From Chloroflexota bacterium (GTDB lineage: Bacteria; Chloroflexota; Limnocylindria; Limnocylindrales; CSP1-4): a stretch of DNA of 44,274 bases. Shown in pieces: positions 1 to 44,274 of this stretch. How positions within the stretch are numbered: the first letter of the stretch is position 1; every line of letters starts with the position of its first letter. Under the pieces are notes generated by a model that saw nothing but the letters and a program-made list of their open reading frames with translations, ran no database searches and had not been told where the DNA came from. The stretch spans positions 1 through 44,274 of the forward strand of contig JACDBP010000319.1 of NCBI GenBank assembly GCA_013694835.1, written 5' to 3'. The translations under genes were made by a program, and so were the position numbers.

Positions 1-223
1 CCTTTAGGCCCTGCTCGATCCGCTGCCGACGCTCGTCCAGGATCTTGGCGACCGGCCCGAACGCGAACGCTCGGAGGAGCAACAGGAGCAGCAGGAAGTT
101 GAGCGCCGAGACGAGGATCCAGAAGAAGTTGATGACGAGGCCGCCCGACTCGCCTCCTTCCTCGGCCGCGAGGAGGGGCGCGATGCCGGCCGCGGCGTCC
201 CCGATGACGGCGATGATGTCCAC
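1..223 (-). CDS. atpF: F-type ATP synthase subunit b, N-terminal part (gene continues beyond the left edge)
   Basis: The gene is truncated by the window edge, so it is absent from the ORF track. Reverse-strand translation from GTG (223-221) gives VDIIAVIGDAAAGIAPLLAAEEGGESGGLVINFFWILVSALNFLLLLLLLRAFAFGPVAKILDERRQRIEQGLK. That is one TM helix followed by the conserved b-subunit PV.K.LDER segment. It starts 5 nt after the atpE stop, in the canonical atpB-atpE-atpF order. Confidence 0.75.
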   Translation of the reverse strand, partial: MDIIAVIGDAAAGIAPLLAAEEGGESGGLVINFFWILVSALNFLLLLLLLRAFAFGPVAKILDERRQRIEQGLK

Positions 224-228
224 GCAGC

Positions 229-441
229 CTACTTCAGGAAGATGATGAGCACGCCCAGAACGAAGGCGAAGATGCCGAGTCCCTCGGCCAGGACGGCGCC
301 GAGGATGAAGTTCTGGCGGATCTGGTTGGCGGCGTCGGGATTGCGGCCGATCGCCCCGGTCGTCATGCCGGTCAGGATCCCGATCCCGATGCCAGGACCG
401 ATGATGCCGAACGCGGCGAGACCGGCTCCGATGAGTTCCAT
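229..441 (-). CDS. atpE: F-type ATP synthase subunit c
   Basis: Starts at the internal ATG (441) of track ORF 229..594, with GGAGG about 10 nt upstream (revcomp of 452-456). The 70-aa product is MELIGAGLAAFGIIGPGIGIGILTGMTTGAIGRNPDAANQIRQNFILGAVLAEGLGIFAFVLGVLIIFLK. It is a two-helix hairpin with a Gly-rich helix 1 and the carboxylate in LAEGLG. Confidence 0.95.
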   Translation of the reverse strand: MELIGAGLAAFGIIGPGIGIGILTGMTTGAIGRNPDAANQIRQNFILGAVLAEGLGIFAFVLGVLIIFLK

Positions 442-517
442 GCTGGGCGTACCTCCTGTGTCCGGCGGGGCTGCCGGGCGCATCTCTTGTGAAACGATAT
501 GGGGTGCTAGCGGCGCG

Positions 518-1588
518 CTATCCGTGGGCGCCCTCCGGGACGTGCAGCGGCGGGTAGGCACGCTCCCTGGGCTCGTCCTCCACGGCATGACCATCGTGCG
601 CCTCGTCGTGGTGACCCTCGATGGCGATGAGGGTGAAGGTCAGGGTCAGGATCGCGAAGACCAGGGCCTGCATGAAGCCGACGAACAGCTCCAGCCCTAG
701 GAAGGGCAGCGGGAGGACGGAGATGAGCAGCACCGTCATGACCGACAGCACCAGCTCCCCGCCGTAGATGTTGGCGAAGAGTCGGAGCGCCAGCGTGACC
801 GGCTTGAAGAACTCGAGAACGAATTCCAGGAGCCCCACGAACAGGTCGATGAAGCCGTCGAACGGGCTCCGGCGGAAGCCCCGGAAGTTGAAGAACTTGC
901 CGAAGTAGCCCCGGAAGCCGAGGACGCGGACGCCTTCGACGTGGAAGGTGAAGAAGCTCACCAGCGCCAGGCCGAAGGTGATGTTCACGTCGCTCGTCGG
1001 CGCCCGGAGGAACTCGACCTTGCCGACGAACGGGACGAGACCGCTCCAGTTGGCAAGGATGATGAACAGGAAGAGGGTCAGGAACAGCGACACATACCGC
1101 CGCGCCGGCGGGCCGCCGAGCTCCATCGCGAAGCCCTCGAGCCCCGAGTACACGTACTCCACGAAGTTCTGGACGCGGCCCGGGATCATCTTGAGGCCAC
1201 GCGTCGCCACGAACGCGAGGATCACGAGGATGACCATCACGATCCACATCGTGAAGATGGTGGAGGTGATACTCGGGTGGGCGGTGACGGTCAACCCGCT
1301 GGTGACGGCGTGCTCGCCGGACGGAGCGAGATCCACCAGCACGTGCGGCGGGATGAACTCGAGGTTGGCGTTGATGCCGGTCTTGGGATCGGGGAAGTTC
1401 GCCGGCGCCATGAAGATGATCGCCAGGACGTCGATGACCAGGACCGCCAGGATGGCCAGATAGAGGGAGCGGCGGCTGGCCTTGGGGGCCGGGGCCGGCG
1501 GTGCATCGAGGCCAGCGATGGTCGCAGCCTCGAGGTCCTCCTCGGCCCGCACGCGACCGTTTGTCGGGGTCGTGCTCGACACGCTCAC
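518..1588 (-). CDS. atpB: F-type ATP synthase subunit a
   Basis: Corresponds to the C-terminal part of track ORF 518..1915. It contains LFLFIILANWSGLVPF and TLALRLFANIYGGELVL, which carries the invariant Arg of subunit a. The start is set at GTG 1588, the first start codon after the stop (1627) of the preceding gene. The start is uncertain by up to a few tens of nt. Confidence 0.85.
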   Translation of the reverse strand: MSVSSTTPTNGRVRAEEDLEAATIAGLDAPPAPAPKASRRSLYLAILAVLVIDVLAIIFMAPANFPDPKTGINANLEFIPPHVLVDLAPSGEHAVTSGLTVTAHPSITSTIFTMWIVMVILVILAFVATRGLKMIPGRVQNFVEYVYSGLEGFAMELGGPPARRYVSLFLTLFLFIILANWSGLVPFVGKVEFLRAPTSDVNITFGLALVSFFTFHVEGVRVLGFRGYFGKFFNFRGFRRSPFDGFIDLFVGLLEFVLEFFKPVTLALRLFANIYGGELVLSVMTVLLISVLPLPFLGLELFVGFMQALVFAILTLTFTLIAIEGHHDEAHDGHAVEDEPRERAYPPLHVPEGAHG

Positions 1589-1626
1589 TCCACGTGGGGG
1601 CGCGGTGGGCCCGCGACTGTTTCTCC

Positions 1627-1845
1627 TCAGAACCTCGCCAGGAAGCGGGTCACGATGCGGTGGACCGCGAAGGCCCCCAGGGCCATCCCGGTGAGCAGAC
1701 CCACCAGCAGGAAGATGGGCAGGGTCTGGAGCCGCTCGTCGACCCACGCGCCGACGGCGATCCCGGCCACGATGGCCAGGGCGAGCACGATGCCGACCTC
1801 GGTGAAGAGGGCGAAGTACATCCCCGCCCGTCCGAGACCGTTCAT
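1627..1845 (-). CDS. Small two-TM membrane protein, AtpI/AtpZ-like ATP synthase accessory protein
   Basis: Starts at the internal ATG (1845) of track ORF 1627..2022. The 72-aa product MNGLGRAGMYFALFTEVGIVLALAIVAGIAVGAWVDERLQTLPIFLLVGLLTGMALGAFAVHRIVTRFLARF has two hydrophobic helices. It sits directly upstream of atpB. The call rests on position and topology only. Confidence 0.6.
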   Translation of the reverse strand: MNGLGRAGMYFALFTEVGIVLALAIVAGIAVGAWVDERLQTLPIFLLVGLLTGMALGAFAVHRIVTRFLARF

Positions 1846-1915
1846 GAGCGACCTGCCAACGCGCCGGGAGTATAGCAGAGGGTCCCCTCGTGATCCGTGC
1901 TGCCGGGGGTGCCAC

Positions 1916-3133
1916 TCATCCGCCTTGATCCTGCCGCTCGGCGCTCGAGGCGAGCGGCGCGGCGCCAGGCTCGTGCGCCATCGGACGAGCCTGATCGCGG
2001 ATGGCGGCACGGCCCGCATCACGTGCCCGTGGTCGAGGCTCGTCGTCGGGGTAGCTCTCGGCCTCGAAGCTCTTCCTCGCGCGCCGGGTCATGAGGTAGA
2101 GGAGCAGCCCCCCGATGACCACGATCCCCAGGAACGTGTACAGCTGCTGGTTGCCGGAGAGGCCCACGCTGAGCACCGCTAACAGCGTGGAGATGCCGTA
2201 GATGACCAGGACCGCCCCACGATGCGTGACCCCCAGGTCCAGCAGCCGGTGGTGGAAGTGCCCCCGGTCGGGGGCGAAGGGCGACTGTCCCTGGACGAGC
2301 CGCCGCACGATGATCCAGAACGTGTCGATGATCGGCACGCCCAGGACGAGCAGGGCCACGGCGACCTTGGCGGTGCCGAGGATGGACAGCACCGCCAGCG
2401 CGAAGCCGACCGCGAACACCCCCGTCGTACCGATGAAGATGCGAGCCGGGTGGAAGTTCCAGGGCAGGAACCCGAGCAGCGATCCCGCCAGGAGCGCGCA
2501 AAGCAGCGCCACCATGGTTTGCGAGGGCGAGTCGAGGAGCGACAGCATGCCGAGGGTCGCCGCGGCGATAAGGGCGATACCGGTGGAGAGGCCGTCGAGC
2601 CCGTCGATGAAGTTGAGGCTGTTGATCATGCCCACGATCCAGACCGCCGAGAACGCGTAGGCGAATGGCTCGCTGAAGGCAACGGGGCCCTGGCCGAACG
2701 GGTTGCTGATCAGGTCGATGGTGATGCCCGCGACGAGGGCAACGCTCGCCAGCGCCAGCTGTGCGCCGAACTGCCAGCGGGCCCTCAGCTGGAACCGGTC
2801 GTCGACGAAGCCGAAGAGTGCACCGATCGCGGCGCCACCGAAGAGTGCTGCCAGCTCCATCCCGCCCAGGTTGGCGAGCGGCGAGACGACGTCCGACTCC
2901 CCCTCGACGAGGAGCGCCACGATCCCGACGCCGAGGAACGAAGCGACGACCGCCAGCCCCCCCGCGCGCGGGATGGGTCGGGCATGGACCCGGCGCGCGG
3001 AGTTGGGCAGGTCGATGGCACCCGCCCGAGTGGCGATCCGGGCGGCCAGCGGGGTGAGGATGAAGCTGACGAGCGCCGTGACGGCGACGCTCGCCAGGAT
3101 GAACGGCAGCGCCTGCGCGGCGGCCGGCGTCAC
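1916..3133 (-). CDS. wecA: Polyprenyl-phosphate N-acetylhexosamine-1-phosphate transferase (MraY/WecA family, GT4)
   Basis: A polytopic membrane protein with [25 protein letters not shown] and HFHHRLL signatures. The start is placed at GTG 3133, which overlaps the glyA stop as GTGA; the track start at 3169 would overlap glyA by 40 nt. An rfe/wecA gene upstream of the atp operon is a known conserved arrangement. The usual FMGDxGS motif reads FIGTTGV here (see findings). Confidence 0.75.
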
Positions 3134-4410
3134 GCGTCCGGCAGACCCGGCACCGGGAACCGGGCGCACATCGCACGCACCCGCTCGGCGATGGGCGCAC
3201 GCGCCTCCGTGTCGTCGCCGGCACGCAGGGCCTCCACGATGAGCGACGCGATCTGTCGCATCTCGTCCGTGCCGAAGCCCCGCGTCGTCGTGGCCGGCGT
3301 GCCGACCCGGATGCCCGAGGCGACATTCGGCGGGTTCGTGTCGAACGGGATGGCGTTCTTGTTGACGGTGATGCCTGCCTGGTCCAGCAGCACCTCCGCG
3401 TCACGGCCGGTCACACCGAGGGGCGTCACGTCCACCAGCATCAGGTGATTGTCGGTGCCGCCTGAGACGACCTGGGCGCCCTGCTCGGTCAGTCCCGACG
3501 CCAGGACCTGGGCGTTCTCGATCGTCCGGCGCATGTCCTCGCGGAACGAGTCGGTTGCAGCCAGCCGAAGGGCGACCGCCTTGGCGGCGATGACGTGCAT
3601 CAACGGCCCACCCTGGATGCCCGGGAAGACGGTCTTGTCGACGGCCTTCGCAAGATCGGCGCGACAGAAGGTCAGTCCACCGCGAGGGCCTCGGAGCGTC
3701 TTGTGGGTGGTGGTGGTAACGAGGTCGGCGTGCGGGAAGGGGCTTGGGTGGAGGCCTGCCGCAACGAGCCCGGCGATATGCGCCATGTCCACGAATAGCA
3801 TCGCTCCGACGCCGTGGGCGATGGCCGCCATGCGCTCGAAATCGATCAAGCGCGGGTAGGCACTCGCACCGGCCACGATGAGGCGAGGATGGACGCTGGC
3901 CGCCTGGCGCTCGAGCGCCTCGTAGTCGATGCGGGCATCTTCCTGGCTGACCCCGTAAGAGTGGACCTCGTACCACTTGCCACTGAAGTTGACGGGTGAG
4001 CCATGCGTCAGGTGGCCACCGTGGGCAAGATTCATGCCCAGGATCCGGTCACCATGGTCCAGCACCGCAAGGTACGCCGCCATGTTTGCCTGGGCACCGG
4101 AGTGCGGCTGGACGTTGACGTGCTCGGCACCGGGAAAGAGCGCCAGCGCGCGCGCCTCGGCGAGCTCCTCGGCGATGTCCACGTACTCGCAGCCGCCGTA
4201 GTAGCGCTTTCCCGGCTGTCCCTCGGCATACTTGTTCGTCAGCCAGGAGCCCTGGGCCTCCATGACCGCACCAAAGGCATAGTTCTCGCTCGCGATCAGC
4301 TCGATCTTCCAGCGCTGCCGGTCACGCTCCTGGATCATCGCCGACCAGAGCTCCGGGTCGACCTCAGAAAGGGGCTCCCACCCCAGTCCCGGGGCTGCTG
4401 CGACGGTCAT
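3130..4410 (-). CDS. glyA: Serine hydroxymethyltransferase
   Basis: A 426-aa ORF with [29 protein letters not shown], the PLP-lysine region [14 protein letters not shown], and [17 protein letters not shown]. The ATG at 4410 has GAGGGA 9 nt upstream. Confidence 0.97.
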
Positions 4411-4433
4411 CTCGAGGGTTCCCTCTGCTTCGG

Positions 4434-5150
4434 CTACGGGACCGCAGTGTACCCGGGCCCCGCCGCAGCCTCGATCTCCGAGGCGGGGATGGCGCCCTCC
4501 CGCAGGACCGTCGGCGGACCGCTGTCGAGCACCTCGACCACCGTCGACGCAACGCCGCCCGGCGATGACCCGCCGTCAACCACCAACGCCACCCGGTCGC
4601 CGAGCGCATCGAGCGCCTCGCGCGCGGTGCGCGCTGCCTGCTCCCCCGAGAGGTTCGCCGAGCTGACGGCGATCGGCCCGAGCGCCCTTGCGAGGGCACG
4701 GGCCACAGCGTGGTCCGGGACCCTCACGGCGATCGTCGCCCGACCGCCCGTGAGCAGCGCGGACGCAGAGCGCGGATCTCGGAGTGGCAGCACGAGCGTC
4801 AGCGGCCCGGGCCAGTACCGTTCCGCCAGCCTCCGCGCCGCCGGCGGCACGCTGGCAACCCCCGTGAGCTGGTCCAGGCTGTCGATGAGCAGGGGGATGC
4901 CCTTCGCGGCGTCGCGTTGCTTGGCGGCGATCAGGCGCCGTACGCCCTCCTGTGTCGCCAGCGCCGCGATGCCGTAGACGGTATCGGTCGGGATGCCCAC
5001 CAGCTCCCCGAGCTCCAGGGCGTCGATAGCGGCCTCGATGCTGCGCGGTTCGCCGGCAGGCAGGATCCGCGCTGCGAGGGACGCGTCGGCCCATCGGGCG
5101 TCGCCGTCTCTGGCCGCGTTGCCCGGGGCACCCGGGATCGGCTCAGTCAC
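4434..5150 (-). CDS. tsaC: L-threonylcarbamoyladenylate synthase (Sua5/YwlC/TsaC family, short form)
   Basis: The C-terminal 238 aa of track ORF 4434..5612 contain [40 protein letters not shown] and [15 protein letters not shown] 5150 is in frame and overlaps the prmC stop by 8 nt. Confidence 0.85.
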
Positions 5151-6141
5151 GTGCCATCGGTCTGACCTCGAGCACGCGCGGGATGCCTGCCAGGTCCGGA
5201 TGGACCGTGGCGAAGCAGCCGGGCAGGAGCGCGGCCGCTGCGTTGGTCGCGGCTTCGGCCTGCCCAGCGCCGATCTCGAGCACGGCTGTGCCGCCAGTCG
5301 CCAGCACCGACGGCAACAGCGACAGCAGCCGCACCACCAGATCGAGACCGTCCGCGCCGCCGTCCAGGGCCAGTCGCGGCTCGAAGCTGGCAGCGACCGC
5401 CAGCCGGGCCACCTCGTCGGTGGGCACGTACGGCAGGTTGCCGACGACCATGTCCACCAGCGGTTCGTTCTCGAGACCGCCGCGCTCGTCGGCGAGATCG
5501 GCGAGGCGCAGCTGGACGATGTGGGCGACCCTGTGCGCCACGACGTTGGCAGTTGCCACGGCCAGCGCTCCCGGCGAGCTGTCGGTCGCCAGGATGCGGA
5601 CGCCGGCAGCACGGCGCCGGCGGAGTGCGTCAGCGATCGCCACGGCCACGGCCCCGCTGCCGGTGCCGACGTCCCAGACGCGGACCGGCTGTGAGGCTCG
5701 TGACCTCGGAGAGGGTGCGACGGAGCCGAGGCAGGCGACCGTCCGATCGATCGCCACGTCCACGAGCAGCTCCGTCTCCGGGCGCGGGATCAGCACCCGC
5801 GGGTCCACGGCGAGCCTCAGACCACGGAACTCCTTGAAGCCGCGGATGTAGGCGATCGGCTCGCCTGCGACCCGCCGATCCACGACCGCCGCGAGCGCTG
5901 CCGCGCGGCCCGCGTCGATGCGGACCTCCGGGTGAGCCAGTACCGCCGTACGGTCCACGCCGAGCACGAAGCCGACCAACAGCTCTGCATCCAGGCGAGG
6001 AGTGTCCGAGCCGGATCCTCGCAGTCTGTCGGCGGTACGAGCGAGGGCATCGCCGACGATGACCCGCGTGGTCCGGTGCGAAGTCCCAGCCGGCCCTCCC
6101 GCGGCGCCCGCCAGGCTAGATCTGGACGACGACACGGACAT
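5143..6141 (-). CDS. prmC: Peptide chain release factor N5-glutamine methyltransferase (HemK/PrmC)
   Basis: Contains PRLDAELL, EPIAYIRGFKEFRGL, LIPRPETELLV, the SAM motif VWDVGTGSGAVA, and the substrate motif VVGNLPYV (NLPY instead of NPPY). The start is ambiguous between TTG 6165 and ATG 6141; I used the ATG. Confidence 0.85.
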   Translation of the reverse strand: MSVSSSRSSLAGAAGGPAGTSHRTTRVIVGDALARTADRLRGSGSDTPRLDAELLVGFVLGVDRTAVLAHPEVRIDAGRAAALAAVVDRRVAGEPIAYIRGFKEFRGLRLAVDPRVLIPRPETELLVDVAIDRTVACLGSVAPSPRSRASQPVRVWDVGTGSGAVAVAIADALRRRRAAGVRILATDSSPGALAVATANVVAHRVAHIVQLRLADLADERGGLENEPLVDMVVGNLPYVPTDEVARLAVAASFEPRLALDGGADGLDLVVRLLSLLPSVLATGGTAVLEIGAGQAEAATNAAAALLPGCFATVHPDLAGIPRVLEVRPMARD

Positions 6142-8422
6142 CGCCGGTCCGGCGCAGCACGTCAACCCCGGTCGAGTGGTCGGTGCGCCGGAACCGCAGG
6201 TCGAGCACGGCCTGGCCTACCCGCAGGTTGCGCAGCTCCAGCTGGGGAAGCCAGTCCGGCAGTGACGGCGCGAGGAGGGTCAGCTGGCCGGCATCGGCAT
6301 CGGGCTGGAGCCCCAGCATCGATCCCATCAACTGGAACATGCAGCCGGCCGACCACGCCTGGGGCGAGCAGGCGACAGGATACGGCACCGGGAATGGCGA
6401 GGTCGCCCGGTCGAATCCGCAGAACAGCTCCGGCAAGCGGGCGTCGCGGAAGTACCGGGTGGCCTGGAGCATCGTGGCCGCGACATGGGCGGCTTCCTCT
6501 CGAAAGCCGTACCGCGCCAGGCCGCTCGCCGCGATCCCGTTGTCATGTGGCCAGATCGTGCCGATGTGGTAGCCGATCGGGTTGTAGCCGCCCATCTCGC
6601 TCGAGAGCGTGCGGATGCCCCAGCCGCTCCACATGCCCGGCCCCATCAGCGAAGCCACCACGCGCCTGGCACGCTCTGGCGACGCGATGCCACACCAGAG
6701 GACGTGCCCCGCATTCGAGCCGATGGCGTCCACCTGGTGTTTCTGCCCATCCAGCGCCAACGCGTAGGTGCCGACATCCTCCATCCAGAACTCAGCCTCG
6801 AACCGCTCGCGCAGCCGGGCAGCCGCCTGCTCCTGGTCCATCGCCAGCACCTCGTCGCCGCGCCGTCGGGCGAGACGCGCCATGCCCAGCCGCGCCGCAT
6901 AGACGTAGGCCTGGACCTCCACCAGCGCAAGGGGCGCCGGGACCGTCGTGCCGTCCCGGCGCCGGCTCGACTCGGGCGAGTCCTTCCAGCCCTGGTTGAC
7001 CAGACCTCGCGGTGATCGCCGTCGATACTCCACGAAGCCGTCGCCGTCCTCGTCGCCGTCGCCGTCGATCCAGGCGAGCGCGGCGAGTGCGTTCGGCCAG
7101 AGGCGGTCGACGAGCGCATCGTCCCCCGTCCAGCGGGCGTACTCGTCGAGGAGCATGAGCCACAATGGCGTGGCGTCCACCGAGCCGTAGTACGGCGTGT
7201 GCGGGATGTCGCCGGCCAGCGCGAGCTCGCCCGTTCGGAGCTCGTGGAGGATCTTGCCAGGTTGGGCATCGCGCCAATCGTCGGTGTCCGTCGCCTGCAG
7301 GCGGGCAAGCAGAGCCAGGGTCTCGGCGGCGACCTGCGGCCGGACGCAGAGCAGTTGGAGGGCCGTGATCAGTGCATCACGCCCGAAGAGCGTGGAGAAC
7401 CAGGGCACCCCGGCCGCGATGTACCGCTCGCCCTCGCCGGGTCCTGGGTTGCGCAGGAGCCGCAGGTCGGCCAGTGCGCGCTGGAGTGCCTGGTCCGCGA
7501 ACGGGTCGAAGGTCTCCAGGATCGCGGTGCTCGACTTCCAGGCGCGGTGGACGGCCATCGGTTCATCTTCCCGGACCATCGGCACCGGCCCCTCAAGGAG
7601 CTTCGCGACCGCCGCCCCCTCTGTAGCGGCGCCGCTCTCCGACCACACCGTGACCTGGAGCGTTCGACGCGCGCCGGGCGCCACGATCCAGTCGAGTGCC
7701 GCTTGGATCGCGCCGTACTCGCTGTCGGACGCCTCGATGATCATCGACTCGGAGAAAGCGATGTGCGTGGATCGGACCTGATCGTCCAGGCCGCGGTAGG
7801 AGAGCACCACGCGCGCGCCGTCGCCGCCGATCGCGTTCGGCAGGCGGTCGCCGCGTTCGTCGCGGACCAGGCCCCGTACCTCGAAGATGTCGGCGTAGTC
7901 GGCGTCCATGGCGAGTTGCAGCGAGCACTGTTGCGGATGCGTCGTGTAGTTGTCCACGTGGATCCGCTCGCGGAACCCGCCGGAAAGCAGCCGCTCCCGG
8001 ACGAGACCCAGGGACTGGCGGCCAAGTACCTCCGGAGGACCGGGCTGGCCGTCGGCACGGATATCGCGCACCACATCGGGGTTCGTGAGCTGGATCGTTC
8101 CGGTGTAGCTCGCCCCGCCCCCGGTCCGCAGCACGACGGGCCTTGCGTGGTTCAGCCGCAGCTCGTGGCGCGACAGGATCCGTGTGTCGCCGTCGTAGAG
8201 CCCGAGACCCCGCGTATCGGGATGCACGTCGCCCCACGCGTCGGTCAGCTGGAAGAGAGATTCGTGCTTGAGGACGAGGACGCCCGTCAGGTCGGTCGCC
8301 CGGACGACCGCGGCATCGCCCGACAGCGGCTTGGGCAGGGGCATCCCCGAGATCGGGTCCCGCTCGAGGGGTGCGAGCGCCTGGGCGCGGTTGCTTCGCG
8401 GTATCCCGTCCGACTCGGTCAT
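6116..8422 (-). CDS. Amylo-alpha-1,6-glucosidase / bacterial glycogen-debranching-enzyme family protein
   Basis: A 768-aa ORF. The N-terminus ([18 protein letters not shown]...[14 protein letters not shown]) and central region ([49 protein letters not shown]) are typical of the GDE_N/GDE_C-type (alpha/alpha)6 glucosidases. The ATG at 8422 overlaps the prfA stop as ATGA. Confidence 0.8.
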
Positions 8423-9525
8423 CGGCTGTCCTCCGGCGCTGGGTCGGGATCGTCGAAGCCCGCGAGTCGGTCCGCCTGATCCGTCGTGATGAGCGCCTGC
8501 AGCAGACGATCGAGATCCCCGTCCAGCAACCCCGGCAGGTTGTGCAGGTCCAACCCGATGCGGTGGTCGGTGACCCGATCCTGGGGGAAGTTGTAGGTCC
8601 TGATCTTCTCGGAGCGCTCCCCCGAGCCGACCATCAGCCTGCGCGCGGCCGCCTCCGCCTCGTGCGCTCGGCGTCGTTCCATCTCCAACAGCCTGGAGCG
8701 GAGCACGGCCATCGCCTTGGCCTTGTTCTTGTGCTGGCTCTTCTCGTCCTGGATGGCCACGACCAGGCCCGTCGGCAGGTGCGTGATGCGCACCGCCGAG
8801 TCGGTCGTGTTGACACTCTGTCCGCCGGGACCGGTGGACCGGTAGACATCGATCCGCAGCTCCCTGTCCTCGATCGTGACGTCGACCTCGTCGGCTTCCG
8901 GGAGCACGGCAACGGTGGCCGTGGACGTGTGGATGCGACCGCTCGATTCCGTTTCGGGCACTCGCTGGACCCGGTGGACGCCACCCTCGAACTTCAGGCG
9001 ACTGTAGGCACCCCTGCCGTGGATCTCGAAGATGGCCTCGCGCAGCCCGCCGATGCCGCCGCTCTCACTCGAGGTGATGAGCTCGGCCGACCAGCGCTGA
9101 CGCTCCGCGTACCGGACGTACATCCGATAGAGGGAAGCCGCGAACAGCGCCGCCTCCTCGCCACCGGTGCCCGCGCGGATCTCGATGATGACGTCCCGCT
9201 CGTCATGTGGATCCGCCGGCAGGAGAAGGACCCGAAGCTCCTCCACGAACCGGGTCTCGTCCGCTTCGAGCCGCTCCACCTCCGCGCGTGCCATGTCCCG
9301 CATCTCGCCGTCGGGCTCGGCATCTCGCAGCTCACGAGCTTCACCCAGCTCCCTGCGCGTGGCCCGCAGACGCTGCCAGCCGGCCACGACCGGCTCCAGC
9401 CGGGCGCGCTCCTGGCCGAGCCGACGCAGTTCGTCGAGATCGACCGCGATATCAGGTTGGGCCAGTCGGTCGTCGATCTCCGTCAGCTGCCGCTCGATCT
9501 CCTCGAGGCGATCTTCGAGCGCCAC
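8419..9525 (-). CDS. prfA: Peptide chain release factor 1
   Basis: Contains [24 protein letters not shown] and the GGQ motif in [24 protein letters not shown]. The start is set at GTG 9525, 4 nt after the stop of the upstream gene, giving 368 aa. The track TTG at 9612 would overlap the upstream gene by 83 nt. Confidence 0.93.
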
Positions 9526-9529
9526 GCCG

Positions 9530-10537
9530 TCAGGGCTCGCCGGGATCGGTGCTTGCCGAGGACGTGGGCGCCGGTGATCCTGGCTCGCCGGCGGCCCTGA
9601 CTCCCGGGGCAAGCACCATCTCGAGCGGGCGCCGCTCGGGGTCCAGGCTGCCCTCGGGCGCTGTCTCCTGGTTGGCCGCGAGTGCCTCCTGCATCGACGC
9701 CACGGCGACCTCGATCATCGAGTCGTCGGGCTGCTTGGTGGTGATCATCTGGAGCCAGATGCCCGGCATGTAGATCCAGCGGATGAGCCGGAAGCGGTGG
9801 TACTTGGCACCGAACCTGAGGATCTCGTAGCTCACGGAGGCGATGACGGGAATCAGCAGCACCCGCCCGAGGATGCTGACGACCAGGTCCTGCCCGGCCA
9901 GCAGCGAGAAGACGATGATGCTGACGATCACGAAGACGACGAGGAACTCTGTGCCGCACCGCGGATGGGCGGTCGGATGCCGTCGGATGTTCTCGATCGT
10001 GAGCGCCTGGTCGCGTTCCCAGGCATGGATCGTCATGTGCTCCGCCCCGTGGTACCGGAAGACCCGTTTGATATCGCCGAACTGGCTGACAACGAGCAGG
10101 TAACCGACGAAGATGGCGACCCGGATGAGCCCCTCGTAGAGGTGCTGGATGAGCGGATCCCCGGCGACCGTGACCTGTGCCGTGAACTGGGCAAGGAAGA
10201 GCGGCAGCAGCACGAACAGGCCGACCGCGAAGCCGATGGTGAGCGTCATCGTCAGGGCGATGGCGCCACGGCCGAGCTCCACGCCCTCCCCCGCCGCCTG
10301 GACAGCGCCACTGCGCATGAGCCAGCGCGTGCCGATGACCAGCGTCTCGTAGAGCACGATCAGGCCGCGGAAGAACGGCGCCCGCGCGAAGCGATTTCGG
10401 TGCAGCACGGAGTCCAGCGGCTCGCGCGTCGAGACGATGCTGCCATCGGGGTGCCGGATGGCGACACCGATGGCATCCCGGCCCCGCATGAGGACGCCCT
10501 CCAGGAGCGCCTGCCCCCCGTAGTTGAAACGCGCCAT
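9530..10537 (-). CDS. DUF1385 (YqhQ-like) membrane protein
   Basis: Starts [19 protein letters not shown] and contains YHGAEHM and HPRCGT, characteristic of DUF1385. Its position between rpmE and prfA is the usual context for this family. It carries a Pro/Ala/Ser-rich C-terminal tail. Confidence 0.8.
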
Positions 10538-10725
10538 CTTGGGAGTCTAGCCTTCGTCACGGGTGACGCCTGATGCGTGCGGTGCTCCCTGAGCTCCTCG
10601 CTCACGCACTATCAGTGCTCTCGCCCCGCTGCTAGGTGGCGCCTTCGCCTCGGTCGCATCGCGACGGTCTGAAGTCGGATGATCGAGACGGCGGACCCGG
10701 CTTCCGCGGCCGGTGGTGCCGACGG

Positions 10726-10938
10726 TCAGGCGCGAACGGCGCGCTCGAGGCGCTTCTGGAACCGTTCCACCTGGCCCGCGGTGTCCACGATGGTCTGCTT
10801 GCCGGTATAGAACGGGTGGCAGTTAGAGCACACGTCGACGCGGAGCTCCTGAGTCGTGGAGCCGACCTCGAAGTCGGTGCCACACGAGCCGCAGTGCACC
10901 TTGGCCTGGTGATATCGGGGATGGATCTGTTGCTTCAT
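10726..10938 (-). CDS. rpmE: 50S ribosomal protein L31 (Zn-ribbon type)
   Basis: Starts at the internal ATG (10938) of track ORF 10726..11052. The product begins MKQQIHPRYHQAKVHCGSCGTDFEVGSTTQELRVDVCSNCHPFYTGKQ. Confidence 0.95.
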   Translation of the reverse strand: MKQQIHPRYHQAKVHCGSCGTDFEVGSTTQELRVDVCSNCHPFYTGKQTIVDTAGQVERFQKRLERAVRA

Positions 10939-10963
10939 GGGGATCCCTTCGGTCCGCGTAAAC

Positions 10964-11248
10964 TCAGGCGCTTGCGGCCGTGGCGGCCTCGATCGTCTCC
11001 GCGGCGACGCGGATGCGCTTCTTGTCTTTGGTCTGGTGCTCGAAATGGACACGGCCGGTCACGGTCGCGAAGACCGTGTAGTCGCGGCCGAGGCCCGTTC
11101 CCTGCCCAGCGATGAAGGTCATGCCGCGCTGACGGACGATGATCGAGCCGGCGCTCACCAGCTGGCCGTCGCCCACCTTCACGCCGAGTCGCTGGCCGAC
11201 GCTGTCGCGGCCGTTCTTCGAGCTTGAGCCCGCCTTCTTGTGTGCCAT
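10964..11248 (-). CDS. rpmA: 50S ribosomal protein L27
   Basis: The product begins [42 protein letters not shown], an unmistakable L27 N-terminus. Confidence 0.97.
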
Positions 11249-11253
11249 CTCGG

Positions 11254-11961
11254 CTACTCGTCCTTCTTCGTGGTCCGGCGCTTCTTGGCGCCCTCCTCGG
11301 GCGCCGGTGGTGCCTGGGTGCGGGACGCCGGCGCGCGCGGGGTCGCCTTGGTCGACGGGCTCGACTTGCTCGTCTTGCTCGTCGATGCGGTCGACTTGCT
11401 CGTCGATGCGGTCGACTTGGCCCGGCCTTTGGACCTCGTCCCGGATCTTGCGGTGTCAACGGCTCCTGTCCCGGTCGCAGCCGTCGCGGCGCCGGCGTCG
11501 GTACCGGACTCGGAGTCGGCCTCCGCAGCCAGCTTCGCAGCGAGGTCCTTGTCCGCGGCGGCGCGCTTGGCGGCTTCGCGGTCAGCCTCTGCAGCGGCGC
11601 GTCGCTCCGCGTCTTTCGTTGCCTGGGCGTCGGCTGCCGCGCTGCGGCCCCCCCAGGAGATGTCGGCGATCCGCAGGATGGTCAGGTCCTGACGGTGGCC
11701 CTGCTTGACGCGGCGCCGCGTCTTGGGCCCGTACTTGAAGACGACGATCTTCTCGCCGCGGTCCAGGCGTACGACGTCCGCGGCAACGACAGCACCGGCG
11801 ACGAGCGGCCGGCCGATCTCGAGCTCCTCGCCGTCCGCGATGAGCAGGACGCGGTCCAGCTGCACGGTCTGACCCGGATCCGCGTCCATGCGATCGACCT
11901 CGAGCTGGGTGCCCAGCTCGACGCGGTACTGCTTGCCGGCCGTTTCGATGACTGCGTACAT
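11254..11961 (-). CDS. rplU: 50S ribosomal protein L21 with a C-terminal low-complexity extension of about 130 aa
   Basis: Starts at the internal ATG (11961) with AGGGGA upstream. The product begins [17 protein letters not shown] and contains [28 protein letters not shown]. The L21 core is followed by an Ala/Lys/Ser/Thr-rich tail running to the stop at 11254. Confidence 0.9.
11378..11419. repeat. Perfect 21-bp x2 tandem repeat inside the rplU tail
   Basis: The unit ctcgtcgatgcggtcgacttg occurs at 11378-11398 and again at 11399-11419. It encodes the [14 protein letters not shown] duplication, and a degenerate third copy lies just upstream on the plus strand. Confidence 0.9.
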
Positions 11962-12063
11962 GGTCCCCTGGCGGTGCAGACGCGCGAAAGCGCACGGGTG
12001 ATGGATCTGACTGGAGTCGTGCGCGCGCTGACCACAGTGGTCGGGCCGCAGCACGAACGGGGA

Positions 12064-12091
12064 TGGTACCCGTTCCGGAGTCGAACCGCAA
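12064..12091 (-). other. tRNA-like T-arm / 3'-acceptor fragment (not an intact tRNA)
   Basis: The minus strand reads TTGCGG-TTCGACT-CCGGAA-CGGGTACCA. That is a canonical T-loop heptamer flanked by a 5-6 bp stem (one G.G mismatch) and ending in CCA. I found no matching 5' acceptor strand, D-arm or anticodon arm upstream. Confidence 0.3.
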
Positions 12092-12392
12092 CGAGCGCGG
12101 TGGCAGTCGGACGTTCAGGCCGAGCCGCTGGAGTGGTGCCATCAGCCGGGCGGACCAGGCCGCGCCGTTGGATCGTGCGGAATCTGCGCTTGGTGACTGG
12201 TACGAGCGTTCAGTCGCTGGCCCGGCCTACCGCGGTGCCCGAGATAGCAGGGGCCGGCTGCTTGCGGCCTTTCAGCTCAGCTCATCACCGCGTCGACCTG
12301 CGTTTCAGCCATCAGCTGCTGGAAGCGCACGATCCGGGTCAGGGCTCGTTCGATGCGCTGCTGCCGTCGGAGGGTCAAAGCCGTGCCACGCG

Positions 12393-13223
12393 TCAGTCGA
12401 GTGATGGCGCGACGCGTAACAGCGTGAGGTATCGCTTGACGATGCTACCGCCATACCTGGTGGCGATGAGATCGGTGATGCACGCGAAGAGGCCCCGCTG
12501 AGCCTCGGCGGCCAGTGCCCTGTGGCCCGAGTAGCTGAGCAGCAGTTCGACGTACTCAGCAGCCGTGTAACTAAGATCCCACTCGAAACGGCGCACCGAA
12601 ACAGGGCCGAATCGAGCACTCCGTTCGATCTCCTCGATCTCGGTCGCGATAGCGGCGGCGGCTGCGGGCGGGTGCAGCTCGGGGGTCCACGTGGGGTCCC
12701 AGCTCTCGTAGCACGCCTGGACGTCGTCGAAGAAGTCGGCGCTCCCACCGGCCACGTGGTGGGTGCCCAGGATGGCCAGCGATCCGCCCGGCCGAAGAGC
12801 GTCAGCCGCCTTCCCGACCCTGGTCCGCGGGTCGAGCCAATGGAAGGCGGTGGCCGAGACCACGGCATCGAACGGTTGCTCGGAGATGGACCACTCCTCG
12901 AAGTCATCGACCTCGATCGTCGCTTTCGGGAAGCCGCGAAGGTTCCGACGGGCCACCTTCGCCAGGTTCGGACCGATCTCGAGGCCGACGATCCGACAGT
13001 CGAGTTCGGCCAGGGAAACGGTGAGCTGCGCCGTACCCACGCCGATCTCCAGCACCCGAGAGCCAGGGCCGATGTGGGCCAGACGCACCAGCTCCGCGAT
13101 GGCGCTCCCCGGATAGCGGGGGCGGACCCGGTCGTAAAGCTCCGCCGCTTCGTCAAACGTCGCGCGCAGACGGTGCCGCTCGATCGCTTCAGGGCCGTCG
13201 GCAGTCACAGCGCTCTGATCCAC
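12393..13223 (-). CDS. Class I SAM-dependent methyltransferase
   Basis: A 276-aa ORF starting at GTG. It has motif I VLEIGVGTAQLT, the post-I acidic residue in IVGLEIG, and FDAVVSATAFHWL...LRPGGSLAI, typical of the Methyltransf_11/25 type. Confidence 0.85.
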   Translation of the reverse strand: MDQSAVTADGPEAIERHRLRATFDEAAELYDRVRPRYPGSAIAELVRLAHIGPGSRVLEIGVGTAQLTVSLAELDCRIVGLEIGPNLAKVARRNLRGFPKATIEVDDFEEWSISEQPFDAVVSATAFHWLDPRTRVGKAADALRPGGSLAILGTHHVAGGSADFFDDVQACYESWDPTWTPELHPPAAAAAIATEIEEIERSARFGPVSVRRFEWDLSYTAAEYVELLLSYSGHRALAAEAQRGLFACITDLIATRYGGSIVKRYLTLLRVAPSLD

Positions 13224-13403
13224 GACCCCCGTCGTTCGCCACGGGCCGGGGACGAATGGCTCGGCCGTCCAGGGCGCGGGGGCGTGGCGAGTTCCCTCCG
13301 GACCCTGCCGGGCTCACACCGATCGGGCCGGATCGCAAGGTCGATCGATGTCAAGATACCGTCGCTTGGCGCGAGGAGCACACGATCTGGTTCCTTCTAC
13401 TGG

Positions 13404-13976
13404 TCAGTCTTCGCGCAGCTCCCAATGGAAGCGCTCCGAGCGCTCCGCCGCCGACTCGAGCTGGCTGTAGGACCCGCCGTGATAGAGAAGCGGCGGCGAA
13501 TCGCGCGGGTTGAGCCAGACTCCGTGGATGAGGCCGAGGAACAGGGAATGCGAGTACACCTCGTACGACGTCTGCACTTCGCACTCGAGGTGCGCGAGGG
13601 CCTCGGACAGCCTGGGCGTGGCGTCGCTGGGCAGTCCCGTGGCCATCCAATCCTCGCGCAGGCGTTTGTCCGATCCGGGCCGGCTGCAGTAGAGCGCTAC
13701 GTTTCGTTGCCCCACCGACAGGAGGTTGACGCCGTACCTTCCCCGAGCGGTGATCTCCGCGTGGGCGCGCGACGTACGGTTGATGGCCACCAGGAGCGAT
13801 GGGGGCGAGGCCGACAACGAGCACATCGACGTCGCGGTCATGCCGCATGCTCGACCACCACCGTCGAAATACGTCACGATCACGACCGTCGTCGCGTGCC
13901 GCCTGAACGCTTGACGGAAGAGCTGGACCTCGCTCGCGGGATCCATCTCGTTTGGGTCGTCTGAGGCTTCGGGCAT
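13404..13976 (-). CDS. Flavin reductase (HpaC/Flavin_Reduct family)
   Basis: Contains FRQAFRRHATTVVIVTY...GMTATSMCSLSASPPSLLVAI and LECEV...GDHSLF-like (SHSLFLG) motifs. I preferred ATG 13976 (190 aa) over the track GTG 14036, because it leaves an 88-nt divergent promoter region with the HpaB-like gene. Confidence 0.8.
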   Translation of the reverse strand: MPEASDDPNEMDPASEVQLFRQAFRRHATTVVIVTYFDGGGRACGMTATSMCSLSASPPSLLVAINRTSRAHAEITARGRYGVNLLSVGQRNVALYCSRPGSDKRLREDWMATGLPSDATPRLSEALAHLECEVQTSYEVYSHSLFLGLIHGVWLNPRDSPPLLYHGGSYSQLESAAERSERFHWELRED

Positions 13977-14064
13977 GTCATCCGTGGGATTCGCGCGATC
14001 CAGGCCTCGGTCGGTGGTCGCGCCCGCATTGTGCACCCTGCTCGATCGTTATTGAGGCTTCAGC

Positions 14065-15492
14065 ATGCGGCGAGGCGCTGACTACATCGCAGGCATCCGG
14101 CGCGATGGCCGGACGATCCTCCTGGACGGTGAGCCCATCGACGATGTCACCACCCATCCAGGGTTCGCAGGCCCGACCCGGGTCGTAGCGTCGCTCTACG
14201 ACGACGCGATCGGCGACGCCGAGATCGCGTACGAGGACGAGGGCCGCTCCCACAGCGCGATGTGGCTTCCGCCCAGATCCGCCGAGGATCTTGAGCGGCG
14301 ACGGATGGTCCACCGTCATTGGGCGGAGGGTTGCTTCGGCCTGATGGGGCGCACGCCAGACCACGTCGCCTCCATCATCACCGCCTTCGCTGCACGGCGG
14401 GACGTCTTCGACCGTGCGGGCACTCGCTACGGCGACAATGTCGTGTCGTTCTATCGGCAGGCGCGGGACAACGACTGGTTCGTGTCCTACGCAGTCACGC
14501 CGCCACAGGTGGATCGATCGAAGCCGGCCCACCTTCAGCCCGAACCGTTCCTGTATCCGGGCGTCGCCGAAGAGCGAGACGATGGCATCGTCATCCGCGG
14601 CGCGCAGATGATCGCCACCTCGGCCGCGATCTCCGACTACCTGTTCCTGAGCTATATCGCGCCGCTGCAGCCGGGCGACGAGGACTACGCGATCTCGGTC
14701 GTCATGCCGCTGAGCGCCGAGGGCCTCCGTCTGTACCCGCGGCGTCCGTACGCCACCATCGCGACGAGCACGTTCGACTACCCCCTCTCGGCACGCTTCG
14801 ATGAATCGGACAACCTCGTCGTGTTGCGCGATGTCTTCGTGCCGTGGGAACACGTTTTCGTCCACCGCGACATCGGGCTCGTCAATCGGCAGTTCCATGA
14901 GACGGGCGCCCATGTCCTCGCCAACTACCAGGCCCTCATCCGATTCCTCGTCAAGCTCGAGTTCGTTTCGGGCCTGGCCATCGAGCTCGCTGATGCGCAT
15001 GGCCTCTCGGCGATCCCTCCGGTCCAGGCCCAGTTGGGCGGCGATATCGCCGCCTTCTGCTCAGCGCTCGAGGCGATCGTGCTCGCGGCCCAGGCCCGTC
15101 CCCAGACACGGAACGGTCTTGTCCTTCCGGCACCTTCCTTCGTCAGCGCAGGTGTCAGCCTTCAACGGCGATGGGTCGTCGACCTCATGCGCGCTCTGCG
15201 CGAGCTCGGTGGCGGGGGGTTCATCGCGATGCCATCAGCAGACAGCTACGAGGCCGCAGAGACCGCTGAAGACGTCGAGCGCTATTACCGCTCGGCCACG
15301 CTCTCGTCGCGCGACCGGGTGCAGTTGCTCAAGCTCATGTGGGACCTGGTCGGAACGGAGTTCGCGGGGCGGCAATTGCAGTACGAGATGTTCTACTCGG
15401 CTGCCCAGCACATCGCCGACCTGCAAGTCTTCAAGTCCTTCGACTGGGAGAAGGGGCGCGTGCACGTCCGTCGATCGATGCGGCCGACCTGA
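14065..15492 (+). CDS. 4-hydroxyphenylacetate 3-monooxygenase family oxygenase component (HpaB-type, two-component FADH2-dependent)
   Basis: A 475-aa ORF. The N-terminus GADYIAGIRRDGRTILLDGEPIDDVTTHPGFAGPTRVVASLYD is the typical HpaB-family start. GAGG lies 7 nt upstream of the ATG, and the gene is divergent from a flavin reductase. Confidence 0.88.
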   Translation: MRRGADYIAGIRRDGRTILLDGEPIDDVTTHPGFAGPTRVVASLYDDAIGDAEIAYEDEGRSHSAMWLPPRSAEDLERRRMVHRHWAEGCFGLMGRTPDHVASIITAFAARRDVFDRAGTRYGDNVVSFYRQARDNDWFVSYAVTPPQVDRSKPAHLQPEPFLYPGVAEERDDGIVIRGAQMIATSAAISDYLFLSYIAPLQPGDEDYAISVVMPLSAEGLRLYPRRPYATIATSTFDYPLSARFDESDNLVVLRDVFVPWEHVFVHRDIGLVNRQFHETGAHVLANYQALIRFLVKLEFVSGLAIELADAHGLSAIPPVQAQLGGDIAAFCSALEAIVLAAQARPQTRNGLVLPAPSFVSAGVSLQRRWVVDLMRALRELGGGGFIAMPSADSYEAAETAEDVERYYRSATLSSRDRVQLLKLMWDLVGTEFAGRQLQYEMFYSAAQHIADLQVFKSFDWEKGRVHVRRSMRPT

Positions 15493-15522
15493 ACCTCTCT
15501 CGAGCGGGGGGCTGGTTCGTGG

Positions 15523-17301
15523 TCATTCGATAAGGGCGGACAGTTCCCGGTCGATGAGGTCGTGGACGGCGTTCTGGGCCGCGATCGGCCGGACGGTGTG
15601 ATCGCGTGCGGGCAGGTCCTCCATCACCACGTTCGGCCAGCGGTCGATCCGGGCGATGATCCCATCGCGCTCGAGCTCATGCCGAACGGCCTCGTCGCCG
15701 GAGAAGGCGACGACGACCCTCGTCCGCGAGTCGCGGAGCTGGTCGAGGGTGCGCTCGAGCTTGACGGTCTGTGGGTCTGCCCGGCGCCGATGACGCAGGC
15801 GACCGGGGATCCGAAGCAGCCCCCGCCAGGGCTGGAGCGCCATCGCTCGTCCGATCCTCAGCAGGCGTGCAGCCTTGACCTCCCCGCGCAGGATCCGCCG
15901 CCACGAGTACGGTTGCATCGCACGCCTCGCCAGGCGTGCATCACGGTGCGCTTCGAGCGCGGGATCCCACACCAGCGCTCTAGGGTTGAGGAGCACGGCC
16001 GCGACCACGCGGTCGTCCGCGGCTGCCGTGTTGAACGCCCAGTACGCGCCCGAACACAAGCCGATCAGGACGAAGCGTTGCCCGACCCCGCGTGACTCGA
16101 GCGCATCGATGATCGCTGTCACCTGCTCGCCCAGGTCTGGTGTGTAGAACCGGCCGACGTCGACGTAAACGCCAGCGTCACCGTCAGCGTCCCCGATGCC
16201 CACGAAGTCGACCCGAAGTGTGGGCACGCGTCGGGCCGCCCATCGTCGCCCCGCTTCGACCCACATCCGGTTCGGCCCGATGCGTCGTATGGCACCGGCG
16301 TTCAGGAAGATCGCGCACAGGTCGGCCCGTGGCTCGGACCACGGCTCGGCCAGGAGCCCAACGGATCCTTCGAGGGTCCCGTCGTGGCCGATGGGTGTCT
16401 CGCGGATGCGCGATCCATCAACCAGGAAGTCGCCATGGTCACCTGTGGGCGGACCAGCAGGCTTGCGTGGTGGAGCCGATGGCGAGAGGGCGGCGGGCGC
16501 GGCCTCGAGCCATGCGTTGACCCGGCCGAACACCTCGAGCGGTGGCTGATAGTGCTCCACGTTGAAGCACATCGCCCCCCAGCCCGTACCAGACCCGACG
16601 GTCACCGCGACCCCGCCACGCTCGAGCGCCGTATGGAGGCGTCCGTCGGTCGGGATGCCATCACGCGCCATGAGCATGGCCCGTTGCAGCCCTCCGAATC
16701 CTGCCTCGCCGACCTCGATCCGCTCGATCGCCGAGATCGTCTCCGCGGAGAGAACGAAGCCGCCGACCTCGAGCCATCCGTCGGGGAGAGTCGTGTCCGC
16801 AGTGCCAGTCGCGCCGTATCCCGAACTCTGGAACTTCGCGAACGCCCGCTGCTCGCGCAGAAAGGACCGTCCGCGGGCCGGTGACGCCCACAGCACGAGA
16901 TCATCGATCGGCGCGCCATCGGCGAGCGCAAGGCTGGCGATGAGGCCCCCGAGGCCGAGCCCGATCACGGCTACCCGCGCGCCCGTTGTGTCGCGTAACC
17001 AAGTCGTGGCGGCAACGATCGCCTCCGTCCATGCCCCCAGCCGAGCCGGATCGCTCGGCGAACCGGCGCTGTCGCCGGCGCCGGGCAAGTCGATCCGCAG
17101 CGAGGGGTGGCCGGTGTCGGCCAGGTGCTCCGCCCATGCTCGCCGACTGCGATACGTCGTCACCTCATCCCACCCCCACGGCGGACAGATGAGGACGGCC
17201 GTTCCGGGTGGCATGCTCGGAGACGCCCCGTGGAAGATCCCGAACAGGGGACCGGACTCGATGTTGAGGTACATCGGGCGGGCCGACGGTACGTCGATCA
17301 A
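15523..17301 (-). CDS. Tandem alpha/beta-hydrolase-fold protein (two hydrolase-like domains in one chain)
   Basis: A 592-aa ORF. Domain 1 has the elbow VAVIGLGLGGLIA, with Gly at the nucleophile position. Domain 2 has the elbow FVLIGLCSGAYWA, with Cys at the nucleophile position, followed by AFSGDEA and PARDHTV (candidate Asp and His). TTG 17301 overlaps the upstream stop as TTGA; the alternative start is ATG 17274 (MYLNIESGPLFGIFH). Confidence 0.7.
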   Translation of the reverse strand: MIDVPSARPMYLNIESGPLFGIFHGASPSMPPGTAVLICPPWGWDEVTTYRSRRAWAEHLADTGHPSLRIDLPGAGDSAGSPSDPARLGAWTEAIVAATTWLRDTTGARVAVIGLGLGGLIASLALADGAPIDDLVLWASPARGRSFLREQRAFAKFQSSGYGATGTADTTLPDGWLEVGGFVLSAETISAIERIEVGEAGFGGLQRAMLMARDGIPTDGRLHTALERGGVAVTVGSGTGWGAMCFNVEHYQPPLEVFGRVNAWLEAAPAALSPSAPPRKPAGPPTGDHGDFLVDGSRIRETPIGHDGTLEGSVGLLAEPWSEPRADLCAIFLNAGAIRRIGPNRMWVEAGRRWAARRVPTLRVDFVGIGDADGDAGVYVDVGRFYTPDLGEQVTAIIDALESRGVGQRFVLIGLCSGAYWAFNTAAADDRVVAAVLLNPRALVWDPALEAHRDARLARRAMQPYSWRRILRGEVKAARLLRIGRAMALQPWRGLLRIPGRLRHRRRADPQTVKLERTLDQLRDSRTRVVVAFSGDEAVRHELERDGIIARIDRWPNVVMEDLPARDHTVRPIAAQNAVHDLIDRELSALIE

Positions 17302-19889
17302 GGCGGCCCGCCCACGACCTCGATCGGGATCTGACCGATGAGGTTGAGCGCCGTCAGGGTCCCGCCACCGAATCGGCGCCCGTCGTCGAGAGGGTGCAGC
17401 GAGATCAGCCGCGTGCCGCCCGGCTCGACCGAGAACGCATCATCCCCGGCGGAGAAGCCGTCCACGTGGATCCGGACGCCATAGGCAAGCCGGCGGCTCC
17501 GGACCGTCAGCCGGACCGTCCCGTCCGCGGCCGACTGGGCGCTCGCCTCGAGTGCCAGGCGGTCGGGCCTCTCGACGTCGACCGGTCGACCGGCCGGGAA
17601 GCGGACTGCCTGCGAAAGCAGCTCGCGCCCGGTCTGCCCGTCTTGCTCGAGGCTCACCACGAGCACATCATGGGCGGGTGGCCCGAACCGATAGGCCCAC
17701 GACACGTCGACGAAGTGCCCGAGCAGCGTCTCGACATTCCGCACGTGTGCGCCGTGCGCGGCAACGTCGATCGTTTCCTGGCCTTCCCCGACCGGCTGCT
17801 CCAGGTCGCGATAGAGCGCCACCCGCAGGCGAGCCACGAGCGGCGTCGAGTGATCGTTCGCCACATGGACGACGACGCCGCCGAGGCCCTCATCGGTCGT
17901 CCAGACCGCTACCGGCGCGAGGGCACGGCGAAGATGGTGATAGGCGACCTTGGGCATCCCACGGTGGTCGAGGACGCCCCAACCCGCGCCCGCAGCGAGA
18001 TCGCGGAGCCACAGGACGAGCGCACCATGACACGTCGAGTCGGTCCGACGCCATTCCCCGAAGACCTCGGCCATGACCTCGCCGCTGACTGCCCGGGAGA
18101 ACTCGAGGTACCGTTCGTGGTCGATCCTGCGAAGCTCGCCCGGGTCCTGCCCGAACAGGTCGGCCAGATAGTGGTCGCGAACATCGTCGAAGTCCCAGCC
18201 GCTGCCGACGTCGCGCGGGACGCCCGCTTTCCAGCGGGGATGGTGGACAACGACCCCTGCCGCGGAATCCGGCAGTAGCGATTCGACGACCGCTTCGTCG
18301 GGTACGTTCGCGAACGCCAGGCACTCGGCGGCGAACCGGACCCCGGAGCTCCGCGCGTCGGCCAGCGGACGCCGATAGCCACCGACCCCGTAATAGTTCG
18401 CGACGCCCCGGTCCGGCCGGAACGGCTGGTCGCCTCCGAACGGCGCAGACGGCGCATAGACCGCGTCCGCCCCGGACGCACGCGACAGTGCTGGGATCGT
18501 CACGCCGAAGAAGTCGGCGCGTCCGAATGTGGGGTCGAGCCCGAGCATCGCGATCTGCTGCTCGATCTCGCTGTTGCCGCACAGCACGGCGAAGCTGGGG
18601 CGGCCGGCGAGCCGGTCGATGACGTCGGTCGCTTCAGCCTCGGCGAGCGCCCGGAACGCGTCATCCGCGAATGGGTAGTCCATGTTCGCGAACATGAGAT
18701 CCTGCCAGACAAGCACACCGAGCTCGTCGCACAGATCGTAGAAGGCGTCCTGCTCATAGGCGCCTGTGCCAGGCAAGCGGAGCATGTTCATCCCACCGTC
18801 ACGGGCGGTCTCGACCGCCGCACGAAGCGATCCTGGCGAGGGAGCGAGGCCGCGTGGGTCGACCGGAGTCCAGACCGCCCCCCGCGCGAAGATCCGCACG
18901 TCGTTCAGGTGGAGGTCGAGCCCATCGCGCTCGAGGTCGTGACCGGCCCCGGGACCCGCTGCCAGTCGTCGAAAGCCGACCCGCCCGGCGTCGATCGCGA
19001 TCGGCCCTACGTCGGTCTCGACCTTGAATCTAACGTCGTACAGGGCAGGCTCGCCGTGGGTGTGAGGCCACCACCGTCGTGCCGCTGGCACCCGCACCTC
19101 TCCCCGGAAGAGCAGTCGTTGTTCGTCGCCGGACGTGTCCAGGTATGCATGATGGGATCCCGTCTCCCCGGTCAGGACGACCCCGACCTGACGGGTCCGG
19201 CGGGCACCGATGGTCCGCACGCCAAGGCGCACCGACAGCACACCTTCGTCGCCGTCGAGTCGCGGCCGAAGGTCGATGCGCTCGACGGTGATGCCTCGCC
19301 GGCGCTCGAGCCAGACGGGCCCCCACGGGCCGACCGCAGGCGGCCCGGGCGCGAACCCTGGCGCGCGGCCGAGGAGCGTCGTTCTGATCCAGCGCAGATT
19401 GCCGTCGGCGACGAGGCGCGTCCGCCATCTGGCCCGCGGGCGGCGCGGTGCGCTCAACCTGGGTCCGAGGGCACTAAACCGGATCGCAAGCTCGTTCGCG
19501 CCGCGCAGGCGGCCGCCGATCTCGATCGCGTGGCGGACGAACATCGAATCGCTGACCACCACCTGTTCCCCATTCAGGTATACCTCGGCGATGGTCGCAA
19601 GGCCGTCGAGGAAGAGCACGACCGACTCGTCATCGTCGCCACGGGCCGCCTGGAAGTTCGTCCGGAACCACCAGTCCTGGGCGTCGAGATCAGCTGCCAT
19701 CAGACCGGCCTCGGCGAGCACCGAGGCGACCGTGCCGGGCACTCGTGCCGGAAGCCAGGTCAACCCATCGAGCTCAGCGGGGTCGGCGAACGAGTCCGGC
19801 GCAGCGGATGCGGCTACCCAACCTTCATCGAGCGGCACGACATCGTGATCCTGGACGCGGACCCGCCGTGCCAACCGTGCCGGCGGCAT
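17298..19889 (-). CDS. Glycoside hydrolase family 2-like protein (beta-mannosidase / exo-glucosaminidase type), cytoplasmic
   Basis: An 863-aa ORF. It has the sugar-binding N-domain pattern (WLPARVPGTV...DWWFRT...FLDGLATIAEVYLNG). The TIM-barrel region contains MNMLRLPGTG...VLVWQDLMF, CGNSEIE (acid/base Glu, compare GNNE) and RFAAECLAFANVP (candidate nucleophile Glu). There is no signal peptide. Confidence 0.78.
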   Translation of the reverse strand: MPPARLARRVRVQDHDVVPLDEGWVAASAAPDSFADPAELDGLTWLPARVPGTVASVLAEAGLMAADLDAQDWWFRTNFQAARGDDDESVVLFLDGLATIAEVYLNGEQVVVSDSMFVRHAIEIGGRLRGANELAIRFSALGPRLSAPRRPRARWRTRLVADGNLRWIRTTLLGRAPGFAPGPPAVGPWGPVWLERRRGITVERIDLRPRLDGDEGVLSVRLGVRTIGARRTRQVGVVLTGETGSHHAYLDTSGDEQRLLFRGEVRVPAARRWWPHTHGEPALYDVRFKVETDVGPIAIDAGRVGFRRLAAGPGAGHDLERDGLDLHLNDVRIFARGAVWTPVDPRGLAPSPGSLRAAVETARDGGMNMLRLPGTGAYEQDAFYDLCDELGVLVWQDLMFANMDYPFADDAFRALAEAEATDVIDRLAGRPSFAVLCGNSEIEQQIAMLGLDPTFGRADFFGVTIPALSRASGADAVYAPSAPFGGDQPFRPDRGVANYYGVGGYRRPLADARSSGVRFAAECLAFANVPDEAVVESLLPDSAAGVVVHHPRWKAGVPRDVGSGWDFDDVRDHYLADLFGQDPGELRRIDHERYLEFSRAVSGEVMAEVFGEWRRTDSTCHGALVLWLRDLAAGAGWGVLDHRGMPKVAYHHLRRALAPVAVWTTDEGLGGVVVHVANDHSTPLVARLRVALYRDLEQPVGEGQETIDVAAHGAHVRNVETLLGHFVDVSWAYRFGPPAHDVLVVSLEQDGQTGRELLSQAVRFPAGRPVDVERPDRLALEASAQSAADGTVRLTVRSRRLAYGVRIHVDGFSAGDDAFSVEPGGTRLISLHPLDDGRRFGGGTLTALNLIGQIPIEVVGGPP

Positions 19890-19893
19890 GGGG

Positions 19894-20859
19894 CTACCGG
19901 ACTGCGTCGTCGAGCGCGCCGAGTGCCACGTCCCACGCTTCGCTCAACGCGTCGATCGCGGCCTCGGCGTCGAATGGCCGCCGCCGAGCGAGCTTGAAGC
20001 CAAGTAGCTTGGACCCCTCGACGATCTCCGACATGGCCGTCACCGCCCGCCCGCCCTCATCGCCGAGCAGCCAGCCGACGTGCGAGGCGCACAGTTCGAA
20101 CCCGGCTCCCGCCATCCGCACGGTCGCGAATGCGTAGGCATGGAATCGAGCCACATCGCCGGCCAGCAGGTCCGGGAGGTCACGGCTCAGTCGAACGCCG
20201 AACCGGTCGAACGGATTGCCGGCATGGACCCGATCGAGGTGATGGCGCAGGATCTCGCGGGACGCTGCCCGCAGCGCGGCCCCTTCGAGGCGCGGGCCGG
20301 CATCGAAGCGGATGAGCTCCGTGTATGGGGGAAGGATCTCGTCGTCCGCGTGGTCGACCCGAAACACGCCGCGGTAGTCTTCCCCGCTCAGCTCGTGCAG
20401 TGACGTGTTGTGGAAGTAGCGGAGGCGTTGCCCGAGCAGGTCGATCGCCTCGGCGGCGACGCCGGTCTTCACGTGCTCCGTGCGATAGCTGCTCGAGGCC
20501 GTATCCGGAAGGTGCCAGGCGTCGAGCTCCACGGTGAGCGAGCGGCCATCGGCGAGAAGCTCAGCGATCTGGTCAGGCATGGACCGGTAGGGCTGCATCT
20601 CGTGGATATCGACACCGAAGAGGCGCTCGAGGTCCTCGGGGGGTGGCTTGAAGAACGTCCACTGGTCCCCTTCGAAGTCCATTCGAACGATCGAGCCGAG
20701 GCACGCCAACGGTTCGTCGCCCCGAGCGTGGAGGAGCTCGATAAGCAGGTCCGTGTAGCAGTTCGTCTCCTGGTACGTGCGTTCGGCGGCATGCAGTGGG
20801 TGCGATCGATACGTGGCCGGATCGAGCCCGAACAGGCTGACCATGCCGGACGTAGCCAT
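19894..20859 (-). CDS. Conserved hypothetical protein (I recall it as DUF1839-like; family assignment unverified)
   Basis: Corresponds to the C-terminal 321 aa of the 650-aa track ORF 19894..21846. It starts at ATG 20859 (MATSGMVSLFGLDP...), 2 nt after the ligase stop; an alternative GTG at 20865 overlaps that stop as GTGA. The upstream part of the track ORF is an alternate frame of the ligase gene. It contains YQETNCYTDLLIELLHARG near the N-terminus. Confidence 0.55.
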   Translation of the reverse strand: MATSGMVSLFGLDPATYRSHPLHAAERTYQETNCYTDLLIELLHARGDEPLACLGSIVRMDFEGDQWTFFKPPPEDLERLFGVDIHEMQPYRSMPDQIAELLADGRSLTVELDAWHLPDTASSSYRTEHVKTGVAAEAIDLLGQRLRYFHNTSLHELSGEDYRGVFRVDHADDEILPPYTELIRFDAGPRLEGAALRAASREILRHHLDRVHAGNPFDRFGVRLSRDLPDLLAGDVARFHAYAFATVRMAGAGFELCASHVGWLLGDEGGRAVTAMSEIVEGSKLLGFKLARRRPFDAEAAIDALSEAWDVALGALDDAVR

Positions 20860-20861
20860 CG

Positions 20862-21791
20862 TCACGGCCACAGCTGCCGGGTGACCGCGGCCGGCCATCG
20901 AGTGTGGTCGAGGCCGTGGCTCCGCAGGAGGCCGAGCGTGATCCGCTCGAGGCCGAACCCGAGACAGGCGGTGTGGGCTGGGCTGCCGTCGGCCATCGTG
21001 ATCCCGTACGTCCCGGCGAAGTGATCCTGGTGGTAGTTGAACGAGGCGACCGCCGTCGGCTCCGGACCGGCGATGGGGATGAGCAGTTCGAACTTGAGTT
21101 CCTGGGCTCGCTGGTTGGCAGCCAGCATCCGGCCAGCGCGGCCGAAGAACGGGTCGGCGGCCACCTCGGGGTGGGCATCCAGCCCCACACGTGTCAGGAC
21201 CTCTTCCGCTCGATCGCGCCAGCTGTTCCGCCAGAGGGCGACGGTCTCGGGCTCGCCCAGGCGGACCATCTCGCGCTGATGGAACATCTGGAGGCGCGCC
21301 GGATCGGCCGATGGTTCGTGGCGGAAGACGTAGGCGCCGCCGGCGTCGATGGCCAGGCCACCGGGCGGCAGCGGGCCGCGCCGGGCGATGGCCGGATAGA
21401 CCGGGTAGCAGGCGGCCGGCACCAGGACGAGGTCTGTCATCCGCTGGTACCCGCTCCAGTCTCCGTGACGGTGGGCGACGTCCTCTTGCTCGATGGCCTC
21501 CTGCTCGGTCCCCTCGAACGAGAAGATCGTGCCGGCCAGGTGGGGGAAGGACTTGAGGTAGCCGCTCGCCTCGAAGTGGCGACGCGGCAGGACCGGCGGA
21601 AAGCGCATCGCCTCGGCACCATCGGGTTCGGCCACCCGGCTGACGAGGCGGTCGAATGCCTCCCGGATCCGCTCGAAGCCGCCGCCACGGCCGTACACGC
21701 CAGGCTCCCCGGTCTCGATCAGCAACCCATGATCGAGGAGCTCCACGAGGAATTCGGCCTGGTCGGGAGTGGCCGCCAGGAGCCCGGCCAT
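20862..21791 (-). CDS. Amino acid--[acyl-carrier-protein] ligase (class II aaRS / atypical SerRS catalytic-core homolog without a tRNA-binding domain)
   Basis: A 309-aa ORF with class II motif 2 GGAYVFRHEPS...RLQMFHQREMV and motif 3 LGFGLERITLGLL. The Cys residues in PAACYPVYP and HTACLGFG match the Zn site of methanogen-type SerRS and aa:CP ligases. It is too short for any tRNA-binding arm, and a carrier-protein gene lies two genes upstream. Confidence 0.82.
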   Translation of the reverse strand: MAGLLAATPDQAEFLVELLDHGLLIETGEPGVYGRGGGFERIREAFDRLVSRVAEPDGAEAMRFPPVLPRRHFEASGYLKSFPHLAGTIFSFEGTEQEAIEQEDVAHRHGDWSGYQRMTDLVLVPAACYPVYPAIARRGPLPPGGLAIDAGGAYVFRHEPSADPARLQMFHQREMVRLGEPETVALWRNSWRDRAEEVLTRVGLDAHPEVAADPFFGRAGRMLAANQRAQELKFELLIPIAGPEPTAVASFNYHQDHFAGTYGITMADGSPAHTACLGFGLERITLGLLRSHGLDHTRWPAAVTRQLWP

Positions 21792-22966
21792 CAGACGTCC
21801 TTGGCGATGAGCAGCAGGAGTGCGTTCCGCTCGTGGATCCGCTCATTGGCGATCATCAGCGGAGCCGACATCGTATCCCGCAGGTGGCGCCCGACGCTGA
21901 ACGGCGTGTCGTTCTTGTAGCCCACGATGCCACCGATCGCCATGGCGCCCTGGCAGACCCGCGGTGCCTGTTCGGAGGCCGCGATCTTCAGGTTGTTGAA
22001 GCGGAGGATGCTGGCCATCGTGGATAAACGCTCTCGGTCCGGGGTGGCCGACGCTTCGGTGAAGTCTCGCAGGGCCGAGTTCACCTCTGCCCGCAGCAGC
22101 GACAACTCGCTCATGAGATGCGACAGGCGCTGCGCTGTCGGCGGGACCTGGTCGGGACGCTGCTTGGCGGAGGCCCGTACGAACGCGCGAGCCCGGTCGA
22201 ACGCGTCGGTGGCGATCCCCAGCCACAGATGCGACCACAGGAGATGGCTTACCGGTACCATCGATTCGCCCGCGACGATCGGGAAGGGCGTCGGCAGGAC
22301 CTGGTCCGTCGAGAACTCGGCCCGAACGACGAAGCCGGGCGAGGACGTCCCTCGCATGCCCAGCGGATCCCAGGTGCCGGTCTGTTCGAGCGTCATCTGG
22401 TCCTTGTGGGTCAGCACGATGACCTGGTCGCCGGGCTCGGCGTCGGGTGTGCGCCGCAGCGTCGTGAAGAGATCGTCGGCATAGAGACCGTACGACACCG
22501 TCGGCGCCTGCTTCTCGAACGTGGCGTTGCCGTCCCGGGACGGCGTGACCGCCGCGTTCGAGCGCCCGAGGTCCCCACCCGTCCCTACCTCGGACGTGAC
22601 GGAGGCGATGAGCCGCTGGTCACGGGCGACGTCGCGCAGGTATGCCTCGAACCACGGCGCATCGGCCAGGTGCCGGGTCATGCACGCGATCTGGATCTGG
22701 TGCATCGCGTAGACCATGGCGCTCGATCCGCACCGGCGACCGAGTTCGAAGCACGCCGCCGCCACCGCCTCGAACGAGATGCCGCCCCCGCCCAATTCCG
22801 TCGGGATGAGCGCCGACAAGGCCCCGTCCGCACGCAGCGCATCGAGTGCCTCGACCGGAAAACGGGCCTTCCGGTCGACGTCGTCGGCGTTCACTGCGGC
22901 GAACTCATCGGCGATCTTTCGGATCCCGTTCAGGAAGCCCGCGTCGACGTCGATCGCGACGCTCAT
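21791..22966 (-). CDS. Acyl-CoA dehydrogenase-fold flavoprotein
   Basis: A 391-aa ORF with FPVEALDALRADGALSALIPTELGGGG, ASVTSEVGTGGDLG and the C-terminal helical domain ...GGIVGYKNDTPFSVGRHLRD. The ATG at 22966 overlaps the carrier-protein stop as ATGA, and its own stop overlaps the ligase ATG (TGATG). Confidence 0.88.
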   Translation of the reverse strand: MSVAIDVDAGFLNGIRKIADEFAAVNADDVDRKARFPVEALDALRADGALSALIPTELGGGGISFEAVAAACFELGRRCGSSAMVYAMHQIQIACMTRHLADAPWFEAYLRDVARDQRLIASVTSEVGTGGDLGRSNAAVTPSRDGNATFEKQAPTVSYGLYADDLFTTLRRTPDAEPGDQVIVLTHKDQMTLEQTGTWDPLGMRGTSSPGFVVRAEFSTDQVLPTPFPIVAGESMVPVSHLLWSHLWLGIATDAFDRARAFVRASAKQRPDQVPPTAQRLSHLMSELSLLRAEVNSALRDFTEASATPDRERLSTMASILRFNNLKIAASEQAPRVCQGAMAIGGIVGYKNDTPFSVGRHLRDTMSAPLMIANERIHERNALLLLIAKDV

Positions 22967-23208
22967 GCCGCCGACACCTGGAGCCTCTCGAGCGCGTCGG
23001 TGATCGAGGCGACGCTCTGAAAGACACTCCGCTTCAGCATGGCGTCGGGAAACTCGATGTCGAACTCAGCCTCCAGGGCGAGCATGAGGTTGACGCTCGC
23101 ATGCGAGGTCATGCCAGCCTGATAGAGGTCGGCGTGATCTTCCAACGCCTGGATGTCGGTCGGCAGCCGGCCGTGTTGAAGGATGATGTGCCGGACTCGT
23201 TCACCCAT
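22963..23208 (-). CDS. Acyl/aminoacyl carrier protein (81 aa)
   Basis: The sequence DLYQAGMTSHASVNLMLALEAEFDIEFPD is a carrier-protein helix II region. Starting at ATG 23208 puts the candidate phosphopantetheine Ser at residue 35, as in canonical ACPs. The longer starts at 23244 or 23328 would add an N-terminal leader. Confidence 0.78.
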   Translation of the reverse strand: MGERVRHIILQHGRLPTDIQALEDHADLYQAGMTSHASVNLMLALEAEFDIEFPDAMLKRSVFQSVASITDALERLQVSAA

Positions 23209-23280
23209 GCCTGACTCGGGATCCACCCTTAAGACGACCTCCATAGGCGCGACGGACGCTGCGAAGGATACGACAGCGAC

Positions 23281-23296
23281 GACTCGTTGCCGAGTC
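23281..23296. promoter_or_regulatory. Perfect palindrome GACTCG-ttgc-CGAGTC in the divergent ACP-operon / acpS control region
   Basis: A 6-bp inverted repeat with a 4-nt spacer lies 73-88 nt upstream of the carrier-protein ATG. It could be an operator or a 5'-leader hairpin with a GCAA tetraloop on the minus-strand transcript. Confidence 0.3.
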
Positions 23297-23414
23297 TCCG
23301 GCGGCTCGAGCTTGCACGCACGCACCACGCCGTTCGGAGAGCCCTGTGCCGCTCAAGGCCGGTGGGACGTGTGGGCGGCTTGACAGGCCCGTGACGACGC
23401 CCAACGATCGGCTC

Positions 23415-23828
23415 ATGGTCATCCACGTGGGGCTCGATCTCGTGTCCGTCGCCGAGGTCGCGGATGCACTCGTCGCTCTCCACGGCCACCGGTACCTGAC
23501 CCGGGTCTACACCGAGCGCGAGATCGCGGACTGCCGGACGTCCGCCGGTGTCGACCCAAGAAGGCTGGCGGCCCGGTTCGCGGCAAAGGAGGCGACCCTG
23601 AAGGCCCTGGGCACGGCTGACGATGCGGTCTCCCTGCGCGATATCGAAGTCCAGCGGGAACCGTCTGGACGGGTCCGCTTGGTGCTGCGCGGGGGGGCGG
23701 CTGAACTGGCTGCCGAGGCCGGAGTCGTCGAGCTGGCACTGAGCCTCACCCATGAGGGCGGATACGCCGCGGCGATCGTCGTCGCAGAATACGGGCGGAC
23801 CGCCACCGACGGCGCGGTCCAGCCATGA
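23415..23828 (+). CDS. acpS: Holo-[acyl-carrier-protein] synthase (AcpS-type 4'-phosphopantetheinyl transferase)
   Basis: Starts at the internal ATG (23415) of track ORF 23346..23828. The product contains MVIHVGLDLVSVAEV..., FAAKEATLKALG and LSLTHEGGYAAAIVVAE, the typical AcpS pattern. TTGACA at 23380-23385 lies 29 nt upstream. Confidence 0.85.
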   Translation: MVIHVGLDLVSVAEVADALVALHGHRYLTRVYTEREIADCRTSAGVDPRRLAARFAAKEATLKALGTADDAVSLRDIEVQREPSGRVRLVLRGGAAELAAEAGVVELALSLTHEGGYAAAIVVAEYGRTATDGAVQP

Positions 23829-23944
23829 GGAGTGGATGACCGCGAGGTACTAGCACTTCGTCATCATCGGCGGTGGCTCGGGCCGGCACCTCGCCGGCGA
23901 CGCTCCTGGCGCGACGGGACCCTCTGCTACGCTCGCCGGCGCAC

Positions 23945-25294
23945 ATGACGACCACGACTCGCCGGCTGCAGGCGCCCACGCCACGCGTCGCGCTCCTGCT
24001 CATCACGACGCTGATCGTGGGCGTGATCCTGTATCTGGGCCGCGACGCAGTCACGCCATTTCTGCTCGGCTTGCTCCTGATCTACGTGATGGACCCGATG
24101 GTCGGCTGGCTCCATCGCCGTGGTGTGCCGCGCGGACTCTCGGTCCTGCTCGTCTATGTGCTCGTCTTCGGCGCATCGTTCCTGGCCCTGGCCCTGCTGC
24201 TCCGCCCACTCGTCTCGCAGGTGATCGGGTTCATCGGCGACCTGCCACGCTTCAACCAGGCCGTCGACGAGGCGACCCGCCAGCTGCGCGGGCTGTACGA
24301 GGGCCTGCAGCTGCCCCCGGCGCTGCGCGAAGCGATCGACCGGGCCCTGGCGGACCTCGGCAACGCCGCGGGCGCCTTCGACGTCCGCTCGCTGCTGCCG
24401 ATCGCAAGCGGCATCTTGGGGGCGATCGGCGCGCTCTTCGGCTACATCATCGTGCCGGTCTGGGCCTTCTACCTGCTCAAGGACCGTGAGCGGCTCCTCG
24501 CCTCCTTCGACCGCTCCCTCCCCGACGGCTGGCGGCGCGATACCTGGGCGGTGCTGCGCATCGTGGAGCGGATCTTCGGCCGCTGGCTGCGGGCCCAGAT
24601 CCTGCTGGGTCTCCTGGTCGGGGCCGCGACCTTCGCCGGGCTCATCGTCCTCGGGTTGCTGGTCGACGAGCGCTTCATCCGGTTCGCGATCCTGCTGGCG
24701 GTCGTGGCGGGGCTCTTCGAGCTGCTGCCCATCATCGGGCCGATCCTGTCGATGATCCCCACACTGCTGGTCGCCCTGACAGTCTCACCACAGGCTGTGG
24801 TGGCGGTGTTCCTCCTCTATCTGCTGGTGCAGCAGCTGGAGAACAACGTGCTCGTGCCCAAGATCCAGGGTGAGGCGATCGAGCTCCACGCATCGGTGGT
24901 CATCTTCTCGCTCATCATCGGTGGCTCGATCGCCGGCCTGCTCGGAGCGATCCTCGCCCTGCCGATCACCGCGGCCGGCAAGGAGATCTACCGCTACCTC
25001 TTCCGACGCCTCAGCGAGGACGCGGACGCGGTCCAGCCCGAGCGTGTTCGGCCGATGGCGCCCGAGGGCCCGGAGGGCGCCACGCCGGACGTATCGATCG
25101 CACGAGCGGACCCGGACGGTGCCGCCGAGCAGTCGACGATAGAGGAGAGGCCTGCGCCATCGGATGAGGAGGCCATGGACGCGCCCGCGCTGCGCGCGAG
25201 ACCTATCGCGGGCGGTCCCGCATCGAAAGGTGCCGCCGGACCCGACGATCCGCCGGGCGATCTAGCCGCCGGGGACCAGGCCGAAGCGCGATGA
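23945..25294 (+). CDS. AI-2E family transporter (PerM/YhhT, UPF0118)
   Basis: A multi-TM protein with PFLLGLLLIYVMDPMVGWLHRRGVPRGLSVLLVY and, in the late region, LENNVLVPKIQGEAIELHASVVIFSLIIGGSIAGLLGAILALPI, typical of the family. The start (ATG 23945 versus GTG 23873) is uncertain. It has a long acidic/Pro-rich C-terminal tail. Confidence 0.82.
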   Translation: MTTTTRRLQAPTPRVALLLITTLIVGVILYLGRDAVTPFLLGLLLIYVMDPMVGWLHRRGVPRGLSVLLVYVLVFGASFLALALLLRPLVSQVIGFIGDLPRFNQAVDEATRQLRGLYEGLQLPPALREAIDRALADLGNAAGAFDVRSLLPIASGILGAIGALFGYIIVPVWAFYLLKDRERLLASFDRSLPDGWRRDTWAVLRIVERIFGRWLRAQILLGLLVGAATFAGLIVLGLLVDERFIRFAILLAVVAGLFELLPIIGPILSMIPTLLVALTVSPQAVVAVFLLYLLVQQLENNVLVPKIQGEAIELHASVVIFSLIIGGSIAGLLGAILALPITAAGKEIYRYLFRRLSEDADAVQPERVRPMAPEGPEGATPDVSIARADPDGAAEQSTIEERPAPSDEEAMDAPALRARPIAGGPASKGAAGPDDPPGDLAAGDQAEAR

Positions 25295-25390
25295 CCCGGC
25301 TCATGGATCGCGGCCGGGTGCACCGGCGCACCGGCGCCCCACCCAAGGCATGGTCGGCCTCCACCTGCGAGCATCCTCAGCCGCCGACGG

Positions 25391-25412
25391 CCCTGCCGGT
25401 CCACGGGCAGGG
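25391..25412. terminator. GC-rich hairpin between convergent genes (candidate bidirectional terminator)
   Basis: CCCTGCC-ggtccacg-GGCAGGG forms a 7-bp perfect stem between the AI-2E stop (25294) and the rodA stop (25430). A second 7-bp hairpin, ACCCGGC...GCCGGGT, lies at 25294-25319. Neither has a U-tract, so confidence is low. Confidence 0.3.
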
Positions 25413-25429
25413 TGCCATGCCTCGCAACG

Positions 25430-26584
25430 TCACCACTTGGGTCTTGCCTGCCTTAGGTTGATGCTCTGCAGGATGCCGAGGCCGATGGCGACGCTGATGA
25501 TCGATGCGCCGCCGTGGGTGATGAACGGCAACGGGATACCCGTGACCGGCATCAATCCGAGGATCATCCCGAGGTTGACCAGCAGCTGGAACAGCAGCAG
25601 GGATGCGATGCCTGCCGCGAAGGCGAGCCCGAAGGGATCAGCCGAACGCCACCCGACGAGCATCACCCGCCAGAGCAGCGCGGTGAACAGCAGCAGCACC
25701 ACGAGGCCACCGACAAACCCGAGCTCCTGGAGCAGGACCGCACCGGCAAAGTCGGTCGTTGACACCGGGAGGTAATCCGATGTCCCGGTCGTGCCATGGG
25801 TGAGCCCCAACCCGAATACTCCGCCCGAGCCGACGGCGATCTGCGACTGGATGACCTGGAAGCCGCTGTTGGTGGGGTCGTTCGTGGGGTCGAGGAATGC
25901 GAGGATCCGCTGACGCTGGTAGTTGTGGAGCAGCTCCGTCCAGATGACCGGCACCGCGGCCACCGCGGCGGCGGCGAAGATGGCCATCCACTTGAGGCTC
26001 GCGCCGGACATGAACAGCACCCCGGCCAGGACCGCGCCGAAGACGAGCGAGGTGCCGAGGTCCGGCTGTGACAGGACCAGGGCAAGCGGCGGCAGGGCCA
26101 CGAATCCCGCTCCCAGGATCGTGCTGAGATGCCCGACGCGCTGGCCGCGTGACGCGATGAAGTTCGCCAGGACGATGATCGTCAGGATCTTGGCGATCTC
26201 CGAGAACTGGAACTGGACGCCGAAGATCGTCACCCAGCGTGAGGTGCCGCCGACTCCGCTGCCAAGGGCGAGGGTGACCACGAGGAGCGCCAGGTTGAGC
26301 AGGTAGACGGGCCAGGAGAAGGTGCGCAGCCAGCGGTAGTCGAAGGCCGTTGCGAGCGTGAACGCCACGACCGCCAGCGCCAGCCACATGAGCGCGCGAG
26401 AGAAGGTCCCACCGGCTGCGAGCCGGGCGCCGTCAGGACTGTTCGAGTAGGCGATGAGCAGCCCGAATGTGGCCAGCGCCAGCGCATAGATCACGAGTTG
26501 GATGTCGAAGACATTCCAGACGGCGGTCGCCGTTCTCGCAGTCCACGCCGCCGCCCTCGGCGGCTGGAGGCGGATCGCGCCCAT
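25430..26584 (-). CDS. rodA: Rod shape-determining protein RodA (SEDS / FtsW-RodA-SpoVE family)
   Basis: A 384-aa polytopic membrane protein with QFQFSEIAKI, SQPDLGTSL and the LPVSTTDFAGAVLLQELGFVGG and PLPFITHGGAS motifs. It sits directly downstream of PBP2, and its ATG overlaps the PBP2 stop (TGATG). Confidence 0.9.
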   Translation of the reverse strand: MGAIRLQPPRAAAWTARTATAVWNVFDIQLVIYALALATFGLLIAYSNSPDGARLAAGGTFSRALMWLALAVVAFTLATAFDYRWLRTFSWPVYLLNLALLVVTLALGSGVGGTSRWVTIFGVQFQFSEIAKILTIIVLANFIASRGQRVGHLSTILGAGFVALPPLALVLSQPDLGTSLVFGAVLAGVLFMSGASLKWMAIFAAAAVAAVPVIWTELLHNYQRQRILAFLDPTNDPTNSGFQVIQSQIAVGSGGVFGLGLTHGTTGTSDYLPVSTTDFAGAVLLQELGFVGGLVVLLLFTALLWRVMLVGWRSADPFGLAFAAGIASLLLFQLLVNLGMILGLMPVTGIPLPFITHGGASIISVAIGLGILQSINLRQARPKW

Positions 26585-28518
26585 CAGTTGCCGCCTTGGG
26601 AGTTGTAGAAGTTGGCGCGCTTCAGCAGGTCGAAGTTACGGAGGTCCTTCTTCACCTTGTAGTGGATCTGCAGGAAGTACTTGACGATCTCGGTCGCCAT
26701 GTTTCCCTTGGTGCGGGAGTCGTAGGCGAACGCGAGCACGGCAAGCTCCGAGTCGGTGCCACTGACCGCCCTGTAGCCACTCGGGTCGCCGGGCTGCATC
26801 CGGGGGTCCTTGGGTACGAACGCGGCGAACCACGAGTGATAGGGAAGACGACCCTTGCTGTCCCGGTTGCCGAACTCGGCGGTGCCGGACTTGCCCGCGA
26901 CGACGAGGGGGAGGTCGACCAGGTTGTACGTATGGCGGATGGTGACCACCCTACGCGCGGCGACACGCATCGTCCGGAGCACCTCGGGATCGACGTCGAG
27001 CTGACGGATCAGCTTCGGCTCGAAGTCCCGGACGACCGTTCCATCGGCGCTGAGGATCCGCCGGACCACCTGAGGCTGAAAGACCTTGCCACCGTTGGCA
27101 AGGGCCGCGTACGCATTGAGGACCTGCAGTGGGGTCGCCGAGTCGTACCCCTGGCCGATCCCGGCCTGATACGTCTCGCCCGGGTAGATGCGCTCGCCAA
27201 AGACATCCTGCTTCCAGGCGTTGGTGGGGACGATGCCCCTCGCCTCGCCCGGCAGGTCGATCCCCGTTCGAGCACCGAACCCGTACTGCTTGGCCCAGTA
27301 GGCGAGCCGGTCGATGCCGAGCCGGCCGGCGACCTGGAAGAAATACGTGTCGCTCGAGTGCCCGAAGCCGTCGTAGATGTTGAGCGGGCCCCAGCCGCGG
27401 CGGTTCCACTCGTAATAGCGGTAGCGGCCGATGCTGAGGTAGCCCTTGGTCCTGAGGGTCGAATCCGTCGTGATCTTGCCGTCCGCGAGGCCGCCGGTCC
27501 CGGTGACCAGCTTGTACGTGGAGCCCGGCGGGTACTGCTCGTTGATGGCGAAGTTCAGCAGCGGTCGGGACGGATCCTTGAGCAGCTTGTCGAAGTCCTC
27601 GCCAGAGATGCCTCGAGCGAACAGGTTGTTGTCGTAGTTGGGCAACGAGACCATCGCCAGGACCTCGCCCGTCTGCGGGTTCATGACGATGAAGACGCCG
27701 CGCTTGAGGCCGGCGAGCTCGATGCCCCAACGAAGCGCCTTCTCGGCTTCCTTCTGGAGGTCGACATCGATCGATAGCTCCAGGGTGTTCCCTGCCAGCT
27801 CTTCCTGGGGCTTGGCCACCACCCGCAACCTGCGCCCAGACGCGTCGCGTTCCACCTGCTCGACGCCGTAGGTACCGCGGAGCTCGGTCTCATAGACCGC
27901 CTCGACGCCGGCCTTGCCCAGCGAGTCGTCCTGCAGATAGCCCTTCTCCTCGAGTCGCACGAAGTCATCGGGATCGATCGCACCGGTGAATCCGAGGATG
28001 TGCGAGACGAGTGCGCCATAGGGATACTCCCGGCGCGGCTCCACGCCCACCTGGACGCCGGGCAGGGACAGGTGGTCCTCGGTCAGCACGTGGGCGACAT
28101 CGACCGGGATATCGCTTGCCACGCGGATGTACTCGAACCGAGAGCCCGGATTGCGGTCGAGCGTCTCGTTCATCTCGGCGACGGGGATGTCAAGCAGCGT
28201 CGACAGGCGCTGGAGGACCTCCTCACGCCTGCTGAAGGGCAGGTCAGCCTGGCGGATCTTCACCACGTACGTCGGAACGTTCGTGACTAGGACCCGACCC
28301 GCGCGGTCCACCATCAGTCCCCGCGCCGATGACACAGCAACGTCGACGAACCGCTGGTCGTCGGCGAGGGCCGCGTAGTAGCCGCCCTGCGCGACCTGGA
28401 GGTAGAACAGGCGCGTACCAAGGGCGCCGACCACCAGGACGGCGATCAGGCTGAACACGATGAATCGGGGGAGCAGCCGACCCCTGGGCGCCGGATCGCC
28501 CAACACCACGCCGCTCAT
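26584..28518 (-). CDS. mrdA: Penicillin-binding protein 2 (elongasome transpeptidase)
   Basis: Has an N-terminal TM anchor followed by RLFYLQV...RGLMVDRAGRVLVTN. The transpeptidase motifs are PPGSTYKLVT (SxxK), GHSSD (SxN-like) and AGKSGTAE (KSG). ATG 28518 overlaps the mreD stop as ATGA; the track GTG at 28530 is 4 codons upstream. Confidence 0.92.
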   Translation of the reverse strand: MSGVVLGDPAPRGRLLPRFIVFSLIAVLVVGALGTRLFYLQVAQGGYYAALADDQRFVDVAVSSARGLMVDRAGRVLVTNVPTYVVKIRQADLPFSRREEVLQRLSTLLDIPVAEMNETLDRNPGSRFEYIRVASDIPVDVAHVLTEDHLSLPGVQVGVEPRREYPYGALVSHILGFTGAIDPDDFVRLEEKGYLQDDSLGKAGVEAVYETELRGTYGVEQVERDASGRRLRVVAKPQEELAGNTLELSIDVDLQKEAEKALRWGIELAGLKRGVFIVMNPQTGEVLAMVSLPNYDNNLFARGISGEDFDKLLKDPSRPLLNFAINEQYPPGSTYKLVTGTGGLADGKITTDSTLRTKGYLSIGRYRYYEWNRRGWGPLNIYDGFGHSSDTYFFQVAGRLGIDRLAYWAKQYGFGARTGIDLPGEARGIVPTNAWKQDVFGERIYPGETYQAGIGQGYDSATPLQVLNAYAALANGGKVFQPQVVRRILSADGTVVRDFEPKLIRQLDVDPEVLRTMRVAARRVVTIRHTYNLVDLPLVVAGKSGTAEFGNRDSKGRLPYHSWFAAFVPKDPRMQPGDPSGYRAVSGTDSELAVLAFAYDSRTKGNMATEIVKYFLQIHYKVKKDLRNFDLLKRANFYNSQGGN

Positions 28519-29030
28519 GCGCCGAGCCACTCCGTGCGTTCCGCTGGCGCATAGCGGATGAGGTACCAGCGGACGACGCCGGCAACCACGAATGCCAGCA
28601 GCGCGTTGAGCAGGGCGACGATCCCGACGCTCTGGAGCGAGGCAGGAGAGGCCGCGAGGCCGGTCGTGCCCGAGAGGATGACGAGGCTCAACCCCTGGTA
28701 GAGGAACGTCAGCGCGAACGCGAGCAGGACGGCGACGAGTCGTCGGTTGTGCCCAGCGATACGCGCAGCCGCGATCGCCACGCCGACCGCCATGATCATC
28801 GAGAAGGTCGCCGCCCCGACGGGCCGCTCGGAAGATAGGATCAGATCAAGCATCAAACCGCCAAGGAAGGCCCATACCAGTCCCTCCTCGAGTCCGACCA
28901 GCATCGCCGCGACGATCGCCATGACGAGGACGAGATCGGGCTTGGCGCCAGCCAAGGTGAGCTCGGGAAGGACGCTCGCTTCGAGCAGCGCTGCCATCAC
29001 GGCACCGACAGCTGCGAGGGGGAGACTCAC
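28515..29030 (-). CDS. mreD: Rod shape-determining protein MreD
   Basis: A hydrophobic protein of about 171 aa, LPLAAVGAVMAALLEASVLPELTLAGAKPDLVLVMAIVAAML...LGGLMLDL, with the typical MreD pattern. It lies directly upstream of mrdA-rodA. The start is set at GTG 29030, because the extra 47 aa of the track ORF are non-hydrophobic and run into the parS region. Confidence 0.72.
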   Translation of the reverse strand: MSLPLAAVGAVMAALLEASVLPELTLAGAKPDLVLVMAIVAAMLVGLEEGLVWAFLGGLMLDLILSSERPVGAATFSMIMAVGVAIAAARIAGHNRRLVAVLLAFALTFLYQGLSLVILSGTTGLAASPASLQSVGIVALLNALLAFVVAGVVRWYLIRYAPAERTEWLGA

Positions 29031-29188
29031 ACCGTGGATCCGGGATGCACGCTCGTTGGCCCCGTCCGAGCGTCGGATGGGCGCAGCTTGAGCGCGAACG
29101 ACTTCACTACGCGGGCAAGTATACGGGTGCGACGGGGCCTCCGGGCACGAAGGTTTCCACCACCTTTCCACACTCCGGCGGTCGACAT

Positions 29189-29204
29189 GGTTGCACGTGA
29201 AACA
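29189..29204. promoter_or_regulatory. parS centromere-like site 1
   Basis: GGTTGCACGTGAAACA matches the parS consensus TGTTNCACGTGAAACA at 15 of 16 positions. It lies 182 nt upstream of parA. Confidence 0.8.
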
Positions 29205-29215
29205 GGCCGGACAAA

Positions 29216-29231
29216 GGTTCCACGTGCAACT
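29216..29231. promoter_or_regulatory. parS centromere-like site 2
   Basis: GGTTCCACGTGCAACT matches the parS consensus at 13 of 16 positions. It lies 11 nt downstream of site 1. Together the two sites form a 13/14 inverted repeat. Confidence 0.68.
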
Positions 29232-29385
29232 CCCCCGTAACGATCGATGAAGGCGGGGTGAACTGGTCGTGGAGACCCGCGTGCGACCGTGTAGGCGATC
29301 GGTGAGAGTGCCGCTCCCAGCGCGCAGAGAACCCTCTCATCGACTAGAATCCGAGGCTGTGGATGCACCCCGATCGCGGACCTGA

Positions 29386-30197
29386 GTGGGCGAGACCATC
29401 GCTTGCGCGAACCAGAAGGGTGGTGTCGGGAAGACCACCACCGTCGTCAACCTCGCGGCTTACCTGGCCCTCGAGGGACAGCAGGTCCTTGTCGTTGACA
29501 TCGACCCTCAGGGGAATGCGACCAGCGGTCTCGGCCATGACAAGGCGACCGTGGAACGCTCCATGTACGAGGCCCTTGTCGGAGGTTCCGCCGCCCGATC
29601 GCTGATCGTGCCCACGGCGATCGCGGGACTCAGCCTCATCCCCGCCTCCACCGACCTTGCGGGGCTCGAGATCGAGCTCGTGCCCCTGGAGCGGCGCGAG
29701 CGTCGTTTGCGCACGGTCCTGGAACCCCTTCGCGAGGAGTTCGACTACGTCCTGTTCGACTGCCCGCCCTCCGTGGGACTCATCACCATCAACGCCCTTA
29801 CGGCGGCGGACAGCGTGTTGATCCCCCTGCAATGCGAGTACTACGCGCTCGAAGGACTGAGTCAGCTGCTCGCCACGATCAATCTCGTGCGCGACCACCT
29901 GAACCCATCGCTGCGCATCAAGGGCGTGCTGCTGACGATGTACGACGCACGCACCACGCTGTCGGCGGACGTCAGCGCCGAGGTGCGCCGGCATCTCGGT
30001 GATCGCGTCTTCGAGACGCGCGTGCCGCGCAGCGTCCGCCTTTCCGAGGCGCCGAGCTATGGCCAACCAGTGGCCCTGTACAGCCCGGGTTCGAAGGGTG
30101 CCGAGGCATACCGGAACGCAGCCACCGAACTGCTGCGTCGCGATGGCCACGTCGAGTCCGCGAAGGTCTCGGTCGGCGTCCCGCAGTTGGCAGGCGT

Positions 30198-30201
<4 letters not shown>
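29386..30201 (+). CDS. parA: Chromosome partitioning ATPase ParA/Soj
   Basis: Starts at GTG. It has the deviant Walker A in IACANQKGGVGKTTTVVNLAAYLA, then VLVVDIDPQGNATSGLG and LIPLQCEYYALEGLSQL. Confidence 0.95.
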
Positions 30202-33109
<2,908 letters not shown>

Positions 33110-33110
33110 C

Positions 33111-34094
33111 GTGACCGAGCGGGCCGAAGCGTTCGTAGGCTCGCATCTCCCTGAGGCCCGTGGGCTCGGGACGGTTCTCGCGGATCTGCTGGACGAACCG
33201 GACCAGTTCATCGTGGCCCTGACCGACGGATTCCGCCGCCTCGCCGACGAGGAGTACGCCGCGGAGCAGGCGCGAGTCGCCCCCGGCGGTGCAGAGGTCA
33301 TCGGCGTCCGCTGGCCGCTCATCCGGGCCACGGCGCGCCAGTTGCGCCAGCCGCTCCGCGAGTCATCCTCGGCGACCGCGATCTCACTGGCGCAGCGGCT
33401 CGCCGGCGAGTCGATACGGGAGGTGCGGCTGTTCGCCCACCTTCTGCTCGCCCGGGCCCTGCCTGACGACCCGGAGCGTGCCTGGCAGGTGATGCGGCGG
33501 CTGGCCCGTGTGGCCACTGACTGGATCTGCATCGACGACCTCGCCGAGCTGACGGCCCGGGGCGTGATCCAGGAGTCGTTCCGCTGGGCCGAATTAGAAC
33601 AGTTGGTCTATTCTGCCCACCCCTTGGAGCGTCGGCTCGTGGGGGCCACGCTGGCGAGGCTGCCGTACGAGCTGCCGCCGTACCGTCGTCAGGACTTGCC
33701 TGCGGAGCGCGGACTCGAGCTGATCGGCACCCTGATGGGTGACGCCGACCCGTGGGTGCAGAAGGCGCTCGGCTGGGCGCTCCGCTCCTGGGTGCAGGTC
33801 GACCAGGCGAAGACCGCGACGTTCCTGCGACGTGAGGCCGACCACGCAGCCGCGACCGGCGATGGAAACCGTGCCTGGGTCGTGCGGGATGCGCTGGGCG
33901 TCCAGCCACCGGCGGTCGCGGCCGAGATCCGGCTCCGCGTCGGCACCGTCCGGCGGCACGCTGACGCGCCGGACACGAGCGAGGCAGGGACGACCTCAGC
34001 TGCGTTCCGTGCCGGAACCTGGTCCCAGGCGGCGGGCGATCCCGGCGTGACCCAGCAGCAGGGCGAGCGACAGCAGCGAAGGACCCCGGCGTGA
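33111..34094 (+). CDS. DNA alkylation repair protein-like (AlkD/AlkC-type HEAT-repeat family)
   Basis: A protein of about 327 aa. Its helical repeats end in the family-typical block [34 protein letters not shown], and it has a disordered C-terminal tail. GTG 33111 lies 1 nt after the gyrB stop; the track TTG at 33099 overlaps gyrB by 11 nt. Its stop overlaps the gyrA GTG as GTGA. Confidence 0.7.
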
Positions 34095-36640
34095 CCGACG
34101 ACCCGCAGCGCATCCTCCGGGTACCCATCGAGGACGAGCTCCGCAGCGCCTACCTCGACTACGCCATGAGCGTCATCGTCAGTCGCGCCCTGCCCGACGT
34201 GCGCGATGGCCTGAAGCCGGTCCACCGGCGGATCCTCTACACGATGAACGAGATGGGTCTGACCTCGACCGCCTCGTACCGGAAGTGCGCTGCCATCGTC
34301 GGCGAGGTGATGGGCAAGTACCACCCGCACGGCGACCTGTCGCTATACGACGCACTCGTCCGGCTGGCGCAGGACTTCTCCCTGCGCTACCAGCTCGTCG
34401 ACGGGCAGGGCAACTTCGGTTCGGTCGACGGTGACCCGCCGGCGGCGATGCGGTACACCGAGGCACGGATGACGGCCATCGCGTCGGAGCTGCTGGCCGA
34501 CATCGACAAGCAGACGGTCGACTTCGTCGAGAACTACGACGGCACCCGTCAGCAGCCGTCGGTCCTGCCCGCGAAGCTGCCGAACCTGCTCATCAACGGC
34601 TCGTCCGGTATCGCGGTCGGCATGGCCACCAACATCCCGCCGCACCACCTGGGCGAGATCGTCGACGCCACCGTCGCGTTGATCGCCAGCCCGGAGCTGA
34701 CCTCGGACGACCTGTGCGAGTTCGTCACCGGCCCCGACTTCCCGACGGGCGGCACCATCTTCCGCTACGACCGCCGGCGGAACCCCCTCACCGGACAGTG
34801 GGAACAGATCGACGCGATCCGTGAGATGTATGCGCATGGTCGCGGGCGGGTCTACATGCGCGCGCAGTGCGCCTTCGAGGAGGCTCGCAGTGGCCGGATG
34901 GCGATCGTGGTCACCGAACTGCCGTACCAGGTCAACAAGTCGACCCTGATCGAGCGCATCGCCGAGCTCGTGACCGGCAAGAAGCTCGACGGGATCGCGG
35001 ACCTGCGCGACGAGTCCGACCGCGACGGGATGCGCATCGTCATCGAGACCAAGCGTGATGCGGCGCCGCGAACGGTCCTCAACAACCTGTTCAAGCACAC
35101 GGCGCTGCAGCTGGCCTTCAACGCCAATATGCTCGCGCTCGTCGACGGACAGCCATCGACGCTGCCGCTGAAGCAGATCCTCCAGCACCATATCGATTGG
35201 CGGCGCGAGGTCGTCCGGCGGAGAACGGAATTCGACCTCGGCAAGGCGAGGGACCGGGCCCACATCCTGGAAGGGCTGAAGATCGCCCTCGACAACCTCG
35301 ACGAGGTCATCCGCACGATCCGCCAGTCCGCGGACGTTGAGACCGCGCGGCAGAACCTGATGTCGGGTTTCAGGCTGACCGAGATCCAGGCGAATGCGAT
35401 CCTGGAGATGCAGCTCCGCCGGCTCGCGGCGCTCGAACGCAAGAAGATCGAGGATGAGTACCTCGCGATCATCAAGCTCATCGCCGAGCTCGAGGACATC
35501 CTCGCCAATCCGCAGCGCGTGAGCGGCATCATCCGCGACGAGCTGCTGGAGCTCAAGGCAAAGTACGCCGGTGAGCGCCGTACTCGCGTCGCGGCCGACG
35601 CCAACCGCGAGCTGTCCGACGAGGACCTCATCGCCGACGAAGACGTCGTCATCACCGTCTCGGGCCGTGGTTACATCAAGCGCCAGCCGCTCGGCACGTA
35701 CCGCCGCCAGGCTCGCGGTGGCAAGGGGATCATCGGCGCGAAGACCGTGGAAGAGGACGCGGTGGCGCACCTCTTCGTGGCGAACACCCACGATTGGGCG
35801 CTGTTCTTCACGAACCGCGGCCGGGTCTTCTCGTCCAAGGTCCACCACATCCCCGACTCGACCCGTCAGGCCAAGGGGATCCCGATCATCAACCTGGAGG
35901 GTGTCCAGGTCGAGCACGGTGAGGCGGTCCTCGCGGTGATCACGATCCCGAACTTCGAGAAGGGCCACAACCTGGTCATGGCGACGCGTCGGGGCATCGT
36001 CAAGAAGACGCCCATCGAGCAGTTCGAGCGCGTCCGCTCTTCCGGGATCCGTGCCATCACCGTCCATGCCGACGATGAGCTCGCATGGGTCTCGGTCTCG
36101 ACCGGCGAGGATGACGTCTTCCTCGCGTCGGCCCAGGGCAGGATCGGTCGGTTCCACGAGAGCGAGGTCCGCACGATGGGCCGCGACGCGGCGGGCGTCA
36201 TCGGCATCCGCCTGGCGCGTCAGGGGGACCGCGTCGTCGGGATGGGCGTGGCCGCTGGTCCCGAGGACCTGCTCGTGCTGACCGAGACGGGCCGCGGCAA
36301 GCGCGTGCGCCTCGATGATTTCCGCCGCAAACATCGTGGCAGCCAGGGCGTCAGGCTCATCCCGCTGGAGGGTGCCAAGACCGGGCCCGTCGCGGCGGTC
36401 GAGCTCGTGACGGAGACGGATGAGGAGCTGATGCTCATCAGCGCGGCCGGACAGGTCGTCCGGACCGCCGTGAAGACGGTCAGTCGGCAGAGCAGCTCCG
36501 CTCGCGGCGTGATCGTGATGCGCCTCAACGAGGGGGACGAGGTCGCCGGGATCGCCGTCTTCCGCGCAGGGTTGGCGGAGCAGCGGAACATCGGTGACAA
36601 TGACGGCCCCTCCGGCGACGGGAGCCCGGCGGGGTCCTAG
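34091..36640 (+). CDS. gyrA: DNA gyrase subunit A
   Basis: Contains [52 protein letters not shown] (QRDR region) and the active-site region [10 protein letters not shown], followed by C-terminal beta-pinwheel repeats. Confidence 0.98.
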
Positions 36641-36649
36641 GGAGGCTGC

Positions 36650-37795
36650 ATGACCCGCACCGCGGTGGGCACGTTCGGCGCCCCCGACGGGGCAGGCCCC
36701 GAGTTCGACGTCTACAGCGGTAACGCGAACCGCGAGCTGGCGGCCAAGATCGGCCGCTACCTCGACCGGCCGCTGGGACGGGCCGAGGTGTTCGAGTTCG
36801 CCAACCAGAACATCTTCGTCAAGATCCTGGACAACGTCCGCGAGAAGGACGTCTACCTCGTCCAGCCGACCTCCCACCCGGTCAATCGCTCGATCATGGA
36901 ATTGCTGATCATGATCGACGCCTTCAAACGCGCCAGTGCCGGGCGGATCACGGCCGTCGTGCCGTATTACGCCTACGGCCGCTCCGACAAGAAGGACCAG
37001 CCGCGCGTGCCCATCACGGCGCGGCTCATCGCGGACATGATCACCGTCGCCGGCGCCGATCGACTGCTCACGGTGGATCTTCATCAGGGCCAGATCCAGG
37101 GCTTCTTCAACATCCCGGTCGACGAGCTGACCGCCGTCCACCTGATCGGCAATTACTTCCGACAGAAGCAGCTCGAGGACATGGTCGTGGTGACCGACCT
37201 CGGGTTCGCCAAACGCGCCCGGTCCTTCGCAGAGCTGCTCGACGCACCCCTGGCGGTGATCGAGAAGCGCCGGGTGGGCAACCTCGACCGAGCTGAGCTC
37301 CTCAATGTCATCGGCGAGGTTCGCGGCCGGCGCGCCATCGTGGTCGACGACGAGATCGACACCGGCGGGACGCTGATGGAGGTGGTGCGGGCACTCCAAC
37401 GGGAGGGCGTCGAGGAGATCTACGCCTGTGCCACACACGGCATCCTGTCCGACCCGGCGATCGACCGGCTGCGCGAGTCACCGATCAAGGAGATCGTCAT
37501 CACCGACACCGTGCCGCTGCCGGCGGCCAAGCGGCTGTCGCGGATCAAGGTGCTCTCCGTCGCGCCGCTGATCGGTGAGGCGATCCGCAGGATCCACTAT
37601 GGCGAGTCGGTCGGCGCTCTCTTCTCGAGTGAGCTGGACCTGGTGCAGGAGATGCTGCTCTGGGATGACAGTGACGCGGGTGAGGCCCCGCCCTCCGGCG
37701 GCCTGTTCGGCCAGCCGCCATCCAACCAGCCGGCGGTGCAGCAGCCGGCCGGCATCGAGCCGGCATCGACGGAGCCGGCGCGTGCCGGCGCCTGA
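36650..37795 (+). CDS. prs: Ribose-phosphate pyrophosphokinase with a Pro/Gln/Ala-rich C-terminal tail of about 60 aa
   Basis: Contains [56 protein letters not shown] and the PRPP loop [19 protein letters not shown] lies upstream of the ATG. Confidence 0.95.
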
Positions 37796-37851
37796 CTTGC
37801 GCGTTGCCACATGACACCCGACCAGCCACGACCGCAGCAAGGACCGACCAG

Positions 37852-38079
37852 ATGAGCCTGAAGCTGTACCGCCCCGTGCCAGGCGGCCTGGAGCCTGGGC
37901 CCGTCGAGCAGAAGGACTGGCGCGGACGCCTGAGGTCCCGGCGCTGGCGTGCAGCCCCCCTTGAGAACCCGGAGGGGCAGCCGGTCGGTCCGCTCGGCGG
38001 TGTGCTCTTCTTCGGCGCACTCGCGCTGCTGACGCTGATCGTGCTGCTCATCGGGTACGGCACCGGGTTCTGGGGCTGA
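37852..38079 (+). CDS. Hypothetical small tail-anchored membrane protein (75 aa)
   Basis: Starts at the internal ATG (37852) of track ORF 37804..38079, with AAGGA 8 nt upstream. The basic N-terminal half is followed by a single C-terminal TM helix (GGVLFFGALALLTLIVLLIGYG). I did not recognise a family. Confidence 0.45.
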   Translation: MSLKLYRPVPGGLEPGPVEQKDWRGRLRSRRWRAAPLENPEGQPVGPLGGVLFFGALALLTLIVLLIGYGTGFWG

Positions 38080-38144
38080 CCTCCTCTCGCGAGGCACACC
38101 GGGGACGGGTCCGGCCGCCCGAAAGCCACGCGCCGCAGCGCGCC

Positions 38145-38150
38145 TATACT
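38145..38150 (+). promoter_or_regulatory. Candidate -10 element (TATACT) for secA
   Basis: TATACT lies within the 9-mer CCTATACTC, which also forms the -10 region at 41323-41331. It sits only 10 nt upstream of the secA ATG, and no Shine-Dalgarno sequence is present, so secA may be (nearly) leaderless. There is no convincing -35 element. Confidence 0.3.
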
Positions 38151-38160
38151 CCGACGTCCG

Positions 38161-41232
<3,072 letters not shown>

Positions 41233-41302
41233 AGCTCTGAACCTCGTTCGGTTCCCGCCGGCAAGGTTTGCAAGCAGGTTGCAAGAATCCGGCCGATACC
41301 TC

Positions 41303-41331
41303 TTGAGTCCGGCATCCTCCATCCCTATACT
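41303..41331 (+). promoter_or_regulatory. Sigma-70-type promoter for the Cys-rich ORF / prfB / GNAT unit
   Basis: TTGAGT (41303-41308), a 17-nt spacer and TATACT (41326-41331). It sits in the secA-downstream gap, about 90 nt upstream of the next start codon. Two TTGCAAG palindromic motifs at 41268-41274 and 41279-41285 lie just upstream. Confidence 0.6.
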
Positions 41332-41420
41332 CGCCCAAAGCCCGCGCCGGGCCTCGTCCGGCGTTCGTGTTGCCCCGGCTTTGCCCGAGCCGCCAGGGGC
41401 GCTGAGAGGGAGAGGGACCA

Positions 41421-41675
41421 GTGACGACCGCCGCTGCGAGCGACGGCAGCCTGGAAGCTGTCGACGCATCCGTCGTCGACCTGATCGCGTGCGAGCGCGA
41501 CTGTCGAAGCTGCAGCTATGCCGTGTGGCTGGACTGTGACGGCGATTGTGGCCCCTGCGTCCACAACGGCTATTGTCCGTGCGTGAACCCCGTCGTCGCC
41601 AGGAGCAAGACCGCCCTGCGGATGATCGAGCTCCGCCCGATCCTGCTCCAGGATCTCCGGACCAGGGGAGCCTGA
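41421..41675 (+). CDS. Hypothetical cysteine-rich small protein (84 aa, 8 Cys)
   Basis: Starts at GTG, preceded by the strong purine-rich SD GAGAGGGAGAGGGA. Third codon positions are mostly G/C. The stop lies 3 nt before the prfB start. The Cys pattern is CERDCRSC-x7-CDGDCGPC-x5-CPC. I did not recognise a family. Confidence 0.55.
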   Translation: MTTAAASDGSLEAVDASVVDLIACERDCRSCSYAVWLDCDGDCGPCVHNGYCPCVNPVVARSKTALRMIELRPILLQDLRTRGA

Positions 41676-41678
41676 GGA

Positions 41679-42804
41679 GTGGCGTCCTTCGATCACGCCC
41701 TCCTGCGCGAGCTCGCTGAGCGGATCCACGCGACCTCGGGGCGACTTTGACCTCGTCGCGAAGGAGTTCCAGCTAGCGGAGCTCGAGGAACAGGCCGGGC
41801 GCCCGGACCTCTGGGATGACCCACAGGCCGCGCAGCGTGTCCTCCGGCAAGCCGACGGGCTGCGCGACGACGTGAGCACCTGGCGCACGCTCGAACGGCG
41901 CGCCGACGATCTGGTGGAGCTGGCGGCGCTCAACGGGTCGGGCGATGACGCCGATCCGGGGATCGAGGCCGGCCTGTCGGACGAGTACGACGCAGTGCTT
42001 CGAGAGTACGAGAGCCATCGGACAGCGCTGCTGTTCAGCGGCGAGTACGACCAGGGCAACGCCATCCTCACCATCAGCGCCGGGGCCGGCGGGACAGAGG
42101 CGACCGACTGGGCCGAGATGCTGCTCCGGATGTACCTCCGCTGGGCGGAGCGGCACCGATTCGGCACGGAGATCCTCGATCAGCTCGAGGGCGACCAGGC
42201 CGGCATCAAGTCGGCCACCATCGCGGTCGACGGACGGCGGGCGTACGGCTTCCTGCGCGCCGAGCGGGGCGTCCATCGCCTGGTGCGCATCAGCCCATTC
42301 GACTCCCAGAACCGCCGCCAGACGACGTTCGCACTGGTCGAGGTGCTGCCGGAGGTGGAGGATACGACGGAGGTCGAGATCGACCCCGACGAGCTGCGCG
42401 TCGACACCTACCGCGCGACAGGCGCTGGCGGCCAGCACGTCAACAAGACGGATTCGGCGGTCCGGATCACGCACCTGCCGACGGGGATCGTGGCCCAGAG
42501 CCAGAACGAGCGGTCGCAGATGCAGAACCGCGAGACAGCGATGAAGATCCTGCGCGGGCGCCTGCTCGAGCAGCGCATCCAGGAGCGCGAAGAGGAGCTG
42601 GCCCGCCTCAAGGGCGTGCACGTCGAGGCCGGCTGGGGCCACCAGATCCGATCCTACGTGCTGCACCCCTACCAGATGGTCAAGGACCTGCGCACGAACG
42701 TGGAGACGAGCAACACGGGCTCGGTGCTCGATGGCGACCTGGACGCGTTCATGCTCGCCGAGCTCGAGCGCGTCGCGACGGAGCAGGAACCCACCGCCGC
42801 GTGA
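41679..42804 (+). CDS. prfB: Peptide chain release factor 2, requiring a programmed +1 ribosomal frameshift (join 41679..41747, 41749..42804)
   Basis: Frame 0 runs from GTG 41679 (VASFDHALLRELAERIHATSGRL) and ends at the in-frame TGA in CTT TGA C (41745-41751), with GGGG 3 nt upstream. The +1 frame continues DLVAKEFQLAELEEQAGRPDLWDDPQAAQRV... into track ORF 41872..42804. That part carries the SPF motif (VRISPFDS) and the GGQ motif ([24 protein letters not shown]). Confidence 0.93.
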
Positions 42805-43787
42805 TCGCCCGACTGGGGGAGGTTGCGACGGGCATCCGGCCCATCATCCCTGCCGACCTCCCTGGCTGTGCGTCGGTCTTCTACGCGGCGCTCGATGAAC
42901 TGACGGCTCGTCACGGTCAGCCGCCTCCCATCCGCAACGAAGCGGGCATGATCGGCTTCTTCGGCCACCTCCTGACAACCGACGGCGAACGCGCCTGGCT
43001 GTCCGGGGGGATCGACGGCGTGGATGCCTTCGGGTTCGCCCATCTTCGGGGAAGCCTCTGGTTCCTCTCGTTCCTGTTCGTGCGGCCCGAGTCCCAGGCG
43101 CAGGGCGTCGGTCGCCAGGTGCTGCTCCGAACCTTCCCGCACGATCCGTCCGCGGCCGCCGACGACGGCATGGGCGGCGCCTCGGCCTGGAATGGCGTCC
43201 TCGCCACCTGCGCGGACTCGATCCAGCCGGTCTCCACCGGGCTCTACACGGGCTACGGGATGGTGCCGCGGCTGCCGCTGTTCACGATGCTCGGCCGGCC
43301 ACGGCGAGGGGTGCTGCCGGGCCTCCCGCGTTCCGTCGAACGGTGCGGCTTCGACGACCTGGTCGACACCGCTCCGGACGGGCACCGGCGCCTGGTCGAC
43401 CTCGTCGGCGAGATCGACCAACAGGTGCTGGGTTACGACCGGCCGGTGGACCATCGTTTCTGGCGTGTGGCCGACCGGCGGGGCTGGGTCTACCGAGACC
43501 GCGCCGACGGCGCGATCCTCGGCTACGGCTACGCCCAGCCGAGCGGCCGGCTCGGGCCTGTTGCGCTCCTCGACGGGGAACTGCTGCCGGCCGTGCTGGG
43601 TGACCTGATGTCGACCCTCCAGCCAGCCGGTGATTGGCAGATCTTCGTGCCAGGTGCTGCCGAGCGTGTGATGGTGGCGTTGCTCCACGCCGGATTCAGG
43701 TGCGAGGGGACGCCGGCCCTCTACTGCGCCTCACGGATCGGACCGGACCTGTCGCGCTACATCGTCGCCAGCTTTGCCCTGCTATAG
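42801..43787 (+). CDS. GNAT family N-acetyltransferase (two-domain, Eis-like size)
   Basis: A 328-aa ORF. Its acetyl-CoA motif A is LFVRPESQAQGVGRQVL. The GTG overlaps the prfB stop as GTGA. Confidence 0.75.
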   Translation: MIARLGEVATGIRPIIPADLPGCASVFYAALDELTARHGQPPPIRNEAGMIGFFGHLLTTDGERAWLSGGIDGVDAFGFAHLRGSLWFLSFLFVRPESQAQGVGRQVLLRTFPHDPSAAADDGMGGASAWNGVLATCADSIQPVSTGLYTGYGMVPRLPLFTMLGRPRRGVLPGLPRSVERCGFDDLVDTAPDGHRRLVDLVGEIDQQVLGYDRPVDHRFWRVADRRGWVYRDRADGAILGYGYAQPSGRLGPVALLDGELLPAVLGDLMSTLQPAGDWQIFVPGAAERVMVALLHAGFRCEGTPALYCASRIGPDLSRYIVASFALL

Positions 43788-43794
43788 CCGACGC

Positions 43795-44274
43795 ATGCCC
43801 AGCGATCACCTCGAACCGATCGAGCCGTCGCAGCGATTCGGTGCCGAGGTCAGCGCTGCCCGCCGTCGTGGCTCCCCGGACGAGCTGCGCCAGTGGCTGG
43901 AGCTGGCGCAGCGCATGGCCGACGAGACGGACACCATGGCGATGGCCGCGTTCCGGCGCGACCTGCAGATCAGCACCAAGCCGGACCGGACCCTGGTGAC
44001 CCAGGCCGACCGGGCGATCGAGGAGCGGCTCCGAGCCCGCCTCGCGGATGCCGTGCCCAGCCACGGCGTCGTCGGGGAGGAGTTCGGCACGAGCGATCTC
44101 GAGGCGCCCGTTCGCTGGTACCTGGATCCGATCGACGCCACGAACAACTTCGTCCGAGGCATCCCGATCTGGGGGACGCTCATCGCGCTCGAACGCGACG
44201 GCGAGCTGCAGCTGGGGGTCATGAGCGCGCCGGCGATCGGCTCCCGCTGGTGGGCGACGCGCGGCGCGGGAGCC
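43795..44274 (+). CDS. Inositol monophosphatase family protein, HisN (histidinol-phosphatase)-like; 3' end beyond the window
   Basis: Absent from the ORF track because there is no stop in the window. The frame from ATG 43795 stays open to the edge (160 codons). It contains TKPDRTLVTQADRAIEERLR, GEEFG and WYLDPIDATNNFVRGIPIWGTLIAL, the IMPase metal-binding signature. The DPID.T.NFVRG..W..LIAL block is as I recall it from actinobacterial HisN. Confidence 0.78.
   Translation, partial: MPSDHLEPIEPSQRFGAEVSAARRRGSPDELRQWLELAQRMADETDTMAMAAFRRDLQISTKPDRTLVTQADRAIEERLRARLADAVPSHGVVGEEFGTSDLEAPVRWYLDPIDATNNFVRGIPIWGTLIALERDGELQLGVMSAPAIGSRWWATRGAGA

Follow-up and report, generated by a model that had tools for sequence, protein, structure and literature searches.

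The closest described relatives of the locus analysed here are the gene clusters of Agrobacterium tumefaciens (Atu2571 carrier protein, Atu2573 ligase and Atu2574 DUF1839 protein) and of Bradyrhizobium (Bll0957/Bll6282; structures 3mey and 4h2s-4h2y), which share its ligase and carrier protein (CP) families. In 2010, Aravind and colleagues reported, in a note added in proof, a neighbourhood composed of an ACP, a redox enzyme, a ligase, a conserved ORF and a glycosidase (PMC2922099), and this neighbourhood was described again in 2023 in supporting information (PMC10318531). The 2010 work also predicted an amide-linked aminoacylation of a cell-surface (amino) sugar by the Atu2574 (DUF1839) protein (PMC2922099). 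The view of the original prediction, made on our sequence, that the system is undescribed therefore has to be abandoned, and the sugar-aminoacylating role, already proposed in 2010, keeps the status of a prediction. Compared with the proteobacterial Agrobacterium/Bradyrhizobium-type clusters, our locus comes from a Chloroflexi/Thermoleophilia-type lineage and has the same order CP-ACAD-ligase-DUF1839-GH2, but adds a fused tandem alpha/beta-hydrolase as sixth gene and a linked AcpS. The tandem hydrolase, also present in Azospirillum and Methylobacterium, is not mentioned in the papers that we found on the neighbourhood. New in the present work are the structural match between DUF1839 and CcbD/CtaG/AziU3/U2, the division of the hydrolase into a dead and a Cys-His half, the Ser-Glu motif of the GH2 protein, a flavoprotein devoid of the MCAD-type Glu and a minimal AcpS-CP-ligase-hydrolase variant.

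In the window (the whole stretch of 44,274 nucleotides that was analysed), the six genes follow each other on the minus strand from 23208 to 15523 (Table 1), each ORF being in frame with one terminal stop. Their junctions, re-read from the sequence, are as first claimed (in order ATGA, TGATG, a 2-nt gap, a 4-nt gap and TTGA), and the genes form a genuine operon with very little space between them. On the same contig, the NCBI calls start later for the DUF1839 protein (316 aa) and the hydrolase (583 aa), which would turn the 2-nt gap into 17 nt and the TTGA overlap into a 23-nt gap; the N-termini of homologues favour the longer starts (321 and 592 aa). Family and HMM matches for the six proteins and AcpS agree with all the gene identities first assigned. 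The divergent region between the CP and AcpS genes presumably carries promoters; it contains neither an Rfam element nor a sigma-70-like match. Every protein of the cassette is predicted soluble. Genes for amino-sugar biosynthesis, a glycosyltransferase, an exporter or the acceptor are absent from the cassette, and its flanks in this window consist of housekeeping genes.

Table 1. Positions of the cassette genes, hydrolase domains and divergent region in the window
Feature	Coordinates	Strand	Length	Remarks
Carrier protein (CP)	22963..23208	-	81 aa	
ACAD-fold flavoprotein	21791..22966	-	391 aa	
Amino acid:[carrier protein] ligase	20862..21791	-	309 aa	
DUF1839 protein	19894..20859	-	321 aa	
GH2 protein	17298..19889	-	863 aa	
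Tandem alpha/beta-hydrolase	15523..17301	-	592 aa	TTG start
Tandem hydrolase, N-terminal alpha/beta-hydrolase domain	16492..17301	-		hydr2_PEP-like
Tandem hydrolase, C-terminal alpha/beta-hydrolase domain	15523..16404	-		hydr1_PEP/DLH-like
AcpS (holo-ACP synthase, phosphopantetheinyl transferase)	23415..23828	+		divergent from operon
CP-AcpS intergenic region	23209..23414	.	206 nt	divergent, presumed promoters

The survey covered 80 loci, 63 of which had enough flanking sequence for gene-content counts. Since all six genes are present in 49 of these 63 loci and all seven (the six and AcpS) are co-directional in 40, the arrangement is far beyond chance, and the conservation of gene order that the original prediction wanted checked is found in relatives. 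Azospirillum lipoferum and Methylobacterium bullatum have the same six genes side by side; Rhizobium, Burkholderia and Cupriavidus have five of the six. Identity to the proteobacterial cassette proteins is 36-56 %. We propose, with about even confidence for and against, that this cassette family (that of Atu2571-Atu2574 and Bll0957) encodes a cytoplasmic, CP-templated aminoacyl-transfer pathway in six steps.

In the first step, the CP would be converted to its holo form by AcpS, as suggested by family membership and conserved linkage. AcpS matches PF01648 (E = 2.6e-14), TIGR00516 (70.9 bits, cut-off 59.8) and TIGR00556 (78.6 bits, cut-off 45.35), and the CP matches PP-binding (E = 1.3e-6) and NF005480 (107 bits, cut-off 72), with Ser35 of a GMTS motif as the probable phosphopantetheine site. 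An AcpS homologue adjoins the CP gene in 52/63 loci, so that calling this enzyme "dedicated", as was done initially, is reasonable; its divergent orientation, true at this locus, is a local peculiarity (only 3 loci), AcpS being in most relatives the co-directional first gene of the same operon. In the second step, the ligase would adenylate a small amino acid, Gly or Ala by analogy, and thioesterify it onto the phosphopantetheine arm, a reaction shown for its homologues. Consistent with this, the ligase scores 409.9 bits against the NF005479 equivalog (cut-off 357) and aligns over its full length with Bll0957 (3mey/4h2w, E about 1e-82; residues 5-304 against 26-327 of the chain). It is a methanogen-type SerRS catalytic core, its SerRS matches being confined to the C-terminal catalytic part of SerRS, and neither the family matches nor the Bll0957 alignment leave room in its 309 aa for a tRNA-binding domain beside the class II core. 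Cys128, Glu174 and Cys276, which we take to be the Zn ligands of the amino-acid site reported by Mocibob et al. 2010, align with their Bll0957 counterparts and are invariant in 21 homologues. The small cognate CP gene lies two genes upstream, and the best PDB relative of its product is A. tumefaciens Atu2571 (2jq4/4h2w_C, 68 bits). Judged by sequence, this ligase and CP are orthologues of the pairs already characterised: the ligase is, as had been claimed, a Bll0957/Atu2573-type enzyme without tRNA domain, and the CP is of the Atu2571 type.

In the third step, the tethered aminoacyl group would be oxidised by the flavoprotein, which presumably acts on it while it is bound to the CP. The ACAD fold is supported by Acyl-CoA_dh_N (PF02771, E = 4e-12), with PF00441 and PF08028 just below their cut-offs, and the closest PDB matches are ACAD-fold monooxygenases and N-oxygenases (5gj7, DszC, KijD3, ORF36 and DnmZ; about 50 bits, against about 41 for SCAD). 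In five of five cassette homologues, the segment L-M-I-x-N-(D/E)-R-I places an Ile where the MCAD-type catalytic Glu would be expected, in a register presumed from the MCAD/SCAD sequences (MCAD Glu376, I-Y-E-G-T motif). The classical ACAD Glu being missing, an oxidation at the amine or C-alpha, or an oxygenation, is as likely as an alpha,beta-desaturation; a catalytic base may lie elsewhere, as in IVD. CP, flavoprotein and ligase form the most constant trio of the family and recur with different partners: the AcpS-CP-ACAD-ligase core of Priestia is associated with an ATP-grasp enzyme, a DMT transporter, an alanine permease and an alanine racemase, and a distant form of the trio lies in a Streptomyces PKS/NRPS cluster beside a 3-hydroxyacyl-CoA dehydrogenase and an acyltransferase. 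The Streptomyces arrangement resembles the zwittermicin-type aminomalonyl-ACP cassette. These changing partners, together with the flavoprotein identity of 40-47 % across phyla, would suit a trio producing an oxidised CP-bound building block (2-oxoacyl, dehydroaminoacyl or aminomalonyl) for enzymes encoded elsewhere, DUF1839, GH2 and hydrolase being then accessory or editing proteins. We regard this as improbable: the minimal variant, which has AcpS, CP, ligase and hydrolase and is devoid of ACAD, DUF1839 and GH2, lacks the flavoprotein yet keeps the hydrolase, no conserved ketosynthase or condensation partner was found in the surveyed flanks, the DUF1839 gene is next to that of the ligase in almost all loci and some family representatives have continuous ligase-into-DUF1839 ORFs. 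This adjacency and these ORFs argue instead for a direct off-loading by DUF1839 inside the cassette.

In the fourth step of the proposed transfer pathway, modelled from structural similarity and context, DUF1839 would take the acyl group onto Cys29 and pass it, by a ping-pong mechanism, to the amine (or hydroxyl) of a sugar-containing acceptor, giving an amide. PF08893 is the sole Pfam match of this protein (E = 5.5e-92), and its AF2 model (pLDDT 89.8) has a papain-like domain and a helical bundle (strands at 79-179, long helices at 188-315). The top 19 Foldseek matches of this model in the PDB are AziU3/U2, CtaG and CcbD only, all full-length (TM 0.57-0.64, probability 1.0) at 12-18 % identity, and searches of Pfam and profile searches of PDB sequences found nothing that links it by sequence to BtrH_N, DUF6005 or the members with solved structures. 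Cys29 (TNCY), with which helix 29-40 begins, and His145 (YxHN) show no variation across homologues from Chloroflexi to Proteobacteria, with a Cys-His spacing of 116 against 117 in CtaG; the catalytic arrangement has been modelled as a non-canonical Cys-(Thr/Ser)-His (PMC10318531). CcbD and CtaG are papain-like, CP-dependent, amide-forming transacylases; AziU3/U2, the other of the three matches, is an aziridine-forming enzyme rather than a transacylase. The reaction of CcbD/LmbD with the CcbZ/LmbN carrier domain (7yn1, 7yn2, 9dkr) is the one that we propose for DUF1839: CcbD takes over CP-tethered proline as a Cys thioester and then acylates the amine of an amino sugar with it (PMC12945683). 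CcbD uses a Cys-His-Glu triad, and its system differs by a loader that is an NRPS adenylation domain where ours is aaRS-like, and by an amino-octose pathway, which is absent here. CtaG, a papain-like ligase that depends on a PCP, counts BtrH and AsbE among its relatives, and DUF1839 is not among the homologues listed for it (PMC12865890). This class has in common with our system the dependence on a stand-alone CP, but identity is 12-13 % and its donors and acceptors involve aromatic or gamma-glutamyl acyl groups and not Gly/Ala. The butirosin pathway is a close analogy in logic, with a CP, a loader, a flavoenzyme acting on the tethered group, a transfer by BtrH to an aminoglycoside amine and a final hydrolysis. 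The modelled structure thus leads us to predict that DUF1839 is an aminoacyl-S-CP:acceptor transacylase, and points to it as the primary one, in contrast to the original prediction, which had assigned the transfer to the hydrolase pair and left DUF1839 without a role. A sugar acceptor is not dictated by the fold, because CtaG and AsbE acylate non-sugar amines.

In the fifth step, the weakest of the six, the GH2 protein may bind or process the glycoside part of the acceptor or of the product. It matches Glyco_hydro_2_N2 (PF22666, E = 1.2e-19) and Glyco_hydro_2 (PF00703, E = 2.2e-6), its best PDB relatives are beta-mannosidases (5n6u, 2je8), aligned over residues 17-718 at E about 1e-41, which places it in a beta-mannosidase-like branch, and N-terminal sugar-binding and Ig-like domains precede its TIM barrel. 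The catalytic Glu pair (acid/base and nucleophile) aligns with CGNNEI and RFMSEFGF of the BtMan2A-type chain 2vqu, presumably the Glu462 and Glu555 motifs. The corresponding C-G-x-S-E and F-A-x-E motifs are kept in 61-62 of 63 homologues, with Ser-Glu (62/63) in place of the Asn-Glu ("NE") acid/base motif of clan GH-A. As both catalytic Glu are kept, the protein is probably a working glycosidase, and a cytoplasmic one, no signal peptide or TM segment being predicted. GH2 enzymes are hydrolases, and we know of no precedent for one in an acylation pathway. DUF1839 and GH2 are gained or lost almost always together, both being present in 55/63 loci and both absent in 5/63. This co-occurrence, the CcbD/CtaG match and the exopolysaccharide loci described below give better support to the part of the original prediction in which a possibly oxidised aminoacyl group is destined for a sugar-type acceptor and not for a peptide; we consider that the amino acid probably reaches such an acceptor after oxidation.

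In the sixth step, the tandem hydrolase may provide a second way of off-loading the CP thioester (as a transacylase or thioesterase), and could do so alone since the minimal variant exists. The "hydrolase pair" of the original prediction turns out to be one dead domain and one Cys-type domain. The N-terminal half (TIGR03101, 79 bits, cut-off 202.75) has an alpha/beta fold in its AF2 model, but its nucleophile elbow reads G-L-G-L-G-G (G-F-R-L-G-S in Azospirillum), with no Ser or Cys in place, and on these residues we consider it dead. In the C-terminal half (TIGR03100, 77.6 bits, cut-off 168.45), a DLH match spans the elbow, and G414-L415-C416-x-G418, E542 and D567-H568 are invariant in 18 homologues including Azospirillum, which gives a Cys416-His568 pair with a Cys nucleophile. 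The structural neighbours of the hydrolase are generic esterases, and its best NCBIfam matches are the exosortase A (PEP-CTERM/EpsH1) hydrolases hydr2_PEP for the N-terminal and hydr1_PEP for the C-terminal half, at scores far below cut-off and, here, fused in one polypeptide. In EPS loci, hydr1_PEP and hydr2_PEP are described as an obligate pair of genes that accompany those for an acyl-CoA ligase and an ACP; the annotated ORFs of our window include no exosortase or PEP-CTERM gene.

The intact GH2 Glu pair and hydrolase Cys-His pair, and the ArgE/DapE-type deacylase and amidohydrolase that adjoin the Azospirillum cassette, could also fit a catabolic or salvage role, in which GH2 and hydrolase would degrade an imported (amino)acylated beta-glycoside and ligase, CP and flavoprotein would process the freed amino acid. 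We hold this to be very improbable: spending ATP to load a dedicated CP that has its own phosphopantetheinyl transferase is characteristic of biosynthesis, the proteins structurally closest to DUF1839 are biosynthetic ligases, and the surveyed loci have no conserved transporter or kinase for sugars and no conserved sugar-responsive regulator.

DltA/DltC D-alanylation and AlmE/AlmF/AlmG lipid A glycylation are biosynthetic systems that, like the proposed pathway, charge a dedicated CP with a small amino acid, which is then passed on to a glycopolymer of the cell envelope; they differ by an ANL adenylating loader and membrane transferases, and by having no flavoprotein, GH2 or papain-like enzyme. 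A more specific version of the pathway, which we put forward tentatively and consider rather doubtful, is that DUF1839 and the Cys-type hydrolase would act one after the other as thioester-dependent Cys transacylases and install a Gly/Ala-derived oxidised acyl group (glyoxylyl, pyruvoyl, dehydroalanyl or N-hydroxy-aminoacyl) on a glycan or glycoside, a decoration not seen before, with a Ser-Glu GH2 adapted to a sugar bearing that substituent at C2, the whole being a complete and self-contained machine. Such a two-transacylase decoration would, if true, reveal the long-sought biological role of amino acid:CP ligases and would also make DUF1839 a large new branch of the CcbD/CtaG ligase class (about 1,000 clusters at 50 % identity).

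The genomic environment bears on the nature of the acceptor. In many genera, the cassette is carried by plasmids and chromids, with flanking genes that vary widely from locus to locus, and distant ligase homologues lie inside PKS/NRPS clusters. A self-contained and mobile cassette of this kind, like the Priestia core with its transporter and alanine enzymes, might rather make a small diffusible metabolite (N-acylated polyamine, peptide-like or siderophore-like), DUF1839 acylating a non-sugar amine, as CtaG and AsbE of the same structural class do (PMC12865890), GH2 removing or exchanging a glycosyl unit that serves as protecting or pro-drug group, and the hydrolase releasing the product. We judge this unlikely, since an exporter, a second building-block enzyme and a regulator are all absent from the cassette, the GH2 protein with which DUF1839 is paired is catalytically intact, and EPS-type neighbours are recurrent. 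For the proposed transfer to a sugar-type acceptor, the target is likely a precursor of a cell-surface polysaccharide or else a small glycoside of the cytoplasm. Indeed, several loci lie within exopolysaccharide gene regions, beta-proteobacterial flanks include ManC, Wzc and undecaprenyl-phosphate glucose phosphotransferase, and GT1/GT4, CpsB or polysaccharide-deacetylase genes flank 27 of the 80 loci.

The operon of the window encodes a carrier protein (CP), a flavoprotein with an acyl-CoA-dehydrogenase (ACAD) fold, an amino acid:CP (aa:CP) ligase, a DUF1839 protein, a GH2 glycosidase-fold protein and a tandem alpha/beta-hydrolase, with a holo-ACP synthase (AcpS) gene nearby. Although the original prediction regarded it as an undescribed system, the neighbourhood and its interpretation were published in 2010 (PMC2922099) and the neighbourhood was reported once more in 2023 (PMC10318531); the locus is therefore a further example of a known, functionally unsolved cassette. 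Indeed, Aravind, de Souza and Iyer, in a note in proof of 2010, placed a SerRS paralogue amid an ACP, a redox enzyme, the conserved and then uncharacterised Atu2574 ORF (the Agrobacterium tumefaciens DUF1839 protein) and a glycosidase, with lipopolysaccharide biosynthesis genes also around it. [quoted passage not shown] The 2023 survey of Ozhelvaci and Steczkiewicz reported GH2, DUF1839, ligase, ACAD and ACP as a consistent neighbourhood (PMC10318531, supporting information), and the GenBank annotation of the same contig already names the ligase and the DUF1839 protein. The proposal of CP-dependent aminoacylation of a sugar thus pointed in the right direction while re-deriving a published prediction. 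We found in the literature neither an experimentally determined product of systems of the type of Bll0957 (the Bradyrhizobium ligase) and Atu2573 (its A. tumefaciens counterpart) nor a function for DUF1839, and a 2022 review still gives carrier-protein aminoacylation as the sole description of these ligases (PMC9437257).

The six genes and their junctions, as first read from the DNA, were all recovered with a GC3 filter, family searches and direct reading of the sequence, and the AcpS gene lies at the claimed distance from CP (sequence reading, family search). The genes are joined by ATGA, TGATG, a 2-nt gap, a 4-nt gap and TTGA. For DUF1839 and the hydrolase, the NCBI starts on the same contig lie five and nine codons later, respectively; we favour the longer starts of the first reading, because homologues keep conserved residues upstream of the NCBI starts. 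No signal peptide or membrane segment was found in any of the six operon proteins, and no riboswitch or other RNA element (e.g. a glycine riboswitch) in the CP-AcpS intergenic region. Sigma-70 promoters sought around and inside the operon gave no matches, and the terminator-like sites around or inside it were on the opposite strand only and at chance level.

Positions of the operon genes, AcpS and the two genes next to the operon
Feature	Position	Strand	Basis or remark
CP	22963-23208	minus	GC3 filter and family searches
ACAD-fold protein	21791-22966	minus	GC3 filter and family searches
Ligase	20862-21791	minus	GC3 filter and family searches
DUF1839	19894-20859	minus	GC3 filter and family searches
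GH2	17298-19889	minus	GC3 filter and family searches
Tandem alpha/beta-hydrolase	15523-17301	minus	GC3 filter and family searches
AcpS	start 23415		206 nt from CP start
HpaB-type flavin-dependent monooxygenase	14065-15492	plus	immediately downstream of operon
Flavin reductase	13404-14036	minus	immediately downstream of operon

A scan of one genome per species gave 581 loci with a relative of the ligase, and the best 80, mostly from Solirubrobacterales and other Thermoleophilia with a few from Chloroflexia and Limnocylindria, were analysed by placing the window proteins on them with tblastn; counts out of 63 refer to the loci with enough flank. CP, ACAD, ligase, DUF1839, GH2 and hydrolase are all present in 49 of the 63, and in 40/63 these six genes and AcpS all point the same way. 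An adjacent AcpS gene is present in 52/63 loci; it is divergent in only three, the nearest relatives of the window. DUF1839 and GH2 occur together in 55 of the 63 and are jointly missing from five. Six loci (L003, L017, L024, L027, L065 and L080) are reduced to CP, ligase and hydrolase, in most cases accompanied by AcpS, and lack ACAD, DUF1839 and GH2. Among plasmids and chromids, 108 records contain a ligase homologue: all six genes are contiguous in Azospirillum lipoferum 4B and Methylobacterium bullatum, the first five occur in Rhizobium leguminosarum and Burkholderia gladioli, and in Cupriavidus metallidurans CH34 the five genes are followed by a Crp-type regulator, a second DUF1839 paralogue, ManC and a Wzc kinase, with the tandem hydrolase after these. 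The second DUF1839 gene of CH34 is divergent (11432-12457 in locus L086, taken from megaplasmid NC_007974.2, record 20000-42000), and its product is 40 % identical to the window protein vs 30 % for the in-cassette copy.

Besides the seven genes, no family, such as one for an acceptor pathway or an exporter, recurs in more than 18 of the best 80 of the 581 loci. Of these 80 loci, 27 have one or more genes for GT1/GT4, CpsB or a polysaccharide deacetylase within 10 kb, and in B. gladioli the genes for an undecaprenyl-phosphate glucose phosphotransferase and ManC adjoin the cassette. The cassette is common among bacteria of soil and plants, including Rhizobium, Azospirillum, Burkholderia, Cupriavidus and Thermoleophilia, so its product may be a common modification with a surface or signalling function.

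The ligase scores 410 bits against the cut-off of 357 of the NCBIfam equivalog for amino acid:[ACP] ligases, and all its 309 residues align with Bll0957 (E ~1e-82), with the Cys/Glu/Cys positions invariant. Its match to methanogen-type SerRS is confined to the catalytic part; the ligase therefore has no tRNA-binding domain, as initially claimed. The CP passes NF005480, and its closest solved relative is A. tumefaciens Atu2571 (68 bits, vs 30 bits for the Bradyrhizobium CP), reportedly described by Mocibob et al. in 2010 as the cognate partner of the Ala-activating Atu2573. The Bll0957 deposits 4h2w_A and 3mey_A differ in one helix, GRAGKMLANNQRDQQLK vs GRVGQMKAVSQKQQQLK, and in the alignment the corresponding helix of the window ligase, GRAGRMLAANQRAQELK, agrees with the 4h2w version, which was crystallised with an Atu2571-type CP. 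This helix is probably a CP-recognition element, which fits the Atu2571 type of the window CP.

A confident AlphaFold2 model of DUF1839 (30 homologues; pLDDT 89.8, pTM 0.89) gave 19 full-length Foldseek matches in the PDB at E <1e-3 (TM 0.57-0.64), all of them to three proteins, AziU3/U2, CtaG and CcbD, the last also in complex with the CcbZ PCP domain. Ordinary cysteine proteases rank lower, only at E >0.01. DUF1839 is thus predicted to share the fold of CcbD and CtaG, two CP-dependent enzymes that form amides and whose structures were solved recently. The PCP-dependent ligase CtaG is papain-like and has the triad Cys11-His128-Asp144; its recognised relatives are BtrH (an ACP:aminoglycoside acyltransferase), AsbE and MllDE, AziU3/U2 being the exception as a functionally unrelated aziridine-forming enzyme (PMC12865890). 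In DUF1839, Cys29, at the N-terminus of the first long helix, and His145 are invariant. A profile search gave no sequence-level link to the solved structures (its sole hit, to kalirin at E = 0.45, was spurious). The 2023 survey assigned DUF1839 to the papain-like proteins, gave it a Cys-(Thr/Ser)-His site and described DUF6005 as its remote homologue (PMC10318531); from its asb-cluster context in that survey, we identify DUF6005 as AsbE. Among 1.84 billion representative proteins, 989 clusters match the DUF1839 family when E may reach 1e-3, and 368 do so at 1e-30. At least six of the best 150 family matches are continuous ligase-DUF1839 ORFs (P0474, P0453, P0478, P0495, P0368 and P0452), mostly on contig fragments. 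These could be natural fusions, which would give Rosetta-stone support for direct hand-over, or artefacts of overlapping stop and start codons or of gene calling on fragmentary metagenome contigs.

Family searches assign the flavoprotein to the ACAD fold, where it scores 43-53 bits against ACAD-fold oxygenases (5gj7, DszC and the nitrososynthases KijD3, ORF36 and DnmZ) and slightly less, about 41 bits, against short-chain ACADs. In all cassette homologues, Ile occupies the position of the catalytic Glu of MCAD, located by what we take to be the correct motif register, and the protein is accordingly predicted not to be a classical dehydrogenase. The GH2 protein is nearest to beta-mannosidases; both catalytic Glu residues align and are kept in 61-62 of 63 homologues, whereas in the 'NE' motif typical of clan GH-A, Ser takes the place of Asn family-wide. 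Judged from these residues, the GH2 partner is predicted to be catalytically intact despite its Ser-Glu motif.

The tandem protein consists of two alpha/beta-hydrolase domains, whose closest NCBIfam models are those of the exosortase A-associated hydrolases, number 2 for the N-terminal half and number 1 for the C-terminal half, in both cases with scores below cut-off. Across 18 homologues, one of them from Azospirillum, Gly or Arg stands in place of Ser at the nucleophile elbow of the N-terminal domain, and the G-L-C-x-G elbow, Asp-His and Glu of the C-terminal domain are invariant; the elbow residues therefore suggest one dead and one Cys-type domain. The original prediction, which is partly supported, assigned the transfer to the hydrolase pair and left DUF1839 without a role; the present evidence favours DUF1839 as the primary transacylase. 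A fold search of the tandem protein yielded nothing but generic feruloyl esterases, lipases and dehalogenases that matched one half apiece, and gave no functional lead. Exosortase-type hydr1/hydr2 genes sought in plasmids yielded seven weak, unannotated matches only, and we found no literature joining exosortase hydrolases to ACP.

The anatomy of the cassette fits a thiotemplated transfer pathway. The ligase would aminoacylate the CP, as demonstrated for its homologues, and structure and context suggest that DUF1839 would carry out a Cys-dependent transfer to an amine, most plausibly a sugar-borne one. What the flavoprotein does chemically, how the GH2 protein and the Cys-type hydrolase contribute and what serves as acceptor are matters of inference only. 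The hydrolase would form a second off-loading route that works without flavoprotein, DUF1839 and GH2. The minimal variant indicates that none of these three proteins is needed for the hydrolase to serve CP and ligase, and the five-gene proteobacterial form indicates the converse; the hydrolase and DUF1839-type routes may therefore be alternative or successive. With respect to the searchable literature, the new elements are the specific match between the DUF1839 model and CcbD/CtaG, the recurrent sixth gene with its putative pairing of a dead and a Cys-type domain, the Ser-Glu motif as a hallmark of the GH2 protein and the seemingly missing ACAD base, the operonic AcpS and the minimal variant. 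The biological role of aaRS-like aa:CP ligases has been a question since 2010; the hypothesis is sharpened here, and the residues that it singles out are Cys29 of DUF1839, Cys416 of the hydrolase, and Glu441 and Glu522 of the GH2 protein. Cultivable proteobacteria with the cassette offer at least as good a route to function as the window.

Two plasmid loci depart from this layout. In Priestia megaterium (L083, NZ_CP085444.1, locus positions 7139-15686), a core of acpS, ACP, ACAD and aa:CP ligase precedes genes for a DMT transporter, an ATP-grasp enzyme, one single-domain alpha/beta-hydrolase, the AlaP alanine permease and alanine racemase, and both DUF1839 and GH2 are absent; these genes hint at alanine, possibly D-Ala, as substrate in this branch. 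In Streptomyces sp. NBC_00984 (L085, locus positions 6353-11222), a distant aaRS-like ligase (32 % identity) lies within a PKS/NRPS cluster, where the genes run 3-hydroxyacyl-CoA dehydrogenase, PP-binding protein, ACAD, ligase and acyltransferase; the layout is like that of a zwittermicin-type aminomalonyl/hydroxymalonyl-ACP extender-unit cassette, with an aaRS homologue as loader instead. The uncultured Chloroflexia MFD05442.bin.1.77 has two full cassettes on separate contigs of the same MAG (L001 and L002), the hydrolase being inverted in L001. The contig of the window is labelled 'Chloroflexi bacterium', yet most of its nearest cassette homologues come from MAGs of Solirubrobacterales and other Thermoleophilia (Actinomycetota), which points to lateral cassette transfer or to inconsistent binning or taxonomy of soil MAGs.

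The G+C content across the window is 66-72 %, and long spurious ORFs are therefore frequent. A 650-aa ATG-initiated ORF (19894-21846, minus strand) was rejected as a gene: it continues the DUF1839 frame upstream over the entire ligase gene, which is read in a different frame, so that its N-terminal half overlaps the ligase, and it is a shadow ORF typical of high-GC DNA. An antisense ORF within GH2 (17394-18278, plus strand) recurs in 37 related loci simply through conservation of the GH2 gene itself. The operon is flanked by housekeeping genes (atpB, glyA, prfA, prmC, rplU, rodA, a PBP2 gene, parAB, gyrBA and prs), and an AI-2E-family transporter gene follows AcpS; the AI-2E transporter, RodA and PBP2 genes occur in none of the best 80 of the 581 loci. 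A large cytoplasmic glycoside hydrolase of the glycogen-debranching/mannosylglycerate-hydrolase (MGH1-like) type is encoded about 7 kb from the operon (6116-8422, minus strand), and no link between it and the cassette was seen. The HpaB/flavin-reductase pair lies beside the cassette, with 66-77 % identity, in the three closest relatives (L039, L045 and L052) and in no other of the best 80 of the 581 loci. Were the ACAD-fold protein a two-component oxygenase, this flavin reductase could be its partner.

Follow-up and report, generated by a model that had tools for sequence, protein, structure and literature searches.

A 2010 study reportedly showed that amino acid:carrier-protein ligases charge dedicated carrier proteins with Gly or Ala. 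The genomic neighbourhood of these ligases has been described as comprising a carrier protein, the aaRS-like ligase itself, a redox enzyme, a conserved ORF of unknown function and a glycosidase (PMC2922099), and a 2022 review still considers their biological role unknown (PMC9437257). Two further groups of proteins are relevant here. The exosortase A system-associated hydrolases 1 and 2 (TIGR03100, hydr1_PEP, and TIGR03101, hydr2_PEP), of uncharacterised function according to NCBIfam, occur together and are accompanied by a carrier protein and by an activating enzyme of the acyl-CoA-ligase type; a literature search for TIGR03100 returned a sole mention, which concerns Bcam1334 of the Burkholderia cenocepacia Bep exopolysaccharide cluster, listed as TIGR03100-like and proposed to be a polysaccharide hydrolase (PMC3584217). 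The enzymes CmaE, SyrC and CysB shuttle aminoacyl groups off carrier domains, and CouN7 hands a carrier-bound acyl group to a free-standing substrate (PMC8748450, PMC7966384). The fused two-domain hydrolases, of which a member is analysed below, form a widespread yet unstudied family.

The window, the whole stretch of 44,274 nucleotides that was analysed, holds the gene set described around amino acid:carrier-protein ligases (PMC2922099). The operon runs from the carrier protein, its only PP-binding ORF, through an ACAD-like gene, the amino acid:carrier-protein ligase, DUF1839 and a GH2-like gene to a tandem alpha/beta-hydrolase, which comes last (Table 1). The TTG start of the hydrolase overlaps the TGA stop of the GH2-like gene (TTGA), while the gene caller chose an alternative start at Met10, yielding a protein of 583 residues. 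GC3 stays at 0.68-0.86 over the full length of the gene, indicating a single coding frame. The four motif strings quoted in the original prediction are all found in this frame, namely VIGLGLGGLIA (residues 112-122), LIGLCSGAYWA (residues 412-422), AFSGDEA (residues 532-538) and PARDHTV (residues 564-570), and the codons of the key residues were verified. The N-terminal sequence is devoid of any signal peptide or membrane segment.

Table 1. Coordinates of the hydrolase gene, its predicted elements and the neighbouring genes in the window.
Feature	Position	Strand	Remarks
Tandem alpha/beta-hydrolase gene, 592 aa	15523..17301	(-)	TTG start, TGA stop
N-terminal domain, residues 1-270, hydr2_PEP-like	16492..17301	(-)	TIGR03101 68.5 bits; PDB profile alignment
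Elbow 1, G-L-G-L-G-G, residues 114-119	16945..16962	(-)	Gly116 codon 16954-16956, nucleophile position
Pro/Ala-rich interdomain linker, residues 271-296	16414..16491	(-)	Poorly conserved; pLDDT falls to about 50
C-terminal domain, residues 297-592, hydr1_PEP-like, predicted catalytic	15526..16413	(-)	TIGR03100 56.7 bits; AF2 and Foldseek
Elbow 2, G-L-C-S-G, residues 414-418	16048..16062	(-)	Cys416 codon 16054-16056
Arg-rich helical cap, residues 447-524	15730..15963	(-)	21 K+R vs 7 D+E
Asp536-Glu537 after strand beta7	15691..15696	(-)	Glu537, likely triad acid
Asp567-His568 after strand beta8	15598..15603	(-)	His568, likely triad base
GH2-like gene, upstream of hydrolase	17298..19889	(-)	Stop overlaps hydrolase start
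DUF1839 (papain-like) gene	19894..20859	(-)	PMC10318531 for papain-like
Amino acid--[acyl-carrier-protein] ligase	20862..21791	(-)	NF005479, 409.9 bits vs cut-off 357
ACAD-fold flavoprotein gene	21791..22966	(-)	
Carrier protein	22963..23208	(-)	PP-binding, 29 bits vs cut-off 20.8
AcpS-type phosphopantetheinyl transferase, divergent	23415..23828	(+)	

As originally predicted, the protein is a fusion of two domains, and both halves have the alpha/beta-hydrolase fold. Pfam analysis reports hits with Hydrolase_4 (score 40.1, gathering threshold 27), Abhydrolase_6 (37.4, threshold 26.3) and Abhydrolase_1 (36.1, threshold 25.8). The AF2 model of the whole protein has a pTM of 0.87 and a pLDDT of 86.3 (88.5 for the C-domain alone), and Foldseek returns feruloyl esterases, PET46 and TTL lipase with a probability of 1.00. 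Together with cinnamoyl esterases, these proteins (PDB 7z2v, 3pfb, 8b4u, 7q4j, 7wwh) are the nearest neighbours of both domains in structure and in sequence, and with these domains they share the core fold and the register of the elbow; however, they are single-domain serine hydrolases of 12-19% identity to the hydrolase, and their cap differs from the Arg-rich helical insert that caps its C-domain. That the Foldseek neighbours are ordinary serine esterases counts against the acyltransferase reading developed below. Membership in the dienelactone hydrolases, PhaC and the type II thioesterases was rejected on the basis of Pfam, NCBIfam and Foldseek.

A second part of the original prediction was that the protein may be a fusion of the TIGR03100/TIGR03101 pair of the exosortase-A loci. 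When the two HMMs are run, the N half scores best on TIGR03101 (68.5 bits, against 24.3 bits on TIGR03100), whereas the C half matches TIGR03100 alone (56.7 bits) and returns no TIGR03101 hit. For the whole protein the scores are 79 bits (TIGR03101) and 77.6 bits (TIGR03100), with matches that span nearly the entire models. Each half thus matches its own family specifically, but all these values lie far under the curated cut-offs (202.75 bits for TIGR03101 and 168.45 bits for TIGR03100), so that, judged by these profile scores, the N-domain and C-domain are relatives of hydr2_PEP and hydr1_PEP and not members. The setting corresponds in part. As in the exosortase A systems, hydr2-type and hydr1-type domains are accompanied by a carrier protein and by an activating enzyme, both tightly linked to the hydrolase. 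Here, however, the two types reside in a single polypeptide, the activation is assigned to a class II aaRS-like ligase, and XrtA (TIGR03109) has no match anywhere in the source assembly, which is 66% complete; this result argues that the hydrolase does not belong to such a system. A search of the representative library gave 384 proteins at E<=1e-30 and was dominated by the fused family, to which all 150 of the matches listed belong. No genuine TIGR03100 or TIGR03101 member was found among the matches listed; for ten stand-alone hydr1-like proteins the scores were 67-106 bits, and neither tblastn against plasmids nor four plasmid records yielded anything above the two cut-offs.

The nucleophile elbows differ between the two halves. 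The Gly and the Cys proposed for the first and the second elbow are both borne out by alignment with solved esterases, and no Ser elsewhere takes either place: Gly116 lies opposite the catalytic Ser of the G-F-S-L-G-G motif of the PDB entries 9pir/9pid/9pic (profile alignment, E 2.5e-14), Cys416 lies opposite the Ser that acts as nucleophile in the GLSMG/GISLG elbows of 7wwh, 9pjb and 7qjm, and BLASTP alignment of the N half to the C half pairs G116 with C416. Among 215 full-length fused homologues, position 116 is occupied by Gly (208), Arg (3), Glu (2) or Ala (1) and never by Ser, while C416 and H568 are each present in 215 out of 215; this elbow pattern is therefore not due to chance. The N-domain has no conserved His, a Trp or Tyr being found at the expected position, and the two domains are equally conserved. 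The Cys extends to more distant hydr1-like proteins, in which it is found in 119 out of 119 with the region aligned, including stand-alone proteins of 270-312 residues. In the AF2 model, Cys416 comes after beta5, and strands 528-534 and 558-563 precede Glu537 and His568, respectively. Conservation and loop placement in the model make it likely that the C-domain holds a triad in the canonical loops, Cys416-His568-Glu537, and the predicted active site, built on cysteine, is kept in this second half alone. Of the candidate residues put forward earlier, the His of PARDHTV stands, whereas the acid is more likely Glu537 than its neighbour in AFSGDEA, Asp536, judging from the homologues: position 537 is acidic in 212 out of 215 (202 Glu, 10 Asp), position 536 an Asp in just 127 out of 215. 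The net charge of the cap is +14 (family median +9), and that of the operon carrier protein is -6.

The genomic organization around the hydrolase is well conserved, the carrier protein, ACAD, ligase, DUF1839 and GH2 genes standing beside the hydrolase gene in 66-69 of 80 genome loci. The same six-gene operon recurs on proteobacterial plasmids, namely p2 of Azospirillum brasilense Sp7 (genes AMK58_RS22570-22595) and a plasmid of Phyllobacterium, and Agrobacterium tumefaciens C58 carries the operon as well. The Azospirillum protein (WP_059399488.1, ~32% identity), annotated generically as "alpha/beta fold hydrolase", is likewise the last gene and has the two-domain build with the Cys, the His and the acid conserved, but its first elbow reads G-L-R-L-G-A, with Arg in place of Gly. 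In Phyllobacterium (WP_188342424.1) the Cys, His and acid are also kept, but the hydrolase lies on the opposite strand. Other relatives are found next to different carrier-loading enzymes. In Variovorax paradoxus the two halves are encoded by two distinct genes that overlap and keep the order of the fused protein, with elbows GARLG and then GMCSG, adjoining an NRPS and a phosphopantetheinyl transferase (PPTase); another relative, from an EPS locus of Shinella, adjoins an ACP and a class I adenylate-forming enzyme. Fusions also exist, to a PPTase domain (P0347), to an ATP-grasp domain (P0257) and, in Rhizobium sp. NLR16a, to a Polysacc_synt_3 flippase. Two seemingly stand-alone C-domain proteins (P0122, P0199) were rejected as fragments of frameshifted fused genes in long-read MAG assemblies, and two further split forms (P0428, P0423) are doubtful because the GH2 gene at their loci is likewise called in pieces. 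Among the candidates examined, the Variovorax pair is the only split form that looks real.

The reading that we prefer, and to which we give an even chance, is that the hydrolase may be a Cys-dependent acyltransferase that acts on the loaded carrier protein of the operon and passes the aminoacyl cargo to an acceptor. CmaE and SyrC, too, are alpha/beta-fold enzymes with a Cys in the active site. Located in the cytoplasm, the C-domain would attack, through Cys416-His568-Glu537, the phosphopantetheine thioester of the carrier protein, the cargo of which would be an aminoacyl group, possibly altered beforehand by the ACAD-like flavoprotein. The resulting acyl-enzyme, a thioester on Cys416, would then hand on the acyl group. 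The recipient would most likely be a hydroxyl or amine carried by a sugar or by a lipid-linked glycan unit on the inner side of the membrane; with water as the alternative recipient, the outcome would be that of a thioesterase. The N-domain would probably be a required partner without catalytic activity of its own, to which the carrier protein or the acceptor binds. We infer this mechanism, with its substrate, covalent intermediate and acceptor, as well as the function of the dead domain as a scaffold or docking site, from the gene context. Unloading of the carrier protein is favoured by the placement and invariance of the triad, the linkage to the carrier protein, and the fusions to PPTase, ATP-grasp and flippase domains, and further by the start overlap with the GH2 stop and by a basic cap vis-à-vis an acidic carrier protein. 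By mode of action the hydrolase can be likened to CmaE, SyrC, CysB and CouN7, which take the acyl group of a carrier thioester through a covalent enzyme intermediate (PMC8748450, PMC7966384). However, these proteins consist of one domain and either move their cargo from one carrier domain to another or attach it to an antibiotic scaffold, and a shuttle of the CmaE/SyrC type needs a donor and an acceptor carrier domain, whereas the operon has one carrier protein.

Counting against the acyltransferase reading, the operon holds a second candidate transferase: DUF1839, which is papain-like with a Cys-based triad (PMC10318531) and returned no match in the PDB by sequence, has been predicted to be the amide-forming enzyme of the amino acid:carrier-protein ligase system (PMC2922099). 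If so, the hydrolase could be left with an editing or hydrolytic role alone. It would then strip mis-loaded or stalled groups from the carrier protein by hydrolysis, or release the finished product from it, while DUF1839 does the transfer, and its position at the end of the operon is a common one for accessory enzymes. Five variant loci, however, retain the hydrolase, the ligase, the carrier protein and the ACAD-like gene without DUF1839 or GH2 (one of them, L072, additionally carries an ATP-grasp gene), and Pfam analysis at E up to 10 reports no match with the type II thioesterases (PF00975). To our knowledge, the type II thioesterases described so far use Ser, and a Cys that is invariant in the fused and the more distant proteins alike, and never Ser, is unexpected in a plain hydrolase. 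An editing or release thioesterase thus appears unlikely, although it is the best placed of the alternatives.

Somewhat less probable still is that the hydrolase does not act on the carrier protein at all and is merely co-located with polysaccharide genes, being a glycan esterase or deacylase, or a dienelactone-hydrolase-like enzyme with a small-molecule substrate. Besides the suggestion of polysaccharide hydrolysis made for Bcam1334 (PMC3584217), its counterpart in Burkholderia arboris points in this direction: this fused two-domain protein (602 residues; elbows GLRLG and GICSG; D-H conserved) has Acyl_transf_3 and GT1 genes as neighbours in a Bep-like EPS cluster that, unlike the locus described here, has no carrier protein, ligase, DUF1839 or GH2 within 9 kb, which also counts against the acyltransferase reading. 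The dienelactone hydrolase hit (PF01738) is weak, its 20.4 bits falling below the 21-bit gathering threshold and covering only residues 393-438 around the elbow. The N-terminus described above would place a secreted polymer out of reach of the hydrolase, the hydrolase is linked much more closely to the carrier protein and ligase than to polysaccharide genes of any kind, and a relative is fused to a PPTase. PHA synthases have a Cys-His-acid triad in an alpha/beta fold and act on thioester substrates. A polymerase of this kind, in which the tandem would mimic the PhaC dimer and the Cys domain would oligomerise carrier-bound acyl units, would share this chemistry and agrees with the confidently modelled two-domain pseudo-dimer, but it is very improbable, since neither Pfam nor NCBIfam reports a PhaC match, the top 50 Foldseek hits of either model contain no PhaC structure, and a nucleophile is present in one domain but not in the other.

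Whether or not it is an acyltransferase, the two-domain hydrolase with its invariant cysteine accompanies the ligase and the carrier protein almost constantly, and provides a handle on the role of the ligase, with Cys416 as a defined residue for mutation and its predicted acyl-enzyme for trapping. The hydrolase 1 and hydrolase 2 families may likewise consist of a cysteine enzyme and its obligatory dead partner. In polysaccharide loci, the hydr2-hydr1 module is also found next to other enzymes that load carrier proteins. It is conceivable, though we regard it as doubtful, that the module, fused or split, represents a general and unrecognised class of Cys transferases that pass carrier-protein-activated (amino)acyl groups to lipid-linked polysaccharide units, with an aaRS-like ligase, an ANL ligase or an NRPS module serving interchangeably as the loading enzyme. 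If true, such a class would also explain what the amino acid:carrier-protein ligases are for.

The hydrolase is the final gene of a six-gene minus-strand operon. Its start codon shares bases with the TGA stop of the GH2-like gene lying upstream, and this overlap, together with further ones within the operon, suggests coupled translation. The gene caller proposes Met10 as an alternative start, which would yield 583 residues; homologue alignments begin at residue 1. GC3 stays between 0.68 and 0.86 from end to end, and the hydrolase is therefore a single coding frame. The four strings cited in the original prediction were all found (residues 112-122, 412-422, 532-538, and 564-570), and their key codons were verified.

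Features of the hydrolase locus
Feature	Position	Strand	Remark
AcpS	23415-23828	+	divergent, upstream of the operon
Carrier protein (CP)	22963-23208	-	
ACAD-like flavoprotein	21791-22966	-	
Amino acid--[acyl-carrier-protein] ligase	20862-21791	-	409.9 bits vs cut-off 357
DUF1839	19894-20859	-	
GH2-like protein	17298-19889	-	
Hydrolase	15523-17301	-	592 residues, TTG start
TTGA start/stop overlap	17298-17301		
C-domain helical cap	15730-15963		Arg-rich
HpaB-type oxygenase and flavin reductase	13404-15492		adjoin the operon

Pfam reports Hydrolase_4 and Abhydrolase_1 (residues 54-145) and Abhydrolase_6 (residues 354-568) above their thresholds. The AlphaFold2 model of the whole protein, built with 60 homologues (mean pLDDT 86.3, pTM 0.87), displays the alpha/beta-hydrolase strand-helix pattern twice, and the C-domain was also modelled separately (pLDDT 88.5). 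Foldseek returns feruloyl esterases, PET46, and the TTL lipase with both models (probability 1.00), in agreement with the two hydrolase domains originally proposed. In a family profile, the first elbow (viGlGlgGL) aligns with G-F-S-L-G-G of PDB entries 9pir, 9pid, and 9pic, which places Gly116 at the catalytic serine position. Similarly, LIGLCSGAY of the C-domain aligns with the serine elbows of 7wwh (LLGLSMGG), 7qjm (VIGISLGG), and 9pjb (VIGLSMGG), hence Cys416 occupies the serine position; a BLASTP comparison of the two halves sets G116 opposite C416.

An alignment of 215 full-length fused proteins, ranging from ~60% down to 25-32% identity to the query and including three proteobacterial sequences, bears out both elbow assignments. 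Cys416 and His568 are present in all 215 proteins, the latter lying in the PARDHTV string from which the histidine had been predicted. Position 537 is Glu in 202 and Asp in 10, while position 536 is Asp in only 127, making Glu537 the better acid candidate. The AFSGDEA string proposed as the acid source holds both residues, although the counts favour Glu537 over Asp536. The model places Cys416 after strand 409-415, Asp536/Glu537 after strand 528-534, and His568 after strand 558-563; the loops so predicted are the canonical triad loops. The cysteine elbow also occurs, mostly as G-x-C-S-G-A-Y, in 119/119 more distant proteins resembling exosortase A system-associated hydrolase 1 (hydr1, TIGR03100) with this region aligned, a set that takes in stand-alone proteins of 270-312 residues. 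Judging from these alignments, the elbow cysteine is a hallmark of the entire clade.

Position 116 is Gly in 208 of the 215 fused proteins, Arg in three, Glu in two, and Ala in one, but never Ser or Cys. The N-domain has no conserved histidine: its post-beta8 loop has Gly240 and Trp/Tyr241, and this hydrolase shows Asn where many homologues have the nearby His247. The mean top-residue frequency is 0.62 in the N-domain versus 0.65 in the C-domain, with 21 versus 23 positions conserved at ≥95%. By these measures, the N-domain is a constrained, non-canonical domain rather than decaying sequence. The dead elbow, Gly here, contains an arginine (G-L-R-L-G-A) in Azospirillum, Burkholderia, and Variovorax (loci L085, L088, and L087); this residue, placed where the active site used to be, might bind a negatively charged group.

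The N-terminal half scores 68.5 bits with TIGR03101 (hydrolase 2, hydr2) and 24.3 bits with TIGR03100, whereas the C-terminal half scores 56.7 bits with TIGR03100 and does not match TIGR03101. The Azospirillum orthologue reaches 92.8 and 110.7 bits on these families. All fall far under the cut-offs (202.75 bits for TIGR03101, 168.45 for TIGR03100), so the fused hydrolases are relatives rather than members, and exosortase A was not found in the window's assembly (66% complete). In Variovorax paradoxus, a 272-residue hydr2-like gene (elbow GARLG) overlaps a 314-residue hydr1-like gene (GMCSG, then D-H), in the order of the fusion. In strain VAI-C (L087:1-10762), the pair directly follows two NRPS genes and a phosphopantetheinyl transferase (PPTase); genes for polysaccharide export, a tyrosine kinase, and a sugar transferase come after it. 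At the sequence level, this split pair supports the proposal that the hydrolase is a fused TIGR03100/TIGR03101-type pair, with each half matching its own family, albeit outside formal membership and an exosortase A setting; the ancestral event may have been either a fusion or a fission.

The same genes lie beside the hydrolase in 66-69 of 80 loci from named assemblies (mostly Chloroflexota, Solirubrobacterales, and Dormibacterota MAGs), most others being on truncated contigs. An HpaB-type oxygenase and a flavin reductase recur beside the hydrolase in 13/80 and 23/80 loci, respectively, possibly as tailoring genes or merely as conserved neighbours. Azospirillum brasilense Sp7 p2 possesses the same operon. 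All six genes also occur together on a Phyllobacterium plasmid, where the hydrolase lies on the other strand and runs convergently; both copies are annotated merely as "alpha/beta fold hydrolase". Five Solirubrobacterales loci (L066, L069, L072, L079, and L082) retain hydrolase, ligase, CP, and ACAD-like genes without DUF1839 and GH2; in L072:6897-17144 the hydrolase faces the ligase, CP, ATP-grasp, ACAD-like, and TetR regulator genes, with a GT2 nearby. Within its own phylum, the gene occurs in 2 of 151 sampled genomes, the window's included, a patchy distribution as for an accessory operon. In several long-read soil MAGs (L083:4569-8927, L084:6915-8873, and L095:4579-8939), GH2 and hydrolase genes are broken across differing frames, probably by assembly frameshifts, and the resulting "stand-alone" halves in gene calls are therefore false.

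Further relatives include a fused hydrolase in a Shinella EPS locus, with an acyl carrier protein and a class I adenylate-forming enzyme. On Rhizobium sp. NLR16a plasmid p3 (L086:8339-11650), an annotated 1103-residue protein joins an N-terminal Polysacc_synt_3 (flippase-type) domain to the double hydrolase, in the same ligase cluster with two GT4 genes. Two homologues carry an extra C-terminal domain, 4'-phosphopantetheinyl transferase in P0347 and ATP-grasp in P0257. The fused Burkholderia arboris copy, whose elbows read GLRLG and GICSG, is flanked by GT1 and Acyl_transf_3 genes and has no CP nearby; the locus matches the Bep cluster, in which Bcam1334 has been described as TIGR03100-like (PMC3584217). 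From these cases, the shared partners are a CP with some loading enzyme and polysaccharide genes.

The operon and both hydrolase families were already known computationally; our literature search returned no paper on the fused hydrolase, the invariant cysteine, or the dead partner domain, and a 2022 review describes the role of CP aminoacylation as unknown (PMC9437257). The main rival reading makes the hydrolase an editing or release thioesterase and DUF1839 the productive transferase; DUF1839 is papain-like (PMC10318531), and a 2010 paper predicted that it makes the amide bond to an amino sugar of the cell surface (PMC2922099). The C-domain cap is unusually Arg-rich (21 K+R versus 7 D+E) and positive family-wide, with low model confidence, and could dock the acidic CP, a membrane, or a pyrophosphate-linked sugar. 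Its net charge (+14 here, family median +9) against -6 for the CP is, on sequence, consistent with docking, no proof thereof. Precedents for the acyl transfer that we propose are CmaE, SyrC, CysB, and CouN7, the first two of which use a cysteine. The flippase and PPTase fusions, the variant loci, and the split Variovorax pair lend this proposal new support. We infer that the C-domain would move the acyl cargo of the CP onto Cys416 as a thioester, and would then pass it on, with either a membrane-proximal glycan or water as the acceptor.

Follow-up and report, generated by a model that had tools for sequence, protein, structure and literature searches.

The stretch of DNA analysed here, referred to below as the window, comprises 44,274 nucleotides of a contig assigned to a Chloroflexota bacterium (JACDBP010000319.1, assembly GCA_013694835.1). 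As a preliminary description had claimed, three open reading frames on its minus strand encode a carrier protein (positions 22963-23208, 81 aa, with Ser35; NF005480 and PF00550), a flavoprotein with the acyl-CoA dehydrogenase (ACAD) fold (21791-22966, 391 aa; Pfam Acyl-CoA_dh_N) and an amino acid:[carrier protein] ligase (20862-21791, 309 aa; NF005479). The carrier protein stop overlaps the flavoprotein start as ATGA and the flavoprotein stop overlaps the ligase start as TGATG, the three genes being translationally coupled; the ligase stop lies 2 nt ahead of the ATG, at 20859, of a DUF1839 gene (19894-20859, 321 aa; PF08893). On the same strand follow a GH2 (beta-mannosidase-like) glycosidase gene (17298-19889, 863 aa; PF22666 and PF00703) and a tandem alpha/beta-hydrolase gene (15523-17301, 592 aa; Pfam Hydrolase_4 and Abhydrolase_6). 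A divergent gene for a holo-ACP synthase, a phosphopantetheinyl transferase of the AcpS type (23346-23828, plus strand; PF01648, TIGR00556), borders the group on one side. On the other lie the gene of an HpaB-type protein, the oxygenase component of a two-component flavin monooxygenase (14065-15492, plus strand; PF11794, PF03241) and a flavin reductase gene (13404-13976, minus strand; PF01613).

The three genes open a cassette of six, and 80 loci of it were compared, which represent seven or more phyla (Actinomycetota, Chloroflexota, Acidobacteriota, Gemmatimonadota, Myxococcota, Rokubacteria and Pseudomonadota). The carrier protein, flavoprotein and ligase genes stand together in 76 of these, the order carrier protein, flavoprotein, ligase, DUF1839, GH2 and hydrolase is kept in most, and DUF1839, GH2 and hydrolase genes are found in 74/80, 69/80 and 54/80 loci, respectively. 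In a reverse check on a phylum sample, all three other ligase loci scoring above the cut-off were accompanied by flavoprotein, DUF1839 and GH2 genes, and the rhizobial loci L058, L081, L083, L091 and L092 show these neighbours as in the window. Carrier protein, flavoprotein and ligase genes thereby form the coupled core of a conserved amino acid:[carrier protein] ligase cassette. Some loci are bordered by amino-sugar genes, for instance those of a DegT aminotransferase or a Gfo/Idh/MocA oxidoreductase; these sugar genes are lineage-specific, each being present in at most 7/80 loci. The conserved neighbourhood of these ligases was already noted in 2010, together with a likely monooxygenation step, predicted for the aminoacyl group along with transfer to a sugar amine (PMC2922099), and a 2022 review still called the biological role of the ligases unknown (PMC9437257). 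The preliminary description had seen in the locus the logic of PltF/PltL/PltE, in which an adenylating enzyme, a carrier protein and an ACAD-like flavoprotein work together. This logic fits the coupling of the genes and their joint occurrence in 76/80 loci, and the framing has to be revised in that the cassette is an already catalogued and widespread one and no new PltF/PltL/PltE-like invention.

The carrier protein scores 107 bits against NF005480 (cut-off 72) and also matches PF00550. Among proteins of solved structure it is most similar to Atu2571, an aminoacyl carrier protein of Agrobacterium (3e-18), whose attachment serine (GLSSFASV) aligns with Ser35 (GMTS35HASV). By this alignment it is an Atu2571 orthologue with a predicted phosphopantetheine attachment site at Ser35. 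The divergent AcpS matches PF01648 (2.6e-14) and TIGR00556 (78.6 bits, cut-off 45); since the family models begin at residue 24 of the open reading frame, its start probably lies near 23415. An AcpS homologue adjoins the cassette in 41/80 loci.

The ligase has a dedicated NF005480 carrier protein, whose gene lies two genes upstream of its own within the coupled operon. It exceeds the cut-off of NF005479, the curated model named 'amino acid--[acyl-carrier-protein] ligase' (409.9 bits, cut-off 357), and matches the Bll0957 structures 4h2w (E 1e-83) and 3mey (E 1.6e-80). By these matches it is an orthologue of the Bradyrhizobium Bll0957 type. Its match to methanogen-type SerRS covers the catalytic core only (positions 358-504 of a 518-position model), and its 309 aa correspond to this core without the tRNA-binding N-terminal domain. 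The class II motifs and zinc-site cysteines that had been read from the sequence of this short protein are borne out by conservation: motif 2 (Arg157, Glu159) and motif 3 (Gly280, Glu282, Arg283) show a conservation of 95% or more, and Cys128, Glu174 and Cys276 align with the zinc ligands Cys131, Glu176 and Cys279 of Bll0957. Cys128 is kept in 77/77 aligned ligases, and Glu174 and Cys276 in every ligase with a residue at the column (76 and 75 of the 77). Rhizobial amino acid:[carrier protein] ligases use Gly, Ala or Ser. At the position of Bll0957 Ala281 the window ligase has Gly278, the majority state (72/77), which suggests a roomier, Ala-type pocket.

The flavoprotein has an AF2 model with a pLDDT of 96.7. 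It matches Pfam Acyl-CoA_dh_N (4e-12, 46.9 bits, cut-off 22.9), it remains just under the cut-off for two C-terminal ACAD models (22.0 versus 22.4 and 21.7 versus 22.7), and the Pfam model of the ACAD middle domain gave no match. The preliminary description had aligned an isoleucine with the catalytic Glu376 of MCAD by eye; a profile alignment to SCAD 7p98 does not restore a glutamate and places Ile372 at this position, as does direct comparison with four canonical ACADs of the same genome, which carry (Y/G)EG there. An alignment to 9w60 agrees, the flavoprotein being without a carboxylate at the base positions of canonical ACADs. Of 81 cassette orthologues, 48 have Ile at the Glu376 position, 31 have Val, one has Leu and one a gap, which makes 80 with a hydrophobic residue and none with an acidic one; in 108 more diverse relatives the residue is Ile (72), Val (34), Leu (1) or Ala (1). 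A helix-G base of the IVD type, which had been left open, is not found either: the position of IVD Glu254 is Ser240 in the window, and each of the 81 orthologues has Ser, Ala or Thr there. As read from these alignments, loss of the catalytic Glu is a family-wide trait. Other residues are strictly kept, His241, Ser158, Tyr159, Lys152, Lys327 and Asp364 being invariant among the orthologues. Met371, Asn374 and Arg376 are retained in 80/81, as is an Asp or Glu at residue 375, one sequence being gapped. In the profile alignment Ser158 takes the position of MCAD Thr168, which contacts N5. If the flavoprotein were a dehydrogenase or oxidase, the acidic residue 375 or His241 might supply an unconventional base.

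Overall similarity does not separate dehydrogenases from monooxygenases. Foldseek gave a TM of about 0.8 (0.78-0.82) for the AF2 model against TdsC, DszC, KijD3 and DnmZ and equally about 0.8 against SCAD and BCAD, and profile scores are near-equal (BCAD 115 bits, KijD3 111.5 bits). The flavoprotein shares W199-D200-x-L-G-M-R with TdsC, KijD3 and 5gj7, the corresponding motif of canonical ACADs being E/D-K-M/L-G, and an 'RP' segment after helix G is common to the same four proteins. The canonical R-x-Q-F-G...F-Q segment, of which we take the R-x-x-F-G...Q part to be the FAD-ADP contact, is replaced by 'KQRPDQVPP', resembling 'RRPEPP' of KijD3 and 'YRPNTLP' of 5gj7. The beta-domain loop T-S-E-x-G-x-G-G-D, on the other hand, resembles T-E-P-x-A-G-S-D of canonical ACADs, unlike the loops of DszC or KijD3. 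In the tree, the clade of canonical ACADs (support 100/100) excludes the cassette clade (100/100). The best NCBIfam matches are Rv1679/FadE16, SfnB and DszC; with 18.6-56 bits against cut-offs of 430-850 for the characterised subfamily models DszC, SfnB, HsaA and HpaH-C2, the flavoprotein is no member of these. The oxygenase branch raised in the preliminary description is backed by the WDxLGMR motif, the 'RP' segment and the tree, and not by the Foldseek and profile scores.

A canonical acyl-CoA dehydrogenase (EC 1.3.8.x) was considered and rejected, given Ile372 and Ser240 at the base positions and the placement outside the canonical clade; with neither of the two carboxylates known to abstract the proton retained anywhere in the family, the flavoprotein cannot work as such an enzyme. 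As there is neither a Glu376-type base nor a helix-G base of the IVD/AnaB type, either the oxygenase branch or an unconventional base is left. We lean, by a modest preference, towards an oxygenase acting on the aminoacyl-S-carrier protein.

The flavin reductase that had been named as possible partner is present at 13404-13976 (PF01613, E 1.4e-31), and its relation to the cassette holds within the window's own family and not for the cassette at large. A reductase is near the cassette in 2/80 loci and no linked one was found in the other 78; among five cassette genomes tested for a homologue of the window's reductase, three had none at all. In a sample of the window's order (12 cassette-positive and 189 other genomes), a homologous reductase occurs in 12/12 cassette-positive genomes, all of the window's own family, and the 189 others yielded two weak homologues (35% identity). 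In ten of the 12 it shares contig and strand with the flavoprotein gene and follows it at a distance of 6.3-9.2 kb downstream. In locus L016 the last cassette gene and the reductase gene are translationally coupled, stop and ATG overlapping as TGATG, with no other flavoenzyme after the reductase. The link is limited to this family and strong there; as the 12 genomes are close kin, they may represent no more than one event in evolution. In the window the HpaB-type gene (PF11794, 1e-79; PF03241, 9e-48) lies between cassette and reductase and adjoins the latter, and HpaB is the obvious alternative client of the reductase there. Within the order sample, close HpaB homologues were confined to seven of the 12 cassette-positive genomes, always beside the reductase; the other five gave no homologue at 1e-40, and in these, to judge by the spacing, the reductase gene comes immediately behind the cassette's final gene.

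The DUF1839 protein (PF08893, 5e-92; AF2 pLDDT 92.4) has as Foldseek top matches AziU2/U3, CcbD (including PCP complexes) and CtaG, with E 1e-7 to 1e-5 and TM 0.55-0.62, at an identity to CcbD, CtaG and AziU of only 13-18%. Cys34, His20, His23, His129 and His150 are invariant. A published classification counts DUF1839 among the papain-like proteins, with a C(T/S)H triad, and likewise treats BtrH as papain-like, an ACP:aminoglycoside acyltransferase (PMC10318531). Taken with the model, this makes a carrier-protein-dependent transacylase the likely function of the DUF1839 protein. In the GH2 protein, Glu441 and Glu522 are at least 93% conserved (67 aligned sequences), and the second domain of the hydrolase has a nucleophile elbow Gly-x-Cys416-x-Gly with conserved Gly414, Cys416 and Gly418 (53 aligned sequences).

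Taken together, we consider it about an even chance that the cassette core loads an amino acid, that the flavoprotein oxygenates it and that DUF1839 transfers the product. By homology to solved or assayed proteins, the divergent AcpS would convert the carrier protein into its holo form at Ser35, and the zinc-dependent SerRS-like ligase would adenylate a small amino acid and thioesterify it, without tRNA, to the phosphopantetheine arm. The ACAD-fold protein would then tailor the aminoacyl-S-carrier protein, most likely in the manner of the ACAD-fold (group D) two-component monooxygenases, with O2 and reduced flavin from a separate reductase, which in the window's genome would be the product of the 13404-13976 gene. 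N-oxygenation of the tethered amino acid is our favoured guess, since nitrososynthases are among the nearest characterised relatives of the flavoprotein; C-hydroxylation is also possible. Finally, the CcbD/CtaG-like DUF1839 protein would take the modified acyl group off the carrier protein and pass it to an amine acceptor, plausibly an amino sugar.

Other readings of the flavoprotein have to be weighed against such an oxygenase. It might be a self-sufficient FAD-bound dehydrogenase or oxidase that relies on an unconventional base (His241 or Asp/Glu375) or on direct hydride transfer from the amine, and that oxidises the aminoacyl-S-carrier protein across C-alpha/C-beta or C-alpha/N. The resulting dehydroamino or imino thioester would upon hydrolysis give a 2-oxoacyl-S-carrier protein, for example glyoxylyl or pyruvoyl. 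The equal profile similarity to BCAD and SCAD, the ACAD-like flavin/substrate loop, Ser158 at the N5-contact position, the nearly always acidic residue 375, the invariant His241 and the missing reductase in 78/80 loci all speak for it, and ACAD-fold enzymes oxidising carrier-protein-bound amino acids do exist, the prolyl-ACP dehydrogenase 4irn being a weak match (3.7e-17). However, all characterised ACAD bases come from two positions, at which the flavoprotein has a hydrophobic residue or Ser, the segment presumed to contact FAD-ADP is absent, the tree places the flavoprotein outside the canonical clade, and the window's family keeps a flavin reductase with the cassette even where HpaB was not found. 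We regard a dehydrogenase or oxidase as a serious but rather doubtful competitor.

A reaction on the acceptor or on another free pathway substrate, instead of on the carrier-bound amino acid, would be in line with the nearest characterised relatives, KijD3, DnmZ, ORF36 and DszC, which all act on free small molecules, the nitrososynthases oxidising a free TDP-amino sugar, and with the DegT aminotransferase and Gfo/Idh/MocA genes that flank some loci. Since the flavoprotein gene is enclosed, with stop/start overlaps, between the carrier protein and ligase genes in almost every locus and the sugar genes are confined to particular lineages, we deem this improbable. A non-redox role, either lyase-type or as a scaffold or chaperone holding the loaded carrier protein for DUF1839, appears very improbable. 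It is suggested by the loss of the catalytic base throughout the family, a weak NCBIfam match to 3-sulfinopropanoyl-CoA desulfinase (3e-13), the presence of 5af7 among the Foldseek matches, and the fact that 3-sulfinopropionyl-CoA desulfinase likewise is without the catalytic Glu. Against it, Ser158, Tyr159, Glu126, His241, Arg205, Thr207 and Asn374 are invariant or nearly so at ACAD flavin/substrate-site positions, which fits a working active site, and the coupling of a reductase to the operon in one lineage implies a redox use of the flavin.

Returning to the oxygenase, we put forward as a tentative possibility that the flavoprotein founds an uncharacterised class of reduced-flavin-dependent oxygenases of aminoacyl-S-carrier proteins, these being loaded by the relic of a tRNA synthetase, and that it yields an N-hydroxy, oxime or hydroxy aminoacyl unit that the CcbD-like DUF1839 enzyme would attach to an amino sugar or other amine. 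If true, this would constitute a widespread route, independent of both tRNA and NRPS, by which small molecules or glycans are decorated, and the amino acid:[carrier protein] ligases would gain the biological role they have been missing since 2010.

The closest known systems include those of rhizobia described by Mocibob et al. (2010, 2013, cited in PMC9437257): Bll0957 with Bsr0959 in Bradyrhizobium and Atu2573 with Atu2571 in Agrobacterium (PDB 3mey, 3pzc, 4h2s to 4h2y, 2jq4). Their ligases have the zinc triad and the truncated SerRS core in common with the window ligase, which differs in having Gly278 in place of Bll0957 Ala281, and in the window's lineage HpaB and a linked flavin reductase come in addition. 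The host also differs, having been read in the analysis as a Solirubrobacterales-like actinobacterial MAG. The published rhizobial work characterised the ligase and carrier protein only and left the flavoprotein out. The best NCBIfam match of the flavoprotein, Rv1679/FadE16 (NF049984; 92 bits, far under the cut-off of 600), likewise is without the catalytic Glu, '...RDARAGFVMAPTAD' replacing the YEG loop, and has Met at the position of residue 371, but it belongs to a different branch of the tree and has no carrier-protein context. In PltF/PltL/PltE and AnaC/AnaD/AnaB (4irn), an ACAD-fold flavoprotein oxidises an amino acid that is bound to a free-standing carrier protein. Loading there is by an ANL-type adenylation enzyme and in the window by a class II aaRS core; the base of AnaB is a helix-G Glu, where the window flavoprotein has Ser240, and the similarity to 4irn is weaker than that to SCAD or KijD3.

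The group D monooxygenases (DszC and TdsC, the nitrososynthases KijD3, ORF36 and DnmZ, and the isobutylamine N-hydroxylase VlmH) share with the flavoprotein the fold and the lack of the catalytic Glu, KijD3 also having Met at the position of residue 371. They depend on a separate flavin reductase, and the window's family links one to the cassette. In contrast, identity to them is only 20-23%, scores fall well short of all NCBIfam equivalog cut-offs, the flavoprotein forms a separate clade with an ACAD-like beta-domain loop, and its presumed substrate is a carrier-protein thioester, theirs being a free molecule. For the cassette as a whole, a functional analogy is offered by butirosin biosynthesis (BtrI, BtrJ, BtrK, BtrO/BtrV, BtrH) and by CcbD/LmbD of the lincosamides. 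These systems load by ATP-grasp or an NRPS A domain where the window has an aaRS core, and BtrO has a luciferase-like and not an ACAD fold. In them an amino acid is tailored while bound to a small carrier protein, in butirosin by a two-component flavin monooxygenase, and is then passed by a papain-fold transacylase to the amine of an amino sugar, and CcbD, crystallised with a PCP domain, has the fold that the cassette's DUF1839 protein matches.

Six genes are packed tightly on the minus strand over 15523-23208: a carrier protein (22963-23208), a 391-aa flavoprotein of the acyl-CoA dehydrogenase (ACAD) fold (21791-22966), a 309-aa ligase (20862-21791), a DUF1839 protein (19894-20859), a GH2 glycosidase (17298-19889) and a tandem alpha/beta hydrolase (15523-17301). 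A gene divergent to this cassette (23346-23828) encodes a phosphopantetheinyl transferase of the AcpS type. Stop and start codons overlap between carrier protein and flavoprotein (ATGA) and again between flavoprotein and ligase (TGATG), and the DUF1839 ATG begins 2 nt past the ligase stop; such overlapping or nearly abutting junctions point to translational coupling from carrier protein through flavoprotein to ligase. Coordinates and coupled junctions confirm the three genes that the preliminary description had placed at 20862-23208. GC content is even over the window (0.66-0.72), so that the cassette region bears no mark of foreign origin. The source genome is a MAG, 66% complete, and the nearest protein relatives come from Solirubrobacteraceae bins. 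The cassette is flanked by genes for cell shape, namely RodA and one judged PBP2-like by eye, and by an AI-2E transporter.

The ligase scores 409.9 bits on the NCBIfam equivalog 'amino acid--[acyl-carrier-protein] ligase' (cut-off 357), and crystal structures of the Bradyrhizobium amino acid:carrier protein ligase Bll0957 align with it end to end (E 1e-83 and 1.6e-80). Its match to methanogen-type SerRS is confined to the C-terminal catalytic core, so that the tRNA-binding domain is absent. The class II motifs 2 and 3 and the zinc-site cysteines that had been recognized in the sequence of this short protein hold across 77 aligned ligases from related loci. By HMMER alignment, Cys128, Glu174 and Cys276 correspond to the zinc site of Bll0957 (Cys131, Glu176 and Cys279); Cys128 is present in 77/77 ligases, and Glu174 (76/76) and Cys276 (75/75) in all those having a residue at the column. 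Conservation of the motif 2/3 residues Arg157, Glu159, Gly280, Glu282 and Arg283 is 95% or higher. Position 278, Gly in the window and in 72 of the 77 ligases, corresponds to Bll0957 Ala281, which mutagenesis reportedly showed to limit the size of the accepted amino acid. This glycine makes us suspect a roomier pocket, sized for Ala or Ser and not restricted to Gly, which is a lead rather than a result. The carrier protein passes NF005480, and alignment to its best solved relative, the Agrobacterium aminoacyl carrier protein Atu2571 (3e-18), sets Ser35 on the attachment serine.

In the flavoprotein, Pfam finds the ACAD N-terminal domain, while both C-terminal models fall just under threshold. 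The family is large, with 508 cluster representatives at E <= 1e-30 in a library-wide search. By tblastn the window's own genome yielded only the gene itself and no second copy, the four canonical ACADs of that genome being too distant for this search. An AlphaFold model with 108 diverse sequences as input (pLDDT 96.7) has the ACAD fold. In Foldseek against the PDB, the monooxygenases TdsC, DszC, KijD3 and DnmZ rank equal to human SCAD and to butyryl-CoA dehydrogenases from bacteria (TM about 0.8 and 20-23% identity for both classes), and the 108-sequence profile run against PDB sequences gave 115 bits for BCAD and 111.5 bits for both KijD3 and SCAD. As both classes score equally, fold and profile scoring were discarded as arbiters between dehydrogenase and oxygenase; neither method assigns chemistry. 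In a maximum-likelihood tree of 22 sequences, the cassette flavoproteins form a clade of their own (support 100/100) and the canonical ACADs a separate one (100/100), with KijD3, 5gj7 and FadE16-like proteins as a grade in between; this tree, unrooted and with long branches, shows that the flavoprotein is not a canonical ACAD, and not that it is an oxygenase. Among the longer homologues no reductase fusion was found. One of these, P0122 (572 aa), carries an N-terminal PAS domain and another, P0223 (707 aa), about 310 extra C-terminal residues that no Pfam model matches and that may be a fusion with the ligase by read-through; either extension could be an artefact of gene calling.

Profile alignment to SCAD 7p98 sets 'RhlRDllsaplmisNdri' opposite 'RMMRDAKLTQIYTGTNQI', and the four canonical ACADs of the same genome read 'RDAK....(Y/G)EGT' in the corresponding segment; together these place Ile372 at the position of the MCAD catalytic base Glu376, bearing out what had been read by eye. 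The alignment restores no Glu, and the substitution is family-wide: position 372 is Ile in 48, Val in 31, Leu in 1 and a gap in 1 of the 81 cassette orthologues, and Ile in 72, Val in 34, Leu in 1 and Ala in 1 of the 108 diverse relatives. Position 240, equivalent to the helix-G base Glu254 of IVD and to MCAD Thr255, is Ser (70), Ala (6) or Thr (5) in the orthologues, and Ser (78), Ala (21), Thr (4) or other (5, none acidic) in the relatives. The adjacent conserved ACAD arginine (MCAD Arg256) has become His241, invariant in the 81 orthologues and present in 100 of the relatives (other in 8). At position 375 the orthologues have Asp (45), Glu (35) or a gap (1) and the relatives Asp (65), Glu (21) or other residues (22). 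With no acidic residue at 372 or 240, both familiar alpha-proton-abstracting bases, the Glu376 type and the IVD/LCAD/AnaB type, are missing family-wide, and with them both known routes of alpha-proton abstraction. Since position 240 is Ser, Ala or Thr, a PltE/AnaB-type mechanism is ruled out. The preliminary interpretation thus stands in its carrier-protein logic and in the loss of the Glu, and falls in the IVD-type base it had kept as an option.

Other positions strongly conserved in the 81 orthologues are Met88, His89, Glu126, Lys152, Ser158 (at the MCAD Thr168 position), Tyr159, Trp199, Arg205, Thr207, Ser209, Trp244, Trp248, Lys327, Arg363, Asp364, Met371, Asn374 and Arg376. The segment W199-D200-x-L-G-M-R-G-T resembles 'DWDSLGMRQT' of TdsC, 'NWDGLGMRAS' of KijD3 and 'TWDTLGMRAT' of 5gj7, where canonical ACADs, including the four of the window's genome, have E/D-K-M/L-G. 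After helix G, 'AKQRPDQVPP' resembles 'RRPEPP' of KijD3 and 'YRPNTLP' of 5gj7; canonical ACADs carry 'ER.QFG..I..FQ' there, a segment that contacts the ADP part of the neighbouring subunit's FAD. Met371 takes the place of the canonical Tyr before the Glu, as Met does in KijD3 and in Rv1679/FadE16-like proteins. The FadE16 family, the top NCBIfam match of the flavoprotein, likewise is without the Glu. By these motifs the flavoprotein appears to side with the Glu-less, oxygenase-type branch of the fold; its canonical-looking 'TSExGxGGD' loop counts against that placement. Four Rv1679/FadE16-like genes (L095-L098) read '...RDARAGFVMAPTAD' where canonical ACADs carry the YEG loop, and the name 'acyl-CoA dehydrogenase' probably overstates what is known of these proteins.

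A scan of one genome per species with a 20-sequence flavoprotein alignment returned 571 relatives. The best 80 loci of these 571, which were analysed, span Solirubrobacterales together with other Actinomycetota, Chloroflexota, Acidobacteriota, Gemmatimonadota, Myxococcota, Rokubacteria, and alpha-, beta- and gamma-Proteobacteria. By tblastn with the window's proteins, homologues of the ligase and of the carrier protein were each found in 76/80 loci, of DUF1839 in 74/80, of GH2 in 69/80, of the tandem hydrolase in 54/80 and of AcpS in 41/80, mostly in conserved order and strand; several misses are contig ends. A ligase family search over 201 genomes of the phylum gave four matches above cut-off, the window included; in each of them the ligase is immediately preceded by the flavoprotein and followed by DUF1839 and GH2, neighbours that three weaker ligase-like paralogues do not have. 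The cassette is present in hundreds of genomes, the window holding an ordinary additional copy. All-against-all ORF clustering of the 80 loci revealed no further widely shared gene, each non-cassette family being confined to 11 loci at most; what it did reveal were polysaccharide genes restricted to particular lineages (Wzx, GT4, DegT, WbaP-like and O-antigen-ligase-like) and, in Rhizobiales, EF-P modification genes beside the cassette. In several lineages (L015, L035, L036, L062, L072 and L089) the flanks have ORFs that by eye resemble polysaccharide genes for a Wzx-type flippase, GT4 glycosyltransferases, a DegT aminotransferase, a WbaP-like sugar transferase, an O-antigen-ligase-like protein and a polysaccharide deacetylase. 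Six Rhizobiales loci (e.g. L081, L083 and L090) have, 2-4 kb upstream of the cassette, sequences that again by eye resemble EF-P, a lysyl-tRNA-synthetase paralogue of the EpmA/PoxA kind and a lysine 2,3-aminomutase; this would set a second aaRS-derived, tRNA-independent aminoacylation system beside the cassette, which probably reflects synteny, not function. Locus L016 (CAWFXA010000001.1) bears the label 'uncultured Chloroflexia bacterium'. It shares 58-76% identity with the window in its cassette proteins and has its genes in the order of the Solirubrobacterales loci; the bin may be mislabelled.

No sequence relative of DUF1839 was found in the PDB. Foldseek with its model (pLDDT 92.4) returned, in order, AziU2/U3, CcbD (including the PCP-bound form) and CtaG (E 1e-7 to 1e-5, TM 0.55-0.62). 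Both CcbD and CtaG are transacylases that form amides from acyl groups bound to a carrier protein. In DUF1839, Cys34 and several His are invariant; a survey of papain-like enzymes lists the family with a C(T/S)H triad (PMC10318531). The GH2 protein retains both candidate catalytic Glu and the tandem hydrolase its Gly-x-Cys-x-Gly elbow.

The flavin reductase at 13404-13976 has a homologue near the cassette in 2/80 loci, from which it had seemed unrelated to the cassette or a partner of HpaB only (the oxygenase component of a two-component flavin monooxygenase, 14065-15492, plus strand); HpaB itself has no homologue in the 80 loci by tblastn. Co-occurrence and collinearity at the level of the order overturned this reading. 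Among 201 genomes of the window's own order, 12 hold the flavoprotein and the same 12 the reductase (40-71% identity); the other 189 gave two weak matches only (35% identity). In 10 of the 12, both genes share contig and strand, the reductase 6.3-9.2 kb downstream. HpaB lies between cassette and reductase in seven of the 12, one copy being frameshifted; the other five have no HpaB at E 1e-40 and the spacing of L016. In L016 the reductase ATG overlaps the tandem-hydrolase stop (TGATG); a convergent gene resembling ornithine cyclodeaminase comes next, and no other flavoenzyme follows. One actinobacterial family keeps the reductase in the cassette operon even with the flavoprotein as its only evident client. 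As side observations, close homologues of the window's HpaB (71-83% identity; HpaB and reductase together span 13404-15492) are limited, within the order sample, to genomes that have the cassette (G124, G220, G222, G279, G335 and G379) and in every case adjoin the reductase; in this lineage HpaB may be a seventh or eighth member of the pathway, not an unrelated neighbour. The G379 gene is split over three frames, suggestive of frameshift or decay. G279 has only a flavoprotein fragment (residues 140-305, C1:259439-259939), with intact HpaB and reductase about 20 kb away (279918-281962), and its cassette may be decaying or rearranged.

On the residues it carries, the flavoprotein beside the ligase cannot be a conventional dehydrogenase. 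We lean, by a small measure, towards an oxygenase, with N-oxygenation as preferred guess, to which the Glu-less-branch motifs and the reductase would speak. The strongest, though indirect, support for use of free reduced flavin comes from the retention of the reductase in genomes with no other evident client than the flavoprotein. This support has three limits: the 12 reductase-linked genomes are kin and may reflect one acquisition, other cassette genomes have no homologue of the window's reductase, and in the window HpaB is a competing client of the reductase. An unconventional dehydrogenase or oxidase seems rather unlikely. The exclusion of conventional dehydrogenation, the Glu-less-branch motifs and the reductase narrow the chemistry to a few predictions testable by mass spectrometry, with a compact reconstitution set of AcpS, carrier protein, ligase, flavoprotein, reductase and DUF1839. 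Such a small reconstitution could now address the product of the pathway, a 15-year-old question.

Amino acid:carrier protein ligases have reportedly been described structurally and kinetically since 2010. Literature searches on the flavoprotein and on DUF1839 turned up no work on the function of either. A 2010 note added in proof described the cassette neighbourhood; it predicted monooxygenation of the aminoacyl group by the redox enzyme and its ligation to a sugar amine by the conserved ORF of unknown function (PMC2922099). As late as 2022, a review gave the role of the ligases as unknown (PMC9437257). The system, its annotation and its neighbourhood are already known; new here are the argument, residue by residue, against canonical ACAD chemistry and the finding that one lineage has recruited the reductase.
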